DNA from: Selaginella moellendorffii
Taxonomy: Eukaryota; Plantae; Lycopodiophyta
DNA length: 64,000 nucleotides
NCBI RefSeq assembly: GCF_000143415.4
Contig: NW_003314261.1
Location: forward strand, 5,668,360-5,732,359
Reading direction: 5' to 3'
Shown here: in pieces, positions 1 through 64,000 of the stretch
Layout of the letters: each line of letters starts with the position of its first letter
Position numbering within the stretch: the stretch's first letter is position 1
Notes under the pieces: generated by a model
What the model saw: the letters and a program-made list of their open reading frames with translations, nothing else
The model's database searches: none
Told to the model about the DNA's origin: nothing
Position numbers and translations under genes: made by a program

Positions 1-1846
1 AAGATATCATGATTCCTCGCTAACAACTCTAATATCTTCTTTGGTACAGGATCAACTCTGTCATCGATTCGAACTAAGTCACCAATACCCTCAGCTTCCA
101 TCACTTGAACCCAAAAGGTCCAACATCCCTTCTTAGCTACTTTTTGAGCGGCCCTCATAGTCAGGAACTTAGCATCCCAATCCTTTAAGGAATGCTTTTG
201 CAACTGGAAGGACACATCAGGACATCCTTCTGACTTTAATGTGATACGACTTTGTCCAGCACCATAAATCCCTTTTATATACTTGTTGAAGAAATCCATA
301 CCAAACACTATATGAAAATCTGGTATCTTCAACACTACCAGGTCCACTCTTTCTTTCCACTTGGATATCTTTATTGGAACATCACTCACAAACTTTTTGG
401 CTACTTGCCCACCTTCCGCAAACTAGAAGTGCATAGGCGACATTTGCTCAGCATTCAATCCTAACAACTTAACTAAGTCTTCAGATATCACACTGTGCGT
501 AGCTTCTGTGTCAATCATCACTCGGATTCAGTGTCCACAGACAAAGCCTACCAGATACATCAACGGATCAGTATTTGCATTGACTGCAAGAAAAGCTTGA
601 GGAAAGCAACGAAAGTTACTCACCTCTTCTTCCTCATAGTCTGCATTGACCAACTTGTCAACCCTTTCGGCTTCACCACCACCATCTTCCCTCATGACAT
701 TAACACAAGACCTTGTCTTATGCTTGTTAAGACATTCCAAGGACCTGTGTCCCAACTCTCAACAATGGAAGTAATGACCCACACTACCCGTTCTGCTAGG
801 AGCAGGTTTTGCAAGTTGCTGCTACTTGTACCCACCAGGAGGAGGAACAAAGGGCCTAGGACCAGAAGAAGCTGCTAGTGGTCTCCAACCACCACCACCT
901 TTGTTAACCATTGCTTGTGAGCCTCCAGGGTAGAACTTTCTTTCCACCCTCTGTTTCTGTCACCTTGTTTATTCCTAGAATTCCTATTCTTATTTGAGTT
1001 ACCACCATACAGTTGCTAATATTGTTCCATGAGCGAGTGACTAAAGGTAACTTGCTGCATTGCCTCCTTACACTCCAGGTACGTCTTCAGCTTAAACTTC
1101 AAAATCTCATTGTGAGAAAGTGAACTTAAACCTTCCAGGAAATAACTTCAAGCATCTTCATCACTCATATTTGCAATCATAATGGGCTTCTGAGCAAACG
1201 CATTTAACGTAATGCATGAGGTCCCCTCTACGTCTGCCGCTATGAAATAGTTTTCCATATCACAGACCCAGTCTTCCAAAACCTGATAGTCCCGCATGCC
1301 TATGAAATTGGGTGGTTTCGGGGGTTTGAACTTTGAAACTCGTGCAACCGGGGGTGGCTGCAGAACTTCATCATCCTCAAAACTTGAAGAGGAGTCCGGT
1401 TGCTTAGGCTTAGCTAGTTTAGCTGCCTCGGCTTCTTTCTTCCTTTTCTTGTTCTCCTTCTTCAATTTGTGAATCTCCGTTCACAAATTCTCGATCTCAA
1501 CTTCCTGAGCCGTATGCTGCAGTGTTGTAGTATCTGGCTCTTCCTCTTCTGACTCAGCCTTTGTCTCTTCTGCACCATCTCTAGTAAGAGTTTCCTCCTC
1601 TCGATTCACCCATCTAGAGGTTTCAGCGTCATCAGCACGGTTCTTCTTCACCATCCTACTAGCTGCATGTATGCCCTTTATCAGTAATTGAACATGCATA
1701 CAACGTTCTTACCGAATGGTGCAATCCAACTAACTCTACACATGTCGCTTCGGATCTACTAAAAAAGTCTCTGCGTATGCAACTTGAGTCAGAAAATCCG
1801 ACAAAAGTTGGATAGAAATCACTGAGACTATTTCTCTAATACCAAA
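1..1846 (-). mobile_element. Ty3/Gypsy LTR retrotransposon 5' internal region (PBS, degenerate gag, zinc knuckle, protease)
   Basis: PBS TGGTATTAGAG (tRNA-iMet type) on minus at 1834-1844. Gag-like VLEDWVCDMENYF and protease region match the copies at 16.4-17.8 kb and 28.6-30 kb. Stops and frameshifts present. Confidence 0.9.
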
Positions 1847-2750
1847 TGTAGCGCACCTGAATTTGGAGCCGAACTCCAAGCCTATTGCGCTACAAACGAG
1901 GGTCCAGTACAATCCCATGAGCACCATCTCCCTGTATCTAGCACTTGCACGCAAAATGGTGTCAAATGGAGTCTGGCACAATTTTGGCATACCAGTGGCC
2001 TAACGCAAGGAGGAACCGACTAGAGCAATGTGGAGCTTCGGCTTAGACCCAAGCCGGACACAGAACAAGGAGCGACACAGCTCAGCGGGAGCCAAACTAA
2101 TGTTTTAGATGGTTGGACATACACTTCAACCACTATCCCTACGATACATTTGGGACCCCCCCCCCCCCTTTAAGAACACACGCTTTAGGCTTTCACCCCA
2201 AGCCTCCCTTAATATCAGGAGTTAGTCTCTTTGGGATAAGCTTGAAACTTACTAAATATAGAATGACGCTAGATTGCGAATTTGGACACGAGACGAACAC
2301 CATTGTGTTCAAACTGACCTCTACATTCTGTAGATATGCCAAATGAGCGAATCTAGACACTTTCCATAAATAGCATTTGGGACCGAAATGAGACTAACAC
2401 AAAGGGTGTGATAGCGAAGGTGTTTGGCAGACTCGGTAGGCTATCATCCAGCAATATTAAGGGACTAGTCTCAACACGCGAGGGTTCTTGCCAAGCCAGT
2501 GTAAGACAGAGTAAAAGAGAACTAACAAGCCAGGCCAAGTATGCTTAGGTAAATAGACACTTAGGAATTCCTTCCTTATGCTCATTCGGCCAAGTATAGA
2601 TGCAAAGTCCAGTTTACTAACACTTGGACAAGAGGGGCTAATAAAGGGAACTAGCAGTACCGACCTCTTGCCGTCGTGGCAGTAAGGAAAGAGTGTCCGT
2701 AAGGACTAGCCAACAAGTATCTTTCGATACCTGAAGTCACATTTGCGACA
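1847..2750 (-). mobile_element. 5' LTR (~904 bp) of the Gypsy element
   Basis: TG...CA ends (TGTAGCGCA...TTTGCGACA), adjacent to the PBS; homologous to 32833-33476 and to the right part of 48598-49752. Confidence 0.9.
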
Positions 2751-3060
2751 TGCTTGAAGCTCTATGACTATTCCAACATCGTTCCATGCTTTTGTCCCTT
2801 CGCTCTTTGGGCTAAACACTCAAGAGTCGTTCTATGCTCTAGTTCTTTTGCTCCTTCACTCCTTCGTTACAAGTTTGGGAGTTTGGCTCCATTCCTTCAT
2901 TCAGTGGCTCAAAGCTTTGAAATTTAGGTTTCACTCCGCTGTCCTTGAATATGTGGCATATGGCACATGGCATGTGGCATATAGAGGGTTTAAATTCCGG
3001 CTCATAGTTATCCTATAATATATCACCATAGGATGAAGGGTGAAAACCACATATGCTACA
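2751..3060 (+). mobile_element. Terminal fragment of a related LTR in opposite orientation (target of the nested insertion)
   Basis: Its reverse complement (TGTAGCATATGTGGTTTTCACCC...) aligns with the start of the LTR at 48598. Confidence 0.75.
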
Positions 3061-4200
3061 ATATAGCTATTTAATATGAGTTTCTTCTCTTCTTTCAAAA
3101 TAGCTTTTCAATGACTTCAAACACAATACATGGAGATAGAGTCTTTGGAATGTAAGTACTCATTGGATGGTATGCAAAGCTATAGACAAGGCCTTTGTCA
3201 TCAGAAGTGTTATAGATAGATTCAATTCAAGAAGGCTGAATTATATCATGTGGATCCATAGTGAATACCATATCATAAAAGCCATTGAAAATATAGAAGG
3301 TATTTTTATTCACATAACAAAGACAGCTCTCACCTTTTTTTATTTTTTGCATATAGATCTCATCAATGACAATGACCACTTGGAGCCATTTCTTATTGCC
3401 ATGAGCTTGGGAGCAAATGTTGAGAATTTGATCATTGTTGAAAAATATCCACAACTAGACAAATTTGCCTTGCACTTAATAATTCCTAAATAAAACCTCA
3501 TAAGCAACAATCATTTGTCTTGTTGCCTTATAGGGCATCTCTCACCAATTATTGCAAATGTGACTTTGGGTATTAAAAATAGTTGACAAGTTGAGGCTAA
3601 CTTATAATAGCTTCTAAGAAAGCATTTGAGTGCAATGTTGCAAAATAACTGAGAGAACAAGAAAAATAAGATGCTAAAGAAGCAAAACTTTTTGAAAACC
3701 AAAGTAAACAATATGAAAATAAAAACAATGCTAGAAAGCAAACAAGCAACTAAACTCAAATATAATCAAAAGTAACTCAAATGGCACTAGAAAAAACATA
3801 GGAGGACAATATATGGTTGAAAACTCCTGGAATCTCTAAACTGGGAGGAAAACATCCACACGAGATCTTCCTAGGAGTTTCAAATCTAATCTAGTCCCTA
3901 AATCTAAAACTACACTACAAGAAGAATGCACTTACCTGCTTGTGCCAAGCCAAGTTGAGACTGTGAACAAGTGCTTGAAGGTGCTAGTCCCATGCCTTTG
4001 ATCCCTTGAAGGCGGTGGGTAAGTAAGACATTGCCATTGCTATGAAGAGCCAAAGAGATAGGCAGAATGACGATGTATTGCAATGTATTTTGTATTAGGG
4101 ATAAGTCTAAAAACATTCTAAGTTCTACTTTTATAGTCGCTAATGCTCACGTCAAGGTTAGGAATACAGTCCTAACCTTGAACCTCTCAAGTTTACTTTC

Positions 4201-5786
4201 CTAAGCTTGAATCCTCGAGCCTGTCTTTTTCTCCCTTCTCCACTCTCCCACGATTGCCTTGTGCTGCGTCCCGCAGTCACTGCTCCATCGCTGCATCATG
4301 GGTAGCCGTTCCCTCATGCGGTTCCTCCTCCTCTTCCTCCTCATCATAAGTCTGAGCTGCTTCCTCGAGTGCGTGAATTCTTTCTTTGCTGCGAGCAGCT
4401 CCTTGTTGAGCCTTGCATTTTCCTGCTCGTACTGCTGCGATCCTGCTCCTCGCGGCCTCATTTCTCCGGTGTGTAGCGGCGTGGAGGGTGGTTGTGGAGG
4501 TGCTACTCTGCTCCATCCTGCTGCCCATGGTTGTCCATCTCGTCAGCTTCGTCGATTGGTGAGAGCCCGTGACTTGCTTTGTCGAAACCCTTGTCGTTGT
4601 CCTTGGCCGTGGCAGTTATCACAACCGTTTTGGGCTCAAGGTTACAGTCCTGTGTTGCTGACTCAAGACTGCAAACTTGAGCTTCCGGGAGCTGCTTCGG
4701 ATCAGCTTTGTCGATTTGAGTGCTTTCGTCTTGAGTGTGTATCTCTAGCAGTGAAATTTCCTGCGTGTGATCCTCTGGGTTTTCTTCGACATGGGGTGGT
4801 TCCTCCAGCGTGTTCTCATGCTCCACAAGTCCCTGTTCCTTTGGAGTTTCCTTCTGGAATTCTCCTTGTTCGTCCTGAACTTCCACTCGTTTTTCCTGTG
4901 CCTCTTCTTGGTCGTCTTGCTCCTCATCCTCTTTTTCCTGTGTCTCACTCCCATCGCTATGGTCATGCTTCTCCTTCACTGCCCTCACCTGGGCGTGAGG
5001 GACGATCACCAATGCTCTGTCATTGTTGACTGACAAAGCCTCAATATACGGGAACAACATTGTTGTAATTTTCTTCTTACTCTCCAGCGCATTGTAAACC
5101 TGTGAGAGTTCCCTATGGAACTTGGTGTAAACGTATGCTCCCAAGTCGACCTGGACTCCATTGTTCAGGTCCTCGTAGATGAAGGCAACGTTCTTGCTCA
5201 CTGATGTCGCCGTGCGTCGGAATTCCAATGTCGCAAGAAGGAATTTAAAAATCCCTCGGAAGTTTTCCTTCACATTGGAGAGCTGCAGAGATGCTGCTGT
5301 CTTGTAATTTGCTGCACGCTTCATGATCTCTGGATCAATGGCTCTGTCTCACGGAGCTGTCACTCGCTTTCCCCTGTTTGGTAGCTGAAGAGCTTTGGCG
5401 AAGTCTTCTTCTTCAATCGTGATTTTTCCGCGCGCAAGATCGATAATCTTCCTCTCGATTCCCTGCTGGCCGGTGCTTGTCGTAGCTGTCATCAGGACCG
5501 AAAAGCCATAGAGTTGATGCTTTCGCAACCATGCATCAAGAGTCTCATCGCGAGACCATACTGGATTGCCCACTTGGAAAACCGTGCATACCTTATTCTC
5601 CTCGTCGGAGAGTTCTATCGGTTCTTCCTCTTCCCGTGGATGGCATGAAGCCCTTGTCCCAACTCTAGTCCTCATTGAAGCTGCGCTTTCACCAGACCAA
5701 GAATCACTACAATTTTGATCACTGTTTGCCCCTAGTGGGCTCCCTTTTTCCTGATCCCGGAACTCTTTTCTTCTCACAGCCGCCAA
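4201..5786 (-). pseudogene. Retrotransposon-associated extra ORF (plant transposon protein-like N-part, acidic linker, coiled-coil tail), disrupted
   Basis: ORFs 5349-5786 and 4503-5324 share a frame, split by TGA at 5349-5351. ITIEEEDFAKALQLP and VDLGAYVY...MLFPYI resemble plant LTR-element accessory ORFs. Confidence 0.55.
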
Positions 5787-6256
5787 GATTAGGGTTAGGT
5801 CCCATTCTTGTTGAAAGCTCTATTTCGTTAAAGTGGGAATTGTCATTATCCTACTTGTAAAATAAGGTTTCCAAACCTTTATATAGTATATAAATATAAC
5901 AAAATTCAACTGCATTGAGGCACATGCCATTTTATTTTAAACAAGGAAATGTCTACTCAATCACTTCTCCTCCCCCTGCCACTGCTTCACCTCTCTCTTC
6001 TCCTTGTCATCGTCATCCAATTTCTTTCCATCCTTTTAATATTGGCTCAGTTGCTCCGAGTCTAGGTGGAGCCCAAGTCCCCATTCAATCTTTACTTTCC
6101 CCTTATTAATAAAACAACTTTGTAGACTTCCAATAACATGCTGTAACACTTCTAGTATAATGCAAATCCTCTCAAAGAATTGTCTTTTAATATTAATACA
6201 ATGGCATGGAACCCCATGCCATAATAAGTTACATTTTAAAATAAATACATGCCATC

Positions 6257-8871
6257 TCAGACTGTTATTTTTTCCCTCCAACGCCTATACAATAATCTTG
6301 GAATTTCATCACTCTCCACACTATCAGGATTTAAACCCAATAGTAATGCCATCTCTTCTCTAATACGTCCACGCTCATGTTCAGTGGTCGAAGAACCCAT
6401 CCGGTTGAGCAGATTATGGAGATGCGGATAGTGCTTGGCTAGACAATATACATGCCATAAATGATGACTAGTGTGGACATTCGTCGGTATCTTCTTCTTA
6501 GCCATTATCCCATGGATCTCCTGCATCTCCTTGCCTTTCAACCGAGCCTTCACCTCGTTCAAGGCCTTCCAGAACTTGTGATAGGATTTGGAGTCGTAGA
6601 TCATATAGTGGACTGAAGATTCCACCTCCGCAAGTCCCACCATTAAGTCAATGATGGAGCTGACTTCGTCTGCATGAGTGATCTCCTTGTTTGTGAAGTC
6701 CATCACACAAAAGATGTTCTTGACCTGCTCATCTCCGCGGGAAACGATGCTCCTCCACCTTTGATCCTCATCCGAATTCACGTATACCCGGTAAGGTTCT
6801 CGATAGGCCTCTACTGCGGGGTCGAGCTGTTTCTAAAGCCGGCGGTCGACATCCCTTTTAATGAAATTTGGATACTGATCCAACTTCTCAGCTTTACTTT
6901 TCATGGCATCCCGCAGTAGATCGATGAACTTGGGGGCCCCCTTCACGTACTCGTCGATGTCTTCATTTGACAACTCCAGCTCTTCCATCATCTCTTGCGT
7001 GGTGTCGATGCTCACCCTCTCCACGGCCACTTGCTCGAAGATCCAATCCTTCAATAGCGCACGAGCTCTCAGAGTCGTGCACAAGTCCTCGTATGTCACA
7101 ATATGGCCGGGAGTCATTTTGGTCTTGTTGAAGACTACCTCACCACGTAGAAGAGCATTAGCCACTGTCAGAAGGTCGTTGTCGTCTAGAGACCGAGAGA
7201 AACGCAAGGCGTTGAGCTTCAAATCATTGGGCTTCCGGCCGTCCTCCACACCCATTGAGTTTAGCAACTCCCCGTCATGGTACCTCCTCAGCACATCTAA
7301 CCATTTGTCAAAAACAACTTTTGTCGTGAGTAGAATGTTATGGATGTTGAGTGTGTCATTGACCCCTAGTGTTTTCGAGAGAAGACTCGAGAATTCCTGC
7401 AATGGAAATGGCGTGAGGCCACATGCTATGCCACATGCAACGAGGCTTACCTGCCAGGCGCTAGTTGCTAGTGCACGTCCTTGTCCTGGTTTTTGTGGCT
7501 TCTTCAGTTGAACCCAGAGCTTCCGTGTTCGTGCCAATGTCTCGTGCAGACCCGATTTGTAGCACATTTCTTTCTTGACATTCTGCGCGTGGGAGATGTA
7601 TATGATAGATCGGAGGGGCGAGTTGCCTTTTATCAAGCGGACAACTCTTGTTTTGAAGACTTTCTTCACCTCCTCGCCCACCATAATATCCACAACTATC
7701 TCTTGCATCGCCAAGCTAGAATGTTGCCCGGAGACGGCATAGAACCGGATGTTCTGATCGTCCAACACCTTCCTATTGATCAAGTCTGGAAACCTCGTCT
7801 CGCCCTTCATTGTTCGGTAGTAGGGGATCACGTCTACGATGTCGGGTGTTACTGGACTTGCCAGCATCTTCTGCTTCAGTTTCTCCACCCACTCATCAGA
7901 TATTAGCCTGTGGTTGTATTTGCTTTGGATGTCGATATGGCTCACGTCGATTGTATATACTTTGTTGGAATAGTAACAAGTACTATTATCTGCGACGATT
8001 TTTGCTGCCTCTTCTTGCTCTTTCTGCTCTTTGCGGCTCTTCTTTTTGGTGGGTGTAGTGTTTGAACCCGAGGCAATGGCATCACCGAGTAGCTTCTTTT
8101 TTGGAGCAGGAGAGTCGGACGTCGGCTTGAGCTTGACCACCCTTTTCTGCTTCGGGGTAGTTTCCAGATCGACCCCCTTCCCCTTGACTTCGCGAACTGG
8201 AGGCACTCTCAACGGCTCAATGTTGGAATATAGTTTTTGAACATCGCCATAGGTGAGGTCCGTGGATTCCATGTGATCTTCATAGACCCGCAGCGTCTTT
8301 GAGATTGTGGGCCTCCTGGACAACCTCTCCCTAGCTCCCTCTAGGAATTCCTCATAGCCGCTGCCCCCCTCCGGGAAGCCGCTAGGATGTGCAAGGTGGA
8401 TCTTGAAGGCGGATGCTGTCTCTACCACAAGTGTCAGTCCATATTCTTACATGGAACTGCATGGAGTGTCTGTCACTTGGATGAGGATCCCCATGCATTC
8501 TTTTCTCCCACCATCTGTGTTGTACAGCCTTAGATCCTCGCCTTCCATCCCGAAAGTCCAACTGGTGAGCTCCTCCCCCTTCTCTGCATCCACATTGACA
8601 GTGGCTGGAAGAAGAACGCAATTCCTCGCCTGTTCAGAAATGCACAACAATTAGAGCTGACAGATGAAAAGCTAGCAGCTGGAAATAACGTGAGGCCACA
8701 CGCCATTCACCACTGCATCAGATGTCTTGAGGTTGCATCCTAAGATGGCGTGAGGCTACACGCCATCTGTAACCGGACTGCACTCGAGAGCCCAATCGGT
8801 GCATGCCAATGTTGCTACTGAATGGCATGTGGCCTCATGCCATTTTCTACTTGGCCTAAAAGACTTACCAT
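6257..8871 (-). pseudogene. Transposon accessory gene with a ParB/Sulfiredoxin-like domain; two premature stops
   Basis: ATG 8871-8869, GT-AG intron 8868-8630, exon 8629-7451, 54-nt intron 7450-7397, exon to 6257. ORFs 8447-8650, 6833-8428 and 6257-6781 share one frame, split by TAA (8447) and TAG (6833). Motif RLISDEWVEKLKQKM...FYAVSGQHSSLAM. Confidence 0.7.
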
Positions 8872-9469
8872 TTGAAGTTGAATGGAGGCGTGACAATCAA
8901 GGCCGGACTCGTTGGCGAATGTGCACTGTGTGTGCAGCGGATCGTAGCAGCAAGGCTACTCTGCCACTTACAGTTGGAGAGTGGCGCTGAAATCTCCTGG
9001 GACGCCAAATGGGCTGCGTGTGGGTGGCGGAGTGGGCGGCGGAGTTGGTGGCGAAGTTACAAACTGGGTGTGTCTTGAAGTGGACGCCGATGCACACGAG
9101 CACGATGCGAGTGCAATGCGAGCGCGAGTGTGATGCAAGCGCGAGTGGACGCCGATGCACACGAGAAACCTGTAGAGAAGGTAGATGAGCGCGAATGTGA
9201 GCGTGATCGCGAGTGGGAGCGCGATGCGAGCGCGAGTACGATGCAAAACCTAACCTCACACGCGCGAAATGTCACGACGGTTGGTAATCCCGCAACGTCA
9301 TCATTCCTTGGACTTGGGCGCCACCATTAATTTCTGGATCGCTGCGCGCATGCATGCACGTGAAATCCAAAAGAAATCCGCAATGTCATCATTCCTCGAA
9401 CTGCACGCACGCGAAATCCAAAAGAAAGATCATGATTGGGATATCATTTAATATGCCGAGCAGTTACAC

Positions 9470-10927
9470 GGCAAATAATCTTGGCGCGGATTGCTGACAT
9501 GGCATGGCAAAGTTCGAATCATTGATATGGCACAGCTGGATCGAGGCAAGGACATGATGTGACAAAGTTCAACGTCCGACAGCAAAGTCTAGAAGCTACT
9601 CAGTTTGAAATTTGTCAGAGGAATTATAAGATCTGGTTTGTCAAAGGATTTGATGTGACGTTCAAGCGTGTGGGCTCATGCAATTTTGATCCCAAAAAAT
9701 GCACCAAAAAATGCTCGGCATTATCTCTTGAATGGCATGGGGCCGCATGCCATTTTCAGGGGCACATAGGAGTATATTCCTAGAATATTCTGACACGTGC
9801 GAGATTGTTTTGAGTTTTCTGGAGATCCAACCGTTAGATTGCAACTAGATTTTACAGAATGGTATACAATGTCTTTCTTGATGACCTTGCAAAGAAGCAT
9901 CTCGATCGGACACCACATGAGACCACACGAGCCTTACAATGTTTCAGGGGCATTTGCCATAGATCCGACCGTTATTTTGCTCCAAGATTTTACAGTTTGG
10001 TGTGCATTGACCTTTCCATCGACATTGCAAAGGGACATCACAATCAGATGTGGGATCACAAGAAACTAACTTCACTAACTCTGGTTTCACCAAGATCTAT
10101 GTAAGGAGTTATGAAATGAAAGAACCCTCTCTATTGAAATGTGTTTATCGTCCTAGGGGCATTGTGACATATCAAAGGATTTTGCATCAAGTTCTGTATT
10201 TTCATGTTTATCAAGCTACTGAATTGCTAAACCCTAAACCCTAAACCCTAAACATGTGGCAAATGCTGCGTGAAGAAAGATGCCCTTTCTGGGCAAATGC
10301 TGTAAGAGGCAGATGCCGAGCAGATGTATCTCAGGCTAGCGAAGGGGACAAACGAAAGCTAGCTATAAACATGACGGGATGCAAATAGATTACTAGGCTG
10401 GTCCTGCGAAAATCTAAAACCATAATTGAAAACATTGAAAATGCAAAAAGAAAGGTTTATAATATTTTTGAATTTTAAACAACCAAAGGAATGTAAGTAG
10501 GGCATGTGTTTGTAAGTTTAAAAATGCCTCAACCACTTAAATTCCCAAGTAAATAAAGCTGTTTCTATTTTTGGTACAGATAAACTTTATAGCATGTGGG
10601 CTCATGCAATTTTGAACCCAAAAATGCACCAAAAAATGCTCGACTAGCATTATTCTTTGAATGGTGTGTGGCCTTATATTGCCATAAATGGACGTACACA
10701 CACAGCATAATTATTCCTTTACATGGCGAATAATCTTGGCACGGATTGCTGACATGGCATGGCAAAGTTTGAATCACTGACATGGCACTGCTGGATTGAG
10801 GCAAGGACATGATGTGACAAAGTTCAACCTCCGACAGCAAAGTCTAGAAGCTACTCAGTTTGAAATTTGTCAGAGGAATCATAAGATCTGGTTTGTCAGA
10901 GGATTTGATGTGACGTTCAAGCGTGTG
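9470..10927. repeat. Duplicated blocks in the transposon intergenic region (9470-9672 ~ 10724-10927; 9665-9755 ~ 10591-10685)
   Basis: Near-identical direct repeats read directly, in A-B...B-A order. Confidence 0.85.
10227..10253 (+). repeat. Short interstitial plant telomere-type repeat (CCCTAAA) x~3.5
   Basis: ctaaaccctaaaccctaaaccctaaac. Confidence 0.8.
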
Positions 10928-11357
10928 TTATTTTTGAATTCTCGAACTCATTCCTAGGTCTATCATTTTTGTGCGCCGTGTTCTTGGTTCCGCTGAGCGC
11001 AGTGAGCGCTGCTTGTGTAAGCGGCGTTGTGAGCTGTGGTTTATGCGTCTACGAGCGGTTGCGGCATTGCGAGTGCCATTGCGAGTGGCAGTTTGTGCAA
11101 GCGGCGCTACGAGCAGTTGCGGTGTTGCGAGCGGCGCTACGAGTAGTTGCGGTGTTGCGAGCGGCACTGTCTTTGGTGTGGCTACCGCTTCCTCTTGATA
11201 TTCGGCACTTGTGCTTCCTAGTATGTTCACTATGGAATGGCTTAGGACCACATTTAGAAATGGCATGAGGCCACATGCCATTTTGGGCCCTTGCAATTTC
11301 ATGGCTAGCGTATTGTCATGTATGTTTTTACTTGCCTGCAGCTGTGTGTATATCAAG

Positions 11358-11538
11358 ATGGCATGAGGCCTCATGCCATCTTTGGCCCCTGCTAGCCTAT
11401 TGCCATATTCCTTTTGCCTTGCTGCAACAGTATATATTTTTGTATGGGTGACTAGTCACGCACACAAAAATATATACAGTTGCAGCAAGGCAAAAGGAAT
11501 ATAGCAGGGGCCAAAGATAGCGTGAGGCCTCATGCCAA
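11358..11538. repeat. ~180-bp foldback inverted repeat capped by two 22-bp palindromes
   Basis: Arms pair around the centre GTGACTAGTCAC (~11448-11459). Confidence 0.85.
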
Positions 11539-11690
11539 TTTTGTGAATGCGAAATTTCACGTGGGTGTCAATAGCATGTTTGAATAATGGCATGTGGCCT
11601 CATGCTATTGAGGTTGTTTGGTATGTTATGATTTAGGCCATTCTCCAATCATTTTTTGTATGGTCTTAACTTCTTTTCTGCACTTTCAGA

Positions 11691-13205
11691 ATGGCCTCCG
11701 CAAGTGCGACGCATGTTCCCTCCGTGGATCTTAAGAACCGTGCTACATGGATTCAGGAAAAGGTGTTTCTAAACAACCCCGAGGGGGAGGTGGTAGCTGA
11801 GGGCTTAGCCACAGTTGTCGATCCAAGAGATGCGGTTGCTAATCAAGAATTGGGCTGGGATGATATTGGAGTTGCGATTTTAGAGGTTGTTGACACAGAA
11901 GAAAATAGTCTGACTATTGGAAGCATTGTGCGGTGGAAATTGAGGCACTTAGTGTTTGAGAATGTGAAGGATTCACAATCAAACACCACTACAACTGATG
12001 ACAAAACATCTCTTCATGGGAAAAGAAAGTACACCTTCCTAAAGCGCAGCCAAAAGGATCTGAGTAACAAACCGAAAAGGCAGAAAATGGCGATGGAGGT
12101 TCGAATGGTCTCGACAGTTGCTTGTTGCAAGAGGAGGTGCTGTTAACATGCTGATTGGGATGCTATTGAAGAGGAGAGAGCAAGATACAAGACATTGTCC
12201 TGGAATGCAGCTCGCAATTTTGTGTATGAGGCATTACGGTCATCTGTTGATGCTTCAGAACATCAGGTGGGGGGCATGGTCTTCCAGAGGGGTTTGGTCT
12301 GCATGAAGGCATGGAGAATCATTTATGGAGTCCCTCGAACCACATTCTACAGAATCAAAACTGAGTTTGAGGAACAAAGGGTTCAACAGGCAGTCCATGG
12401 GAACGACAGTACTCACAAAACCAGGGGTCATATTGTATATGGAGAGGCAATCTTCAAGAGGTTTGTCGAGACATGTAGCGAGCAGCAACCACATAAAACC
12501 CGCCTCTTGGAAGATGGAACTCGAGACACCCAACGAGTTCTCCCTTCCATGTATACCAAGGGGGCCATATTGGAAGATGTGAATCGGGAACTCCAGAGTA
12601 ATGGCTACAGGAAGCTTAGCCAATCTAGATTTAATAGATTGTGGAGCAATAGGTTCAGGGATGTGAGTATAGGAAAGTACTCCAGCTTTTCAAAGTGTGA
12701 CGAGTGCACTGCTATGAAAATGGCTTTGTTGAAGAATTCTTGCATCGCTCAAGAGCGAGAGACGTTGGTTAGAAGGCGGCTCGACCACAACATCGAGCAG
12801 AGAAGCTGCAGGACTGCATATTATCATAATAGGATTCTCTCTATGGAGAGACCTGACTCTTACCTCTGCATCATCCACGACAAAATGGACCAGAAAAAGA
12901 CGTGCTTACCTCGACTCAATCCTGCCCCCAAGGCAATCTCTTCATCCATGCAGCTGCCTGTGTCTCTGTTTGGCATAATCGCTCATGGGCATGGTGCCCA
13001 GAACTATGGGAACTTCTTTGTACCTCTATGGGGTGGCGGGGGTGCAAACATGATGATTGCGTCCCTAGCAAAACACTTAAGGTCTCTGCAAAGTGCGCAG
13101 ACTGAGCTGAACGGCCAACCCTTGCATAAGGCCCTTGTCGATCGAACCCCATGCCATTTACTTGATCACCAAATACCTTTTTCCCTTTGCACTAGTATAT
13201 CTTAA
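11691..13205 (+). pseudogene. Sola-like DDE transposase with an N-terminal Tnp1/En-Spm-like domain; one premature stop, C-terminus truncated
   Basis: ORFs 11691-12146 and 12195-13205 are in frame (TAA at 12144-12146). Motifs CCKRRCC, FSKCDEC, YLCIIHDKMDQKKTCLP and GIIAHG; downstream catalytic motifs absent. Putative 5' intron 11221-11689. Confidence 0.7.
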
Positions 13206-13894
13206 TACCAGTCTGAGAAATAGAATGGCATGTGCCCTCAGGCCTTTTACTAAATCACCTTTGAAAGAAATGCAAGCCTCTATGTCGTAAAAAAAAGGTA
13301 CTAGAGAAATTCTTTAATAATATGAATGTTATTTAGTTTCATGAAAATACACTAAGGGTCAAATGAGTTAAATGACTTCTCCAGACTAGCAATGCCTCTT
13401 GCTACACCTTCACAATTAGATTCGTTAGAAAAAAATAACATTGAAAATATCTAAATGTTCTCACCATTAAGTTATATGTCTGGCTAATAGGAATGACGTT
13501 CATCTTGGAAAGCTCACCACACGCTCAATGAACAAACAAATAGTGTGTGCGCGCATGCCATCGCTCTTCTTTAGCTTCAGATTCGGCTTGTTTCCTTGAC
13601 AATGAGATTTATTATACAACCAGATGGACTCAATCTGGATACAAAGTCACCGCGCTAGTCACCATGCCCCAGATATGTCTAGCCCCTGGACAAAAAACAT
13701 ATAATTTCACGTCATTTTCAAATACTTGAAAATTTGTACCTAGTCCCATTTTACTGAATAAATCCCACTTTAATGAAATAGAGCTTTTGAGGCAAATTTT
13801 CTCTAAGTGTTTGCATGCATTCGAATGTGTTTTCGTTGATTTCTCTGAACGTTTTCTCTTAAAATTTCTAGTATTCCACCATAGTGTGAAGCAC

Positions 13895-14935
13895 TTATGG
13901 TTGCTTGTAAATCTTCAATTTGTTCAAGTTAACTACTTGCAATTTTTCATCATCTAAAGTTGCACGTTTTGCTGTTCCTGGGATTTGCATACTCGTAATC
14001 TTGAATGGTCCTTCCCATTGATGAACGAGTTTTCCTCCAAGTTTATCCACATTGCCACGATACCATAATACAAGATCTCCTACTTTGTAATGCGCTTTGT
14101 TTTTCTTGACTTGTTTGCGATCGTGATAAGCTTTTCTTCCAGCTTGTATTGCTTCTATTGTCCATATTCCACTTAGTCTTTCTTCATCGAGTTTCTCAAG
14201 CATCGCGAGTCTTTTCTTGATCGATTCTTCTTGATTAATTTCAAGTTCAATGGCCATTCTCAAGGATGGTACTATGTACTCTAGTGGTGTTAACGCTTCA
14301 AGGCCATAAGCAAGCTTGAAAGGTGTAGAATTTGTTGAAACTTTGTAGGCTGTTCTGTATGCCCAAAGAGCATCATAAATTCTTTCATCCCAATCCTTAA
14401 GGTTTGTCTTGACTATTTTCTTGAGTATGTTTTTAAGCATTTTGTTTGTTGATTCTGCTTGTCCATTACCGTGGGGGTAATATGGTGTTGACTTCTTATG
14501 GTTGATGATAAATTCTTTAACAAGAATGTCGATAGTCTCATTCAGAAAATGTGTTCCTCGATCTATAACAATTTCTCGTGGTAATCCATATCGTGTTATA
14601 ATTGTTTCATAGAGAAACTTGGCTGTATTTTTCGCTGTGTCTTTCTTTAGTGGGAGAGCTTCTGCCCATTTTGTCATATAGTCGGTAGCGACCAAAATAT
14701 ATTGATTTCCTTTGCTACTTTTTGCTATAGGTCCAACAAAATCAAATCCCCAACGCTGGAAGGGTTCCAATGCTGTTGTTGGATTGAGTTCCTGAGTTTG
14801 TTTCCTCGGTGGAAACTTCGTTCTTTGACATATATCACATTCTTGACAATGTTGAGTGGCATCTTTCCAGAGTGTCGGCCACCATAATCCAGCTTGTAAC
14901 ACTTTCCTAGCCGTAATTTCTTCGGCAAAATGATA
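13895..14935 (-). mobile_element. Gypsy integrase fragment (non-chromovirus, Athila/Tat-like) with GPY/F domain
   Basis: H...CDICQ zinc-binding end, WGFDFVGPI, DRGTHF, NGQAESTNK, WEGPFKI. Confidence 0.9.
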
Positions 14936-17783
14936 CTAATGATACCCGGACCACAAATCAAGTCGTGTAAAATACTTAGCCTTTAAGAGTTGGTTAAACA
15001 AGTTATCAATGCGAGGCAAAGGATAACTGTTTTTAACCGTGATCTTGCTGAGTGCCCGATAGTCAATACACATCCTCATGGTTCCATCCTTCTTCATAAC
15101 AAAAAAGACCGGCACTCCATAAGGTGACTTGCTTGGTCAGATATGACCTTTGTCAAGAAGCTCCGTGAGTTGCTTCTTGAGTTCAGCCATCTCCTTGATG
15201 TTCAACTGATATAGAGCTTTCGTAGGTGGTTTAGAACCTGGAATAACTTCAATCCGATGATCAACCTCACGACTAGGGGGTAGCCCTAGTGGTAAATCCT
15301 TCAGAAAGATATCCTGATTCCTCACCAACAACTACAATATCCTCTTTGGTACAGGATCAACCCCATCGCCGATTCAAACTGAGTCACCAACACCCTCAGC
15401 TTCCATCACTTGAACCCAAAAGGTCTAACATCCCTTCTTAGCTGCTTTTTGAGCAGCCCTCGTGTAAGCAACCAAAGGGAACGACTTGAGAGACGATCCA
15501 TGGGGTTCAAATATAGAGGGAAAGGGCCCATGAACAAGAGTGCACCCCCTTTTCCAATCGGTTAAGGGTCTTGGGATATTTGGGGTTAAGCATCTTTGGG
15601 TTTGAATAGTATTAGGTTGGGTGACCTCTTGGGAAGTCCAAACTCAGGAGCTTATATTTGGTATCAGAGCGGGTCTCAAGTTCGACTCTATTGGTTGGCT
15701 AGGGGAATTACACCACATGTTGATTGACATCTGGCTGGTCTAATTTGCTCCCGCTAGGCTCGACCTGAGGGGTAGGGTGTCAACAGAGCGGGGCTCTCAG
15801 GAGAGCTGCAGCTCTGTTGGTTGGCTAGGGGAATTACACCACATGTTGATTGACATCTGGCTGGTCCAGTTTGCTCCCGCTAGGCTCGACCCGAGGGGTA
15901 GGGTGTCAAGAGAGTGGGGCTCTCGGGAGAGCTGCGGCTCTGTTGGTTGGCTAGGGGAATTACACCACATGTTGATTGACATCTGGCTGGTCCAGTTTGC
16001 TCCCGCTAGGCTCAACCCGAGGGGTAGGGTGTCAAGAGAGTGGGGCTCTCAGGAGAGCTGCAGCTTTGTTGGTTGGCTAGGGGAATTACACCACATGTTG
16101 ATTGATATCTGGCTGGTCCAGTTTGCTCCCGTTGGGCTCGACTCGAGGGGTAGGGTGTCAAGAGAGCAGGCTCTCGGGAGAGCTGCGGCTCTCAGCTTCC
16201 ATTCACGAGGGCGTGAACTTGCAGGGAAGCGTGGTGGATTGTAAGCAACCAAAGAGAACGACTTGAGAGACGGTCCATGGGGTTCAAGTATAGAGGGAAA
16301 GGGCCTATGAATAAAAATACACCCCCTTTTCCAATCGGTTTAGGGTCTTGGGATATTTGGGGTTAAGCATTCTTGGGTTTGAATAATACTGGGCTGGGTG
16401 ACCTCCCGGGAAGTCAAAATCCAGGAGCTTACACCTCATAGTCAGGAACTTTGCATCCCAATCCTTTGAGGAACGCTTTTGCAACTGAAAGGATACATCA
16501 GGATGTCCTTCTGACTTCAACGTGATACAACTTTGTCCAGCACCATAAATCCCTTTTATATACTTGTTGAAGAAATCCATACCAAACACCATCTGAAAAT
16601 CTGGTATCTTCAACACTACCAAGTCCACTCTTTCTTTCTACTTGGATATCTTTATTGGAACATCACTCACAAACTTTCTGGCTACTTGCGCACCTTCCGC
16701 AAATCGGAAGTGCATAGGCGACATTTGCTCAGCATTCAATCCTAACAACTTAACTAAGTCTTCGGATATCATGCTGTGTGTAGCTTCTGTGTCAATCATC
16801 ACTTGGATTCGGTGTCCATGGACAAAGCCTACCAAATACATCAACGGATCAGTGTTTGCATTGACTGCAAGAAAAGCTTGAGGAAAGAAATGAAAGTTAC
16901 TCACCTCTTCTTCCTCATAGTCTGCATTGACCAACTCGTCAACCCCTTCAGCTTCACCACCACCGTCTTCCCTCATAACATTAACGCGAGACCTTGTCTT
17001 ATGCTTGTTGGGACATTCCAAAGACCTATGTCCCGACTCTCCACAATGGAAGCAATGACCCACGCTACCCGTTTCGCTAGGAGCAGGTTTTGCAAGTTGC
17101 TGCTACTTGTACCCACCAGGAGGAGGAACAGAGGGCCTAGGACCAGAAGAAGCTGCTGGTGGTCTCAAACCACCACCACCTTTGTTAACCGTAGCTTGTG
17201 AGCCTCCAGGGTGGTACCTACTTTCCACCCTTTGTTTCCGATCACCTTGCTTATTCCCAGAATTTCTATTCTTATCCGAGTTACCAGCATGCGGTTGCTA
17301 ATATTGTTCCATGAGCGAGTGACTAAAGGCAACTTGCTGCGCTGCCTCCTTACACTCTAGGTATGTCTTCGGCTTAAACTTCAAAATCTTATTGCAAGAA
17401 AGTGAACTTAAACCCTCCAGAAAATAACTCCGAGCATCTTCGTCACTCATATGTGCAATCATAACGCACTTTTGAGCAAACGCATTAATGCATGAGATCC
17501 CCTCGCTGCTTTAACCGCCGCAGCTCCACGCGAAGTCTTAGACCAAGATCATCCGGCAAGTATTCCTTACGGATACGAGACCGCATCTTGGTCCAACTTC
17601 TAGTCTGCCATTTTTCAGCACATACCTAGCGCCACCAAGTTTTGGCATGATCAGTAAGAAAGGATTGCGCTCACGCAACTTTCGTACGATCATCTACATC
17701 TGCCACTATGAAATAATTTTCCATATTGTAGACCCAATCTTCCAAAACTTGATAGTCCCACATGGCTCTAAAGTTGGGTGGTT
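14936..17783 (-). mobile_element. Gypsy gag-protease-RT start (degenerate), left-arm copy
   Basis: CFHCGESGHRSLEC knuckle, VMIDTEATH protease, LPPSREVDHRIE RT start. Confidence 0.9.
15463..16433 (+). mobile_element. Cassandra-type TRIM (5S rRNA-derived LTRs) with 4 x 126-bp internal repeat
   Basis: 194-bp LTRs 15463-15656 and 16240-16433. PBS TGGTATCAGAGC at 15659-15670. TSD CCTCG/CCTCA. LTR core GTTAAGCAT...GGGTGACCTC..GGGAAGTC matches the 5S A-C box region. Empty site seen in the paralog at ~153-157. Confidence 0.92.
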
Positions 17784-18062
17784 GTGGATCGGTTGTCAAA
17801 GATTGCACACTTCATTCCAACTGTGGGAACAGTAAATGCGAAACAAGTAGCAAAGCTCTTTTTCCATGAAGTAGTGCGAGTTCGTGGTCTTCCTGAAGAA
17901 ATGATCTCGGATAGAGATTCGAGGTTTACGGGGAAGTTTTGGGAGACCCTATTCCAGTTGTTTGGTACCAAGTTGAAGTTTAGTACGGCTTATCATCCTC
18001 AAACTGATGGGCAGACCGAACGCATGAATGCTCAAGTTGACGATTATCTACGGTACTATTGA
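17778..18062 (+). mobile_element. Gypsy integrase core fragment
   Basis: VVDRLSKIAHFIP...SDRDSRF...HPQTDGQTER; mirrored at 28341-28625 (-). Confidence 0.9.
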
Positions 18063-18706
18063 TTTATAAAAATAAATATTTATATACAATAATAAGGGCT
18101 ATGCTAAGCTTCATCACAGTAGCATGGTTATAACTACTAGGCTTTTGTCATGGTTGCATAGCCACAGCCACTAGGCAGCTGTGACAAAAGCCATGGCCAT
18201 GGCTTGTCTATTGTCATGGCTCTAAGCTACTCCAACAGCTCCCGCTGAGAATAAAACCAAGATAGCAAGAACAAGAAGTGGAGGGTTGTTACAAAATAAG
18301 AGAGTCACAAAAACCCATAGGCTGTAGCACTATGCCATACAAAGACTTTTGACATTAATGCATCACTTGGAAAATAAAATAAAAGCACTCTAGAGCTTTT
18401 GGTGAAGACAAAGATCTTGAGAAAAGAGGCATCATAGTGGGGAAGGATCAGGGCCTGTGTTTGCAACAGTATACATTGTTCATGAACACGGCCATGGGAA
18501 CATGACCCATGGCCATGTGCTCTGGAATTGGATCCTAAGATAAGAAGAAGCTGCCACCATGGTGATAATAGTGTAGTTTCAAGAGAGAGTGCCATGATGC
18601 TAGCAGTGCCAATACAAGCTTGCCAAAAATCCAATTTATATGGGCTGAAATTAACAGTTAAAATTTATGTTCTCAATAATTTTGAAATATATTATTCTTG
18701 ATTCTT

Positions 18707-19546
18707 TGAATTTTTCTTTCTTATTGTTGTTAAGAATCTTAAAAGGATGAGATCTATAATTAGTATTATCAAAAACCTCTAAAGATAAGTTTTAATTTTC
18801 ATCAGTATCATATAAACTTTGTTAAGATTTAAGATGGTTTAAATAAATGACATGTTAATATTAATTCAAAATACTTTTTAAAAAATTACAAATAATTTAA
18901 AGTAATTTTTTTGATGAACTAAATATACCATAATGGAAAATTAATAATATAGTTTTTTAATTAATATCAATATATTGAAAAAAACCATATATAAATGGAA
19001 ATTACTAATTATAATTTCCCTTCAAATCAATATAACTGCAATGAGCAAATAACATGCAACTTGATCATACCAATTGCTTTAAACAAGGTAGCATAGCATT
19101 TTCCTTCTTTCAGACTATCTAAATCTATCTGAATTTTTCTTTCTTATTGTTGTTAAGAATCTTAAAAGGATGAGATCTATAATTAGTATTATCAAAAACC
19201 TCTCAAGATAAGTTTTAATTTTCATCAGAATCATATATACTTTGTTAAGAGGTAAGATGGTTTAAATAAATGACATGATGATATTAATTCAAAATACTTT
19301 TAAAAACATTACAAATAATTTAATGTAATTTTTTTGATGAACTAAATATACTATAATTGAATATTAATAATATAGTTTTTTAATTAACATCACTATATTA
19401 AAAAAACCATATATAAATGGAATTTACTAATTACAATTTCCCTTCAAATCAATATAACTGCAATGAGCAAACAACATGCAACTTGATCATACCAATTGCT
19501 TTAAAAAAAGTAGCATAGCATTTTCCTTCTTTTAGACTATCTAAAT
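18707..19546. repeat. ~423-bp AT-rich tandem duplication (mirrored at ~26857-27696)
   Basis: Two diverged copies starting tgaatttttctttcttattgttg at ~18707 and ~19130. Confidence 0.85.
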
Positions 19547-20126
19547 ATTTAAGAAAATATTGATAGGGAGAGGGATTAAAAAGTGAATACAAAGAAAAAA
19601 TGAAGAGTACTGGATAGAAAAAAAAACTATCAAAATTGCTCTTGGGTTTATGAGAGTGTGAGTTTGGTTTAACAGAGTTAAGAGCAAGGAATACTAAAAG
19701 AAAAAAAGGAAAAATATAGGAAGAAAACCATGGAAAAAAGAAAGGAATGATAAAAAAAAGCATAATGAGAGAGTGAGGGAGGAATTAGACTGAGTTGGGA
19801 GGAGATTGGAAAGCAATAAACTGTGATGTAGTGTGTGTGGAGGGGGGCACTTGCAATCAAGTCAAGGCAAATGTATCTAGTACCTTTTGCTGCACTTATG
19901 GCTGCATTATTAAGTTTATCAACTGCTCCACCAGCTAGGGTGATCACTGATACACCCTTTGACAAAAGAATATTTCTTAAATTATATCTCATCAGAAATA
20001 ATATTATTATTAGAAAGAAAGAAACTATTGTAATTATTTCTAAATATTATTCTCTTTTTTTCTAGCTTTCCAAAGCAAAATAAATTATTTAAATATAATA
20101 CTGTATAACTTTTTCTTTTGAAGTTG

Positions 20127-21092
20127 TTAGTTCCTTATTTTTGTTTTCAAAATAAACATATATAATACTGCAGCACCTACAATTTGATGAACTATTAATC
20201 CCTTGCTTGTTATAAAAGTGTGAAGGAGTAAATAAAATTTAGTATTTAAAATTTGATATAAGACCTGAATGGGAAATAAGATAATTTGGTATATATAAGG
20301 TAATAAAAAACTCAATTTAAACCACCTTAATAAATCATCTAAAAACCAATCACTATGAGGTGAAGCTATAATATCATCAATAATCAAATCCCCAAATAAT
20401 GGAAATGGGTTATAAAGTCCATATTTTTTTAAAGTATGAATTCCTAAGTATATAAAAAGTTAAAACAAGTATATATATTTTAAAGTTTTACCTGTTATAT
20501 TATAAGGTTTAATATTATTTGAATTCCCATCTAAAGATAGTAATAAATCTGTTTTAGTTACCTCATTTGCATATTTATATATATACGAGCCTATATGGTA
20601 AATAAAAATCTTATTAATATTAATACTAAGAAGCTTTACCTGTTTTTGATATTGTTGGTATAAAATGCCAGGATGATAATTTAATACTTTTGTTATTTTG
20701 AATAATTATATTAATAAACTCCTCATAAGCTGTAGGATCTTGATGCCCAAAAGCATATATATCAGAGTAACTTATCTCACCAGATTTAGTTCTAACTGCC
20801 ACCTAATATAAATATAAAATTATATATTATACAGCTAATAGTTATTATTTACTGACCTTATCTCCAATAGAAATATCTTTTAGTTGCTTTTTATTACCAT
20901 TATCAAGTTGTAAAATTGCATCACCTATTTCACTATAGTACTTAATGTTTCTTAGTGATCAAATTTACCTGGAAAGCATGATTTTTTTTTACATTTTAAA
21001 TCTGAGTAACATTTATACCCATTTTTAAAATCACAATCTGTATCAATGAAGCATGAAAGAAAAAATAAAGTAAAGAACAAAACATTTTTCAT
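20127..21092 (-). CDS. Hog/Hint-domain (Hedgehog-like autoprocessing) secreted precursor, 5 exons, 256 aa; copy 1
   Basis: Mirror of 25311-26276. Exons 21092-20969, 20924-20857, 20802-20640, 20590-20492, 20443-20127. Has L5 and G25 where copy 2 has F5 and W25. Confidence 0.88.
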
Positions 21093-21518
21093 AATGAAGA
21101 TTTATTAATGATTAAATAAATTTGAAAGATGATTCTACTTCTATATATTCAATTTTTATCTTATAAACTAATGCCAAATGGATTAAAATCAAATTAAGCC
21201 TGCTGGCACTTTATTAAATCAAGCCATTTGTGTGTAATTTACTCTTAATTGATAATTTTGCCACTTGTCATTAGAATTGATAAACTAATATTGGACACCA
21301 ACAAAAGATGTTGTGAATATTTTTAAATAGGAATAGAAACTCTGAAAACCTAATTCTAAAGTTTTGTACAAAGATTATTCAACAAAGAAAAAATTAATAC
21401 CTTCTTACTTGCATAGAGATTGATCAGAAAGCTTGCCATTGCAAGTTCTAGCAGCATGTATGCTCTTGTTTCACCTTGTAGACCACCAAGTTGCTAGAAG
21501 AACAGCCTAGCAACATGG

Positions 21519-21782
21519 CTATGGACTTGCTTGCTTAAAGACACTTACAAATACCTTGGTTACACTCTTGTTAAGTAGCTGCCCAAAATATTTCATTACT
21601 TTTATATACACTTGGGCTTGAGGGATAGGGATTGTTCCTGAGAGATTGTTGTAGGAAACGTTGAAGTATCCCAGCTTAGTAAGATTGATGAGAGTCTCCG
21701 GAATTGAGTCAGATAGTCTGTTCCTTGTCAAGTCTAGGCCCTCAAGCACTGAGAGTCTTCCAAAAAGCCGGGATCTTTCCAC
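21519..21782 (-). pseudogene. Plant extracellular LRR (LRR-RLK/RLP) gene fragment
   Basis: LSVLEGLDLTRNRLSDSIPETLINLTKLGYFNVSYNNLSGTIP: two LRRs only. Confidence 0.75.
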
Positions 21783-24596
21783 TAAACCTGTTTCCCAAGA
21801 GTGTCAGGTACATGAACTGCTGCTGAGAGTTGATGATTTAGGGCACTAGAGCATGATGAGAAAGAGATTGAGTCAATGGCACACTCTCCACCAACAAAAC
21901 ACATGGAAAGAGGGTGTTAGATATACAAAGGGAGAAGATTTTTCACAGTTTTCTAGAAAAAATTTTAAAAAGAAATTCTCAGTAGAATTTGATTAATAAA
22001 AACCTAAACATTATATTGAAATGACTAGTTTGATTACTCATAAATCACTTTAACCATATCTAGAGTTATTGGGGCTTAACAAGGGAAGATCAGCAATCAA
22101 AGGTACTGTAGCTAGCTATTGCTCCAAGGATATATCTAGCTTCTATATATAAATAGATTATATATTCAATTAAAAAATAATTATGATCATTCTTACTTAG
22201 TTCTCAAATTGTCACTATTTCTAATAAAAACCTCCTCATTAGATCCAATTGCATTGTCTAGGCACACTGAAGTTGCAATGAACTCCTACCATTGGAGAAG
22301 GGAGAAAAAGACAAGCTCGAGGATTCAAGCTTAGGAAAGTAAACTTGAGAGGTTCAAGGTTAGGACTGTATTCCTAACCTTGACGTATGAATTCCTAAGT
22401 ATATAAAAGCCAGGCAAACAACATAATCAGATGCATCTACTTGTACAATGAATTCCTGTGTCCAGTCTGGTTGAACCAGTATGGGGGCTTTTGTAAGCTT
22501 ATCCTTAAGTGTGTCAAAGGTTGGAGAGTAAGAAGAAAATTACAACAATGTTGTTCCCGTATATTGAGGCTTTGTCAGTCAACAATGATAGAGTATTGGT
22601 GATTGTCCCTCACGCCCAGGTGAGGGCAATGAAGGAGAAGCATGACCATAGCGACGGGAGTGAGGCACAGGAAAAAGAGGATGAGGAGCAAGACGACCAA
22701 GAAGAGGCATAGGACTGTATTCCTAACCTTGATGTGAGCAATAGCGACTATAAAAGTAGAACTTAGAATGTTTTTAGACTTATCCCTAATACAAAATACA
22801 TTGCAATACATCGTCATTCTGCCTAGGCTGAATTATATCATGTGGATCCATAGTGAATACCACATCATAAAAGCCATTGAAAATATAGAAGGTATTTTTA
22901 TTCACATAACAAAGAAAGCTCTCACCTTTTTTTATTTTTTGCATATAGATCTCATCAATGACAATGACCACTTGGAGCCATTTCTTAATGCCATGAGCTT
23001 GGGAGCATATGTTGAGAATTTTATCATTGTTGAAAAATATCCACAACTAGACAAATTTGCCTTGCACTTAATAATTCCTAAATAAAACCTCATAAGCAAC
23101 AATCATTTGTCTTGCTGCCTTATGGGGCATCTCTCACCAATTATTGCAAATGTGACTTTGGGTATTAAAAGATAGTTGCTAAGTTGAGGCTAACTTATAA
23201 TAGCTTCTAAGAAAGCATTTGAGTGCAATGTTGCAAAATAACTGAGAGAACAAGAAAAATAAGATGCTAAAGAAGCAAAACTTTTTGAAAACCAAAGTAA
23301 ACAATATGAAAATAAAAACAATGCTAGAAAGCAAACAAGCAACTAAACTCAAATATAATCAAAAGTAACTCAAATGGCANNNNNNNNNNNNNNNNNNNNN
23401 NNNNNNNNNNNNNNNNNNNNNNNNNNNNNNNNNNNNNNNNNNNNNNNNNNNNNNNNNNNNNNNNNNNNNNNNNNNNNNNTTTGTCGATTTGAATGCTTTC
23501 GTCTTGAGTGTGTATCTTTGGCAGTGGAATTTCCTGCGTGTGATCCTCTGGGTTTTCTTTGACATGGGGTGGTTCCTCCAGCGTGTTCTCATGCTCCACA
23601 AGTCCTTGTTCCTTTGGAGTTTCCTTCTGGAATTCTCCTTGTTCGTCTTGAACTTCCACTCGTTTTTCCTGTGCCTCTTCTTGGTCGTCTTGCTCCTCAT
23701 CCTCTTTTTCCTGTGCCTCACTCCCGTCGCTATGGTCATGCTTCTCCTTCACTGCCCTCACCTGGGCGTGAGGGACGATCACCAATACTCTATCATTGTT
23801 GACTGACAAAGCCTCAATATACGGGAACAACATTGTTGTAATTTTCTTCTTACTCTCCAGCCTTTGACACACTTAAGGATAAGCTTACAAAAGCCCCCAT
23901 ACTGGTTCAACTAGACTGGACACAGGAATTCATTGTACAAGTAGATGCATCTGATTATGTTGTTTGCCTGGCTTTTATATACTTAGGAATTCATACGTCA
24001 AGGTTAGGAATACAGTCCTAACCTTGAACCTCTCAAGTTTACTTTCCTAAGCTTGAATCCTCGAGCTTGTCTTTTTCTCCCTTCTCCAATGGTAGGAGTT
24101 CATTGCAACTTCAGTGTGCCTAGACAATGCAATTGGATCTAATGAGGAGGTTTTTATTAGAAATAGTGACAATTTGAGAACTAAGTAAGAATGATCATAA
24201 TTATTTTTTAATTGAATATATAATCTATTTATATAGAAGCTAGATATATCCTTGGAGCAATAGCTAGCTATAGTACCTTTGATTGCTGATCTTCCCTTGT
24301 TAAGCCCCAATAACTCTAGATATGGTTAAAGTGATTTATGAGTAATCAAACTAGTCATTTCAATATAATGTTTAGGTTTTTATTAATCAAATTCTACTGA
24401 GAATTTCTTTTTAAAATTTTTTCTAGAAAACTGTGAAAAATCTTCTCCCTTTGTATATCTAACACCCTCTTTCCATGTGTTTTGTTGGTGGAGAGTGTGC
24501 CATTGACTCAATCTCTTTCTCATCATGCTCTAGTGCCCTAAATCATCAACTCTCAGCAGCAGTTCATGTACCTGACACTCTTGGGAAACAGGTTTA

Positions 24597-24884
24597 GTGG
24601 AAAGATCCCGGCTTTTTGGAAGACTCTCAGTGCTTGAGGGCCTAGACTTGACAAGGAACAGACTATCTGACTCAATTCCGGAGACTCTCATCAATCTTAC
24701 TAAGCTGGGATACTTCAACGTTTCCTACAACAATCTCTCAGGAACAATCCCTATCCCTCAAGCCCAAGTGTATATAAAAGTAATGAAATATTTTGGGATC
24801 AAAATATTCCTAGCATCTAGGCAGCTACTTAACAAGAGTGTAACCAAGGTATTTGTAAGTGTCTTTAAGCAAGCAAGTCCATAG
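24597..24884 (+). pseudogene. Plant extracellular LRR gene fragment (mirror copy)
   Basis: Same two LRRs, with 24 bp extra at ~24798-24821. Confidence 0.75.
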
Positions 24885-25310
24885 CCATGTTGCTAGGCTG
24901 TTCTTCTAGCAACTTGGTGGTCTACAAGGTGAAACAAGAGCATACATGCTGCTAGAACTTGCAATGGCAAGCTTTCTGATCAATCTCTATGCAAGTAAGA
25001 AGGTATTAATTTTTTCTTTGTTGAATAATCTTTGTACAAAACTTTAGAATTAGGTTTTCAGAGTTTCTATTCCTATTTAAAAATATTCACAACATCTTTT
25101 GTTGGTGTCCAATATTAGTTTATCAATTCTAATGACAAGTGGCAAAATTATCAATTAAGAGTAAATTACACACAAATGGCTTGATTTAATAAAGTGCCAG
25201 CAGGCTTAATTTGATTTTAATCCATTTGGCATTAGTTTATAAGATAAAAATTGAATATATAGAAGTAGAATCATCTTTCAAATTTATTTAATCATTAATA
25301 AATCTTCATT

Positions 25311-26276
25311 ATGAAAAATGTTTTCTTCTTTACTTTATTTTTTCTTTCATGCTTCATTGATACAGATTGTGATTTTAAAAATTGGTATAAATGTTACTCA
25401 GATTTAAAATGTAAAAAAAAATCATGCTTTCCAGGTAAATTTGATCACTAAGAAACATTAAGTACTATAGTGAAATAGGTGATGCAATTTTACAACTTGA
25501 TAATGGTAATAAAAAGCAACTAAAAGATATTTCTATTGGAGATAAGGTCAGTAAATAATAACTATTAGCTGTATAATATATAATTTTATATTTATATTAG
25601 GTGGCAGTTAGAACTAAATCTGGTGAGATAAGTTACTCTGATATATATGCTTTTGGGCATCAAGATCCTACAGCTTATGAGGAGTTTATTAATATAATTA
25701 TTCAAAATAACAAAAGTATTAAATTATCATCCTGGCATTTTATACCAACAATATCAAAAACAGGTAAAGCTTCTTAGTATTAATATTAATAAGATTTTTA
25801 TTTACCATATAGGCTCGTATATATATAAATATGCAAATGAGGTAACTAAAACAGATTTATTACTATCTTTAGATGGGAATTCAAATAATATTAAACCTTA
25901 TAATATAACAGGTAAAACTTTAAAATATATATACTTGTTTTAACTTTTTATATACTTAGGAATTCATACTTTAAAAAAATATGGACTTTATAACCCATTT
26001 CCATTATTTGGGGATTTGATTATTGATGATATTATAGCTTCACCTCATAGTGATTGGTTTTTAGATGATTTATTAAGGTGGTTTAAATTGAGTTTTTTAT
26101 TACCTTATATATACCAAATTATCTTATTTCCCATTCAGGTCTTATATCAAATTTTAAATACTAAATTTTATTTACTCCTTCACACTTTTATAACAAGCAA
26201 GGGATTAATAGTTCATCAAATTGTAGGTGCTGCAGTATTATATATGTTTATTTTGAAAACAAAAATAAGGAACTAA
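25311..26276 (+). CDS. Hog/Hint-domain (Hedgehog-like autoprocessing) secreted precursor, 5 exons, 256 aa; copy 2
   Basis: Exons 25311-25434, 25479-25546, 25601-25763, 25813-25911, 25960-26276, with GT-AG introns of 44, 54, 49 and 48 nt, give 771 nt open: MKNVFFFTLFFLSCFIDTDCDFKNWYKCYSDLKCKKKS-CFPGDAILQLDNGNKKQLKDISIGDKV...YSDIYAFGHQD...KLSSWHFI...YGLYNPFPLFGDLIIDDIIASPHS plus a hydrophobic tail. Confidence 0.9.
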
Positions 26277-28619
26277 CAACTTCAAAAGAAAAAGTTATAC
26301 AGTATTATATTTAAATAATTTATTTTGCTTTGGAAAGCTAGAAAAAAAGAGAATAATATTTAGAAATAATTACAATAGTTTCTTTCTTTCTAATAGTAAT
26401 ATTATTTCTGATGAGATATAATTTAAGAAATATTCTTTTGTCAAAGGGTGTATCAGTGATCACCCTAGCTGGTGGAGCAGTTGATAAACTTAATAATGCA
26501 GCCATAAGTGCAGCAAAAGGTACTAGATACATTTGCCTTGACTTGATTGCAAGTGCCCCCCTCCACACACACTACATCACAGTTTATTGCTTTCCAATCT
26601 CCTCCCAACTCAGTCTAATTCCTCCCTCACTCTCTCATTATGCTTTTTTTTATCATTCCTTTCTTTTTTCCATGGTTTTCTTCCTATATTTTTCCTTTTT
26701 TTCTTTTAGTATTCCTTGCTCTTAACTCTGTTAAACCAAACTCACACTCTCATAAACCCAAGAGCAATTTTGATAGTTTTTTTTTCTATCCAGTACTCTT
26801 CATTTTTTCTTTGTATTCACTTTTTAATCCCTCTCCCTATCAATATTTTCTTAAATATTTAGATAGTCTAAAAGAAGGAAAATGCTATGCTACTTTTTTT
26901 AAAGCAATTGGTATGATCAAGTTGCATGTTGTTTGCTCATTGCAGTTATATTGATTTGAAGGGAAATTGTAATTAGTAAATTCCATTTATATATGGTTTT
27001 TTTAATATAGTGATGTTAATTAAAAAACTATATTATTAATATTCAATTATAGTATATTTAGTTCATCAAAAAAATTACATTAAATTATTTGTAATGTTTT
27101 TAAAAGTATTTTGAATTAATATCATCATGTCATTTATTTAAACCATCTTACCTCTTAACAAAGTATATATGATTCTGATGAAAATTAAAACTTATCTTGA
27201 GAGGTTTTTGATAATACTAATTATAGATCTCATCCTTTTAAGATTCTTAACAACAATAAGAAAGAAAAATTCAGATAGATTTAGATAGTCTGAAAGAAGG
27301 AAAATGCTATGCTACCTTGTTTAAAGCAATTGGTATGATCAAGTTGCATGTTGTTTGCTCATTGCAGTTATATTGATTTGAAGGGAAATTATAATTAGTA
27401 ATTTCCATTTATATATGGTTTTTTTCAATATATTGATATTAATTAAAAAACTATATTATTAATTTTCCATTATGGTATATTTAGTTCATCAAAAAAATTA
27501 CTTTAAATTATTTGTAATTTTTTAAAAAGTATTTTGAATTAATATTAACATGTCATTTATTTAAACCATCTTAACTCTTAACAAAGTTTATATGATACTG
27601 ATGAAAATTAAAACTTATCTTTAGAGGTTTTTGATAATACTAATTATAGATCTCATCCTTTTAAGATTCTTAACAACAATAAGAAAGAAAAATTCAAAGA
27701 ATCAAGAATAATATATTTCAAAATTATTGAGAACATAAATTTTAACTGTTAATTTCAGCCCATATAAATTGGATTTTTGGCAAGCTTGTATTGGCACTGC
27801 TAGCATCATGGCACTCTCTCTTGAAACTACACTATTATCACCATGGTGGCAGCTTCTTCTTATCTTAGGATCCAATTCCAGAGCACATGGCCATGGGTCA
27901 TGTTCCCATGGCCGTGTTCATGAACAATGTATACTGTTGCAAACACAGGCCCTGATCCTTCCCCACTATGATGCCTCTTTTCTCAAGATCTTTGTCTTCA
28001 CCAAAAGCTCTAGAGTGCTTTTATTTTATTTTCCAAGTGATGCATTAATGTCAAAAGTCTTTGTATGGCATAGTGCTACAGCCTATGGGTTTTTGTGACT
28101 CTCTTATTTTGTAACAACCCTCCACTTCTTGTTCTTGCTATCTTGGTTTTATTCTCAGCGGGAGCTGTTGGAGTAGCTTAGAGCCATGACAATAGACAAG
28201 CCATGGCCATGGCTTTTGTCACAGCTGCCTAGTGGCTGTGGCTATGCAACCATGACAAAAGCCTAGTAGTTATAACCATGCTACTGTGATGAAGCTTAGC
28301 ATAGCCCTTATTATTGTATATAAATATTTATTTTTATAAATCAATAGTACCGTAGATAATCGTCAACTTGAGCATTCATGCGTTCGGTCTGCCCATCAGT
28401 TTGAGGATGATAAGCCGTACTAAACTTCAACTTGGTACCAAACAACTGGAATAGGGTCTCCCAAAACTTCCCCGTAAACCTCGAATCTCTATCCGAGATC
28501 ATTTCTTCAGGAAGACCACGAACTCGCACTACTTCATGGAAAAAGAGCTTTGCTACTTGTTTCGCATTTACTGTTCCCACAGTTGGAATGAAGTGTGCAA
28601 TCTTTGACAACCGATCCAC

Positions 28620-31600
28620 AACCACCCAACTTTAGAGCCATGCGGGACTATCAAGTTTTGGAAGATTGGGTCTACGATATGGAAAATTATTTCATAGTGG
28701 CAGATGTAGATGATCGTACGAAAGTTGCGTGCGCGCAATCCTTTCTTACTGATCATGCCAAAACTTGGTGGCGCCAGGTATGTGCTGAAAAAGGGCAGAC
28801 TAGAAGTTGGACCAAGATGCGGTCTCGTATTCGTAAGGAATACTTGCCGAATGATCTTGGTCTAAGACTTTGCATGGAGCTGCGGTGGTTAAAGCAGCGA
28901 GGGGATCTCATGCATTACGTTAATGCGTTTGCTCAAAAGTGCGTTATGATTGCACATATGAGTGACGAAGATGCTCGGAGTTATTTTCTGGAGGGTTTAA
29001 GTTCACTTTCTTGCAATGAGATTTTGAAGTTTAAGCCGAAGACATACCTGGAGTGTAAGGAGGCAGCACAGCAAGTTGCCTTTAGTCACTCGCTCATGGA
29101 ACAATATTAGCAACCACAGGCTGGTAACTCGGATAAGAATAGAAATTCTGGGAATAAGCAAGGTGATCGGAAACAAAGGGTGGAAAGTAGGTACCACCTT
29201 GGAGGCTCACAAACTACGGTTAACAAAGGTGGTGGTGGTTCGAGACCACCAGCAACTTCTTCTGGTCCTAGGCCCTCTGTTCCTCCTCCTGGTGGGTACA
29301 AGCAGTAGCAACTTGCAAAACCTGCTCCTAGCGAAACGGGTAGCGTGGGTCATTGCTTCCATTGTGGAGAGTCGGGACATAGGTCCTCGGAATGTCCCAA
29401 CAAGCATAAGACAAGGTCTCGCATTAATGTTATGAGGGAAGACGGTGGTGGTGAAGCTGAAGGGGTTGACGAGTTGGTCAATGCAGACTATGAGGAAGAA
29501 GAGGTGAGTAACTTTCGTTTCTTTCCTCAAGCTTTTCTTGCAGTCAATGCAAACACTGATCCGTTGATGTATTTGGTAGGCTTTGTCCATGGACACTGAA
29601 TCCAAGTGATGATTGACATAGAAGCTACGCACAACGTGATATCCGAAGACTTAGTTAAGTTGTTAGGATTGAATGCTGAGCAAATGTCGCCTCTGATTTG
29701 CGGAAGGTGGGCAAGTAGCCAGAAAGTTTGTGAGTGATGTTCCAATAAAGATATCCAAGTGGAAAGAAAGAGTGGACTTGGTAGTGTTGAAGATACCAGA
29801 TTTTTAGATGGTGTTTGGTATGGATTTCTTCAACAAGTATATAAAAGGGATTTATGGTGCTGGACAAAGTTGTATCACGTTGAAGTCAGAAGGACATCCT
29901 GATGTATCCTTTCAGTTGCAAAAGCGTTCCTCAAAGGATTGGGATGCAAAGTTCCTGACTATGAGGTGTAAGCTCCTGGATTTGGACTTCCCGGGAGGTC
30001 ACCCAGCCCAGTATTATTCAAACCCAAGGATGCTTAACCCTAAATATCCCAAGACCCTAAACCGATTGGAAAAGGGGGTGTATTTTTATTCATGGGCCCT
30101 TTCCCTCTATACTTGAACCCCATGGACTGTCTCTCAAGTCGTTCTCTTTGGTTGCTTACAATCCACCACGCTTTCCTGCAAGTTCACACCCTCGTGAATG
30201 GAAGCTGAGAGCCGCAGCTCTCCCGAGAGCCTGCTCTCTTGACACCCTACCCCTCGGGTCGAGCCCAGCGGGAGCAAACTGGACCAGCCAGATGTCAATC
30301 AACATGTGGTGTAATTCCCCTAGCCAACCAACAGAGCCGCAGCTCTCCCGAGAGCCCCACTCTCTTGACACCCTACCCCTCGGGTCGAGCCTAGCGGGAG
30401 CAAACTGGACCAGCCAGATGTCAATCAACATGTGGTGTAATTCCCCTAGCCAACCAACAGAGCTGCAGCTCTCCTGAGAGCCCCGCTCTGTTGACACCCT
30501 ACCCTTCGGGTCGAGCTTAGCGGGAGCAAATTGGACCAGCCAGATGTCAATCAACATGTGGTGTAATTCCCCTAGCCAACCAATAGAGTCAAACTCGAGA
30601 CCCGCTCTGATACCAAATATAAGCTCCTGAGTTTGGACTTCCCAAGAGGTCACCCAACCTAGTACTATTCAAACCCAAGGATGCTTAACCCCAAATATCC
30701 CAAGACCCTTAACCGATTGGAAAAGGGGGTGCACTCTTGTTCATGGGCCCTTTCCCTCTATATTTGAACCCCATGGATCGTCTCTCAAGTCGTTCCCTTT
30801 GGTTGCTTACACGAGGGTCGCTCAAAAAGCAGCTAAGAAGGGATGTTGGACCTTTTGGGTTCAAGTGATGGAAGCTGAGGGTGTTGGTGACTCAGTTTGA
30901 ATTGGCGATGGGGTTGATCCTGTACTAAAGAGGATATTGGAGTTGTTGGTGAGGAATCAGGATATCTTTCTGAAGGATTTACCACTAGGGCTACCCCCTA
31001 GTCGTGAGGTTGATCATCGGATTGAAGTTATTCCAGGTTCTAAACCACCTACGAAAGCTTTATATCAGTTGAACATCAAGGAGATGGCTGAACTCAAGAA
31101 GCAACTCACGGAGCTTCTTGACAAAGGTCATATCTGACCAAGCAAGTCACCTTATGGAGTGCCGATCTTTTTTGTTATGAAGAAGGATGGAACCATGAGG
31201 ATGTGTATTGACTATCGAGCACTCAGCATGATCACGGTTAAAAATAGTTATCCTTTGCCTCGCATTGATGACTTGTTTAACCAATTCTTAAAGGCTAAGT
31301 ATTTTACGCGACTTGATTTGTGGTCCGGGTATCATTAGATACGGATGGTGGATCATGATGTGGAGAAGACAACCTTTAAAACTTGGTATGGATCTTATGA
31401 GTTCCTTGTCATGCTGTTTGGGTTATGCACTGCTCCAGCAACGTTCAGCACTATGATGGATAGAATATTCAGAGATTTTTTGGACGCATTTGTTGTCCTA
31501 TATATCGATGATGTTCTAGTCTTTAGTGAAACGTTGGAGGATCATTTGAAACACTTGGAGCTGGTGTTTCAGAAGTTGCGCGAACACAAACTATATGCTA

Positions 31601-32833
31601 AGGAAAGTAAATGCGCTTTTGGTCAATTGCACGTAAACTTTCTCAGACATATAGTTGGTGGTGGCGTGATTGAGGTCGATCCAAAGAAGGTGGAAGCGGT
31701 GAAGTCCTGGGAAGTCCCGACCATTGTATCAGATGTTCGTTCCTTTCTCGGTTTGGCGGGATATTATCACAAGTTTGTCCGCAATTTTGCAAGAATTGTT
31801 CTTTTGTTGACTAAGTTGACGAAGAGTAATATTCCATTTCATTGGACACCAGCTTATCAGCGTGCTTTTGTACGGTTGAAGAAGATCTTGACTATGGTTC
31901 CTGTTCTTAGGATCCCAGATCTTGATAAACCCTTCGAAGTGCATTGTGATGCATCTGGTTATGCTATTGGTGCCGTGTTACAGCAAGATTGTGATAAAGC
32001 TGTTGGTGTTACGCTAAAGTGACATGGTTGTCCCGTTGCGTTCTATTCCAAGAAATTAGATGAGACCCAATGAAGATGGCCAACGCATGAGAAAGAGATG
32101 TTTGCTATAGTGTCGGCCTTGGAACACTGGAGACACTACTTGGGTGGACATACCAAGGTTTATACAGATAGTAACACACTAAGCTACTTTGCTACGCAGC
32201 CTAAATTTACGCCAAAGCAAGCTCGTTGGCAAGAGAAGCTTGCTAGATATGATATTGAAATCATATATAAACTTGGTAAAGACAATATTGTTCCGGATGC
32301 ATTGAGTCGTCCAGCTCAGTTCAAGCAATATCGGCAATCAGTTTGGACTGGTCGGAGGACGTTCAGGCTTCATATAGAAGTGATCCATTGGCGAAGGCAA
32401 TCTTATGCTGTATGGGGTTGTTGAAGCAGAGCCCTGGTAGCGAAGCAACGAAAGTTGCTAGTCGCATTAATGCAAAGCTTCACTTCTCAATTCGGGATGG
32501 GCTTATATTCTATAAGCAAGAAAGATTGTATCTTCCTGCTAAGGATCTGCAATAGTTATTTCTACGGGAACATCATGATGTTCCAGCAGCAGGGCATGGT
32601 GGGAAGCAAAAGACTCTGGCTTCATTGAAAAAGGGATTTTTCTGGTCTGGTATGGAAGGTGATGTAGTGGATTATGTTTGTTTCTGCCTTATATGCTAGC
32701 AATGTAAGTGCAAAACTGAGAAGCAGGCTGGAAAGTTGCAATGCATTCCAGCACTGGCATGGCCATTTCAAAATGTGACACTTGATTTCGTCACTTGTTT
32801 GCTGAAGTCTAAGGGTTATGATGCTTTGATGGT
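28620..32833 (+). mobile_element. Gypsy gag-PR-RT-RH-integrase N-terminus (degenerate), internally inverted segment
   Basis: Gag, zinc knuckle, protease, RT (LYIDDVLV), RNase H (CDASGYAIGAVL) and start of integrase; many stops. Confidence 0.92.
29967..30811 (-). mobile_element. Cassandra-type TRIM with 3 x 126-bp internal repeat (mirror copy)
   Basis: LTRs 29967-30160 and 30618-30811; PBS on minus at 30604-30615. Confidence 0.92.
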
Positions 32834-33476
32834 CCAAACTCCGAGCCCATTGCGCTACGAGCGAGGGTCCGGTACAATCCCACGAGCACCAGCTCCTTGT
32901 ATCCAGCACTTGCATGCAAAATGGTGTGGAGGTTGGGCTTAGACCCAAGCCGGACATAGAACAAGGAGCGACACTGCCTAGTGGGAGCCAAACTAATGTC
33001 TATCCCTACTATACATTTGGAACCCCCCACAGCCCCCCCCCCCCCCCCCCCCACATGATATGCCAAATGAGCGAATCTAGACACTTTCCATAAATAGCAT
33101 ATGGGGACCGAAATGAGACCAACACTAAGGGCATGATAGCGAGGGTGTTTGGCAGACACGGTAAGCTATCATTTGGCGATATTGAGGGACTAGTCTCAAT
33201 ACGCGAGGGTTCTTGTCACTAGCCAGTGCAAGACATAACGAGACAGGAACTCCTTACCGGGCTAAGTATGCTTAGCTAATAATACATAGGAATTCCGTCC
33301 TTATTGCTCGTCCGGTCTAAGTACACTCAAAATGCCCAGTTAACTTCACTAGCACAAGAGGGGCTGCTAAAGGGATCCAACTGTACCAATCTCCTGCCGT
33401 CATGGCAGTAAGGAAAGAGTGTCTGTAAGGACTGGTCAACAAGTATCTTTCGATACCCGAAGTCACATTTGCGACA
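32833..33476 (-). mobile_element. Truncated Gypsy LTR (same family as 1847-2750)
   Basis: Aligns from ~1870 to the GTCACATTTGCGACA terminus, with internal deletions. Confidence 0.85.
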
Positions 33477-34788
33477 CTAGCACTACTAGACTCGGGTGCA
33501 ACTTCCTGCTTCAAGTTCATGGACACAGACTTTGCTGCTCGACATCATGTTCCTCTTTCTTCTACCATACGGGATCTGAGGGTTGAAGGCATTGGCGGGC
33601 ATTTTGTGTCTCCATCTTCTGGACTTAGGGAAACGTTGCTCGTTCGAGTACACATCGTGTCCTGCCAAAGTCAAGACTATTTTTGAATGGGAGGCTCCAC
33701 AATCAATATTGGACGTTCGGCAGGCCAGCAGGCCTTCGACACACTCAAGGCGGCCTTCAGTTCTGCTCCCGTCTTGATCCACGCTGATCCCTCACAACCT
33801 TTCTTCATTGAGGCTGACGTCTCCGACTTTGCCATCGGTGCTGTGCTGTCTCAACTCGGAGCGGATCACAAACTTCATCCGGTCACTTTCCATTCTCGGA
33901 AATTCCAGCCTATGGAGATCAATTACGAAATCCACGACAAGGAGCTCCTTGCCATCGTAGATTCCTTTGGAGAGTGGCGTCATTTCTTGGAGGGGGCGGG
34001 CCATCAAACAAGAGTCTTGACGGATCACAAAAATCTCGAGTACTTTGCCACTTTTGGAGTTTTGAGCCGTCATCAAGCAAGGTGGGCACAATTCCTGAGT
34101 TTGTTTGACTTTTTTATCAAGTACAGACCTGAAAAGCTTCAAGGCCTTCTTGATGCTCTTTCAAGGCACTCCTATCTTAGTCTCAGGCATGGTAATCCTG
34201 CCTTCAATCAACAGGATCAAGTTATCCTTGGTCCTGATCGGCTTCAAATTATGGCAATTTCCCTGGCCCCTCAAGACTCCTCCTTGATAGATGCGATCAG
34301 AAACGATCTTCAATCTGATGACCTTGCCAGCGACATTTTCCCCCATCTTCAGGCTGGACACCCAGTGACTTCCGACTGCCGGCGATTTGACAAGTTCGAG
34401 TTCTTAGATGGCTTGTTGTACCGTGGGGAGCAGCTTTACGTTCCTGAAGGTGATGCTCGAAGGTTGGTCCTAATGGCGTGCCACGATAGCCCGACTGCTG
34501 GTCACTTCGGCATCACAAAGACCTATGAGCTGGTTGCACGGGACTTTTGGTGGCCTCACATAGATGACTACATCAAAACTTTTGTTACCTCCTGTGACAC
34601 TTGCGCCCGAAATAAGGTACCTCGCCACCTTCCTTCAGGTTTGCTTCGTTCCCTCCCGGTCCCTTTAGATCCTTGGGAATCCATCTCCATGGATTTCTTG
34701 AGTGATCTTCTAAGTTCTTGAGGCTTCAACAGCATTTTAGTCGTGGTGGATCGCTTCACAAAGATGGCCCACTTCCTGCCGCACAAAT
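33477..34788 (+). mobile_element. Second Gypsy family: RT end, RNase H, integrase N-terminus
   Basis: EADVSDFAIGAVLSQ, YEIHDKELLAIV, HDSPTAGHFG...CDTC, VVDRFTKMAHF. Confidence 0.9.
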
Positions 34789-36843
34789 TGTGATAACTGG
34801 AACTTAGTGCCAGAGGTGGCACGATATCGAAGAGAGGATGATGGTGTCCCCAAGTAAAGAACTTCCTAGGATTGGGAAGTGGAGTTGCACCATGTGCAAT
34901 GAAAGGTGTCGGAGACACCTAGGAAATTGACTTTGAGAGTCAAAATTAAAAGTTCCAAAGTGCAATGTTTATGTCGATGGAATCTGAGATTACTCAAGGA
35001 TGAGTAGTGGAATTGAGTTAGAGAAGGTATCTCTAACGGGTTTAGCGAGAACTAAACCAATAAAAGGGAGCAAACCACCCCAGGTGGCCGAATGAGTCTC
35101 TATGTTGGAGAGACTATGCTCCTTAGAGGATGGACAAGGTATGGGGAGCCTTTGGTGTCAAACTATAAATGAATATTGGCTGGGTGCCAATGATGGAAAG
35201 GGTAATACATGTTGGTGTTATTTTATAAAAAATGGTTTACTATTTGATGAGGACATCAACTTTGTCTATGGGTGGTGGAGTTGTGAAACACAAAATCCCT
35301 AGGCCCCAAAGTGGAGCCGAAAGGGTGCCACGTGGTAGTGGCCGAAGTGAAAGCCAAACGAGTGTAACACGATTGGATTGAAAGCTCCGACTTGAAAGGT
35401 TGAGAGCGGGAGTGGAACTCCCAACAAAGTGCTCGAGGAACAAGCACAAAGCGAGCAATAAGCAAGGCTCCAAAAAGGGACCCAAGTTGAAGTCTGAGGT
35501 GGAGTCCGAGATGGAGTCCAAGATGGAGTCCGAGATGGACCGAGATGGAGTCCGAGATGGAGTCCGAGATGGACCAAGACAGAGTCCGAGATGGAGTCCG
35601 AGAGGGATTTGAGATGGAGTCCAAGATGGAGTCCGAGATGGACCCGAGATGGAGTTCGAGATGGAGTCCGAGATGGACCGAGACGGAGTTCGAGATGGAG
35701 TCTGAGATGGACCCGAGATGGAATCCGAGATGGAGTCCGAGGTCGAGACTGAGACCGGGACCGAGACCGTGACTGAGACCGAGACCAAGACCTAGATCAG
35801 GACCGAGTCCGAGTCTGAGTCCGAGTCCGAGTCCGAGTTCGAGTCTGAGAGGGTGAAAGCCCAAAGCGTTCATCTCCCAGACCCTGGGGGGTTTGGTGAG
35901 CTCCAAAAGTATAGTAAGGGGGAGGACTGCAGTGGAGCCAGTTTGGCTAAGAAAGGCTAGTTTGGCCCAGGAAGGTTGTACCCAGTGTTGGGTGATGAGC
36001 TGCCCACTAGAAATTCCAAGACTAGAGTGAACATGGACCGACAAGCGGGGTAGCTTGGTGAAGTGTTCAAGAGCTGGCTCTAGTTCCCCCGGGAGATCGA
36101 CTGGCCGATGCTCCTAGTCCAAGTGTGGGTGGCACTACCTACTTGGATACTTGGCGTGGCTCAATGAAACCTCGCTCTAAGCCTATGGCTAGAGCACCCA
36201 AAGGTGGAAGGCGGGGAGAGTACCCACGAGGCTCGCGTAAGGCCGCGGTGTTCCGAAATGTTGCCCAAAGTCCCAAACTGTGAAAAGGAGGAGGAACCAT
36301 CCTCTAGTATAGAGACCAAGGATACAATCATGTGAGGAGTTAATCCCAGAGGACCGAGGGACTTAGTGGTCGGGCTTGTGAGCCTTGATCCAGTGGTAGT
36401 GTTGGTGAACACGGCCATGGACAAAAAGGGACTTGGTGGGGATTGGAAAAGGGATATTAGGGAAGGCTAATCCCCATATCTGTGGGCATCCTAAGGATGC
36501 TAAGGAGTGGATTGGGGATGATCATTCATGGATGGATGGCCCAATCTTTGGGAGATGGGACTGTGATGCAGGTGGTGTTAGACCACCAGTGTGACCAAGG
36601 TGAAGAGGTATGGCTTTAGCAAAATAGGCTAATACATTGATAGTACCTTGGGGTGTTAGTCATGGGATTGGATACATAGAGCACTTGGACTAAGTGCAAA
36701 GGTTGAGTGGCGGGGATGCCATTCTCGGGGCTAGCAAGCCCAAGTCCAAAATAGGACTTATGGAGGTTGTGAGTGAGATTTCTCCAAGTGGTCGGAGGTG
36801 TGGTTAAGTGACTAAAATAGAATGGAAAAATTAATCACTTACA
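34789..36843 (+). mobile_element. 3' end and 3' LTR (35282-36843) of a LARD-like family copy
   Basis: Homologous to ~44150-46307; PPT TGGGTGGTGGAGT precedes TGTGAAACAC. Confidence 0.85.
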
Positions 36844-38479
36844 CAAGTATAAGGAGAATCATCAATGATCAATATATTCTAATTCAAATCCAATAAGGAT
36901 TCAAATATTCCAATATTAATCATTAACTCTTTCTCTCATAGAGTTAGTATAGTTCACAACTGAATCATTTTTTAAAGAAAAGCCAAAGCTCAACCCTCTA
37001 CTAAATAATCTCATCTAGAACACAACTAACTCAAACTTGCCACTCAATTTGTTTGAACATCAACACAATTGCTAACTAGTAAATGCATGAATGCCAATAA
37101 CACAAAACCATAGCCAAATCATTAACACTATCTTCATCGAGACTAATGAAACTCGATATCAATCTTTCAGAAAGACATCTCATTTCACTCGAATCTCAAC
37201 ATCAACAATGTCAATGACAAGGCATCACTTCAATGCCATCAACACTATAACAAAGTTAGAAGATAGCAAGAGTGAATCACCACCCAAAACTTTCTAATAA
37301 CCAAGCTAACCAAAGTCAAAGATACTTTAGTCAGTATCCGACACTAATCCTTCAGCAATACTCAGTTTCAGATAACACATCATCAAGGAGTGATTCACCA
37401 CATCCACGACTCAATGCAATCCAACACTACGGACTAAATGTAACCAAATGATATTGACAAAGGTAAAGTTAATATACTAATACGGAAAATTTATGTAAGT
37501 CTAACAACACGATCCTCCGCAACACCATCCGGTAAAGCAAGTTTATCATTGTTAAATCATCATCGAGTGAAGTAAGTGTCAAATAGTCTTTAACATAGTC
37601 TACAAGCAATCACTAGTCGTAAAGCAACCAACAATCACTCCTCAACTTGCCTTCACAAGACCCAAACACTAAACTCATGCTATCAAGTTATATATTTGTC
37701 CAATAGTAATGTAATACCTTAGGTATGAGATAAAAGTTCATGGACAAGCACAAACTAAATGACCACTCGAATCCAACTCAACTGCAATAAGCTCACTAAT
37801 GCATTTAGCCATTAGCTCTAAGCATGCCTTGAAGAGGCTAGCTATGCGATCAACATTTAGTCAAAACTAAAGTGAAGACCATAAGATGGACTCATATCGG
37901 TACACAACCTCCTCATAGACAAAACTATAGTATAGATAAAAGTCAACTCTAACCCCCTTCACTAGTTTGTATTGGCTTTTGAAATGGAATGGTTTTCGGG
38001 CAAAGTGATCAACAGATAAGCCATTGGAAAAGTCTAAGAAAATTTGTAGAAAATTTTCCATCCTAGAGAAAGAATGACTCTCAGTCCAGGAATGCAAACT
38101 TTCAAAACTCAACCAACTTCCTCTTACCAACAACTTCACAAAAGTTCACCTTAACATCAATTCTCATGACCCAATAGTATGCTTAAGCATTGAACATCTT
38201 TGCCCATCTAACCGATATCCAACACTGACATCCGCAAAGTGCAAAATGAACATCCAAGGCTTGATCACGAAGACCACATCTTTGGATATCCACATTGCAC
38301 TAACACTTTTCTTCAACCACCTTCAAGATCCAATATGAAGCCAAAACATTAACAAGAAAAATGATATGGAAAATCAAGGTTTAAGGAGAATTCCTCATCA
38401 CTCGAATCAACAATGCCACTTCCACTAACACAAGTGCTAGTGATGTCAATGCCTCAATTACACACCTTCTCCATCCAAC

Positions 38480-41400
38480 TGTGAGACACAAAATCCCTAG
38501 GCCCCAAAGTGGAGCCGGAAGGGTGCCACGTGGTAGTGGCCGAAGTGAAAGCCAAACAAGCGTAACACGTTTGGACTAAAAGCTCCAACTTGATAGGTCG
38601 AGAGTGGGAGTGGAACTCCCAACAAAGTGCTCGAGGAATGAGCACGAAGCGAGCAATAAGCGAGGCTCTAAAACGGGACCCAAAAAAGGGACTAACACAT
38701 GACATGTGGAAGTGTTCGAAATGGACCCGAGATAGAATCCGAGATGGACCCGAGGTGGAGTCCGAGATGGATCCGAGATGGAGTCCGAGATGGACCTGAG
38801 ATGGAGTCCGAGATGGACCCGAGATGGAGTCCGAGTTGGACCCGAGATGGAGTTCGAGATGGACCCGAAATGGAGTCCGAGATGGAGTCCGAGATGGACC
38901 CGAGATGGAGTCCAAGATGGACCCGAGATGGACCCGAGATGGACCCGAGATGGACCCGAGATGGACCCGAGATGGAGTCCGAGATGGAGTCCGAGATGGA
39001 CCCGAGATGGACCGAGACGGAGTCCGAGATGGACCAAGACGGAGTCCGAGATGGAGTCCGAGAAGGACCCGAGATGGAGTCCGAGGTCGAGACTGAGACC
39101 GGGGCCGAGACCAAGACCGAGACCGAGACCGGGACCGGGACCGAGACCGAGACCGAGACCGGGACCGAGACCAAGACCGAGCCCGAATCCGAGTCTGAGT
39201 CTGAGTCCGAGTCCGAGTCCGAGTCCGAGTCTGAGTCCGAGTCCGAGTTTGAGTCTGAGAGGGTGAAAGCCCAAAGCGTTTGTCTCCCAAACCCTGGGGG
39301 GTTTGGTGAGCTCCAAAAGTATAGTAAAGGGGAGGACTGCAGTGGAGCCAGTTTGGCCAGGAAAGGCCAGTTTGGCCCAAGAAGGCCAGACCCAGTATTG
39401 GGTGATGAACTAACCACTGGGAAGTCCAAGACTAGAGTGAATATGAATCGACAAGCAGGGTAGCTTAGTGAAGTGTTCAAGAGCCGGCTCTAGTTTCCCC
39501 AGGGAGATCGACTAGCCGATGCTCTCAGTCCAAGTGTGGGTGGCACTACCTACTTGGATATCTGGTGTGGCTCAACGGAACCTCACTCTAAGCCTATGGC
39601 TAGAGCATCTAAAGGTGGAAGGTGGGAAGAGTACCCACGGGGCTCGCGTAGGGCCACGGTGTTCCGAAATGTTGTCCCGAAGTCCCAAATGGGTGTAAGG
39701 AGGAGGAGCAGTCCTCTAGTGTAGTGATTACAGATACGGTCACATGGTGAGGAAGTCCCAGAGGATAATGGGACTTAGTGGCCAGGCCTGCGGGCCTTGA
39801 TCTAGTGGCAATGTTGGTGAACATGGCCATGGACAGAAAAGGGACTTGGCAGGAACTGACAAAGGGATGTTGGGGAAGGCTATTCCCCATGTTTGTGGGC
39901 ATCCTAAAGATGCTAAAGAGTGGATCTGGGATGACCACTCATGGACGGACGGCCCAGTCTTGGAGAGACGGGATTGTGATGCAAGTGGTATTGGACCACC
40001 AGTGCGGCAAAGGTGAATGGGTATAGCCTTAGCGTAACGAGCTGATATGTCAGTGGTACTTTTGGGTGTCGGTCTTGGGACTGGACACGTGGAGCACTTG
40101 GACCAAGTGCAAGGGATGAGTGGCATGGATGCCATTCTCGGGACTAGCAAGTCCTAAGTCCTGAATTGGACTTAAGGAGATTGTGAATGAGACTCCTCCA
40201 AGTGATCAGAGGTGTGGTTAAGTGACTAAAGTAGAATGGAAAATTTAGTCGCTTACAACTTGGTATCGGAGCTGTTCCTTAGTCCGACTTTTATTGGTGC
40301 TCAAGTATATCACCATTAACGTTGGCATCGGAAAGTCCTAGGAGTGGGCCTATCCTTGAAGAGTAGTGTGTCGAGAGGACATGGCTCTCCACTCAAGTTC
40401 ATGCGTGAACTTGGGCACAATGTGGTGGATAGAAAAGGGCCAATAAGGGAACAACTTTGGGATCTTAGGAACAGTATAAGGGTTTCCTCAGAGAGTTGAG
40501 GATGTGATTCAGATGAGCATTTGACTTAGGAAACTGGTTGATGTGGTTGTGGTAAACAACTACAGTTGGGATCATGGGAAAGATGTAGACTCCAAAATAA
40601 TAAAGGAGTCACAAGATTACGCTTATATAGTTGAGGCTGGTACTCATAAATTTGAGACCGGAATTTGTGACCGTGGCCTCAAAGGAGTCCTCCCCAACAT
40701 GGAGGGCTGCGCGGGTATCACTCTTGAGGAGATGCGCGCCGCGGAGGGGATCAACACACAAGACACTCAAGAGGCCCGAGGTGGATCCTCCGCCACCGTC
40801 TCACAGCTGCTCTCGGGTGACATAACCAACGATCTCAAACATGTGGTCTTAAGTTGTAACGAACTATGGAGTCCGCACACTCCATGGTCCTAGTCGTTGG
40901 TTTCTACAAGGGAAGCTTTGTCTCCGTCTCTGTCTCGTCCAAATTGAAGTAGTTCGTCATGTCACTTCCTCCGAGTCTTATGTTTATGCTCCTCCTTGTC
41001 GTCTGGGAGGTCAAATACAGAAGAGGGCACCAGTCCTTGAAATGGTAGCCGGGGCTACCTCTAATAAATGCTGGAACAACCCAAGGAGTTGGGGGTGTAC
41101 TTAAAGATGAGTTGCTATTCTCATCACATGGACAAGTAGTCCTAAGGGGCAAAGGTTAGCCCCAAGAAAATCATCAAGTGTCAGAGTAACACTTGCAAAG
41201 ATTGTCCTTGTGAGTAGGACAGGAATACAAGAAGTTGTATTCCAGCGAGTTGGCACCTCGAAGACTAAGATCTCGTAAGGTTTTGGATTAGTAAAGTCCA
41301 AAATGCTAGATGACTCAAGTGGAGTCAGGGAATGGTCCTAAAGGATTGGTTGAAGCATTTGGACTGAGGTGTATGGTGCCCCATGAGGTATGGGGAGGAT

Positions 41401-44400
41401 CATAAGATCCAAGTATGAGAACAGTAGATATCTCATTAATGGCAGAATGTCCCATACTAAAGTTGTGGGAAAAATGTTCCCAAAAGGAAGCAACTTTGGC
41501 CCAGAGTTGGGTGCAAACACTATGGTGCGGTGTTAATGGATAGTTAGCATAAGGAACAACTATATTGGTCTTGGCAAAGACCTAGACATTAATAAGTAGT
41601 GTCATAAGGATAGACTCATGGGGCCAATGGTGTAGAGACACCAAATGTGCCAAGATGTGATACCTTGAGGTTATGTTGGTGGGTTCATAAGAACCCCTTG
41701 CCAAGGGAATCCCATCAGAAATGGGAATGGCATAGCCTGAGCTGGAAGGCATGTGGTAAAGTGTGGTGACCAAAACAATGATGGAGGTGTGGAAGCATCA
41801 ACAATGGATTATAGGATTTGACAACTATGAGGCAACTAAGCAAAAGGTGGAAAATAATTGGTTAAACTGGTAGAAGGTAGTTACCCAAGACTTTTTAATG
41901 GTAGAAGGAAGTTAGATATACCCTTATAGGGGATAAATTGCTTATGTTGCGATATAGTAAGTCAATATCGTAAAAAGGGAATGTTCATTGTCAAAGAGGC
42001 CATCATTTTGGGACATCAAAACACTCTAGAACACTAGGAGGTGGTATTTGAATAAATAAGGCCCAAGGGACTAAGTCCCTAGCGAAGGATGGATAGAATG
42101 TGCTATCCAAATGTCCAAGGTTGCGGAGATAGGAGAAGACTGTCTACCCAAATTGGACAAAGCCAAAAATGGAATTTTGGCAAGGCTAGTGATGTGCATG
42201 TAAGGGCCCATAACCAACAACGTTAATCCCGGTGTGTGGGATTATAAAGTGAGCATAACTGGATTGAAGAACCACTCCCTAGGCTATCGGGTCGGTTCAT
42301 CCCTAAGAATACTTGCTAAAGCATGATAGAAAGTGCAAAGCTATCCTCCTAGTCTAGAGGAGAATGACTGAAGGAAAGGTGTGAAGCCAAAAGCAAGTAG
42401 TAAGGGGATAGAACCAAACCATAGGAATCGAAGGGCATAACCAAGGGTGGTTATGCCAATTGGGAGTGAAGAATCAAATGGGGGCTCGAGGGTGTTGTTG
42501 CTAGCAACCTTGATGTCATGGAGAGTCTAAAATATGGAATTATCCATGTTAGACTATATGGCAACTAGAAAGCTTGCGAAAAGGGAGGCCTTAGCAAGCT
42601 AAAGGACAGAGTTCCTTCAAAGTTCCCAAAGACGATTCTAGGTAGCTTAGTACCTAGAAAGCCGAATGTAAATGGTTTCTAGAGCGCACGAAATTAGAGT
42701 GGTGCAGTAGAAGCATGGTCTTGAAGCTGGCCATGAGGCGAGGCTATCAAGATTGGGGAAGTGGTTCCCAAGTGTTCAAAGAGAGGGCTTTGAATGAAAG
42801 TCGATGGTTAAGGACTTTCACGTTTATGCATGAACCATGTTACGGTGGCTGGATAACTTGCTAAGTGAGATTGGCAAGTCAGGGGGACAAATCCCCTAGT
42901 TGAAGGTGCTAACTTCAAAAGGGGTGGCCCATGGGGCCGAGCATAGAGGAGTCCATGCATGATCACAGACTTGTCAAGTGAAAGGACTTGGCAGTGCGGA
43001 GGAACTAGGTTCCTAAGCTGTGATCTATAGTGCGCTTTAAGTATAAGTTGGTGCACCAGCGTGGGGAGTCACGCCAGACATCTAAGGTGATGCCGTCCGT
43101 AGATGCATATACGAAGGTTGGGTTCGAGTCCCAACCCTTTAGTGCTTGGGTTCGAGTCCCAAATCACTAGGGCGTGGTGATGGTTTGGAATATGAGGACA
43201 CTCATATTTTGGTGGTCATGGACTCTCAGTGAGGAGACTGGTTTGGGCACACTGCCAAGCAAGGGATGCCTCATAGTCGTGATGCACAGTTAGATTACTT
43301 AGAGTGAAAGCTCGGCATATCTAACTTGAACACTTTGGTGCAAAGGGCACCAAGGACGTGGTGAATGAGATGGGGACACTCAGTCTCAATTGCTATGGAT
43401 CCTTGGCTAGAAGGGCTAGTTTGGGTGCACTGCCAAGTGTGGGGGATGCCCCCGAGGTCATAGTCAACAACTTAGAAGGGTTTGGAAGACCTAGTTCCTA
43501 TTAGTAGACCTATTAAGGGGTCAAGATGAGATCACTAGGTGATCTTGTGGCTAAAAAAGGACAAAGTCTTTGTTTAGGTTAAGGAATATGATTCCTAGTT
43601 CAAAGTGTTGATTTGAACTATTGATAATGGTGTGGCTTGGTCAAAGTGACCAAGTGGGAAAAACACCTAAGGGAAATGAGCTATATCAAATGTTGCGGCA
43701 TAGTAAGTCCGAAGAAAGTAGTTGCTATAAGAGATCCAAGGGAGGGTCTCAAAAGCTGGGCTGTGGATAGAGCCCACAGTAGAAAATGTTAAAGAGACGT
43801 ACTAAGGGTGAACACCCTCTGGACTTGGCAAAGCAAAGTGTTTGCTATGGAACTGAAAGGAAACCTCGAAAATGGAGGTAGCGATCCTATATTGTTGGGT
43901 GCAACAATCAAGGATAGGAGCAAAAGACTAGTGGCTAAGAAAAGAGCCATGGGAATCATGGGAAGGAATCCAAATGGCAACGTTAGGCCGAAAACACTAA
44001 TGTGTTAGGTACTAACGGATTGTGGGAAAGGCAATGTTTCCCCAAGGGGGGATTCCCAACCACTCCGATTTGGTGAAAGTGGACGCTCCAAAGGGGGGAG
44101 CGGTAAGGTAGCTAAACAATAGGGCTGTGGGTAGCCCTAGCACCAATTATGATAACTGGAACTTAGTGCCAAAGGTGGCATGATATCGGAGAGAAGATGA
44201 TGGTACCCTCAACTAAAGAGCTTCCTAGGATGGGAAGTGAAGTTGCACAATATGTGCAGTGAAAGGTGTCAAAGACACCAAAGAAATTGACTTCAAGAAG
44301 TCAAAATTAAAAGTTCCAAGGTGAATTGGTTATGTCAATAGAAGTTGGGACTACTCGAGAATGAGTAGTGGAATTGAGTTAGAGAAGGTGTCTCTAACGG

Positions 44401-46307
44401 GTTTAGCGAGAACTAAACCAATAAAAGGGAGCAAACCACCCCAGGTGGCTGAATGAGTCTCTATATTGGAGAGACTATACCCCTTAGAGGATGGACAAGG
44501 TATGGTGATCCTTCGGGGTCAAACCATAGACAAATATTAGCTGGGTGCTAAGGGCAGAAATGGTAATACCTGCGGGTGTTACTTTGTGAAAGTGTTTACC
44601 ATTCGATGAGGACATCGAACTTCGTCTATGGGTGGTGGAGTTGTGAGACACAAAATCCCTAGGCCCCAAAGTGGAGCCGGAAGGGTGCCATGTGGTAGTG
44701 GCCGAAGCAAAAGCCAAACGAGCATAACACGTTTGGACTAAAAGCTCTGACTTGATAGGTCAAGAGTGGGAGTGGAACTCCCAACAAAGTGCTCGAGGAA
44801 TGAGCACGAAGCGAGCAATAAGCGAGGCTCTAAAACGGGACCCAAAAAAGGGACTAACACATGACACGTGGAAGTGTTCGAGATGGACCCGAGGTGGAGT
44901 CTGAGATGGAGTCCGAGATGGATCCGAGATGGAGTCCGAGATGGACCTGAGATGGAGTCCGAGATGGACCCGAGATGGAGTCCGAGTTGGACCCGAGATG
45001 GAGTCTGAGATGGAGTCCGAGATGGAGCCCGAGATGGACTGAGACGGAGTCTGAGATGGACCCGAGATGGAGTCCAAGATGGACCGAGATGGAGTCCAAG
45101 ATGGACTTGAGACGGAGTCCGAGATGGAGTCCGAGGTTGAAACCGAGACCATGACCGAGACCGAGACCGAGACCGGGACCAGGACCGGGACCGAGACCGA
45201 GACCAAGACCAAGACCAGGACCGGGACCGAGACCGAGACCAAGGCCGAGACCGAGCCCGAGCCCAAGTTCGAGTCCGAGTCCGAGTCCGAGTCCAAGTTT
45301 GAGTTTGAAAGGGTGAAAGCCCAAAGCGTTTGTCTCCGAAACCCTGGGGGGTTTGGTGAGCTCCAAAAGTATAGTAAGGGGGAGGACTGCAGTGGAGCCA
45401 GTTTGGCAAGGAAAGGCCAATTTGGCCCAAAAAGGCCAAACCCAGTGTTGGGTGATGAACTAACCACTGGGAAGTCCAAGACTAGAGTGAATACGGACCG
45501 ACAAGCGGGGTAGCTTGGTGAAATGTTCAAGAGCCGACTCTAGTTTCCCCCGGGAGATCGACTGGCCAATGCTCCCAGTCCAAGTGTGGGTGGCACTACC
45601 TACTTGGATACCTAGTGTGGCTCAATGGAACCTCACTCTAAGCCTATGGCTAGAGCACCTAAAGGTAGAAGGTGGGAAGAGTACCCACAGGGCTCACGTA
45701 GGGCCACGGTGTTCCGAAATGTTGTCCCGAAGTCCCAAATGGGTGTAAGGAGGAGGAGCAGTCCTCTAGTGTAGTGATTACAGATACGGTCACATGGTGA
45801 GGAAGTCCCAGAGGACAATGGGACTTAGTGGCCGGGCCTGCGGGCCTTGATCTAGTGGCAATGTTGGTGAACATGGCCATGGACGGAAAAGGGACTTGGC
45901 AGGAACTGACAAAGGGATGTTGGGGAAACCTATTCCTCATGTCTATGGGCAGCCTAAAGATGCTAAAGAGTGGATCTGGGATGACCACTTGTGGACAGAC
46001 GGCCCAGTCTTGGAGAGATGGGATTGTGATGCAAGTGGTATTGGACCATCAGTGCGGCAAAGGTGAATGGGCATGGCCTTAGCGTAACGGGCTGATATGT
46101 TAGTGGTACCTTTGGGTGTCGGTCTTGGGACTGGACACGTAGAGCGCTTGGACCAAGTGCAAGGGATGAGTGGCATGGATGCCATTCTCGGGACTAGCAA
46201 GTCCCAAGTCCTGAATTGGACTTAAGGAGGTTATGAATGAGACTCTTCCAAGTGGTCAAAGGTGTGGTTAAGTGACTAAAGTAGAATGGAAAATTTAGTC
46301 GCTTACA
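38480..46307 (+). mobile_element. Complete non-autonomous LTR retroelement (LARD-like), ~7.8 kb
   Basis: LTRs 38480-40257 and 44642-46307, PBS TGGTATCGGAGC at 40261-40272, PPT before 44642, perfect TSD CCAAC; no long internal ORF. Confidence 0.92.
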
Positions 46308-46472
46308 CCAACAATCTACTCCAAGTGCTAACAAATAAACTGACAAGCTATAGCAAATGAATGCTACAACCTTTTTCCAACACCTTAATGGGCAAACTCA
46401 AGGGAACAAAGTACCAACTTAAGCTTATCATAATGGACCACCATTGAGAATTCAGTCAAAGCTACTACAATG

Positions 46473-47702
46473 TGTAAGGAAGTGTCGCGAATGTGACTTC
46501 AGGTATCGACAGGTCCTTCGGATATTCTTGAAGTCACATTCGCGACAGGAACCGACTCCCCAAGATGTCGTAGGCTAAAGGATCCCCAAAAAGCTTGACC
46601 GAAATGACAAAGAGTTCATCGGATGGGACCAAGTCGAGGATCGAGTCCAAGACCGACTCTAGGACCGAGTTCGAGATAGAGTCCGGAATCGAGTTCGAGA
46701 CCGACTCGGGGACCGAGTTCGAGTCCGAGTTCGAGAACGAGTTCGAGACGGAGTCCGAGATCCGAAATCGGGTCCGAGACCGAGTCCAAGGTCGAGTCCG
46801 AGGTCGGGTCCGAGATCGGGTCCGAGATCGGGTCCAAGATCGAGTCCGAGACCGAATCCGAAGTCGGATCCGAAATCGGGTCCGAGATCGAGCTAGAGAC
46901 TAAGTCCAAATACTAATACGGGTCAAGGGGTGAAAGCCCAAAGCGTGCGTCTCCCAGGGCGGGGGGGCTGCAGGGGGTTCCAAAAGTATAGTAGGGATAG
47001 TGAGGTCCAGGAACCAGTCTTGAAGGAACTGTCCAGTGGTGCTTCCAAACTGACTTGAGGTTGAGATTGGGGCCGAGGGGCCTTGGGTGGGAGTGAGCAT
47101 GGGCTTGAGTGGTGCCGGAGGGGCCACCCAGGGAAATGCTCAAGAGCAGCTCCCACTCCCGAAAGGGAAACCGACTGCAGTGCTCCCAGCTCAGGTGGAG
47201 TGGTGCCCCACTTGAGTACCTTGTGGCTCATTGGTCCTCGCCCTTCCTAGGGGCTTGGGCCTTCCCTTCGGGATGGAAGTGGGGGGGTAGAGGTACCCAT
47301 ACCGGGCCGTTAGGCCACGGTGTTTCGCCCTGACGTCCCGAAGCAAGTGCTGCACCTAAGGCTTGGGATTTAGAGGGTCCCATGATCAAATCTTGTGGTA
47401 CCAAGGGGTGTTAGGAATCTGGAGGCTTGGTGTGCTTGGCTGCTTGTGCCTGCGGGGAGTGTAACCGAACCTTAAGTCCAGTCTAACCCGGGGAGGGGGA
47501 TTGGGAGAGATTTGGGAATCCGTAGATGGATGGCTAACACTCCGTTACTCGTGCAGTGAGTAGCTGAAACCAAGTAGGACCAAGTAGGAGCTGGTACCAT
47601 AGGTGAGAACCTTGGCGAGGGAACTTAGCACAAGCCAAGGCAGAGCTGGTCGGATAGACGAGGTAAGCTGGCAAATTGGAAAGGAAAAATTTGTGGCTTA
47701 CA
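46473..47702 (+). mobile_element. Solo LTR with hexamer-type repeats
   Basis: TGTAAG...CTTACA ends with perfect TSD CAATG. Confidence 0.88.
46483..46547. mobile_element. 65-bp mini-insertion made of two inverted copies of one Gypsy LTR end
   Basis: TGTCGCGAATGTGACTTCA...TGAAGTCACATTCGCGACA; flanks GGAAG/GGAAC. Confidence 0.75.
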
Positions 47703-48597
47703 CAATGCTACTTCATGCAAGTAGACTAGCTTCACTATCAACCACTTTGGGGTTGATCATCATTTAACCAAACAACTTTGTAAACACATTACTCACTATC
47801 ACATGGATATGAAATAGAAATCACAATGACTTGATCATCAATTGAGCAACACCACGAGTAATGCCCATGTCACTACTACAAAGGTTTATGTGACTATCAA
47901 GTGCTAACTCAATTAGACAAAATGCAATATAAATGCGACACTCTACCGATAGAGACTTACAACACCCAACACCACTAACTTTTGTTCACAATATGGATAA
48001 GCTCATGCCACTCTCCAAGGACAAAGGATCAAACACGTAAATTATTTTCTCTTCTTGAGATATGATTTGCAACGAAGTGTGACTCATTGCTTGTGTTCAC
48101 ATTATGCAATCAAGAGTCGCTACATTGATGCATATTGGAAATGATGGTCTTACAAATGGTAAGTTGTGGGATGGATAGCGGTGAAGCGCTATACCATTTT
48201 GTCTAAGCTTGCTATTGGAAGACTTGAGTTACAATGCTCAATTCTTTTCCGGGGAACCTTGCTATTGCTCCTTGAGTAGCTTGGTGTTGGATTAATTTTG
48301 AGTTTGGTTGGAAAACTCAAAGTGTAACCTTGAGTTGCTAATGTGCCTCACACACGAGCCCAAGCGTAAACTCATGCTAATATGGAACAACTCAATCCCT
48401 CTTATGAGCCCAAGAGCAAGCTCACATTATTACGGTACAAAAAGGTAACTAAGTCTATTACCAAGGAACAAATGCGAAGTCTTAGTACCCAAATGTGTAC
48501 CCACTCGAATCATCATTTTCATCTTTGCGTATGCAATGAGACTAATTGTCCAATCTCATTGGATAGTACTCGCTGAGACTCTTCCTTTGATACCAAA

Positions 48598-49752
48598 TGT
48601 AGCACATGTGGTTTTGACCCTTTATCCTATGGTGATTTACCATAGGATAGCACCACGAAGCGGAACTTAAACCCTCATTGTGCCACATGACAGATGCCAC
48701 ATGTCACATGCCACGTGTCCAAAGGACAATGGTGTGGAACCCGAGTTTCAGGGCTTTAGGCCACTGAACGAAAGAATGGTGCCAAACTCCCAAACATAGT
48801 GCCAGAGAGTGATAGAACCAAACCATAGAGCAACTCCCGAGCATATAGCCCAAAGAGTGAAGGGACAGGGGCACGGAGTGACTTGGAACAGTCCTAGAGT
48901 AACCAGCATCCCAATGCTAGGTCCAACACACAAAATGGAGCCAAATGGAGCCAAATGGAGTTTGGCACTATTCCAGCATACTGGTGGCATAACGCGAGGA
49001 TATGGGTACTCCACCAGCTAGCATGGAATGGAACTTGGGTTTAGACCCAAGCCAGACGCAGAACAAGGATAGGCACGCAAGCGGGAGCTAAACTATGCCT
49101 CAGGTTAGTTAGTCATGCCCGACCTACCCACTATCCCTACTATACATTTGGAACCCCTCACAGTCCCCCCCCCCCTGAGGAACACACGCTTTGGGCTTTC
49201 ACCTCAAACCTCCTTTAGTATCAGGAGTTAGTCTCTGGGACAAGCTCGAAACTTACTAAATATGGAATGGCGCTAGAACGCGAATTTGGACACAAGACGA
49301 ACACCATTGTGTTCAGGTCAATCTCTACATTCCATAGATATGCCAAATGAGCAAATCTAAACACTTTTCATAAATTATATTTGGGACCAAAAGGAGACTA
49401 ACACAAAGGGCATGATAGCGAGGGTGTTTGGCAGACATGGTAAGCTATCATCTAGTGATATTGAGGGACCAATCTCAATATCATGGGGGTTCTTGATACC
49501 AGCAAGTGCAAGCCAATGATAGAAGTTTTTCAAACCGGGCCGAGTATGCTCAACAAGAAACACATAAGAGTTCTTACTTTATGTTTATCTGATTTAAGTA
49601 CATGGTCAATAACTAGTTTCTCAACTAGCTCAAGTGGGAACTGATAATGGGTTCAACAATACCGACTTCCTGCCGTCGTGGCAGTAAGGAAAGAATATCC
49701 AAAAGGACTAGCCGATAGGTAACTTTTGATACTTGAAGTCACATTCGCGACA
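48598..49752 (-). mobile_element. 5' LTR (~1155 bp), inserted into a Copia LTR
   Basis: TGTAGCAC...TTCGCGACA next to a PBS; followed by a Copia LTR remnant at 49753-49797. Confidence 0.88.
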
Positions 49753-52700
49753 AAAACGCAATGATGTAGCTACCGAGCCATATCCACAAATCCTACATGT
49801 TAGTAGCAGAAGCAGAGAGGCACACACGAGGAGGAAGAACTATATATATATAACTGTATATGATTGTGTACATATACATAAAGCTACTACCATGTGGGCA
49901 TAACTACTACCACATCATCTCTACCTCTAACACTCCCACTCATGATCAGGTGGCTGATTCAAGTCTAAATTTAAGCCTGAATCGTGCCTAGCTAGTCTAA
50001 GATGATGAGCATGGAGAGCTGATAAGAAAAACATACAAAAAACTCATCAATCAACTACCCAAAACTTTGTTCTTGGTCTTGGTCTTGCTTGCACACACTC
50101 TTGCTTTATGCTACGGTCTCAATCTTGCCTCTAGCATGTGGTCTTGGCCATGAACTGCCAGGCTCCCACTTCTCTGCAACTAGGCACTTGAATCTCCATA
50201 AGCATCCTTCCCAATTGCTGGAAATTCCTGCAAAGAATTGCTATGCAATGTTCTTGAATCTTGACCCAATTCTTGATGTGGGTTGTTGAAATCTCTCAAT
50301 CTCCCACTAGCTTTGTTCTCTGCTTGCTGCTGCTTGTTGCTCAACACCTCTACACAGCCTGGTGCCTTGGTGCAACGCCTCAAGCGTCCCAAACATTGCA
50401 AGAGGGATTGCAATCGAGAGGCTCATCCTCCTCCTCATCATTGGCCTCCTGGCCAGCAAGTACCATTCTCAGGATCAAGGAGCCCAAGGCTCCGATACCA
50501 TTAGCAGCGGAGAGACGCACACACGAGGAGGAGGAACTGTATATATATAACTGTATATGATTGTGTACATATACATAAAGCTACTGCCACGTGGGCATAA
50601 GTACTGCCACATCATCTCTACGTCTAACACTACATGGTATCTAAGAGGTCAGATCCTCATGGCTCACCACTGGCGCCCAAAAAAGAACCGTAATGACGAG
50701 GATGAGTGAGAACAGTTGGAGAACGTTCCAGGAAAGACCCTAGACAAGCTCTATTCTAATCTCTGGAGCAAAAAACAGGCACGACCTCCTCAGATTCTGC
50801 TCGTGATCAGGCTTTGTTCATCGGCAAGAAGTCAGGAAATGGAAATGGCAAGAAGCGTGGGAATTCTCGCGGATTTGCCAGTGCTCCTGCAACACCAACA
50901 CCTGGCTCCACCACAAATGGAAACAGGAAAAAGAAGGGGCCATGTACCTACTACGGGAAGATGGGGCACATAGAGCGAGAATGTCGAGCTAAGAAAGCAA
51001 ACACCCAACGGATGCTGACTCAAACAGACTCGTTGCTGACGATGGCCGTGGCCTTGTCACCGGTGTCTGGTTTAGATGTCCTCTGGTTGGACAGTGGTGC
51101 TTCTTACCACATGACTCCTCTTCGTACAGCATTCCACACTTTCCACGAATTGCTTTCCCCAAAACAGGTCTTTGTTGGAGACAAGTGACTTCTCGACGTT
51201 GAAGGCCGTGGCATGGTGCAAGTCAAGTTGCCCGATGGATCTCTCAAGGAAATCCATAACATGCACTATGTGCCCAGTGCAGGCCAGACTGTCCTAGCAC
51301 TAGCATGTATGTCTCTAGATAAACAAGCTCTGCGTTGAGGCGATAGAGTGTATTGTACCTCACTCCAGTTGCCACGGTGGTGCCATCTGCTCCAAAAATA
51401 GTACATCCTTCTGCAAAGAATGTAAGCGAGAACCCTTGATCGGAGGCGACGCCAACCGAAAGGACAGTCTGGCCTGCACCTGGCACATAGTTCATGTTAT
51501 GGATTTCCTTGAGAGATCCATCGGGCAACTTTACTTGCACAATGCCACGGCCTTCAACGTCGAGAGGTCGCTTGTCTCCAACAAAGACCTGTTTTGGGGA
51601 AAGCAATTCGTGGAAAGTGTGGAATGCTGTACGAAGAGGAGTCATGTGGTAAGAAGCACCACTGTCCAACCAGAGGACATCTAAACCAGACATCGGTGAC
51701 AAGGCCACGGCCATCGTCAGCAACGAGTCTGTTTGAGTCAGCATCCGTTGGGTGTTTGCTTTCTTAGCTCGACATTCTCGCTCTATGTGCCCCATCTCCC
51801 GCAGTAGGTACACGGCCCCTTCTTTTTCCTGTTTCCATTTGTGGTGGAGCCAGGTGTTGGTGTCGCAGGAGCACTGGCAAATCCGCGAGAATTCCCACGC
51901 TTCTTGGCATTTCCATTTCCTGACTTCTTGCCGATGAACAAAGCCTGATCACGAGCAGAATCTGAGGAGGTCGTGCCTGCTTTTCGCTCCAGAAGCTTGC
52001 GCTCTTCTTCCAAGAGATTGGAATAGAGCTCGTCTAGGGTCTTTCCTGGAACGAAGGAGAGCATGGAGGAAGATGGTTGGAGTTCAGAAGAAACCGAATA
52101 GAGAAGGAAAGCTTTGGCATAATCGTCTGAGACAGCCTCCTTAAGCTCTTGCATCATCCCCTTAAGCTTGCCAATGTACGATGCCATCGTGTCTGTTGGC
52201 TGCATCCGGAGAGAAAGGAACTTCTGGGTAAGGACGATCTTGGCATTTGCTGCTTTCGCAGCTTTCCACGCTGGCTGGAGAGCGGGCTCAGCTGGTTCAG
52301 CTTCGGTGCCGTCCACGATTGTCCAGCAATCCTTTGCCATCAAGATGAGCTGGACCTTTGTTCTCCAGGTTGCGAAGTTTTCTCCTGTGAATTTGCAACA
52401 TCCCAGTTGGCTGGGGTTACGGCAGCCGAGGAAGATGCCCTAAAGTTAGCGCTAGAAACAGAAATTTTGCGTCCACAAGCACTACACTGTGGGCAAAGCT
52501 GCTCGTGGCGTTTCCGGTCGCGGATCTTTTTCTCCACTCTAGCAAGGACAGCAAGAGCCCTTGCACGTTCTCGCTCATCCTCGTCATTACGGTTCTGTTT
52601 TGGGCGCCAGTGGTGCACCATGAGGATCTTACCTCTCTGATACCATGAAATGGCTTTTTAAAAGGAAGATGGGAGTGTGGAGCGATTCAAAGCCAGATTT

Positions 52701-54154
52701 GTCGCTCGTGGCTTCTCGCAAATTCAGGGAGTTGACTATTCTGAGACTTACAGTCCAGTAGTTAAACTAACCACCATCCGCTTGCTTCTGGTTTTAGCAG
52801 CCGAGCTTGATCTTGAGCTCCATCAACTCAATGTGCACACAGCATTCCTCAATGGTGATCTTGAGGAGGAGATGTGGCACAGTCTCAAGGTTTTGTCCTT
52901 CCAGGCCAAGAACACCTCGTGTGCTGGCTGCATAAAGCTCTCTATGGGCTGAAACAAAGCCCCAGGTCTTGGTATAACAAGATTGATGGTTTTCTAATTT
53001 CTCTTGGCTTCATATGCAGCTCAGCCAATGGTAATCTCTACATCTACTTTGAAGGCGAAGGATTTCTCTTCCTAACGCTTTATGTGGACGATACCATCCT
53101 CACTTCTAACCAAGTCTGGCTTATTCACAAGATTAAGACACATCTCTCTGCAAAATTCGAGATGGCAGACCTTGGTGAGCTGCATTACTGCCTTGGAATC
53201 TAAGTACGACGCAACAGGAGACATGGGACTCTCGAGCTCTCTCAAGAAAAATACATCCTGGATGTACTTCAGACTCTATGCTCGATGCTAATCCTGTGGC
53301 CACTCCAATGCCCTCAGGCCTTAAGCTTTCTAAAGCTTCTATATCCGAGACATAAGAAAAGCGCCAGAACTCTCTACCGTTCGATGGTCAGCAGCTTGAT
53401 ATATCTCGTGATTTCAACAAGGCCGGATTTAGCCTGGTAGGCTGCGTGGCAAAGTACTTGGAAAATCCATCACAAGAACACTTTGCTGCTGTTAAGAGAA
53501 TCCTGAGGTACATTGCTGGAACTAAGCACTACTCTCTTCAATTTTCCAGAGGAGAGAGCTCCACCACGAGCTTGGTTGGCTTCTCTAATGCCGACTGGGC
53601 GGGAGACGTAGATGACAGGAGATCAATGACAGGCTACGGCTTCCTCCTGAATGGGAACGTGGTGAGCTGATGCTTGAAGAAGCAGGCTATCACAGCCATG
53701 TCCTCAACAGAATCAGAATACGTAGCAGCAGCAGCAAAAGAAGCAGTGTGGCTGAGCAAGCTGCTTGAAGACTTGCGAATCTGAGTCCCTCCCATCAAGC
53801 TTTGGTGTGACAATCAGTTTACCATTGCTCTCACAAGGAACTCTTGGTTCCATTCAAAAACAAAGCACATCAAACTAAGGTTCCAGGAACTCATCAACAA
53901 AGGCAAAATTCTTGGAATTTTTCCTACCAACACAATGCTGGTGGACATTCTGACCAAGGCTCTACCTCATGTATAGCATCAAGTCTTCCTAAAGACACTC
54001 GACCTACGTGACGGAAATCTTGAGGAGGAGTGTCGGGAAGCACAAGGTCCATGTCATTAGCCACATCACATATCCTCACCAACCGTCAAGAGCCGCCACA
54101 TCCACCACCAAAACGCAATGAAGTAGCTATTGAGCCGTATCCACAAATCCTACA
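49753..54154 (+). mobile_element. Rearranged Ty1/Copia element
   Basis: 5' LTR remnant 49753-49797 and PBS at 50635. Gag/protease on + (50635-~51295) and an inverted copy on - (~51300-52645). RT (FKARFVARGFSQ, LYVDD) and RNase H 52646-54010. PPT, then 124-bp 3' LTR 54031-54154. Confidence 0.88.
49798..50629 (-). mobile_element. TRIM (~830 bp, ~130-bp LTRs)
   Basis: LTRs 49798-49932 and ~50501-50629; PBS TGGTATCGGAGCC and PPT GAGTGGGAG on minus; perfect TSD CTACA. Confidence 0.9.
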
Positions 54155-54507
54155 CCCCGGCCTTGTGGAAACCCCCACGAGTGCTTCTTTCTCCTCCTTG
54201 ATCGTCCGCGAGAAGAGGTAATCCACTATATCTTCCATGCAGCCCGATTATGTCATCCAGATCTAGCCTCGCTTGCATGTCATCCCTGCCTTTTTCTAGA
54301 GAATCCATCTATAGTTTCAGGCGATCAAGAGCTCCCCAAGCTAGATGTGTTCTCATCCATGGTGCTGCAGACCTGGGATTGCCTTTGTCGCCCACATCGC
54401 CGCGCTGGATCAGGAAATCGATGGAGCGCTGGATCGAGAGATCGATGAATCGATCGAAAAAGCAAAACCCTAGAATTTGATTACATCGTCCCTCGCTTTA
54501 GGGCTTT

Positions 54508-56892
54508 ATGCAAATGCTACAACAGCCCAGTGTCTCCTCGCTTCTCCTGGCGCTCAAGGAATGCGGCAGCGCGCGGGATCTCCAGCGGGGAAGGGTCGTC
54601 CATGGCGATGCGATCCAATCCGGCCTCGCGGCGGACATCTTTGTCGCCACGACGCTGGTAAGCATGTACTCCAAATGTGGCAGCATGGCCGACGCGCGCA
54701 AGGTCTTCGACGCCATGCCCAGCCGGAATCTCGTCTCCTGGACCGCTCTCATGCTGGGATACGCGCAGAACGGGGAACCCGAGCTCGCGCTGGGACTGTT
54801 CCAGCAGCTCCAGCACTGTGCCACTTCGCTGGATCGATCGACTCTCCTAGCGGCGCTTACGGCCTGCCGGAATCTGGCTGCCAAGGGACAGGAGTGCGAG
54901 AGCTTGAGAAGGAGCTGCTTAGAGAAGGGGGCGGAAATCCATTGCCTTGCTGCGAAGAATGGATTAGAAGAAGATATCTTCGTGGCGAGTAGCTTGGTGG
55001 ATATGTACGTCAAGTGCGGGAGCTTGGTGGATGCTCTTCGGGTTTTCCGCGGGATTCCACGCAACAATGTGGTCTCGTGGACTGCCATGGTTTTCGGCTA
55101 CGTGCAAAACGGGGAGTTCGCGACTGGATTGGCGCTCTTTGCTCGGATGCAGCTGGAAGGCTGTGATCCAGGAGATCAAACTTTCGTCGCTGCGATCAAG
55201 GCGTGCAGTGGCTTAGCAGCGAAAGAAGAAGGCCGGAAGAGAGATGGTTGCAAGGTGGTTGTGAAGGTAAAATCGTTGGAGAAAGGAAGAGTGATCCACT
55301 CTCAGGCAGCCAGACGCGGGTGCGACCCATTCGTTACGAGTAGCTTGGTGGAGATGTATCTCAAGTGCGGGAGTGTGGTGGATGCTCGTCGAGTCTTTGA
55401 CGAGATTCCACGTAAGAATGTGGTGTCTTGGACGACGCTCATCCTAGGATACGTCCAGGTCGGGAAACCAATGGTAGCTTTGGAACTCTTTGCGCTGATG
55501 CAGCAGGAAGGTTGCTCTCCGGATGCTAAGACCTTTGTTGTTGCGTTGCAGGCCTGCGCGAGCTTGGCAGCTATGGAAGATGAGGACGAAGGCAAGACGA
55601 AGAAGAGCTCGAAGTCATTGCTGCTGAGAAAAGGTACGAGCATTCATTTTCAAGCTGTTCAAGCGGGTTTTAGTTCTGATGTTTTCTTGAGCAGCAGCTT
55701 GATCAACATGTACGCGAAGTGTGGAAGTATCTTGCGTGCCCAGGAGGTGTTTGACATGATGAAGTTTCATGACGTTGTTTCCTGGACAACGTTGATCCTT
55801 GGGTACGCTCAGAACGGAGAAGGTGAGCATGCGTTACTTCTCTTTCAAATAGCTCTTGACAAGAACTTGGTAAACTCTCAGAGCTTCGTTGCAGCTCTGA
55901 AGGCATGCACGAGTCTGGCTTCGCTGGAAGAGCTGGAGGACGCTGACGGGAAGCTGCTTAAACTCGAGAGAGGAATGGCCGTCCACTCCGAGGCCGCTCG
56001 AAGAGGCTACGAGCCGGACATCTTTGTGGCGAGCACGCTAGTCGACTTTTACGCAAAGTGTGGAAGCCTGGAGGATGCTAGCCGTGTCTTCAACCGGATG
56101 GAGAAACACAAGTCGGTAACTTGGAAGGCAATGCTACAGGCTTGCGTCCACAACGGAGGAGCAGAGACGGCACTACACTTGTTCGCGTGCATGGACTTGG
56201 AAGGCTTTGTGCCGGACAGCGGGGCATTCAGTGTGGCTCTGAAGGCCTGCTCGAGCACCGGAGCACTGGAAGTGGGACGAAGTCTACACAGGGAGCTTCG
56301 GATTTCTGGCCTGATGGACGACACAATGGTGGCGAACTGTCTGTTGGACTTCTACGGCAAGTGTGGCAGCATGGTGGAAGCTCAGGAGGTATTCAACTCG
56401 ATTTCTTCCAGAGATGTGATAACTTGGACTTCGCTGATCGCAGGATACAGTCAAAGAGGCGAGATCGACAGAGTTTTCTGCCTGCTCCGCGACATGAGAG
56501 ACGATGGCTTGCATCCAAACAAAGTGACGCTCCTGGCAGTCTTAAGCGCGTGCAGTCATGCCGGCCTGGTTGACAGAGGTAAGGAGTTTTTCTTTTCCAT
56601 GGGCTCCAAGTATGGGCTAGCTCCAGAGCTTGAGCATTACCACTGTGTGATAGATATGCTGGGAAGAGCCAACCAGCTCGAGGAGGCAGTGGCGATGGTG
56701 AAGTCGATGCCTCACAAAGCCAACGTGGTTACATGGACGACTGTACTGACCGCCTGCCGGAAGTGGAAGAACGTAGAGGTGGGAAGAATTGCTTTTGAGT
56801 CGCTACTGAGATTGGATTCCAGGAACACAGCGGCTCATGACTTGATGGCTAACATTTTAGAGAATACCCAAGACAATGCTGCTGGGTTCTAG
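54508..56892 (+). CDS. PLS-class pentatricopeptide repeat protein with E domain, no DYW (organellar RNA-editing factor), 794 aa
   Basis: Intronless P-L-S triplets (LVSMYSKCGS...ARKVFD...VSWT); ends HYHCVIDMLGRA...VVTWTTVLTACRK. Confidence 0.95.
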   Translation: MQMLQQPSVSSLLLALKECGSARDLQRGRVVHGDAIQSGLAADIFVATTLVSMYSKCGSMADARKVFDAMPSRNLVSWTALMLGYAQNGEPELALGLFQQLQHCATSLDRSTLLAALTACRNLAAKGQECESLRRSCLEKGAEIHCLAAKNGLEEDIFVASSLVDMYVKCGSLVDALRVFRGIPRNNVVSWTAMVFGYVQNGEFATGLALFARMQLEGCDPGDQTFVAAIKACSGLAAKEEGRKRDGCKVVVKVKSLEKGRVIHSQAARRGCDPFVTSSLVEMYLKCGSVVDARRVFDEIPRKNVVSWTTLILGYVQVGKPMVALELFALMQQEGCSPDAKTFVVALQACASLAAMEDEDEGKTKKSSKSLLLRKGTSIHFQAVQAGFSSDVFLSSSLINMYAKCGSILRAQEVFDMMKFHDVVSWTTLILGYAQNGEGEHALLLFQIALDKNLVNSQSFVAALKACTSLASLEELEDADGKLLKLERGMAVHSEAARRGYEPDIFVASTLVDFYAKCGSLEDASRVFNRMEKHKSVTWKAMLQACVHNGGAETALHLFACMDLEGFVPDSGAFSVALKACSSTGALEVGRSLHRELRISGLMDDTMVANCLLDFYGKCGSMVEAQEVFNSISSRDVITWTSLIAGYSQRGEIDRVFCLLRDMRDDGLHPNKVTLLAVLSACSHAGLVDRGKEFFFSMGSKYGLAPELEHYHCVIDMLGRANQLEEAVAMVKSMPHKANVVTWTTVLTACRKWKNVEVGRIAFESLLRLDSRNTAAHDLMANILENTQDNAAGF

Positions 56893-57305
56893 ATCTGGAA
56901 GAACCCAGCGTTTTTCTGTTTAGATCTACAACTTGGGTATATGGAAACTTTCTCTTGCTTCTCTCCTTGATCGCTTAGCTTGAATAGCATTCCAGGAAGA
57001 GAACGAAAGCACCTCTTCTAGCTACTTCTATACAAAATGGAAGAGCTCCTTGTAGTCGGAGGAAAAGATTTCTTGGCTCTCTGCGAGAGAGAATCAAACA
57101 CTCACTGTCGAGGACACTCTGTGAGATGATTCTATGGGGAAAAATCTCACGAGGAATGGCCCCAAAGCATCAGTCTTCGCTCCCAGCGTATCAGCGAATG
57201 CCACGAGAGGCGCTGCATTGTGATCATTGGGGAGCAAGCATCCTTTTAGGGTTAGCCCTAAATTTTGCCCTTCTAAGTCAGAGGGGGATTTAGGGCTCTT
57301 GGGCT

Positions 57306-58267
57306 ATGGCGCACGCTGCCGTGGAGGGTTTGGAGGTCGCGGCAGCTGTGGCCGAGCTCGCCGATGCCGCCATGGGAGCATACGAGCGTCGCAAGCACCA
57401 CGCCGTGGCGGTGCAGCGGGATGCCGAGGAAGCGCTGGTGAAGGAAAGGGCCGAGAATGACAAGCTTCGCTCGGCGCTCGACATGTACAGGGATGTGATC
57501 CAGGAATTCTCGTCCAGGGGATTGCTGGAGCATATGCATCAGTTGAATGGGATGGATCCGGATCAGGTTAGTCGATCTCTCCTGTTCCCTTTTGGAGAAT
57601 TGAGACGAATTGGGTCATTGTGGTTGTCAGCTGTGTGATAAACTCAAAGAGCGAGTCGATTCTCCCGAGTTTTTGGAGAAACTGGGAACGATTGTCTTGT
57701 CCAAAGACAAGGAGGATGGCGAGAAGGAGAACACTTGGGTTGTCTTGGATGGGATGGAGGGGGCCGAGGATTACGTTGTGATCACTCAAGAGGATATTGT
57801 CGATAGCATTGCCTCGTACATGGCAAAGTACCTCGCAACTCAACCCAAAGCTCAGGTAACGCTCTTGCAAGTTTGTTTCTCGCGATGGCTTCTAACTTCT
57901 GGAGGTTTTGCTAGAACATGTCTCCGGATGAACTGCAAAATGGTAAAGCTCGATCGAAATCTCTCGTTTCTGTGTCTTCTAATTCTCCTTTGCCGTGTGT
58001 CTCAGCTCTTAGCAAAGCGTTTTCCGCCAAGGACAAGCCGGGATTCTTTCGGAGGCTTTGGGGAGCCGGCAAAGTAATGTACACGATCGCGTCTTGGACT
58101 GCCACTGGCGTGGGGTAAGCCATGATTTTAATTTTTTTTGCTACTTCTTCCTGGACTGGAGCTAAAACTTTCCTTGCTACAGGCTATACAGAAACCCGGT
58201 CCTTGTTCGAGCAGCTTTCATGGCAATTCGAACAACAGTGACTCTTCTCCTCAGACTTCTTCGCTAA
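57306..58267 (+). CDS. Uncharacterised conserved plant protein (coiled-coil N-terminus), 5 exons
   Basis: Exons 57306-57566, 57631-57855, 57915-57942, 58006-58114, 58183-58267 with GT-AG introns; motifs EDIVDSIASYMAKY and MYTIASWTATGVGLYRNP. Confidence 0.8.
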
Positions 58268-58452
58268 AAGGCGAGGAACAAAATTCGCAAATCAATCGAG
58301 CCGAAGCTAAAAAGCTTGTAAAAAATCTGTACATTATGATTTCTTAGCGGTTACAACGATGAAAATGGACGATGAATGGAAGACTAAAAAACCTTAATGG
58401 ATTTCTTCTTATAAAACCCTAGGGTTTTAATTGTGTTTTCGAATAGATAGCT

Positions 58453-60523
58453 ATGCCGGAGCTTCCCGAGGTAGAGGCCGCGCGGCGGGCGGTGGAGCTC
58501 CACTGCAAGGGCCTCATTTGCCGCGCCAGCGTCGCCGACGACACGACCGTGATCGAAGGCATGGCGCCGTTTGATATGCAGCGCCGCCTTGTGGCCAAGA
58601 GGATCGTCGCGGCGCATCGCAAAGGCAAGCAGCTGTGGCTGGAGCTGGACGAGCCCCCAAGCATTTGCTTCCAGTTTGGTATGTCGATTTCCTGGGCTAC
58701 ATTTTCCTTCCTCTTTTTTGTTGTGTTCTTTGTAAATTTCCTAGGCTACGTTGGATTGTTCTTTGCTTCCTTCCTCATTTTTTGTGATAGCATTTTTTCT
58801 AGTGAAAGTTTTAGTTCTAGTGTTTGCTCTGTGCAGGCATGGCCGGAGCTGTGTATGTGAAAGGAGTAAAGAGCACGAAGTATGTGAGGTGAGTGGTGGT
58901 CGAGTTTCTTTTTCTCTTTTGCTTGCAGCGCTTACATTTTTTGTTTTGCTGCTTGTAGGTCCGCTGTGAAGGATGAAGATGAGTGGCCCTCCAAATACTC
59001 CAAAGTTCATCTCGTGGTGCGTTTAGCTAGATGAATGTGCAATGTGCGAAACTTATCTTTGTTTCACCAGCTGGACACTGGTGTGGAGATGTCGTTCACG
59101 GACAAGCGCAGGTTTGCACGGGTTCGACTTTTACAAGATGTACGTAGCTCGTTTTTTTTATTTTGGTGGTTTCTCTGATGACTTTTTCGGCCTTGAAGCC
59201 ACGCTTGTCTCCGCCAATATCTGAACTGGGACCGGATGCTTACACAGAGCTTCCGGATGAAACTACTTTCGCCGACTCTGTTGCGAAAAAGAAGACGGCT
59301 ATCAAGGCTGTTCTACTTGACCAGGTGTGGCGATTTCCTTGTTTTGTTTTTTCTGACTGTTATCTTTGTTCCAAACAGAGCTTTATCGCGGGGATTGGCA
59401 ACTGGATTGCTGATGAAGTACTCTATCAGGTAGGCAAAAACTTTGTGTGCTGTTTCTGGTCTTACAGTTGTTATGGCAGTCTAGAATACATCCTGAGCAA
59501 CCAGCGTCCACCTTAACAGCTATAGATTGCGAGCGACTTCGTGGGGCTATCAAAGAGGTTAGACCACATTCCCAGTTTTTCAATCTTTGTTTTTGCTTAC
59601 TGGTCTTTAATCCCAAAGACTTAGAAAACTTAGAATTCAAGTGCATATACATGTAGGTTGTGATGACTGCGGTTGACGTTGATGCTGATCTTGAACGCTT
59701 TCCTAGAGATTGGCTTTTTCATCACCGCTGGGGTAAAAAGCCTGGCAGTGTAAATGGTGAGTTTCCTAAGAGTTTTAATATTGCGCATATGGCAGGTTCT
59801 TGAAACGGCCATCGCTGTGGAAGGCGATTCGTCCCAGTATCCAGACGACTGGATTTATCAACACCGCGAGAAGAAATCTGGTGCTACTGTGAATGGTCTG
59901 CATTCTCATGCGTGCATATCGTTGGTGTTTTTTTCTTTTCTTTTTACTTTTTCGTTTATCCACTTTGTTTTTAATCTCGGTTGGCACTTTTCCAGGGAAA
60001 AAGATCGAGTTCATCACTGTTGGCGGAAGGGTATGTGAACTTTATGTCGTGAGGCTCTTGGTCACAGTGTGTTTTTGGCTGTCAGACGTCTGCTTATGTG
60101 CCGGAGCTGCAGAAGTACGATGGGGTTCCAAAGAAGAAGACGCCATCGAGGAAGAAATCTATCAAGGGGAAAGTGGACGACGAGAACGAAGTGGAAGAAG
60201 AGGAGGAAGCCGCGCCAAAGAAGAAGGCTGTCTCCCGGAAGAAAAAACCCGTGGACGACGACGGGGAATCTGATGGTGATGACAAACCAAAGAGGAAAGG
60301 GGGTGCAGTGAAGGCAAAAAGCGATGACGTTGAGCAAGAAGCACCAAAGAAAAGGGGAAGGCCTGCAAGGAATCAAGCAAAGGTAGGCACTGTTCTTCCG
60401 GGTAGCGATGAGGAGCAGGATGAGAAAGTCAGTTCGGGAAGAGTTAAAAGAGGCCGGGGGGGCTCCAAGTCGCAAAGTGGGAAGAAAAAAGCGAAAGTGA
60501 GCTCCTCTAAGCAGTCATCGTGA
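58453..60523 (+). CDS. FPG1: Formamidopyrimidine-DNA glycosylase (MutM/Fpg) with two alternative 100-nt exons and a Lys/Glu-rich tail
   Basis: N-terminal MPELPEVE, HRKGKQLW, H2TH motif LLDQSFIAGIGNWIADEVLYQ, ITVGGRTSAYVPELQK. Confidence 0.93.
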
Positions 60524-61155
60524 AAGCGCGTTGATGGGCTTTCCAAAGGTGGTGAGGTTTGATTTCTTCGGTCTTTCTTTTCTAGCTGTGGTTCGAGAGT
60601 AATAGTCTACTAGAGCTGTGAAGTTATCTCTCAGTTTTTTCGATTCTTACTGTTCGTCTTTGTGCAGGATGAGGCTAAGTTGGACGACGAGGACTTGAGC
60701 TATGGCCTCGGAGCAAAATGCGTTGGTGGTGGAAGTGGATTAAATCCGAGCACAGTGGCAGCAGCAGTAAGATCGCAGTGGTCATCGTTTCTCGGTAAGT
60801 TTCCGAGATTCAAAGAGGCTTGCCCCTCTTTGAATTCGTATCCTTATAGTCAGCAGCAGCAGCAGGAGTGCTTTACGATCGGGATTTCTAGCTGTAGTAG
60901 CAACAGGTTAAGTGCGTTGAATCGCATCGTCTCTCGAGCTCCTTTGAGAGTAGAAGGGCGACTCGGGATTAAATTCCTGTCCTACGTTCTCCGAAAATCC
61001 GCCTACTTATAAGCAAATACAAGTTTTTTTTCTAAGTTCTCGTAGTCTCGATAATGTGGTGTGAAATCCTGTCCGTTGAGATAAAACACCATCCCAATCG
61101 TTGATTTGCTAGGGTTCTGGATTTAGGGTTCTAGTTCTCTCCAGCGCAGGCGGCT

Positions 61156-61664
61156 ATGGTGAGCGCCATTCTTCTCTTTGCTCGTTCTTAGCCGGATTGT
61201 GTCTGTGCAGGCGAAGCGCACGAAGAAGGCTGGAATTGTCGGCAAATACGGTATGTACCATCGAATGCGCTCTTGTATTTTCGTGTGCTGATTTCTCGTG
61301 CGCGCCAGGAACTCGCTATGGCGCCAGTCTGCGTAAGCAGATCAAGAAGATGGAGGTCAGCCAACACTCCAAGTACTTCTGCGAATTCTGTGGCAAGGTG
61401 AGAAAAAGAGAGAGATTTGGACGAGGTTTTGATCTATTCCTTGGTCTTGTGTAGTTCGCAGTGAAGAGGAAGGCCGTGGGAATCTGGAACTGCAAGGATT
61501 GCGGCAAGATCAAGGCTGGCGGCGCTTACACGCTCAAGTGAGAGTCCCTTTCGCTTTTCTTTTGTTGCCTGTTTTGATCGAGATCCATTTCTCGCTGCAG
61601 TACTGCCAGTGCCGTCACAGTGAGGAGCACGATCAGGCGTTTGAGGGAGCAGACCGAGAGCTAA
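61156..61664 (+). CDS. RPL37A: 60S ribosomal protein L37a (eL43), 92 aa
   Basis: Exons 61156-61158, 61211-61250, 61309-61397, 61455-61537, 61601-61664; [24 protein letters not shown]...CEFCGK...CKDC. Confidence 0.97.
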
Positions 61665-62055
61665 GTAGAAATCTCTCTCGCTGTGTTTTGTTTTAATCCG
61701 GAAGGAAAAATTTCAAGAGCCCTCTTTTAACTTGGAGTAGCTTGTCTCCCAGGAATCTATTTGATAGAAGATTGCAGTGATCATCAGGTCTAGAGGAGGC
61801 TTGCTCCTCTTTGAATTTATCCAGCCAAAATCCAAGTGATCATCGCTTCCAGAGGAGGCTTGAATTGATCCAGCGTAACTCGCGAGAGAATTGATTCGCG
61901 AGAGAAGCTCGAGCTTCTCCAGAGATCCGTAGAACGTTTTTCCAAGTTCTCGTTATTCTTCCCATACTTTGTTCTCCAAATCATTTTCTTTCGACCACTG
62001 TCCGACTGTGTAATGAATTTTACTGCGAACGATTCAGACACCTTAGATTTCCCTG

Positions 62056-62111
62056 GGCCGTTGGATGGGCGGGATCCAACGGCCGCGCGGGACCCAACCG
62101 AGGCCGTTGGA
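62056..62111. promoter_or_regulatory. Three MSA-like (YCYAACGGYY) motifs upstream of the ARID-HMG gene
   Basis: TCCAACGGCC at 62075-62084 (+), 62056-62065 (-) and 62102-62111 (-). Confidence 0.45.
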
Positions 62112-62155
62112 TGTGGGCAAAGAGAGAAAAGAGCGCTTGTTCGTAATCCAAAGCT

Positions 62156-64000
62156 ATGGCGGGGGAGTCGAATCCAAGGCCACCGGCGAGGCCGCCAGCG
62201 CCCCCGCTGCTCTTCCAATTCCCGACGCTCAGCCCGCAGCCCATCTGGTCGATTCACGCCCAGGGGCAACAGCAGCAGCGGCAGCAAATGGCCGCTCCAT
62301 CGATGATGCTACCGCCTCCACAATCGCTGGAGTTCCACCAAATGCCGCAGCAGCGCTTCATCGCGATCCCACCGCAGCAGCAGCAGCAGCAGCAGTATCA
62401 TCTCCAGCAGCAGCAGCAGCAAGGTGGGTTTCGTGGAAACCTAAATTTCCAGAGACCATCTCCAGCCCCCGACTTGAACAGCCCGGCCTCGCCATCGCCG
62501 GCCCAGCTCGGATTCTATGCCCGACACCACCAAAAATCGCAGCACATGGTCTTCCTCGAGCGCGCCGGAGCTCTCGTGGATCAAACGACGTTCTTGAAAG
62601 AAACATCGCCTTTGGCGCCTGTTCTTCCGCCTCCTCCGCCTCCTCCTCCTCGAGCTCAGTGCCAGCAGCTCCAGCAGCCTCTCGATCTTTCCAAGCGCCA
62701 TTTCTCCTCCAAGAACGAGGCGAGACAGGCAAAGAAATCAAAGAGAATGGAAATGCCGGCTGTGCAAACTCCGCCGCCGCCGCAAAGATCGAGCCCCTTC
62801 GGTAGAGAGGACCTGGAGCAGCCGGAATCGAGAGTTTATCCGGCTCCACTCGCGGATCATCGAGAAGTTGTCGCGGACGAGAAGCTCTTTCTCAGCACGC
62901 TCTCGAAGTTTTACGAAGCCATGGGTGGAACTCCACTCCGGTAAGAGCTTGCGATCATAAAAAAAACATTCTTTTTTCTATTGCTCTCGAGACTTTATTA
63001 CTTGGTTTTCCTGGCAGGCTTCCTCGCTTCCATGGCAAAGACTTTGAGATCCATCGGCTGTATTGCGAGGTCTCGGAGCAAGGAGGCATGCTTAAGGTTT
63101 TCTTCTCGCGAGAAAGAGAACAATCCCGAAACTAGCTTCGTGTCTTGCAGGTTATCAGGGAGAAGAAATGGAAAGATATCGCCACAGCATTTGATCTTCC
63201 TCGAAACGTGACGAACCCCGTGTTTTTCCTGCGTAAAAACTACGAGAAGTTTCTTCATCACTACGAGCAAGTGTATTTTCACAGAAAAACTGGAGCACAC
63301 ATTCCACCACCCGGTAAACAAAATTCTTTGTTTTTGTCGCAAAGCTGATCTGATCATTCTCAAACAGGACCTTTGCCAATGCCAGCTCCAGTTTCAGAAA
63401 ACATCAAAGACCATGACTCGAATAACGATAGTAGCAAATTGAATCAAACTCCAGGTGAGTTATTTTCACGAAATAAAATAAATAAATAACTGTGACAATC
63501 TGGTATCTATGTGTGTGTGTGTGTTTTTTTTTGTAGCAAATCCAGCATCTTCACTCGGCCATACTGTAACCGGAGCCATCGAAGGAAAGTTCGAGCATGG
63601 ATACTTCGTCACAGTCGTGGTTGGATCAGAGAAACTACGAGGTGTGATCTACAGTGTTCCTCAAAGTCTGGCCGAAGCACAGGAGCAATTCGCAGATGTA
63701 GAGAGCAACACTGCGGAGAATCCGCAGTTGCTGGATCCGCCCGACAAAAAAGCTGGTAACATAAAAGCTCGTCCTCGGAAGAAGGAGAAACGAAAGCGAA
63801 GGGTGGAGGGAATCAAATCAGTGAGGAATGGATACAACTTCTTCGTCGGGGAGCAAAGACAGAAACTCAAAGGAGGAGGAGGACGAGATGAAATGAGTAA
63901 GATCATCGGGGATCTCTGGTCCAAACTCTCGGAGGAAGAGAAAGAGGTTCGTCTTCCACTCTTTTACGGTGTTCTTTCGATCTAAGATAGTTGTTCTTCG
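62156..64000 (+). CDS. ARID-HMG box protein (HMGB9/10/15-like), runs off the window end
   Basis: Gln/Pro-rich N-terminus; ARID (VIREKKWKDI...LRKNYEKFLHHYEQVYF); VTGAIEGKFEHGYFVTVVVGSEKLRGVIY; HMG box start RNGYNFF...IGDLWSKLSEEEK. Confidence 0.92.

What the first reader, a model, noticed from the sequence alone, without database searches (positions are those of the whole stretch)
25311..26276. Hidden Hedgehog-like precursor in a plant: signal peptide + ~20-aa Cys-rich peptide + Hog autoprocessing domain
Seen: five short exons splice to an uninterrupted 256-aa ORF that the ORF track misses except for the last exon. A hydrophobic leader is followed by DCDFKNWYKCYSDLKCKKKS and then CFPG. Counting from that Cys gives C1, H46 and S69-x-x-H72, then GLYNP...GDLIIDDIIAS and a hydrophobic tail placed like the sterol-recognition region. 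Established: Drosophila Hedgehog HhC uses C1, D46 and T69xxH72 to cleave itself and attach a sterol to the N-terminal product; as I recall, a D46H swap remains active. Hog domains are known outside animals, I believe including early-diverging plants, but I know of no assigned function there. Inference: the gene releases a tiny secreted, possibly sterol-anchored peptide, which would be an undescribed lipidated plant peptide ligand or defence peptide.
Basis: partly seen in the sequence, partly recalled or inferred. Interest (0 to 1): 0.9.

Follow-up and report, generated by a model that had tools for sequence, protein, structure and literature searches.

The report
Unannotated divergent spikemoss Hog gene
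This is a real, intact but unannotated and unusually AT-rich extra member of a spikemoss gene family, known since 2008, that joins a secreted front piece (here about 20 residues) to a Hedgehog-type self-cleaving domain. Whether it is expressed, cleaves itself or attaches a sterol is untested.

Summary
Five exons (25311-26276, +) with four GT..AG introns of 44-54 nt join into a 256-codon open frame; composition-matched shuffles carry about 22 stops. Exons 3 and 5 hit Pfam Hint collinearly, and exons 3-5 match plant Hog proteins in order. A plant-Hog profile hits Drosophila Hedgehog-C at E 1e-27. This places Cys39, His84, Ser107 and His110 on Hedgehog C1, D46, T69 and H72.

Three introns sit at the same codon and phase as in annotated Selaginella moellendorffii Hog genes. 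The fourth lies near a Diphasiastrum intron, so this is a native paralogue, not contamination or foreign DNA. A second DNA sample carries the locus with the same flanks.

The kind is not new. Plant Hog genes were published in 2008, RefSeq annotates at least 15 spikemoss proteins, and this scan has already reported sister loci. His-46 is the norm outside animals. The Cys-143 that animal Hedgehog needs is Pro here.

What is new:
- No public protein is more than 40% identical.
- Coding GC is 25% in a CpG-free island.
- The cargo is a novel 20-residue Lys/Cys peptide.

No RNA evidence was found, and the other sample carries an exon-1 inversion and a frameshift. The window holds a second, inverted, near-identical copy. 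Sterol attachment remains speculative.

The parts
25311..25434 (+). Exon 1. It encodes the start codon, a hydrophobic leader (residues 1-18, a probable signal peptide), a 20-residue Lys/Cys-rich peptide (residues 19-38) and the catalytic Cys39 of CFP(G). It ends in phase 1 inside the Gly42 codon.
   Evidence: Translation; in-frame stops just upstream; hydropathy peak at residues 4-18. The intron after CFP|G in phase 1 is shared with the S. moellendorffii and Diphasiastrum Hog genes. SignalP was not available.
25479..25546 (+). Exon 2, the start of the Hint fold (DAILQLDNGNKKQLKDISIGDK). It ends in phase 0 after IGDK.
   Evidence: It aligns at 45% identity to P0012 in A1. The intron position and phase are identical to L001, L002 and L004.
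25601..25763 (+). Exon 3. It carries YAFGH (His84, Hedgehog position 46) and LSSWHF (Ser107 and His110, Hedgehog T69 and H72).
   Evidence: Pfam Hint, 24.1 bits, E 3e-5, profile positions 43-87. BLASTP to Diphasiastrum P0003 residues 245-305, E 1e-11. Column mapping to 6TYY/1AT0.
25813..25911 (+). Exon 4, the middle of the Hint fold (SYIYKYANEV...PYNIT). It ends in phase 1.
   Evidence: BLASTP to P0003 residues 312-341, E 0.006, collinear. The downstream intron position and phase are shared with L001, L002 and L004.
25960..26276 (+). Exon 5. It holds the end of Hint (GLYNPFPLFGDLIIDDIIASPHS; Pro180 sits at the Hedgehog Cys-143 column), the conserved adduct/sterol-recognition-like region (WFLD...LPYIYQIILFPIQVLY), a hydrophobic C-terminal tail and the stop codon.
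   Evidence: Pfam Hint, 15.6 bits, profile positions 132-171. phmmer against 1.84 billion representatives gave 293 hits, the best at 82.9 bits. BLASTP to P0003 residues 348-421, E 8e-24. Tail hydropathy.
20127..21092 (-). Second copy of the same five-exon gene in the other arm of a palindrome. It is intact and differs by F5L and W25G only.
23800..28200 (.). AT-rich, CpG-depleted island that holds the gene (GC 0.30, CpG observed/expected 0.09).

Best explanation
The stretch is a genuine, structurally intact, unannotated and strongly diverged paralogue of the Hog gene family of Selaginella moellendorffii or a very close relative. Hog means Hedgehog-type Hint plus adduct-recognition region.

It lies in a CpG-depleted, AT-rich island next to gypsy retrotransposon pieces. 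In this assembly it appears twice, as the two arms of a palindrome around an assembly gap.

Inferred mechanism, by homology only:
1. The leader takes the precursor into the ER.
2. Cys39 attacks the Ser38 carbonyl (N-to-S acyl shift), helped by Ser107-x-x-His110.
3. The thioester is resolved by a nucleophile, possibly activated by His84. That nucleophile could be water, a sterol or another hydroxyl compound.
4. This releases a roughly 20-residue Lys/Cys-rich peptide and leaves the Hog part held in the membrane by its hydrophobic tail.

The frame and most family-conserved residues survived a massive AT shift. The gene was therefore under purifying selection for most of its history, but it may now be silent or dispensable.
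For: Gene model:
- The frame is open across five exons against about 22 expected stops.
- Exons 3, 4 and 5 match plant Hog proteins in order; exon 2 aligns in register in the MAFFT alignment only.
- The joined model aligned in local scripts from residue 38 to about 230 at 30-40% identity.
- Introns 1, 2 and 4 have the same position and phase as in annotated S. moellendorffii genes and in Diphasiastrum. Intron 3 lies 2-3 codons from a Diphasiastrum intron of the same phase.

Family:
- The A1 profile hits Drosophila Hedgehog-C structures at E 1e-26 to 1e-27.
- The tree puts the model inside the land-plant Hog clade, with support 91/89.

Selection:
- 44 of 59 family-conserved columns are kept, against a 22% match elsewhere.
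- This holds despite GC3 of 0.17 and a FYMINK share of 0.43, against 0.25-0.27 in relatives.

Not a contaminant:
- A second sample's DNA contigs carry the locus collinear with its flanks at ordinary depth.

Organism:
- Sister proteins are S. moellendorffii RefSeq entries.
- The window's PPR protein is about 97% identical to an S. moellendorffii one.
Against: - No RNA run holds it, and no public predicted protein or fragment resembles it closely.
- It sits in a CpG-free island typical of long-methylated DNA.
- In the second sample the locus has a 93-nt inversion inside exon 1 and a 4-nt deletion at the start of exon 5. With the window's letters, each of these creates an early stop.
- Its terminal branch is the longest in the tree, and its retention of conserved columns (0.75) is the lowest among land-plant members.
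- Cys-143, needed in animal Hedgehog, is Pro here.
- Cleavage has never been shown for any plant Hog in the papers I could search.
Confidence: 0.8

Rival explanations
1. It is a young pseudogene. On this reading the copy is silenced in methylated, TE-rich DNA, no longer expressed, and merely not yet hit by a disabling mutation in this individual.
For: The island is CpG-free and AT-rich. No RNA holder and no predicted protein were found. The other sample carries disabling changes. The terminal branch is the longest in the tree, and family-conserved residues are lost at R125Y, T166P, R211Q and G218N. The scan's earlier notes describe other silent or decayed Hog copies in this genome.
Against: A frame of 256 codons at 25% GC cannot stay open through the amount of change seen unless it was selected for most of that time. 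The catalytic Cys, His, Ser and His residues, the core motifs and all eight splice-site dinucleotides are intact. Both copies are intact.
Confidence: 0.35
2. One reading: the Hog domain esterifies a plant sterol to Ser38. This would make a sterol-anchored 20-residue secreted signalling or defence peptide.
For: Four of the five Hedgehog active-site positions are compatible: C1, H46, S69 and H72. D46H Hedgehog still autoprocesses. The region after Hint is conserved among plant Hogs, and Bürglin reports the SRR motif K in moss Hog domains. The peptide is cationic and Cys-rich.
Against: Cys-143 is absent (Pro180), and in animal Hedgehog its loss abolishes autoprocessing. No adduct has been shown for any non-animal Hog, and Bürglin uses 'adduct recognition region' precisely because the adduct is unknown. 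The peptide has three Cys, an odd number, and no relatives. Expression has not been shown.
Confidence: 0.12
3. It is foreign DNA: a contaminant, or a horizontal transfer from an AT-rich protist with short introns.
For: Coding GC is 25% against 43-55% for neighbouring and sister genes. The introns are tiny and the composition is odd.
Against: Intron positions and phases are shared with lycophyte Hog genes, and 49-65 nt introns are normal for the S. moellendorffii sisters. The tree places the model inside land plants. The plant LRR fragment upstream shares the CpG depletion. The same flanks are seen in an independent sample at ordinary depth.
Confidence: 0.03

Closest known systems
Selaginella moellendorffii Hog proteins. 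RefSeq calls them 'indian hedgehog B protein' (XP_002985754.2) and 'warthog protein 4/6' (XP_024535844.1, XP_024531687.1). The pSm Hog of Bürglin 2008 belongs here.
   Same: The architecture is the same: leader, variable front piece, CFPG, Hint, conserved WFLD..LP..YQ region and hydrophobic tail. They share His at position 46 and lack Cys at position 143. Three intron positions and phases are identical, and intron sizes are 49-65 nt.
   Different: Identity is only 35-40%. The tree places the model outside the tight clade of short S. moellendorffii genes. It has one extra intron. Its coding GC is 25% with one CpG, against 43-45% and 24-27 CpG. Its front piece is an unrelated 20-residue, three-Cys, Lys-rich peptide, where XP_002985754.2 has about 34 residues with four Cys. 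It is not annotated.
Diphasiastrum complanatum KAJ7298589.1, with the Ceratodon and Adiantum 'long' Hog proteins
   Same: These are the nearest group in the tree. Exon 5 is 49% identical to the Diphasiastrum protein. All four introns of the model have a counterpart in the Diphasiastrum gene, one of them offset by 2-3 codons.
   Different: Those proteins carry 180-240-residue front domains, for which no trace exists near this gene. Diphasiastrum introns are 277-1226 nt, and it has one more intron in the C-terminal region.
Animal Hedgehog C-terminal autoprocessing domain (Drosophila HhC: PDB 1AT0, 6TD6, and 6TYY with His at position 46)
   Same: The Hint fold is shared by profile match, E 1e-26 to 1e-27. 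C1, the T/S69-x-x-H72 motif and a general-base position 46 are shared.
   Different: Position 46 is His, not Asp. Cys-143 is replaced by Pro. There is no Hedge signalling domain. The C-terminal region resembles other plant Hogs rather than the animal SRR, beyond what Bürglin calls motif K. Cholesterol transfer has been shown only for the animal proteins.

Membership tests
Pfam Hint module (PF01079), Hog domain | Significant match to the family profile | tested here: met
   Searched exon by exon. Exon 3 scored 24.1 bits (E 3e-5, profile 43-87) and exon 5 scored 15.6 bits (E 0.013, profile 132-171). The matches are collinear. The simple sum of 39.7 exceeds the 29.7-bit cut-off, but neither exon passes alone. 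The plant-Hog profile that includes the window's exons hits Hedgehog-C structures at E 1e-27.
Hog domain | Catalytic Cys at the cleavage site (Hedgehog C1), preceded by a small residue | tested here: met
   Ser38-Cys39 in SCFPG. The column is Cys in 130 of 131 aligned Hog domains.
Hog domain | T/S-x-x-H motif (Hedgehog T69, H72) | tested here: met
   Ser107-Ser-Trp-His110. Column 69 is T in 82 and S in 47 domains; column 72 is H in 128.
Hog domain | General base at Hedgehog position 46 (Asp in animals) | tested here: met
   His84, as in 109 of 130 fetched Hog domains. D46H Hedgehog autoprocesses in cells (PMC12054796), and PDB 6TYY has His there.
Animal Hedgehog-type active site | Cys-143 (motif J Cys), required for autoprocessing in animal Hedgehog | tested here: not met
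   Pro180 sits at that column. Among 130 Hog domains the column is S 30, A 28, C 28, T 20, P 10, V 10. The requirement in Sonic Hedgehog comes from PMC12054796. Bürglin noted the replacement in moss.
Hog domain | Conserved region C-terminal to Hint (SRR/ARR) | tested here: met
   WFLD..LPYIYQIILFPIQVLY aligns with all plant Hogs. Similarity to the animal SRR itself was not tested beyond Pfam profile position 171.
Hog domain | Self-cleavage and transfer of an adduct to the front piece | not testable with these tools
   This needs biochemistry. No paper in the searchable library reports it for a plant Hog.
Land-plant Hog gene family (vertical descent) | Shared intron positions and phases, and placement in the clade | tested here: met
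   Introns after CFP|G (phase 1), IGDK|V (phase 0) and ..IT|G (phase 1) are identical to L001, L002 and L004. The land-plant clade has support 91/89, but the model's long branch makes its exact place unsure.
Expressed gene | Spliced transcripts | tested here: inconclusive
   No run on record as RNA holds it. The four runs laid are DNA contigs with introns retained. No protein fragment of 57-182 aa resembles exon 5.

The most novel reading that the evidence does not exclude
Spikemoss keeps a fast-evolving, heterochromatin-embedded Hog gene whose only cargo is a roughly 20-residue cationic Cys peptide. The peptide is released, and possibly lipid-tagged, by a Cys-143-independent version of the Hedgehog reaction. 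It varies between copies: both differences between the two copies are amino-acid changes in exon 1. That would make it a minimal natural system for self-cleaving, perhaps sterol-anchored, plant defence or signalling peptides.
Probability: 0.08. Interest if true: 0.75.

Novelty: new member of a known kind. Interest (0 to 1): 0.3.

Why it matters
What Hog domains do outside animals has been open since 2008. Nobody has shown that a plant Hog cleaves itself or what it attaches.

This gene adds three things:
- It is a naturally minimal precursor of 256 residues with a 20-residue cargo, which would be easy to express and follow by mass spectrometry.
- It shows that His-46 without Cys-143 is the usual non-animal active site.
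- It is an odd case of a coding frame preserved through an extreme AT shift in CpG-free DNA.

It is not the best entry point to the question, though. Expressed, annotated sister genes exist, and this copy may be silent or dispensable.

Tried and rejected
Joined model. That rules out Pfam, PDB, structure prediction, cluster look-up and encoding-contig look-up of the whole protein. Those steps are left out. The joined sequence was built and used only in local scripts: translation, blastp, MAFFT and a tree against proteins already fetched.

Searches that gave nothing useful:
- Single exons against PDB by phmmer: no hit. The profile A1 was needed.
- Exon 1 in the ESM Atlas: no usable hit.
- Local blastp-short of the front piece: nothing beyond the CFPG motif.
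- Exon 5 against proteins of 57-182 aa: none.
- Rfam on the whole window: nothing.
- The search of earlier findings by sequence: blank.
- Exon 2 alone by BLASTP hit a non-collinear spot. It aligns correctly only in the MAFFT alignment.
- RefSeq PPR proteins and LOC9658011 could not be located on contigs. I therefore could not compare the window with the reference assembly at DNA level.

Ideas dropped:
- A Cys five residues before the catalytic Cys might stand in for Cys-143. It occurs in 16 of 103 domains without Cys-143, and other upstream positions are similar.
- A longer upstream cargo exon. In-frame stops lie before the ATG, and nothing nearby resembles long-type cargo.

Not done: SignalP or TM predictors (not available), and dN/dS against paralogues (saturated at 40% identity). 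The full list of differences in the second sample was truncated by the tool, so no exon-versus-intron divergence test was possible.

Full report
**What is there**

On the + strand, 25311-25434, 25479-25546, 25601-25763, 25813-25911 and 25960-26276 join through four GT..AG introns of 44, 54, 49 and 48 nt. The result is a 771-nt frame of 256 codons plus a stop.

The product starts with a hydrophobic leader, MKNVFFFTLFFLSCFIDT. The peptide DCDFKNWYKCYSDLKCKKKS follows, and then CFPG with Cys39. Counting from Cys39, His falls at position 46 and SSWH at 69-72.

The frame is not a chance product of AT-rich DNA:
- Shuffles of the same letters carry 22.4 stops on average, and none of 20,000 was open.
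- The other two frames of the spliced sequence have 21 and 33 stops.
- In-frame stops lie just upstream of the ATG.
- Nothing nearby resembles the large front domains of related proteins, so exon 1 is the first coding exon.

**Family, exon by exon**

- Pfam Hint (PF01079) matches exon 3 at 24.1 bits (profile 43-87) and exon 5 at 15.6 bits (profile 132-171). Neither reaches the 29.7-bit cut-off alone. They are collinear and add up to more.
- phmmer with exon 5 against 1.84 billion representatives gave 293 hits. The best reached only 41-48% identity.
- The named hits are Hog proteins of S. moellendorffii, Diphasiastrum, Ceratodon, Adiantum and green algae.
- Against the Diphasiastrum protein, exons 3, 4 and 5 match residues 245-305, 312-341 and 348-421 in order, with E values of 1e-11, 0.006 and 8e-24.
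- Exon 2 falls in register in the MAFFT alignment A1.
- A profile of A1 hits the solved Drosophila Hedgehog autoprocessing domain (6TYY, 6TD6, 1AT0) at E 1e-26 to 1e-27.

In that alignment the plant CFPG Cys is Hedgehog C1. The His of YAFGH is position 46. L(T/S)xxHF is T69-x-x-H72. The residue between AS and HS is Cys-143. In this gene those positions are Cys39, His84, Ser107, His110 and Pro180.

**Gene model and descent**

No RNA data could be had, so I used intron positions. I reconstructed the exon chains of two annotated S. moellendorffii Hog genes (L001 and L002, from GCA_000143415.2) and of the Diphasiastrum gene (L004).
- The spikemoss genes have introns after CFP|G (phase 1), IGDK|V (phase 0) and ..VT|E (phase 1). 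These are exactly introns 1, 2 and 4 of the model, and they are 49-65 nt long.
- The Diphasiastrum gene has the same three. It also has one of phase 1 lying 2-3 codons from the model's intron 3.

A maximum-likelihood tree puts the model inside the land-plant Hog clade (91/89). It sits with the long-type genes rather than in the tight clade of short spikemoss genes. Its end branch is the longest (1.73 against a median of 0.72) and its composition is odd, so its exact place is unsure.

Together these results rule out a contaminant or a transfer from an AT-rich protist. The reads agree. DNA contigs of a second sample and study carry the locus, about 95% alike. They are collinear from the LRR fragment upstream to beyond the gene, at the same depth as the flanks and with introns in place.

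The window's 794-residue PPR protein differs from an S. moellendorffii RefSeq protein by 22 residues and two gaps. The organism is therefore that species or a very near relative, as earlier notes of this scan say.

**What is unusual**

- No public protein is more than 40% identical to the model. It is unannotated and has no close sister.
- Coding GC is 25% (GC1/2/3 = 0.31/0.28/0.17) against 0.43-0.45 for the sister genes. The gene has one CpG against their 24-27.
- The gene lies in a 4.4-kb island (23800-28200) with GC 0.30 and CpG observed/expected 0.09. The rest of the window is at 0.6-0.9. The island also holds an LRR fragment and is bordered by gypsy pieces.
- The protein's make-up has followed the DNA. 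FYMINK residues are 43% against 25-27% in relatives.
- Even so, 44 of 59 family-conserved columns are kept, against 22% agreement elsewhere. Most of the losses are V/L/M to I/L swaps.

This is the pattern of a gene held by purifying selection under strong AT pressure. It is not the pattern of a long-dead copy.

**Against present-day function**

- No run on record as RNA holds the stretch.
- No protein fragment like exon 5 exists in the 5.8-billion collection.
- CpG loss suggests long-standing methylation.
- In the second sample a 93-nt piece of exon 1 (25332-25424) is inverted. Four bases are also missing at 25965 in exon 5. With the window's letters, each change gives an early stop.

I could not see that sample's full sequence, so this rests on the tool's tables.

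**Second copy**

The gene occurs again at 20127-21092 on the minus strand. It sits in the other arm of a palindrome (arms 15000-22714 and 23667-31274) whose centre holds a 100-N gap.

Over about 4.1 kb the arms differ at five bases. Two of these are the non-synonymous changes F5L and W25G in exon 1. Whether this is a real inverted duplication or two haplotypes joined at a gap is open.

**Comparison with what is known**

Bürglin (2008, PMC2362128) reported Hog domains in S. moellendorffii, S. lepidophylla and Physcomitrella. He noted signal peptides, motifs J and K, and the motif-J Cys replaced. RefSeq names at least 15 spikemoss proteins 'warthog protein' or 'indian hedgehog B protein'. Their front pieces range from almost nothing, through Pro-rich stretches, to a 34-residue four-Cys peptide.

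Across 130 fetched Hog domains:
- position 46 is His in 109 and Asp in 18;
- position 143 is Cys in only 28.

For animal Hedgehog, D46H still autoprocesses, but C143A and C143D do not (PMC12054796). The Pro at that column means the Hedgehog mechanism cannot be assumed unchanged. I found no paper testing cleavage or an adduct for any plant Hog.

**Verdict**

The reading as a Hog precursor with a tiny secreted cargo is supported. The claims of novelty of kind and of sterol attachment are not.

It is a new, divergent, unannotated member of a known family, possibly silent. This scan has already reported sister loci on other DNA of the same genome.

**Left out by rule**

No remote search or fold used the joined protein. 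It was handled only in local scripts.

Noticed in passing
window 15000-31274: There is a large palindrome with arms 15000-22714 and 23667-31274. The core 17486-21583 / 24820-28917 differs at 5 bases, and the outer parts are 97-99% alike. It surrounds a 100-N gap at 23380-23479. It is either a real inverted duplication or two haplotypes joined head to head in scaffolding.
   Followed up: partly
window 23800-28200: This is an AT-rich island almost free of CpG (observed/expected 0.09, GC 0.30), set in a window of GC about 0.47 and CpG o/e 0.6-0.9. It holds the Hog gene and an LRR fragment (24597-24884). The cause is probably long-term methylation-driven decay, which was not tested.
   Followed up: partly
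window 23973-23996 and 25946-25969: An exact 24-nt repeat covers the end of intron 4 plus the first 10 nt of exon 5. Its other copy sits where a gypsy RNase H-like reading frame breaks off. It is unexplained. The 4-nt deletion of the second sample lies inside the genic copy.
   Followed up: no
window 26997-27696: A 277-nt unit is repeated at a spacing of 423 nt (26997-27273 and 27420-27696). The second sample's contigs skip 27264->27689, so they carry one unit.
   Followed up: no
window 54508-56892: An intact 794-residue PPR gene with an E motif. It is about 97% identical in residues to an S. moellendorffii RefSeq PPR (22 mismatches, two gaps). The exact product is not on record.
   Followed up: partly
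window 28341-34721 and mirror 15000-18062: Ty3/gypsy retrotransposon pieces border the island. They include a gag zinc knuckle, RT, RNase H and an integrase zinc-binding domain, and their CpG content is normal.
   Followed up: partly
fetched proteins P0001-P0257: Among 130 Hog domains from plants, algae, metagenomes and animals, His at Hedgehog position 46 and a non-Cys residue at position 143 are the majority state. One hit is labelled as a Geminicoccaceae bacterial MAG (P0182), which may be a mis-binned eukaryotic contig.
   Followed up: no
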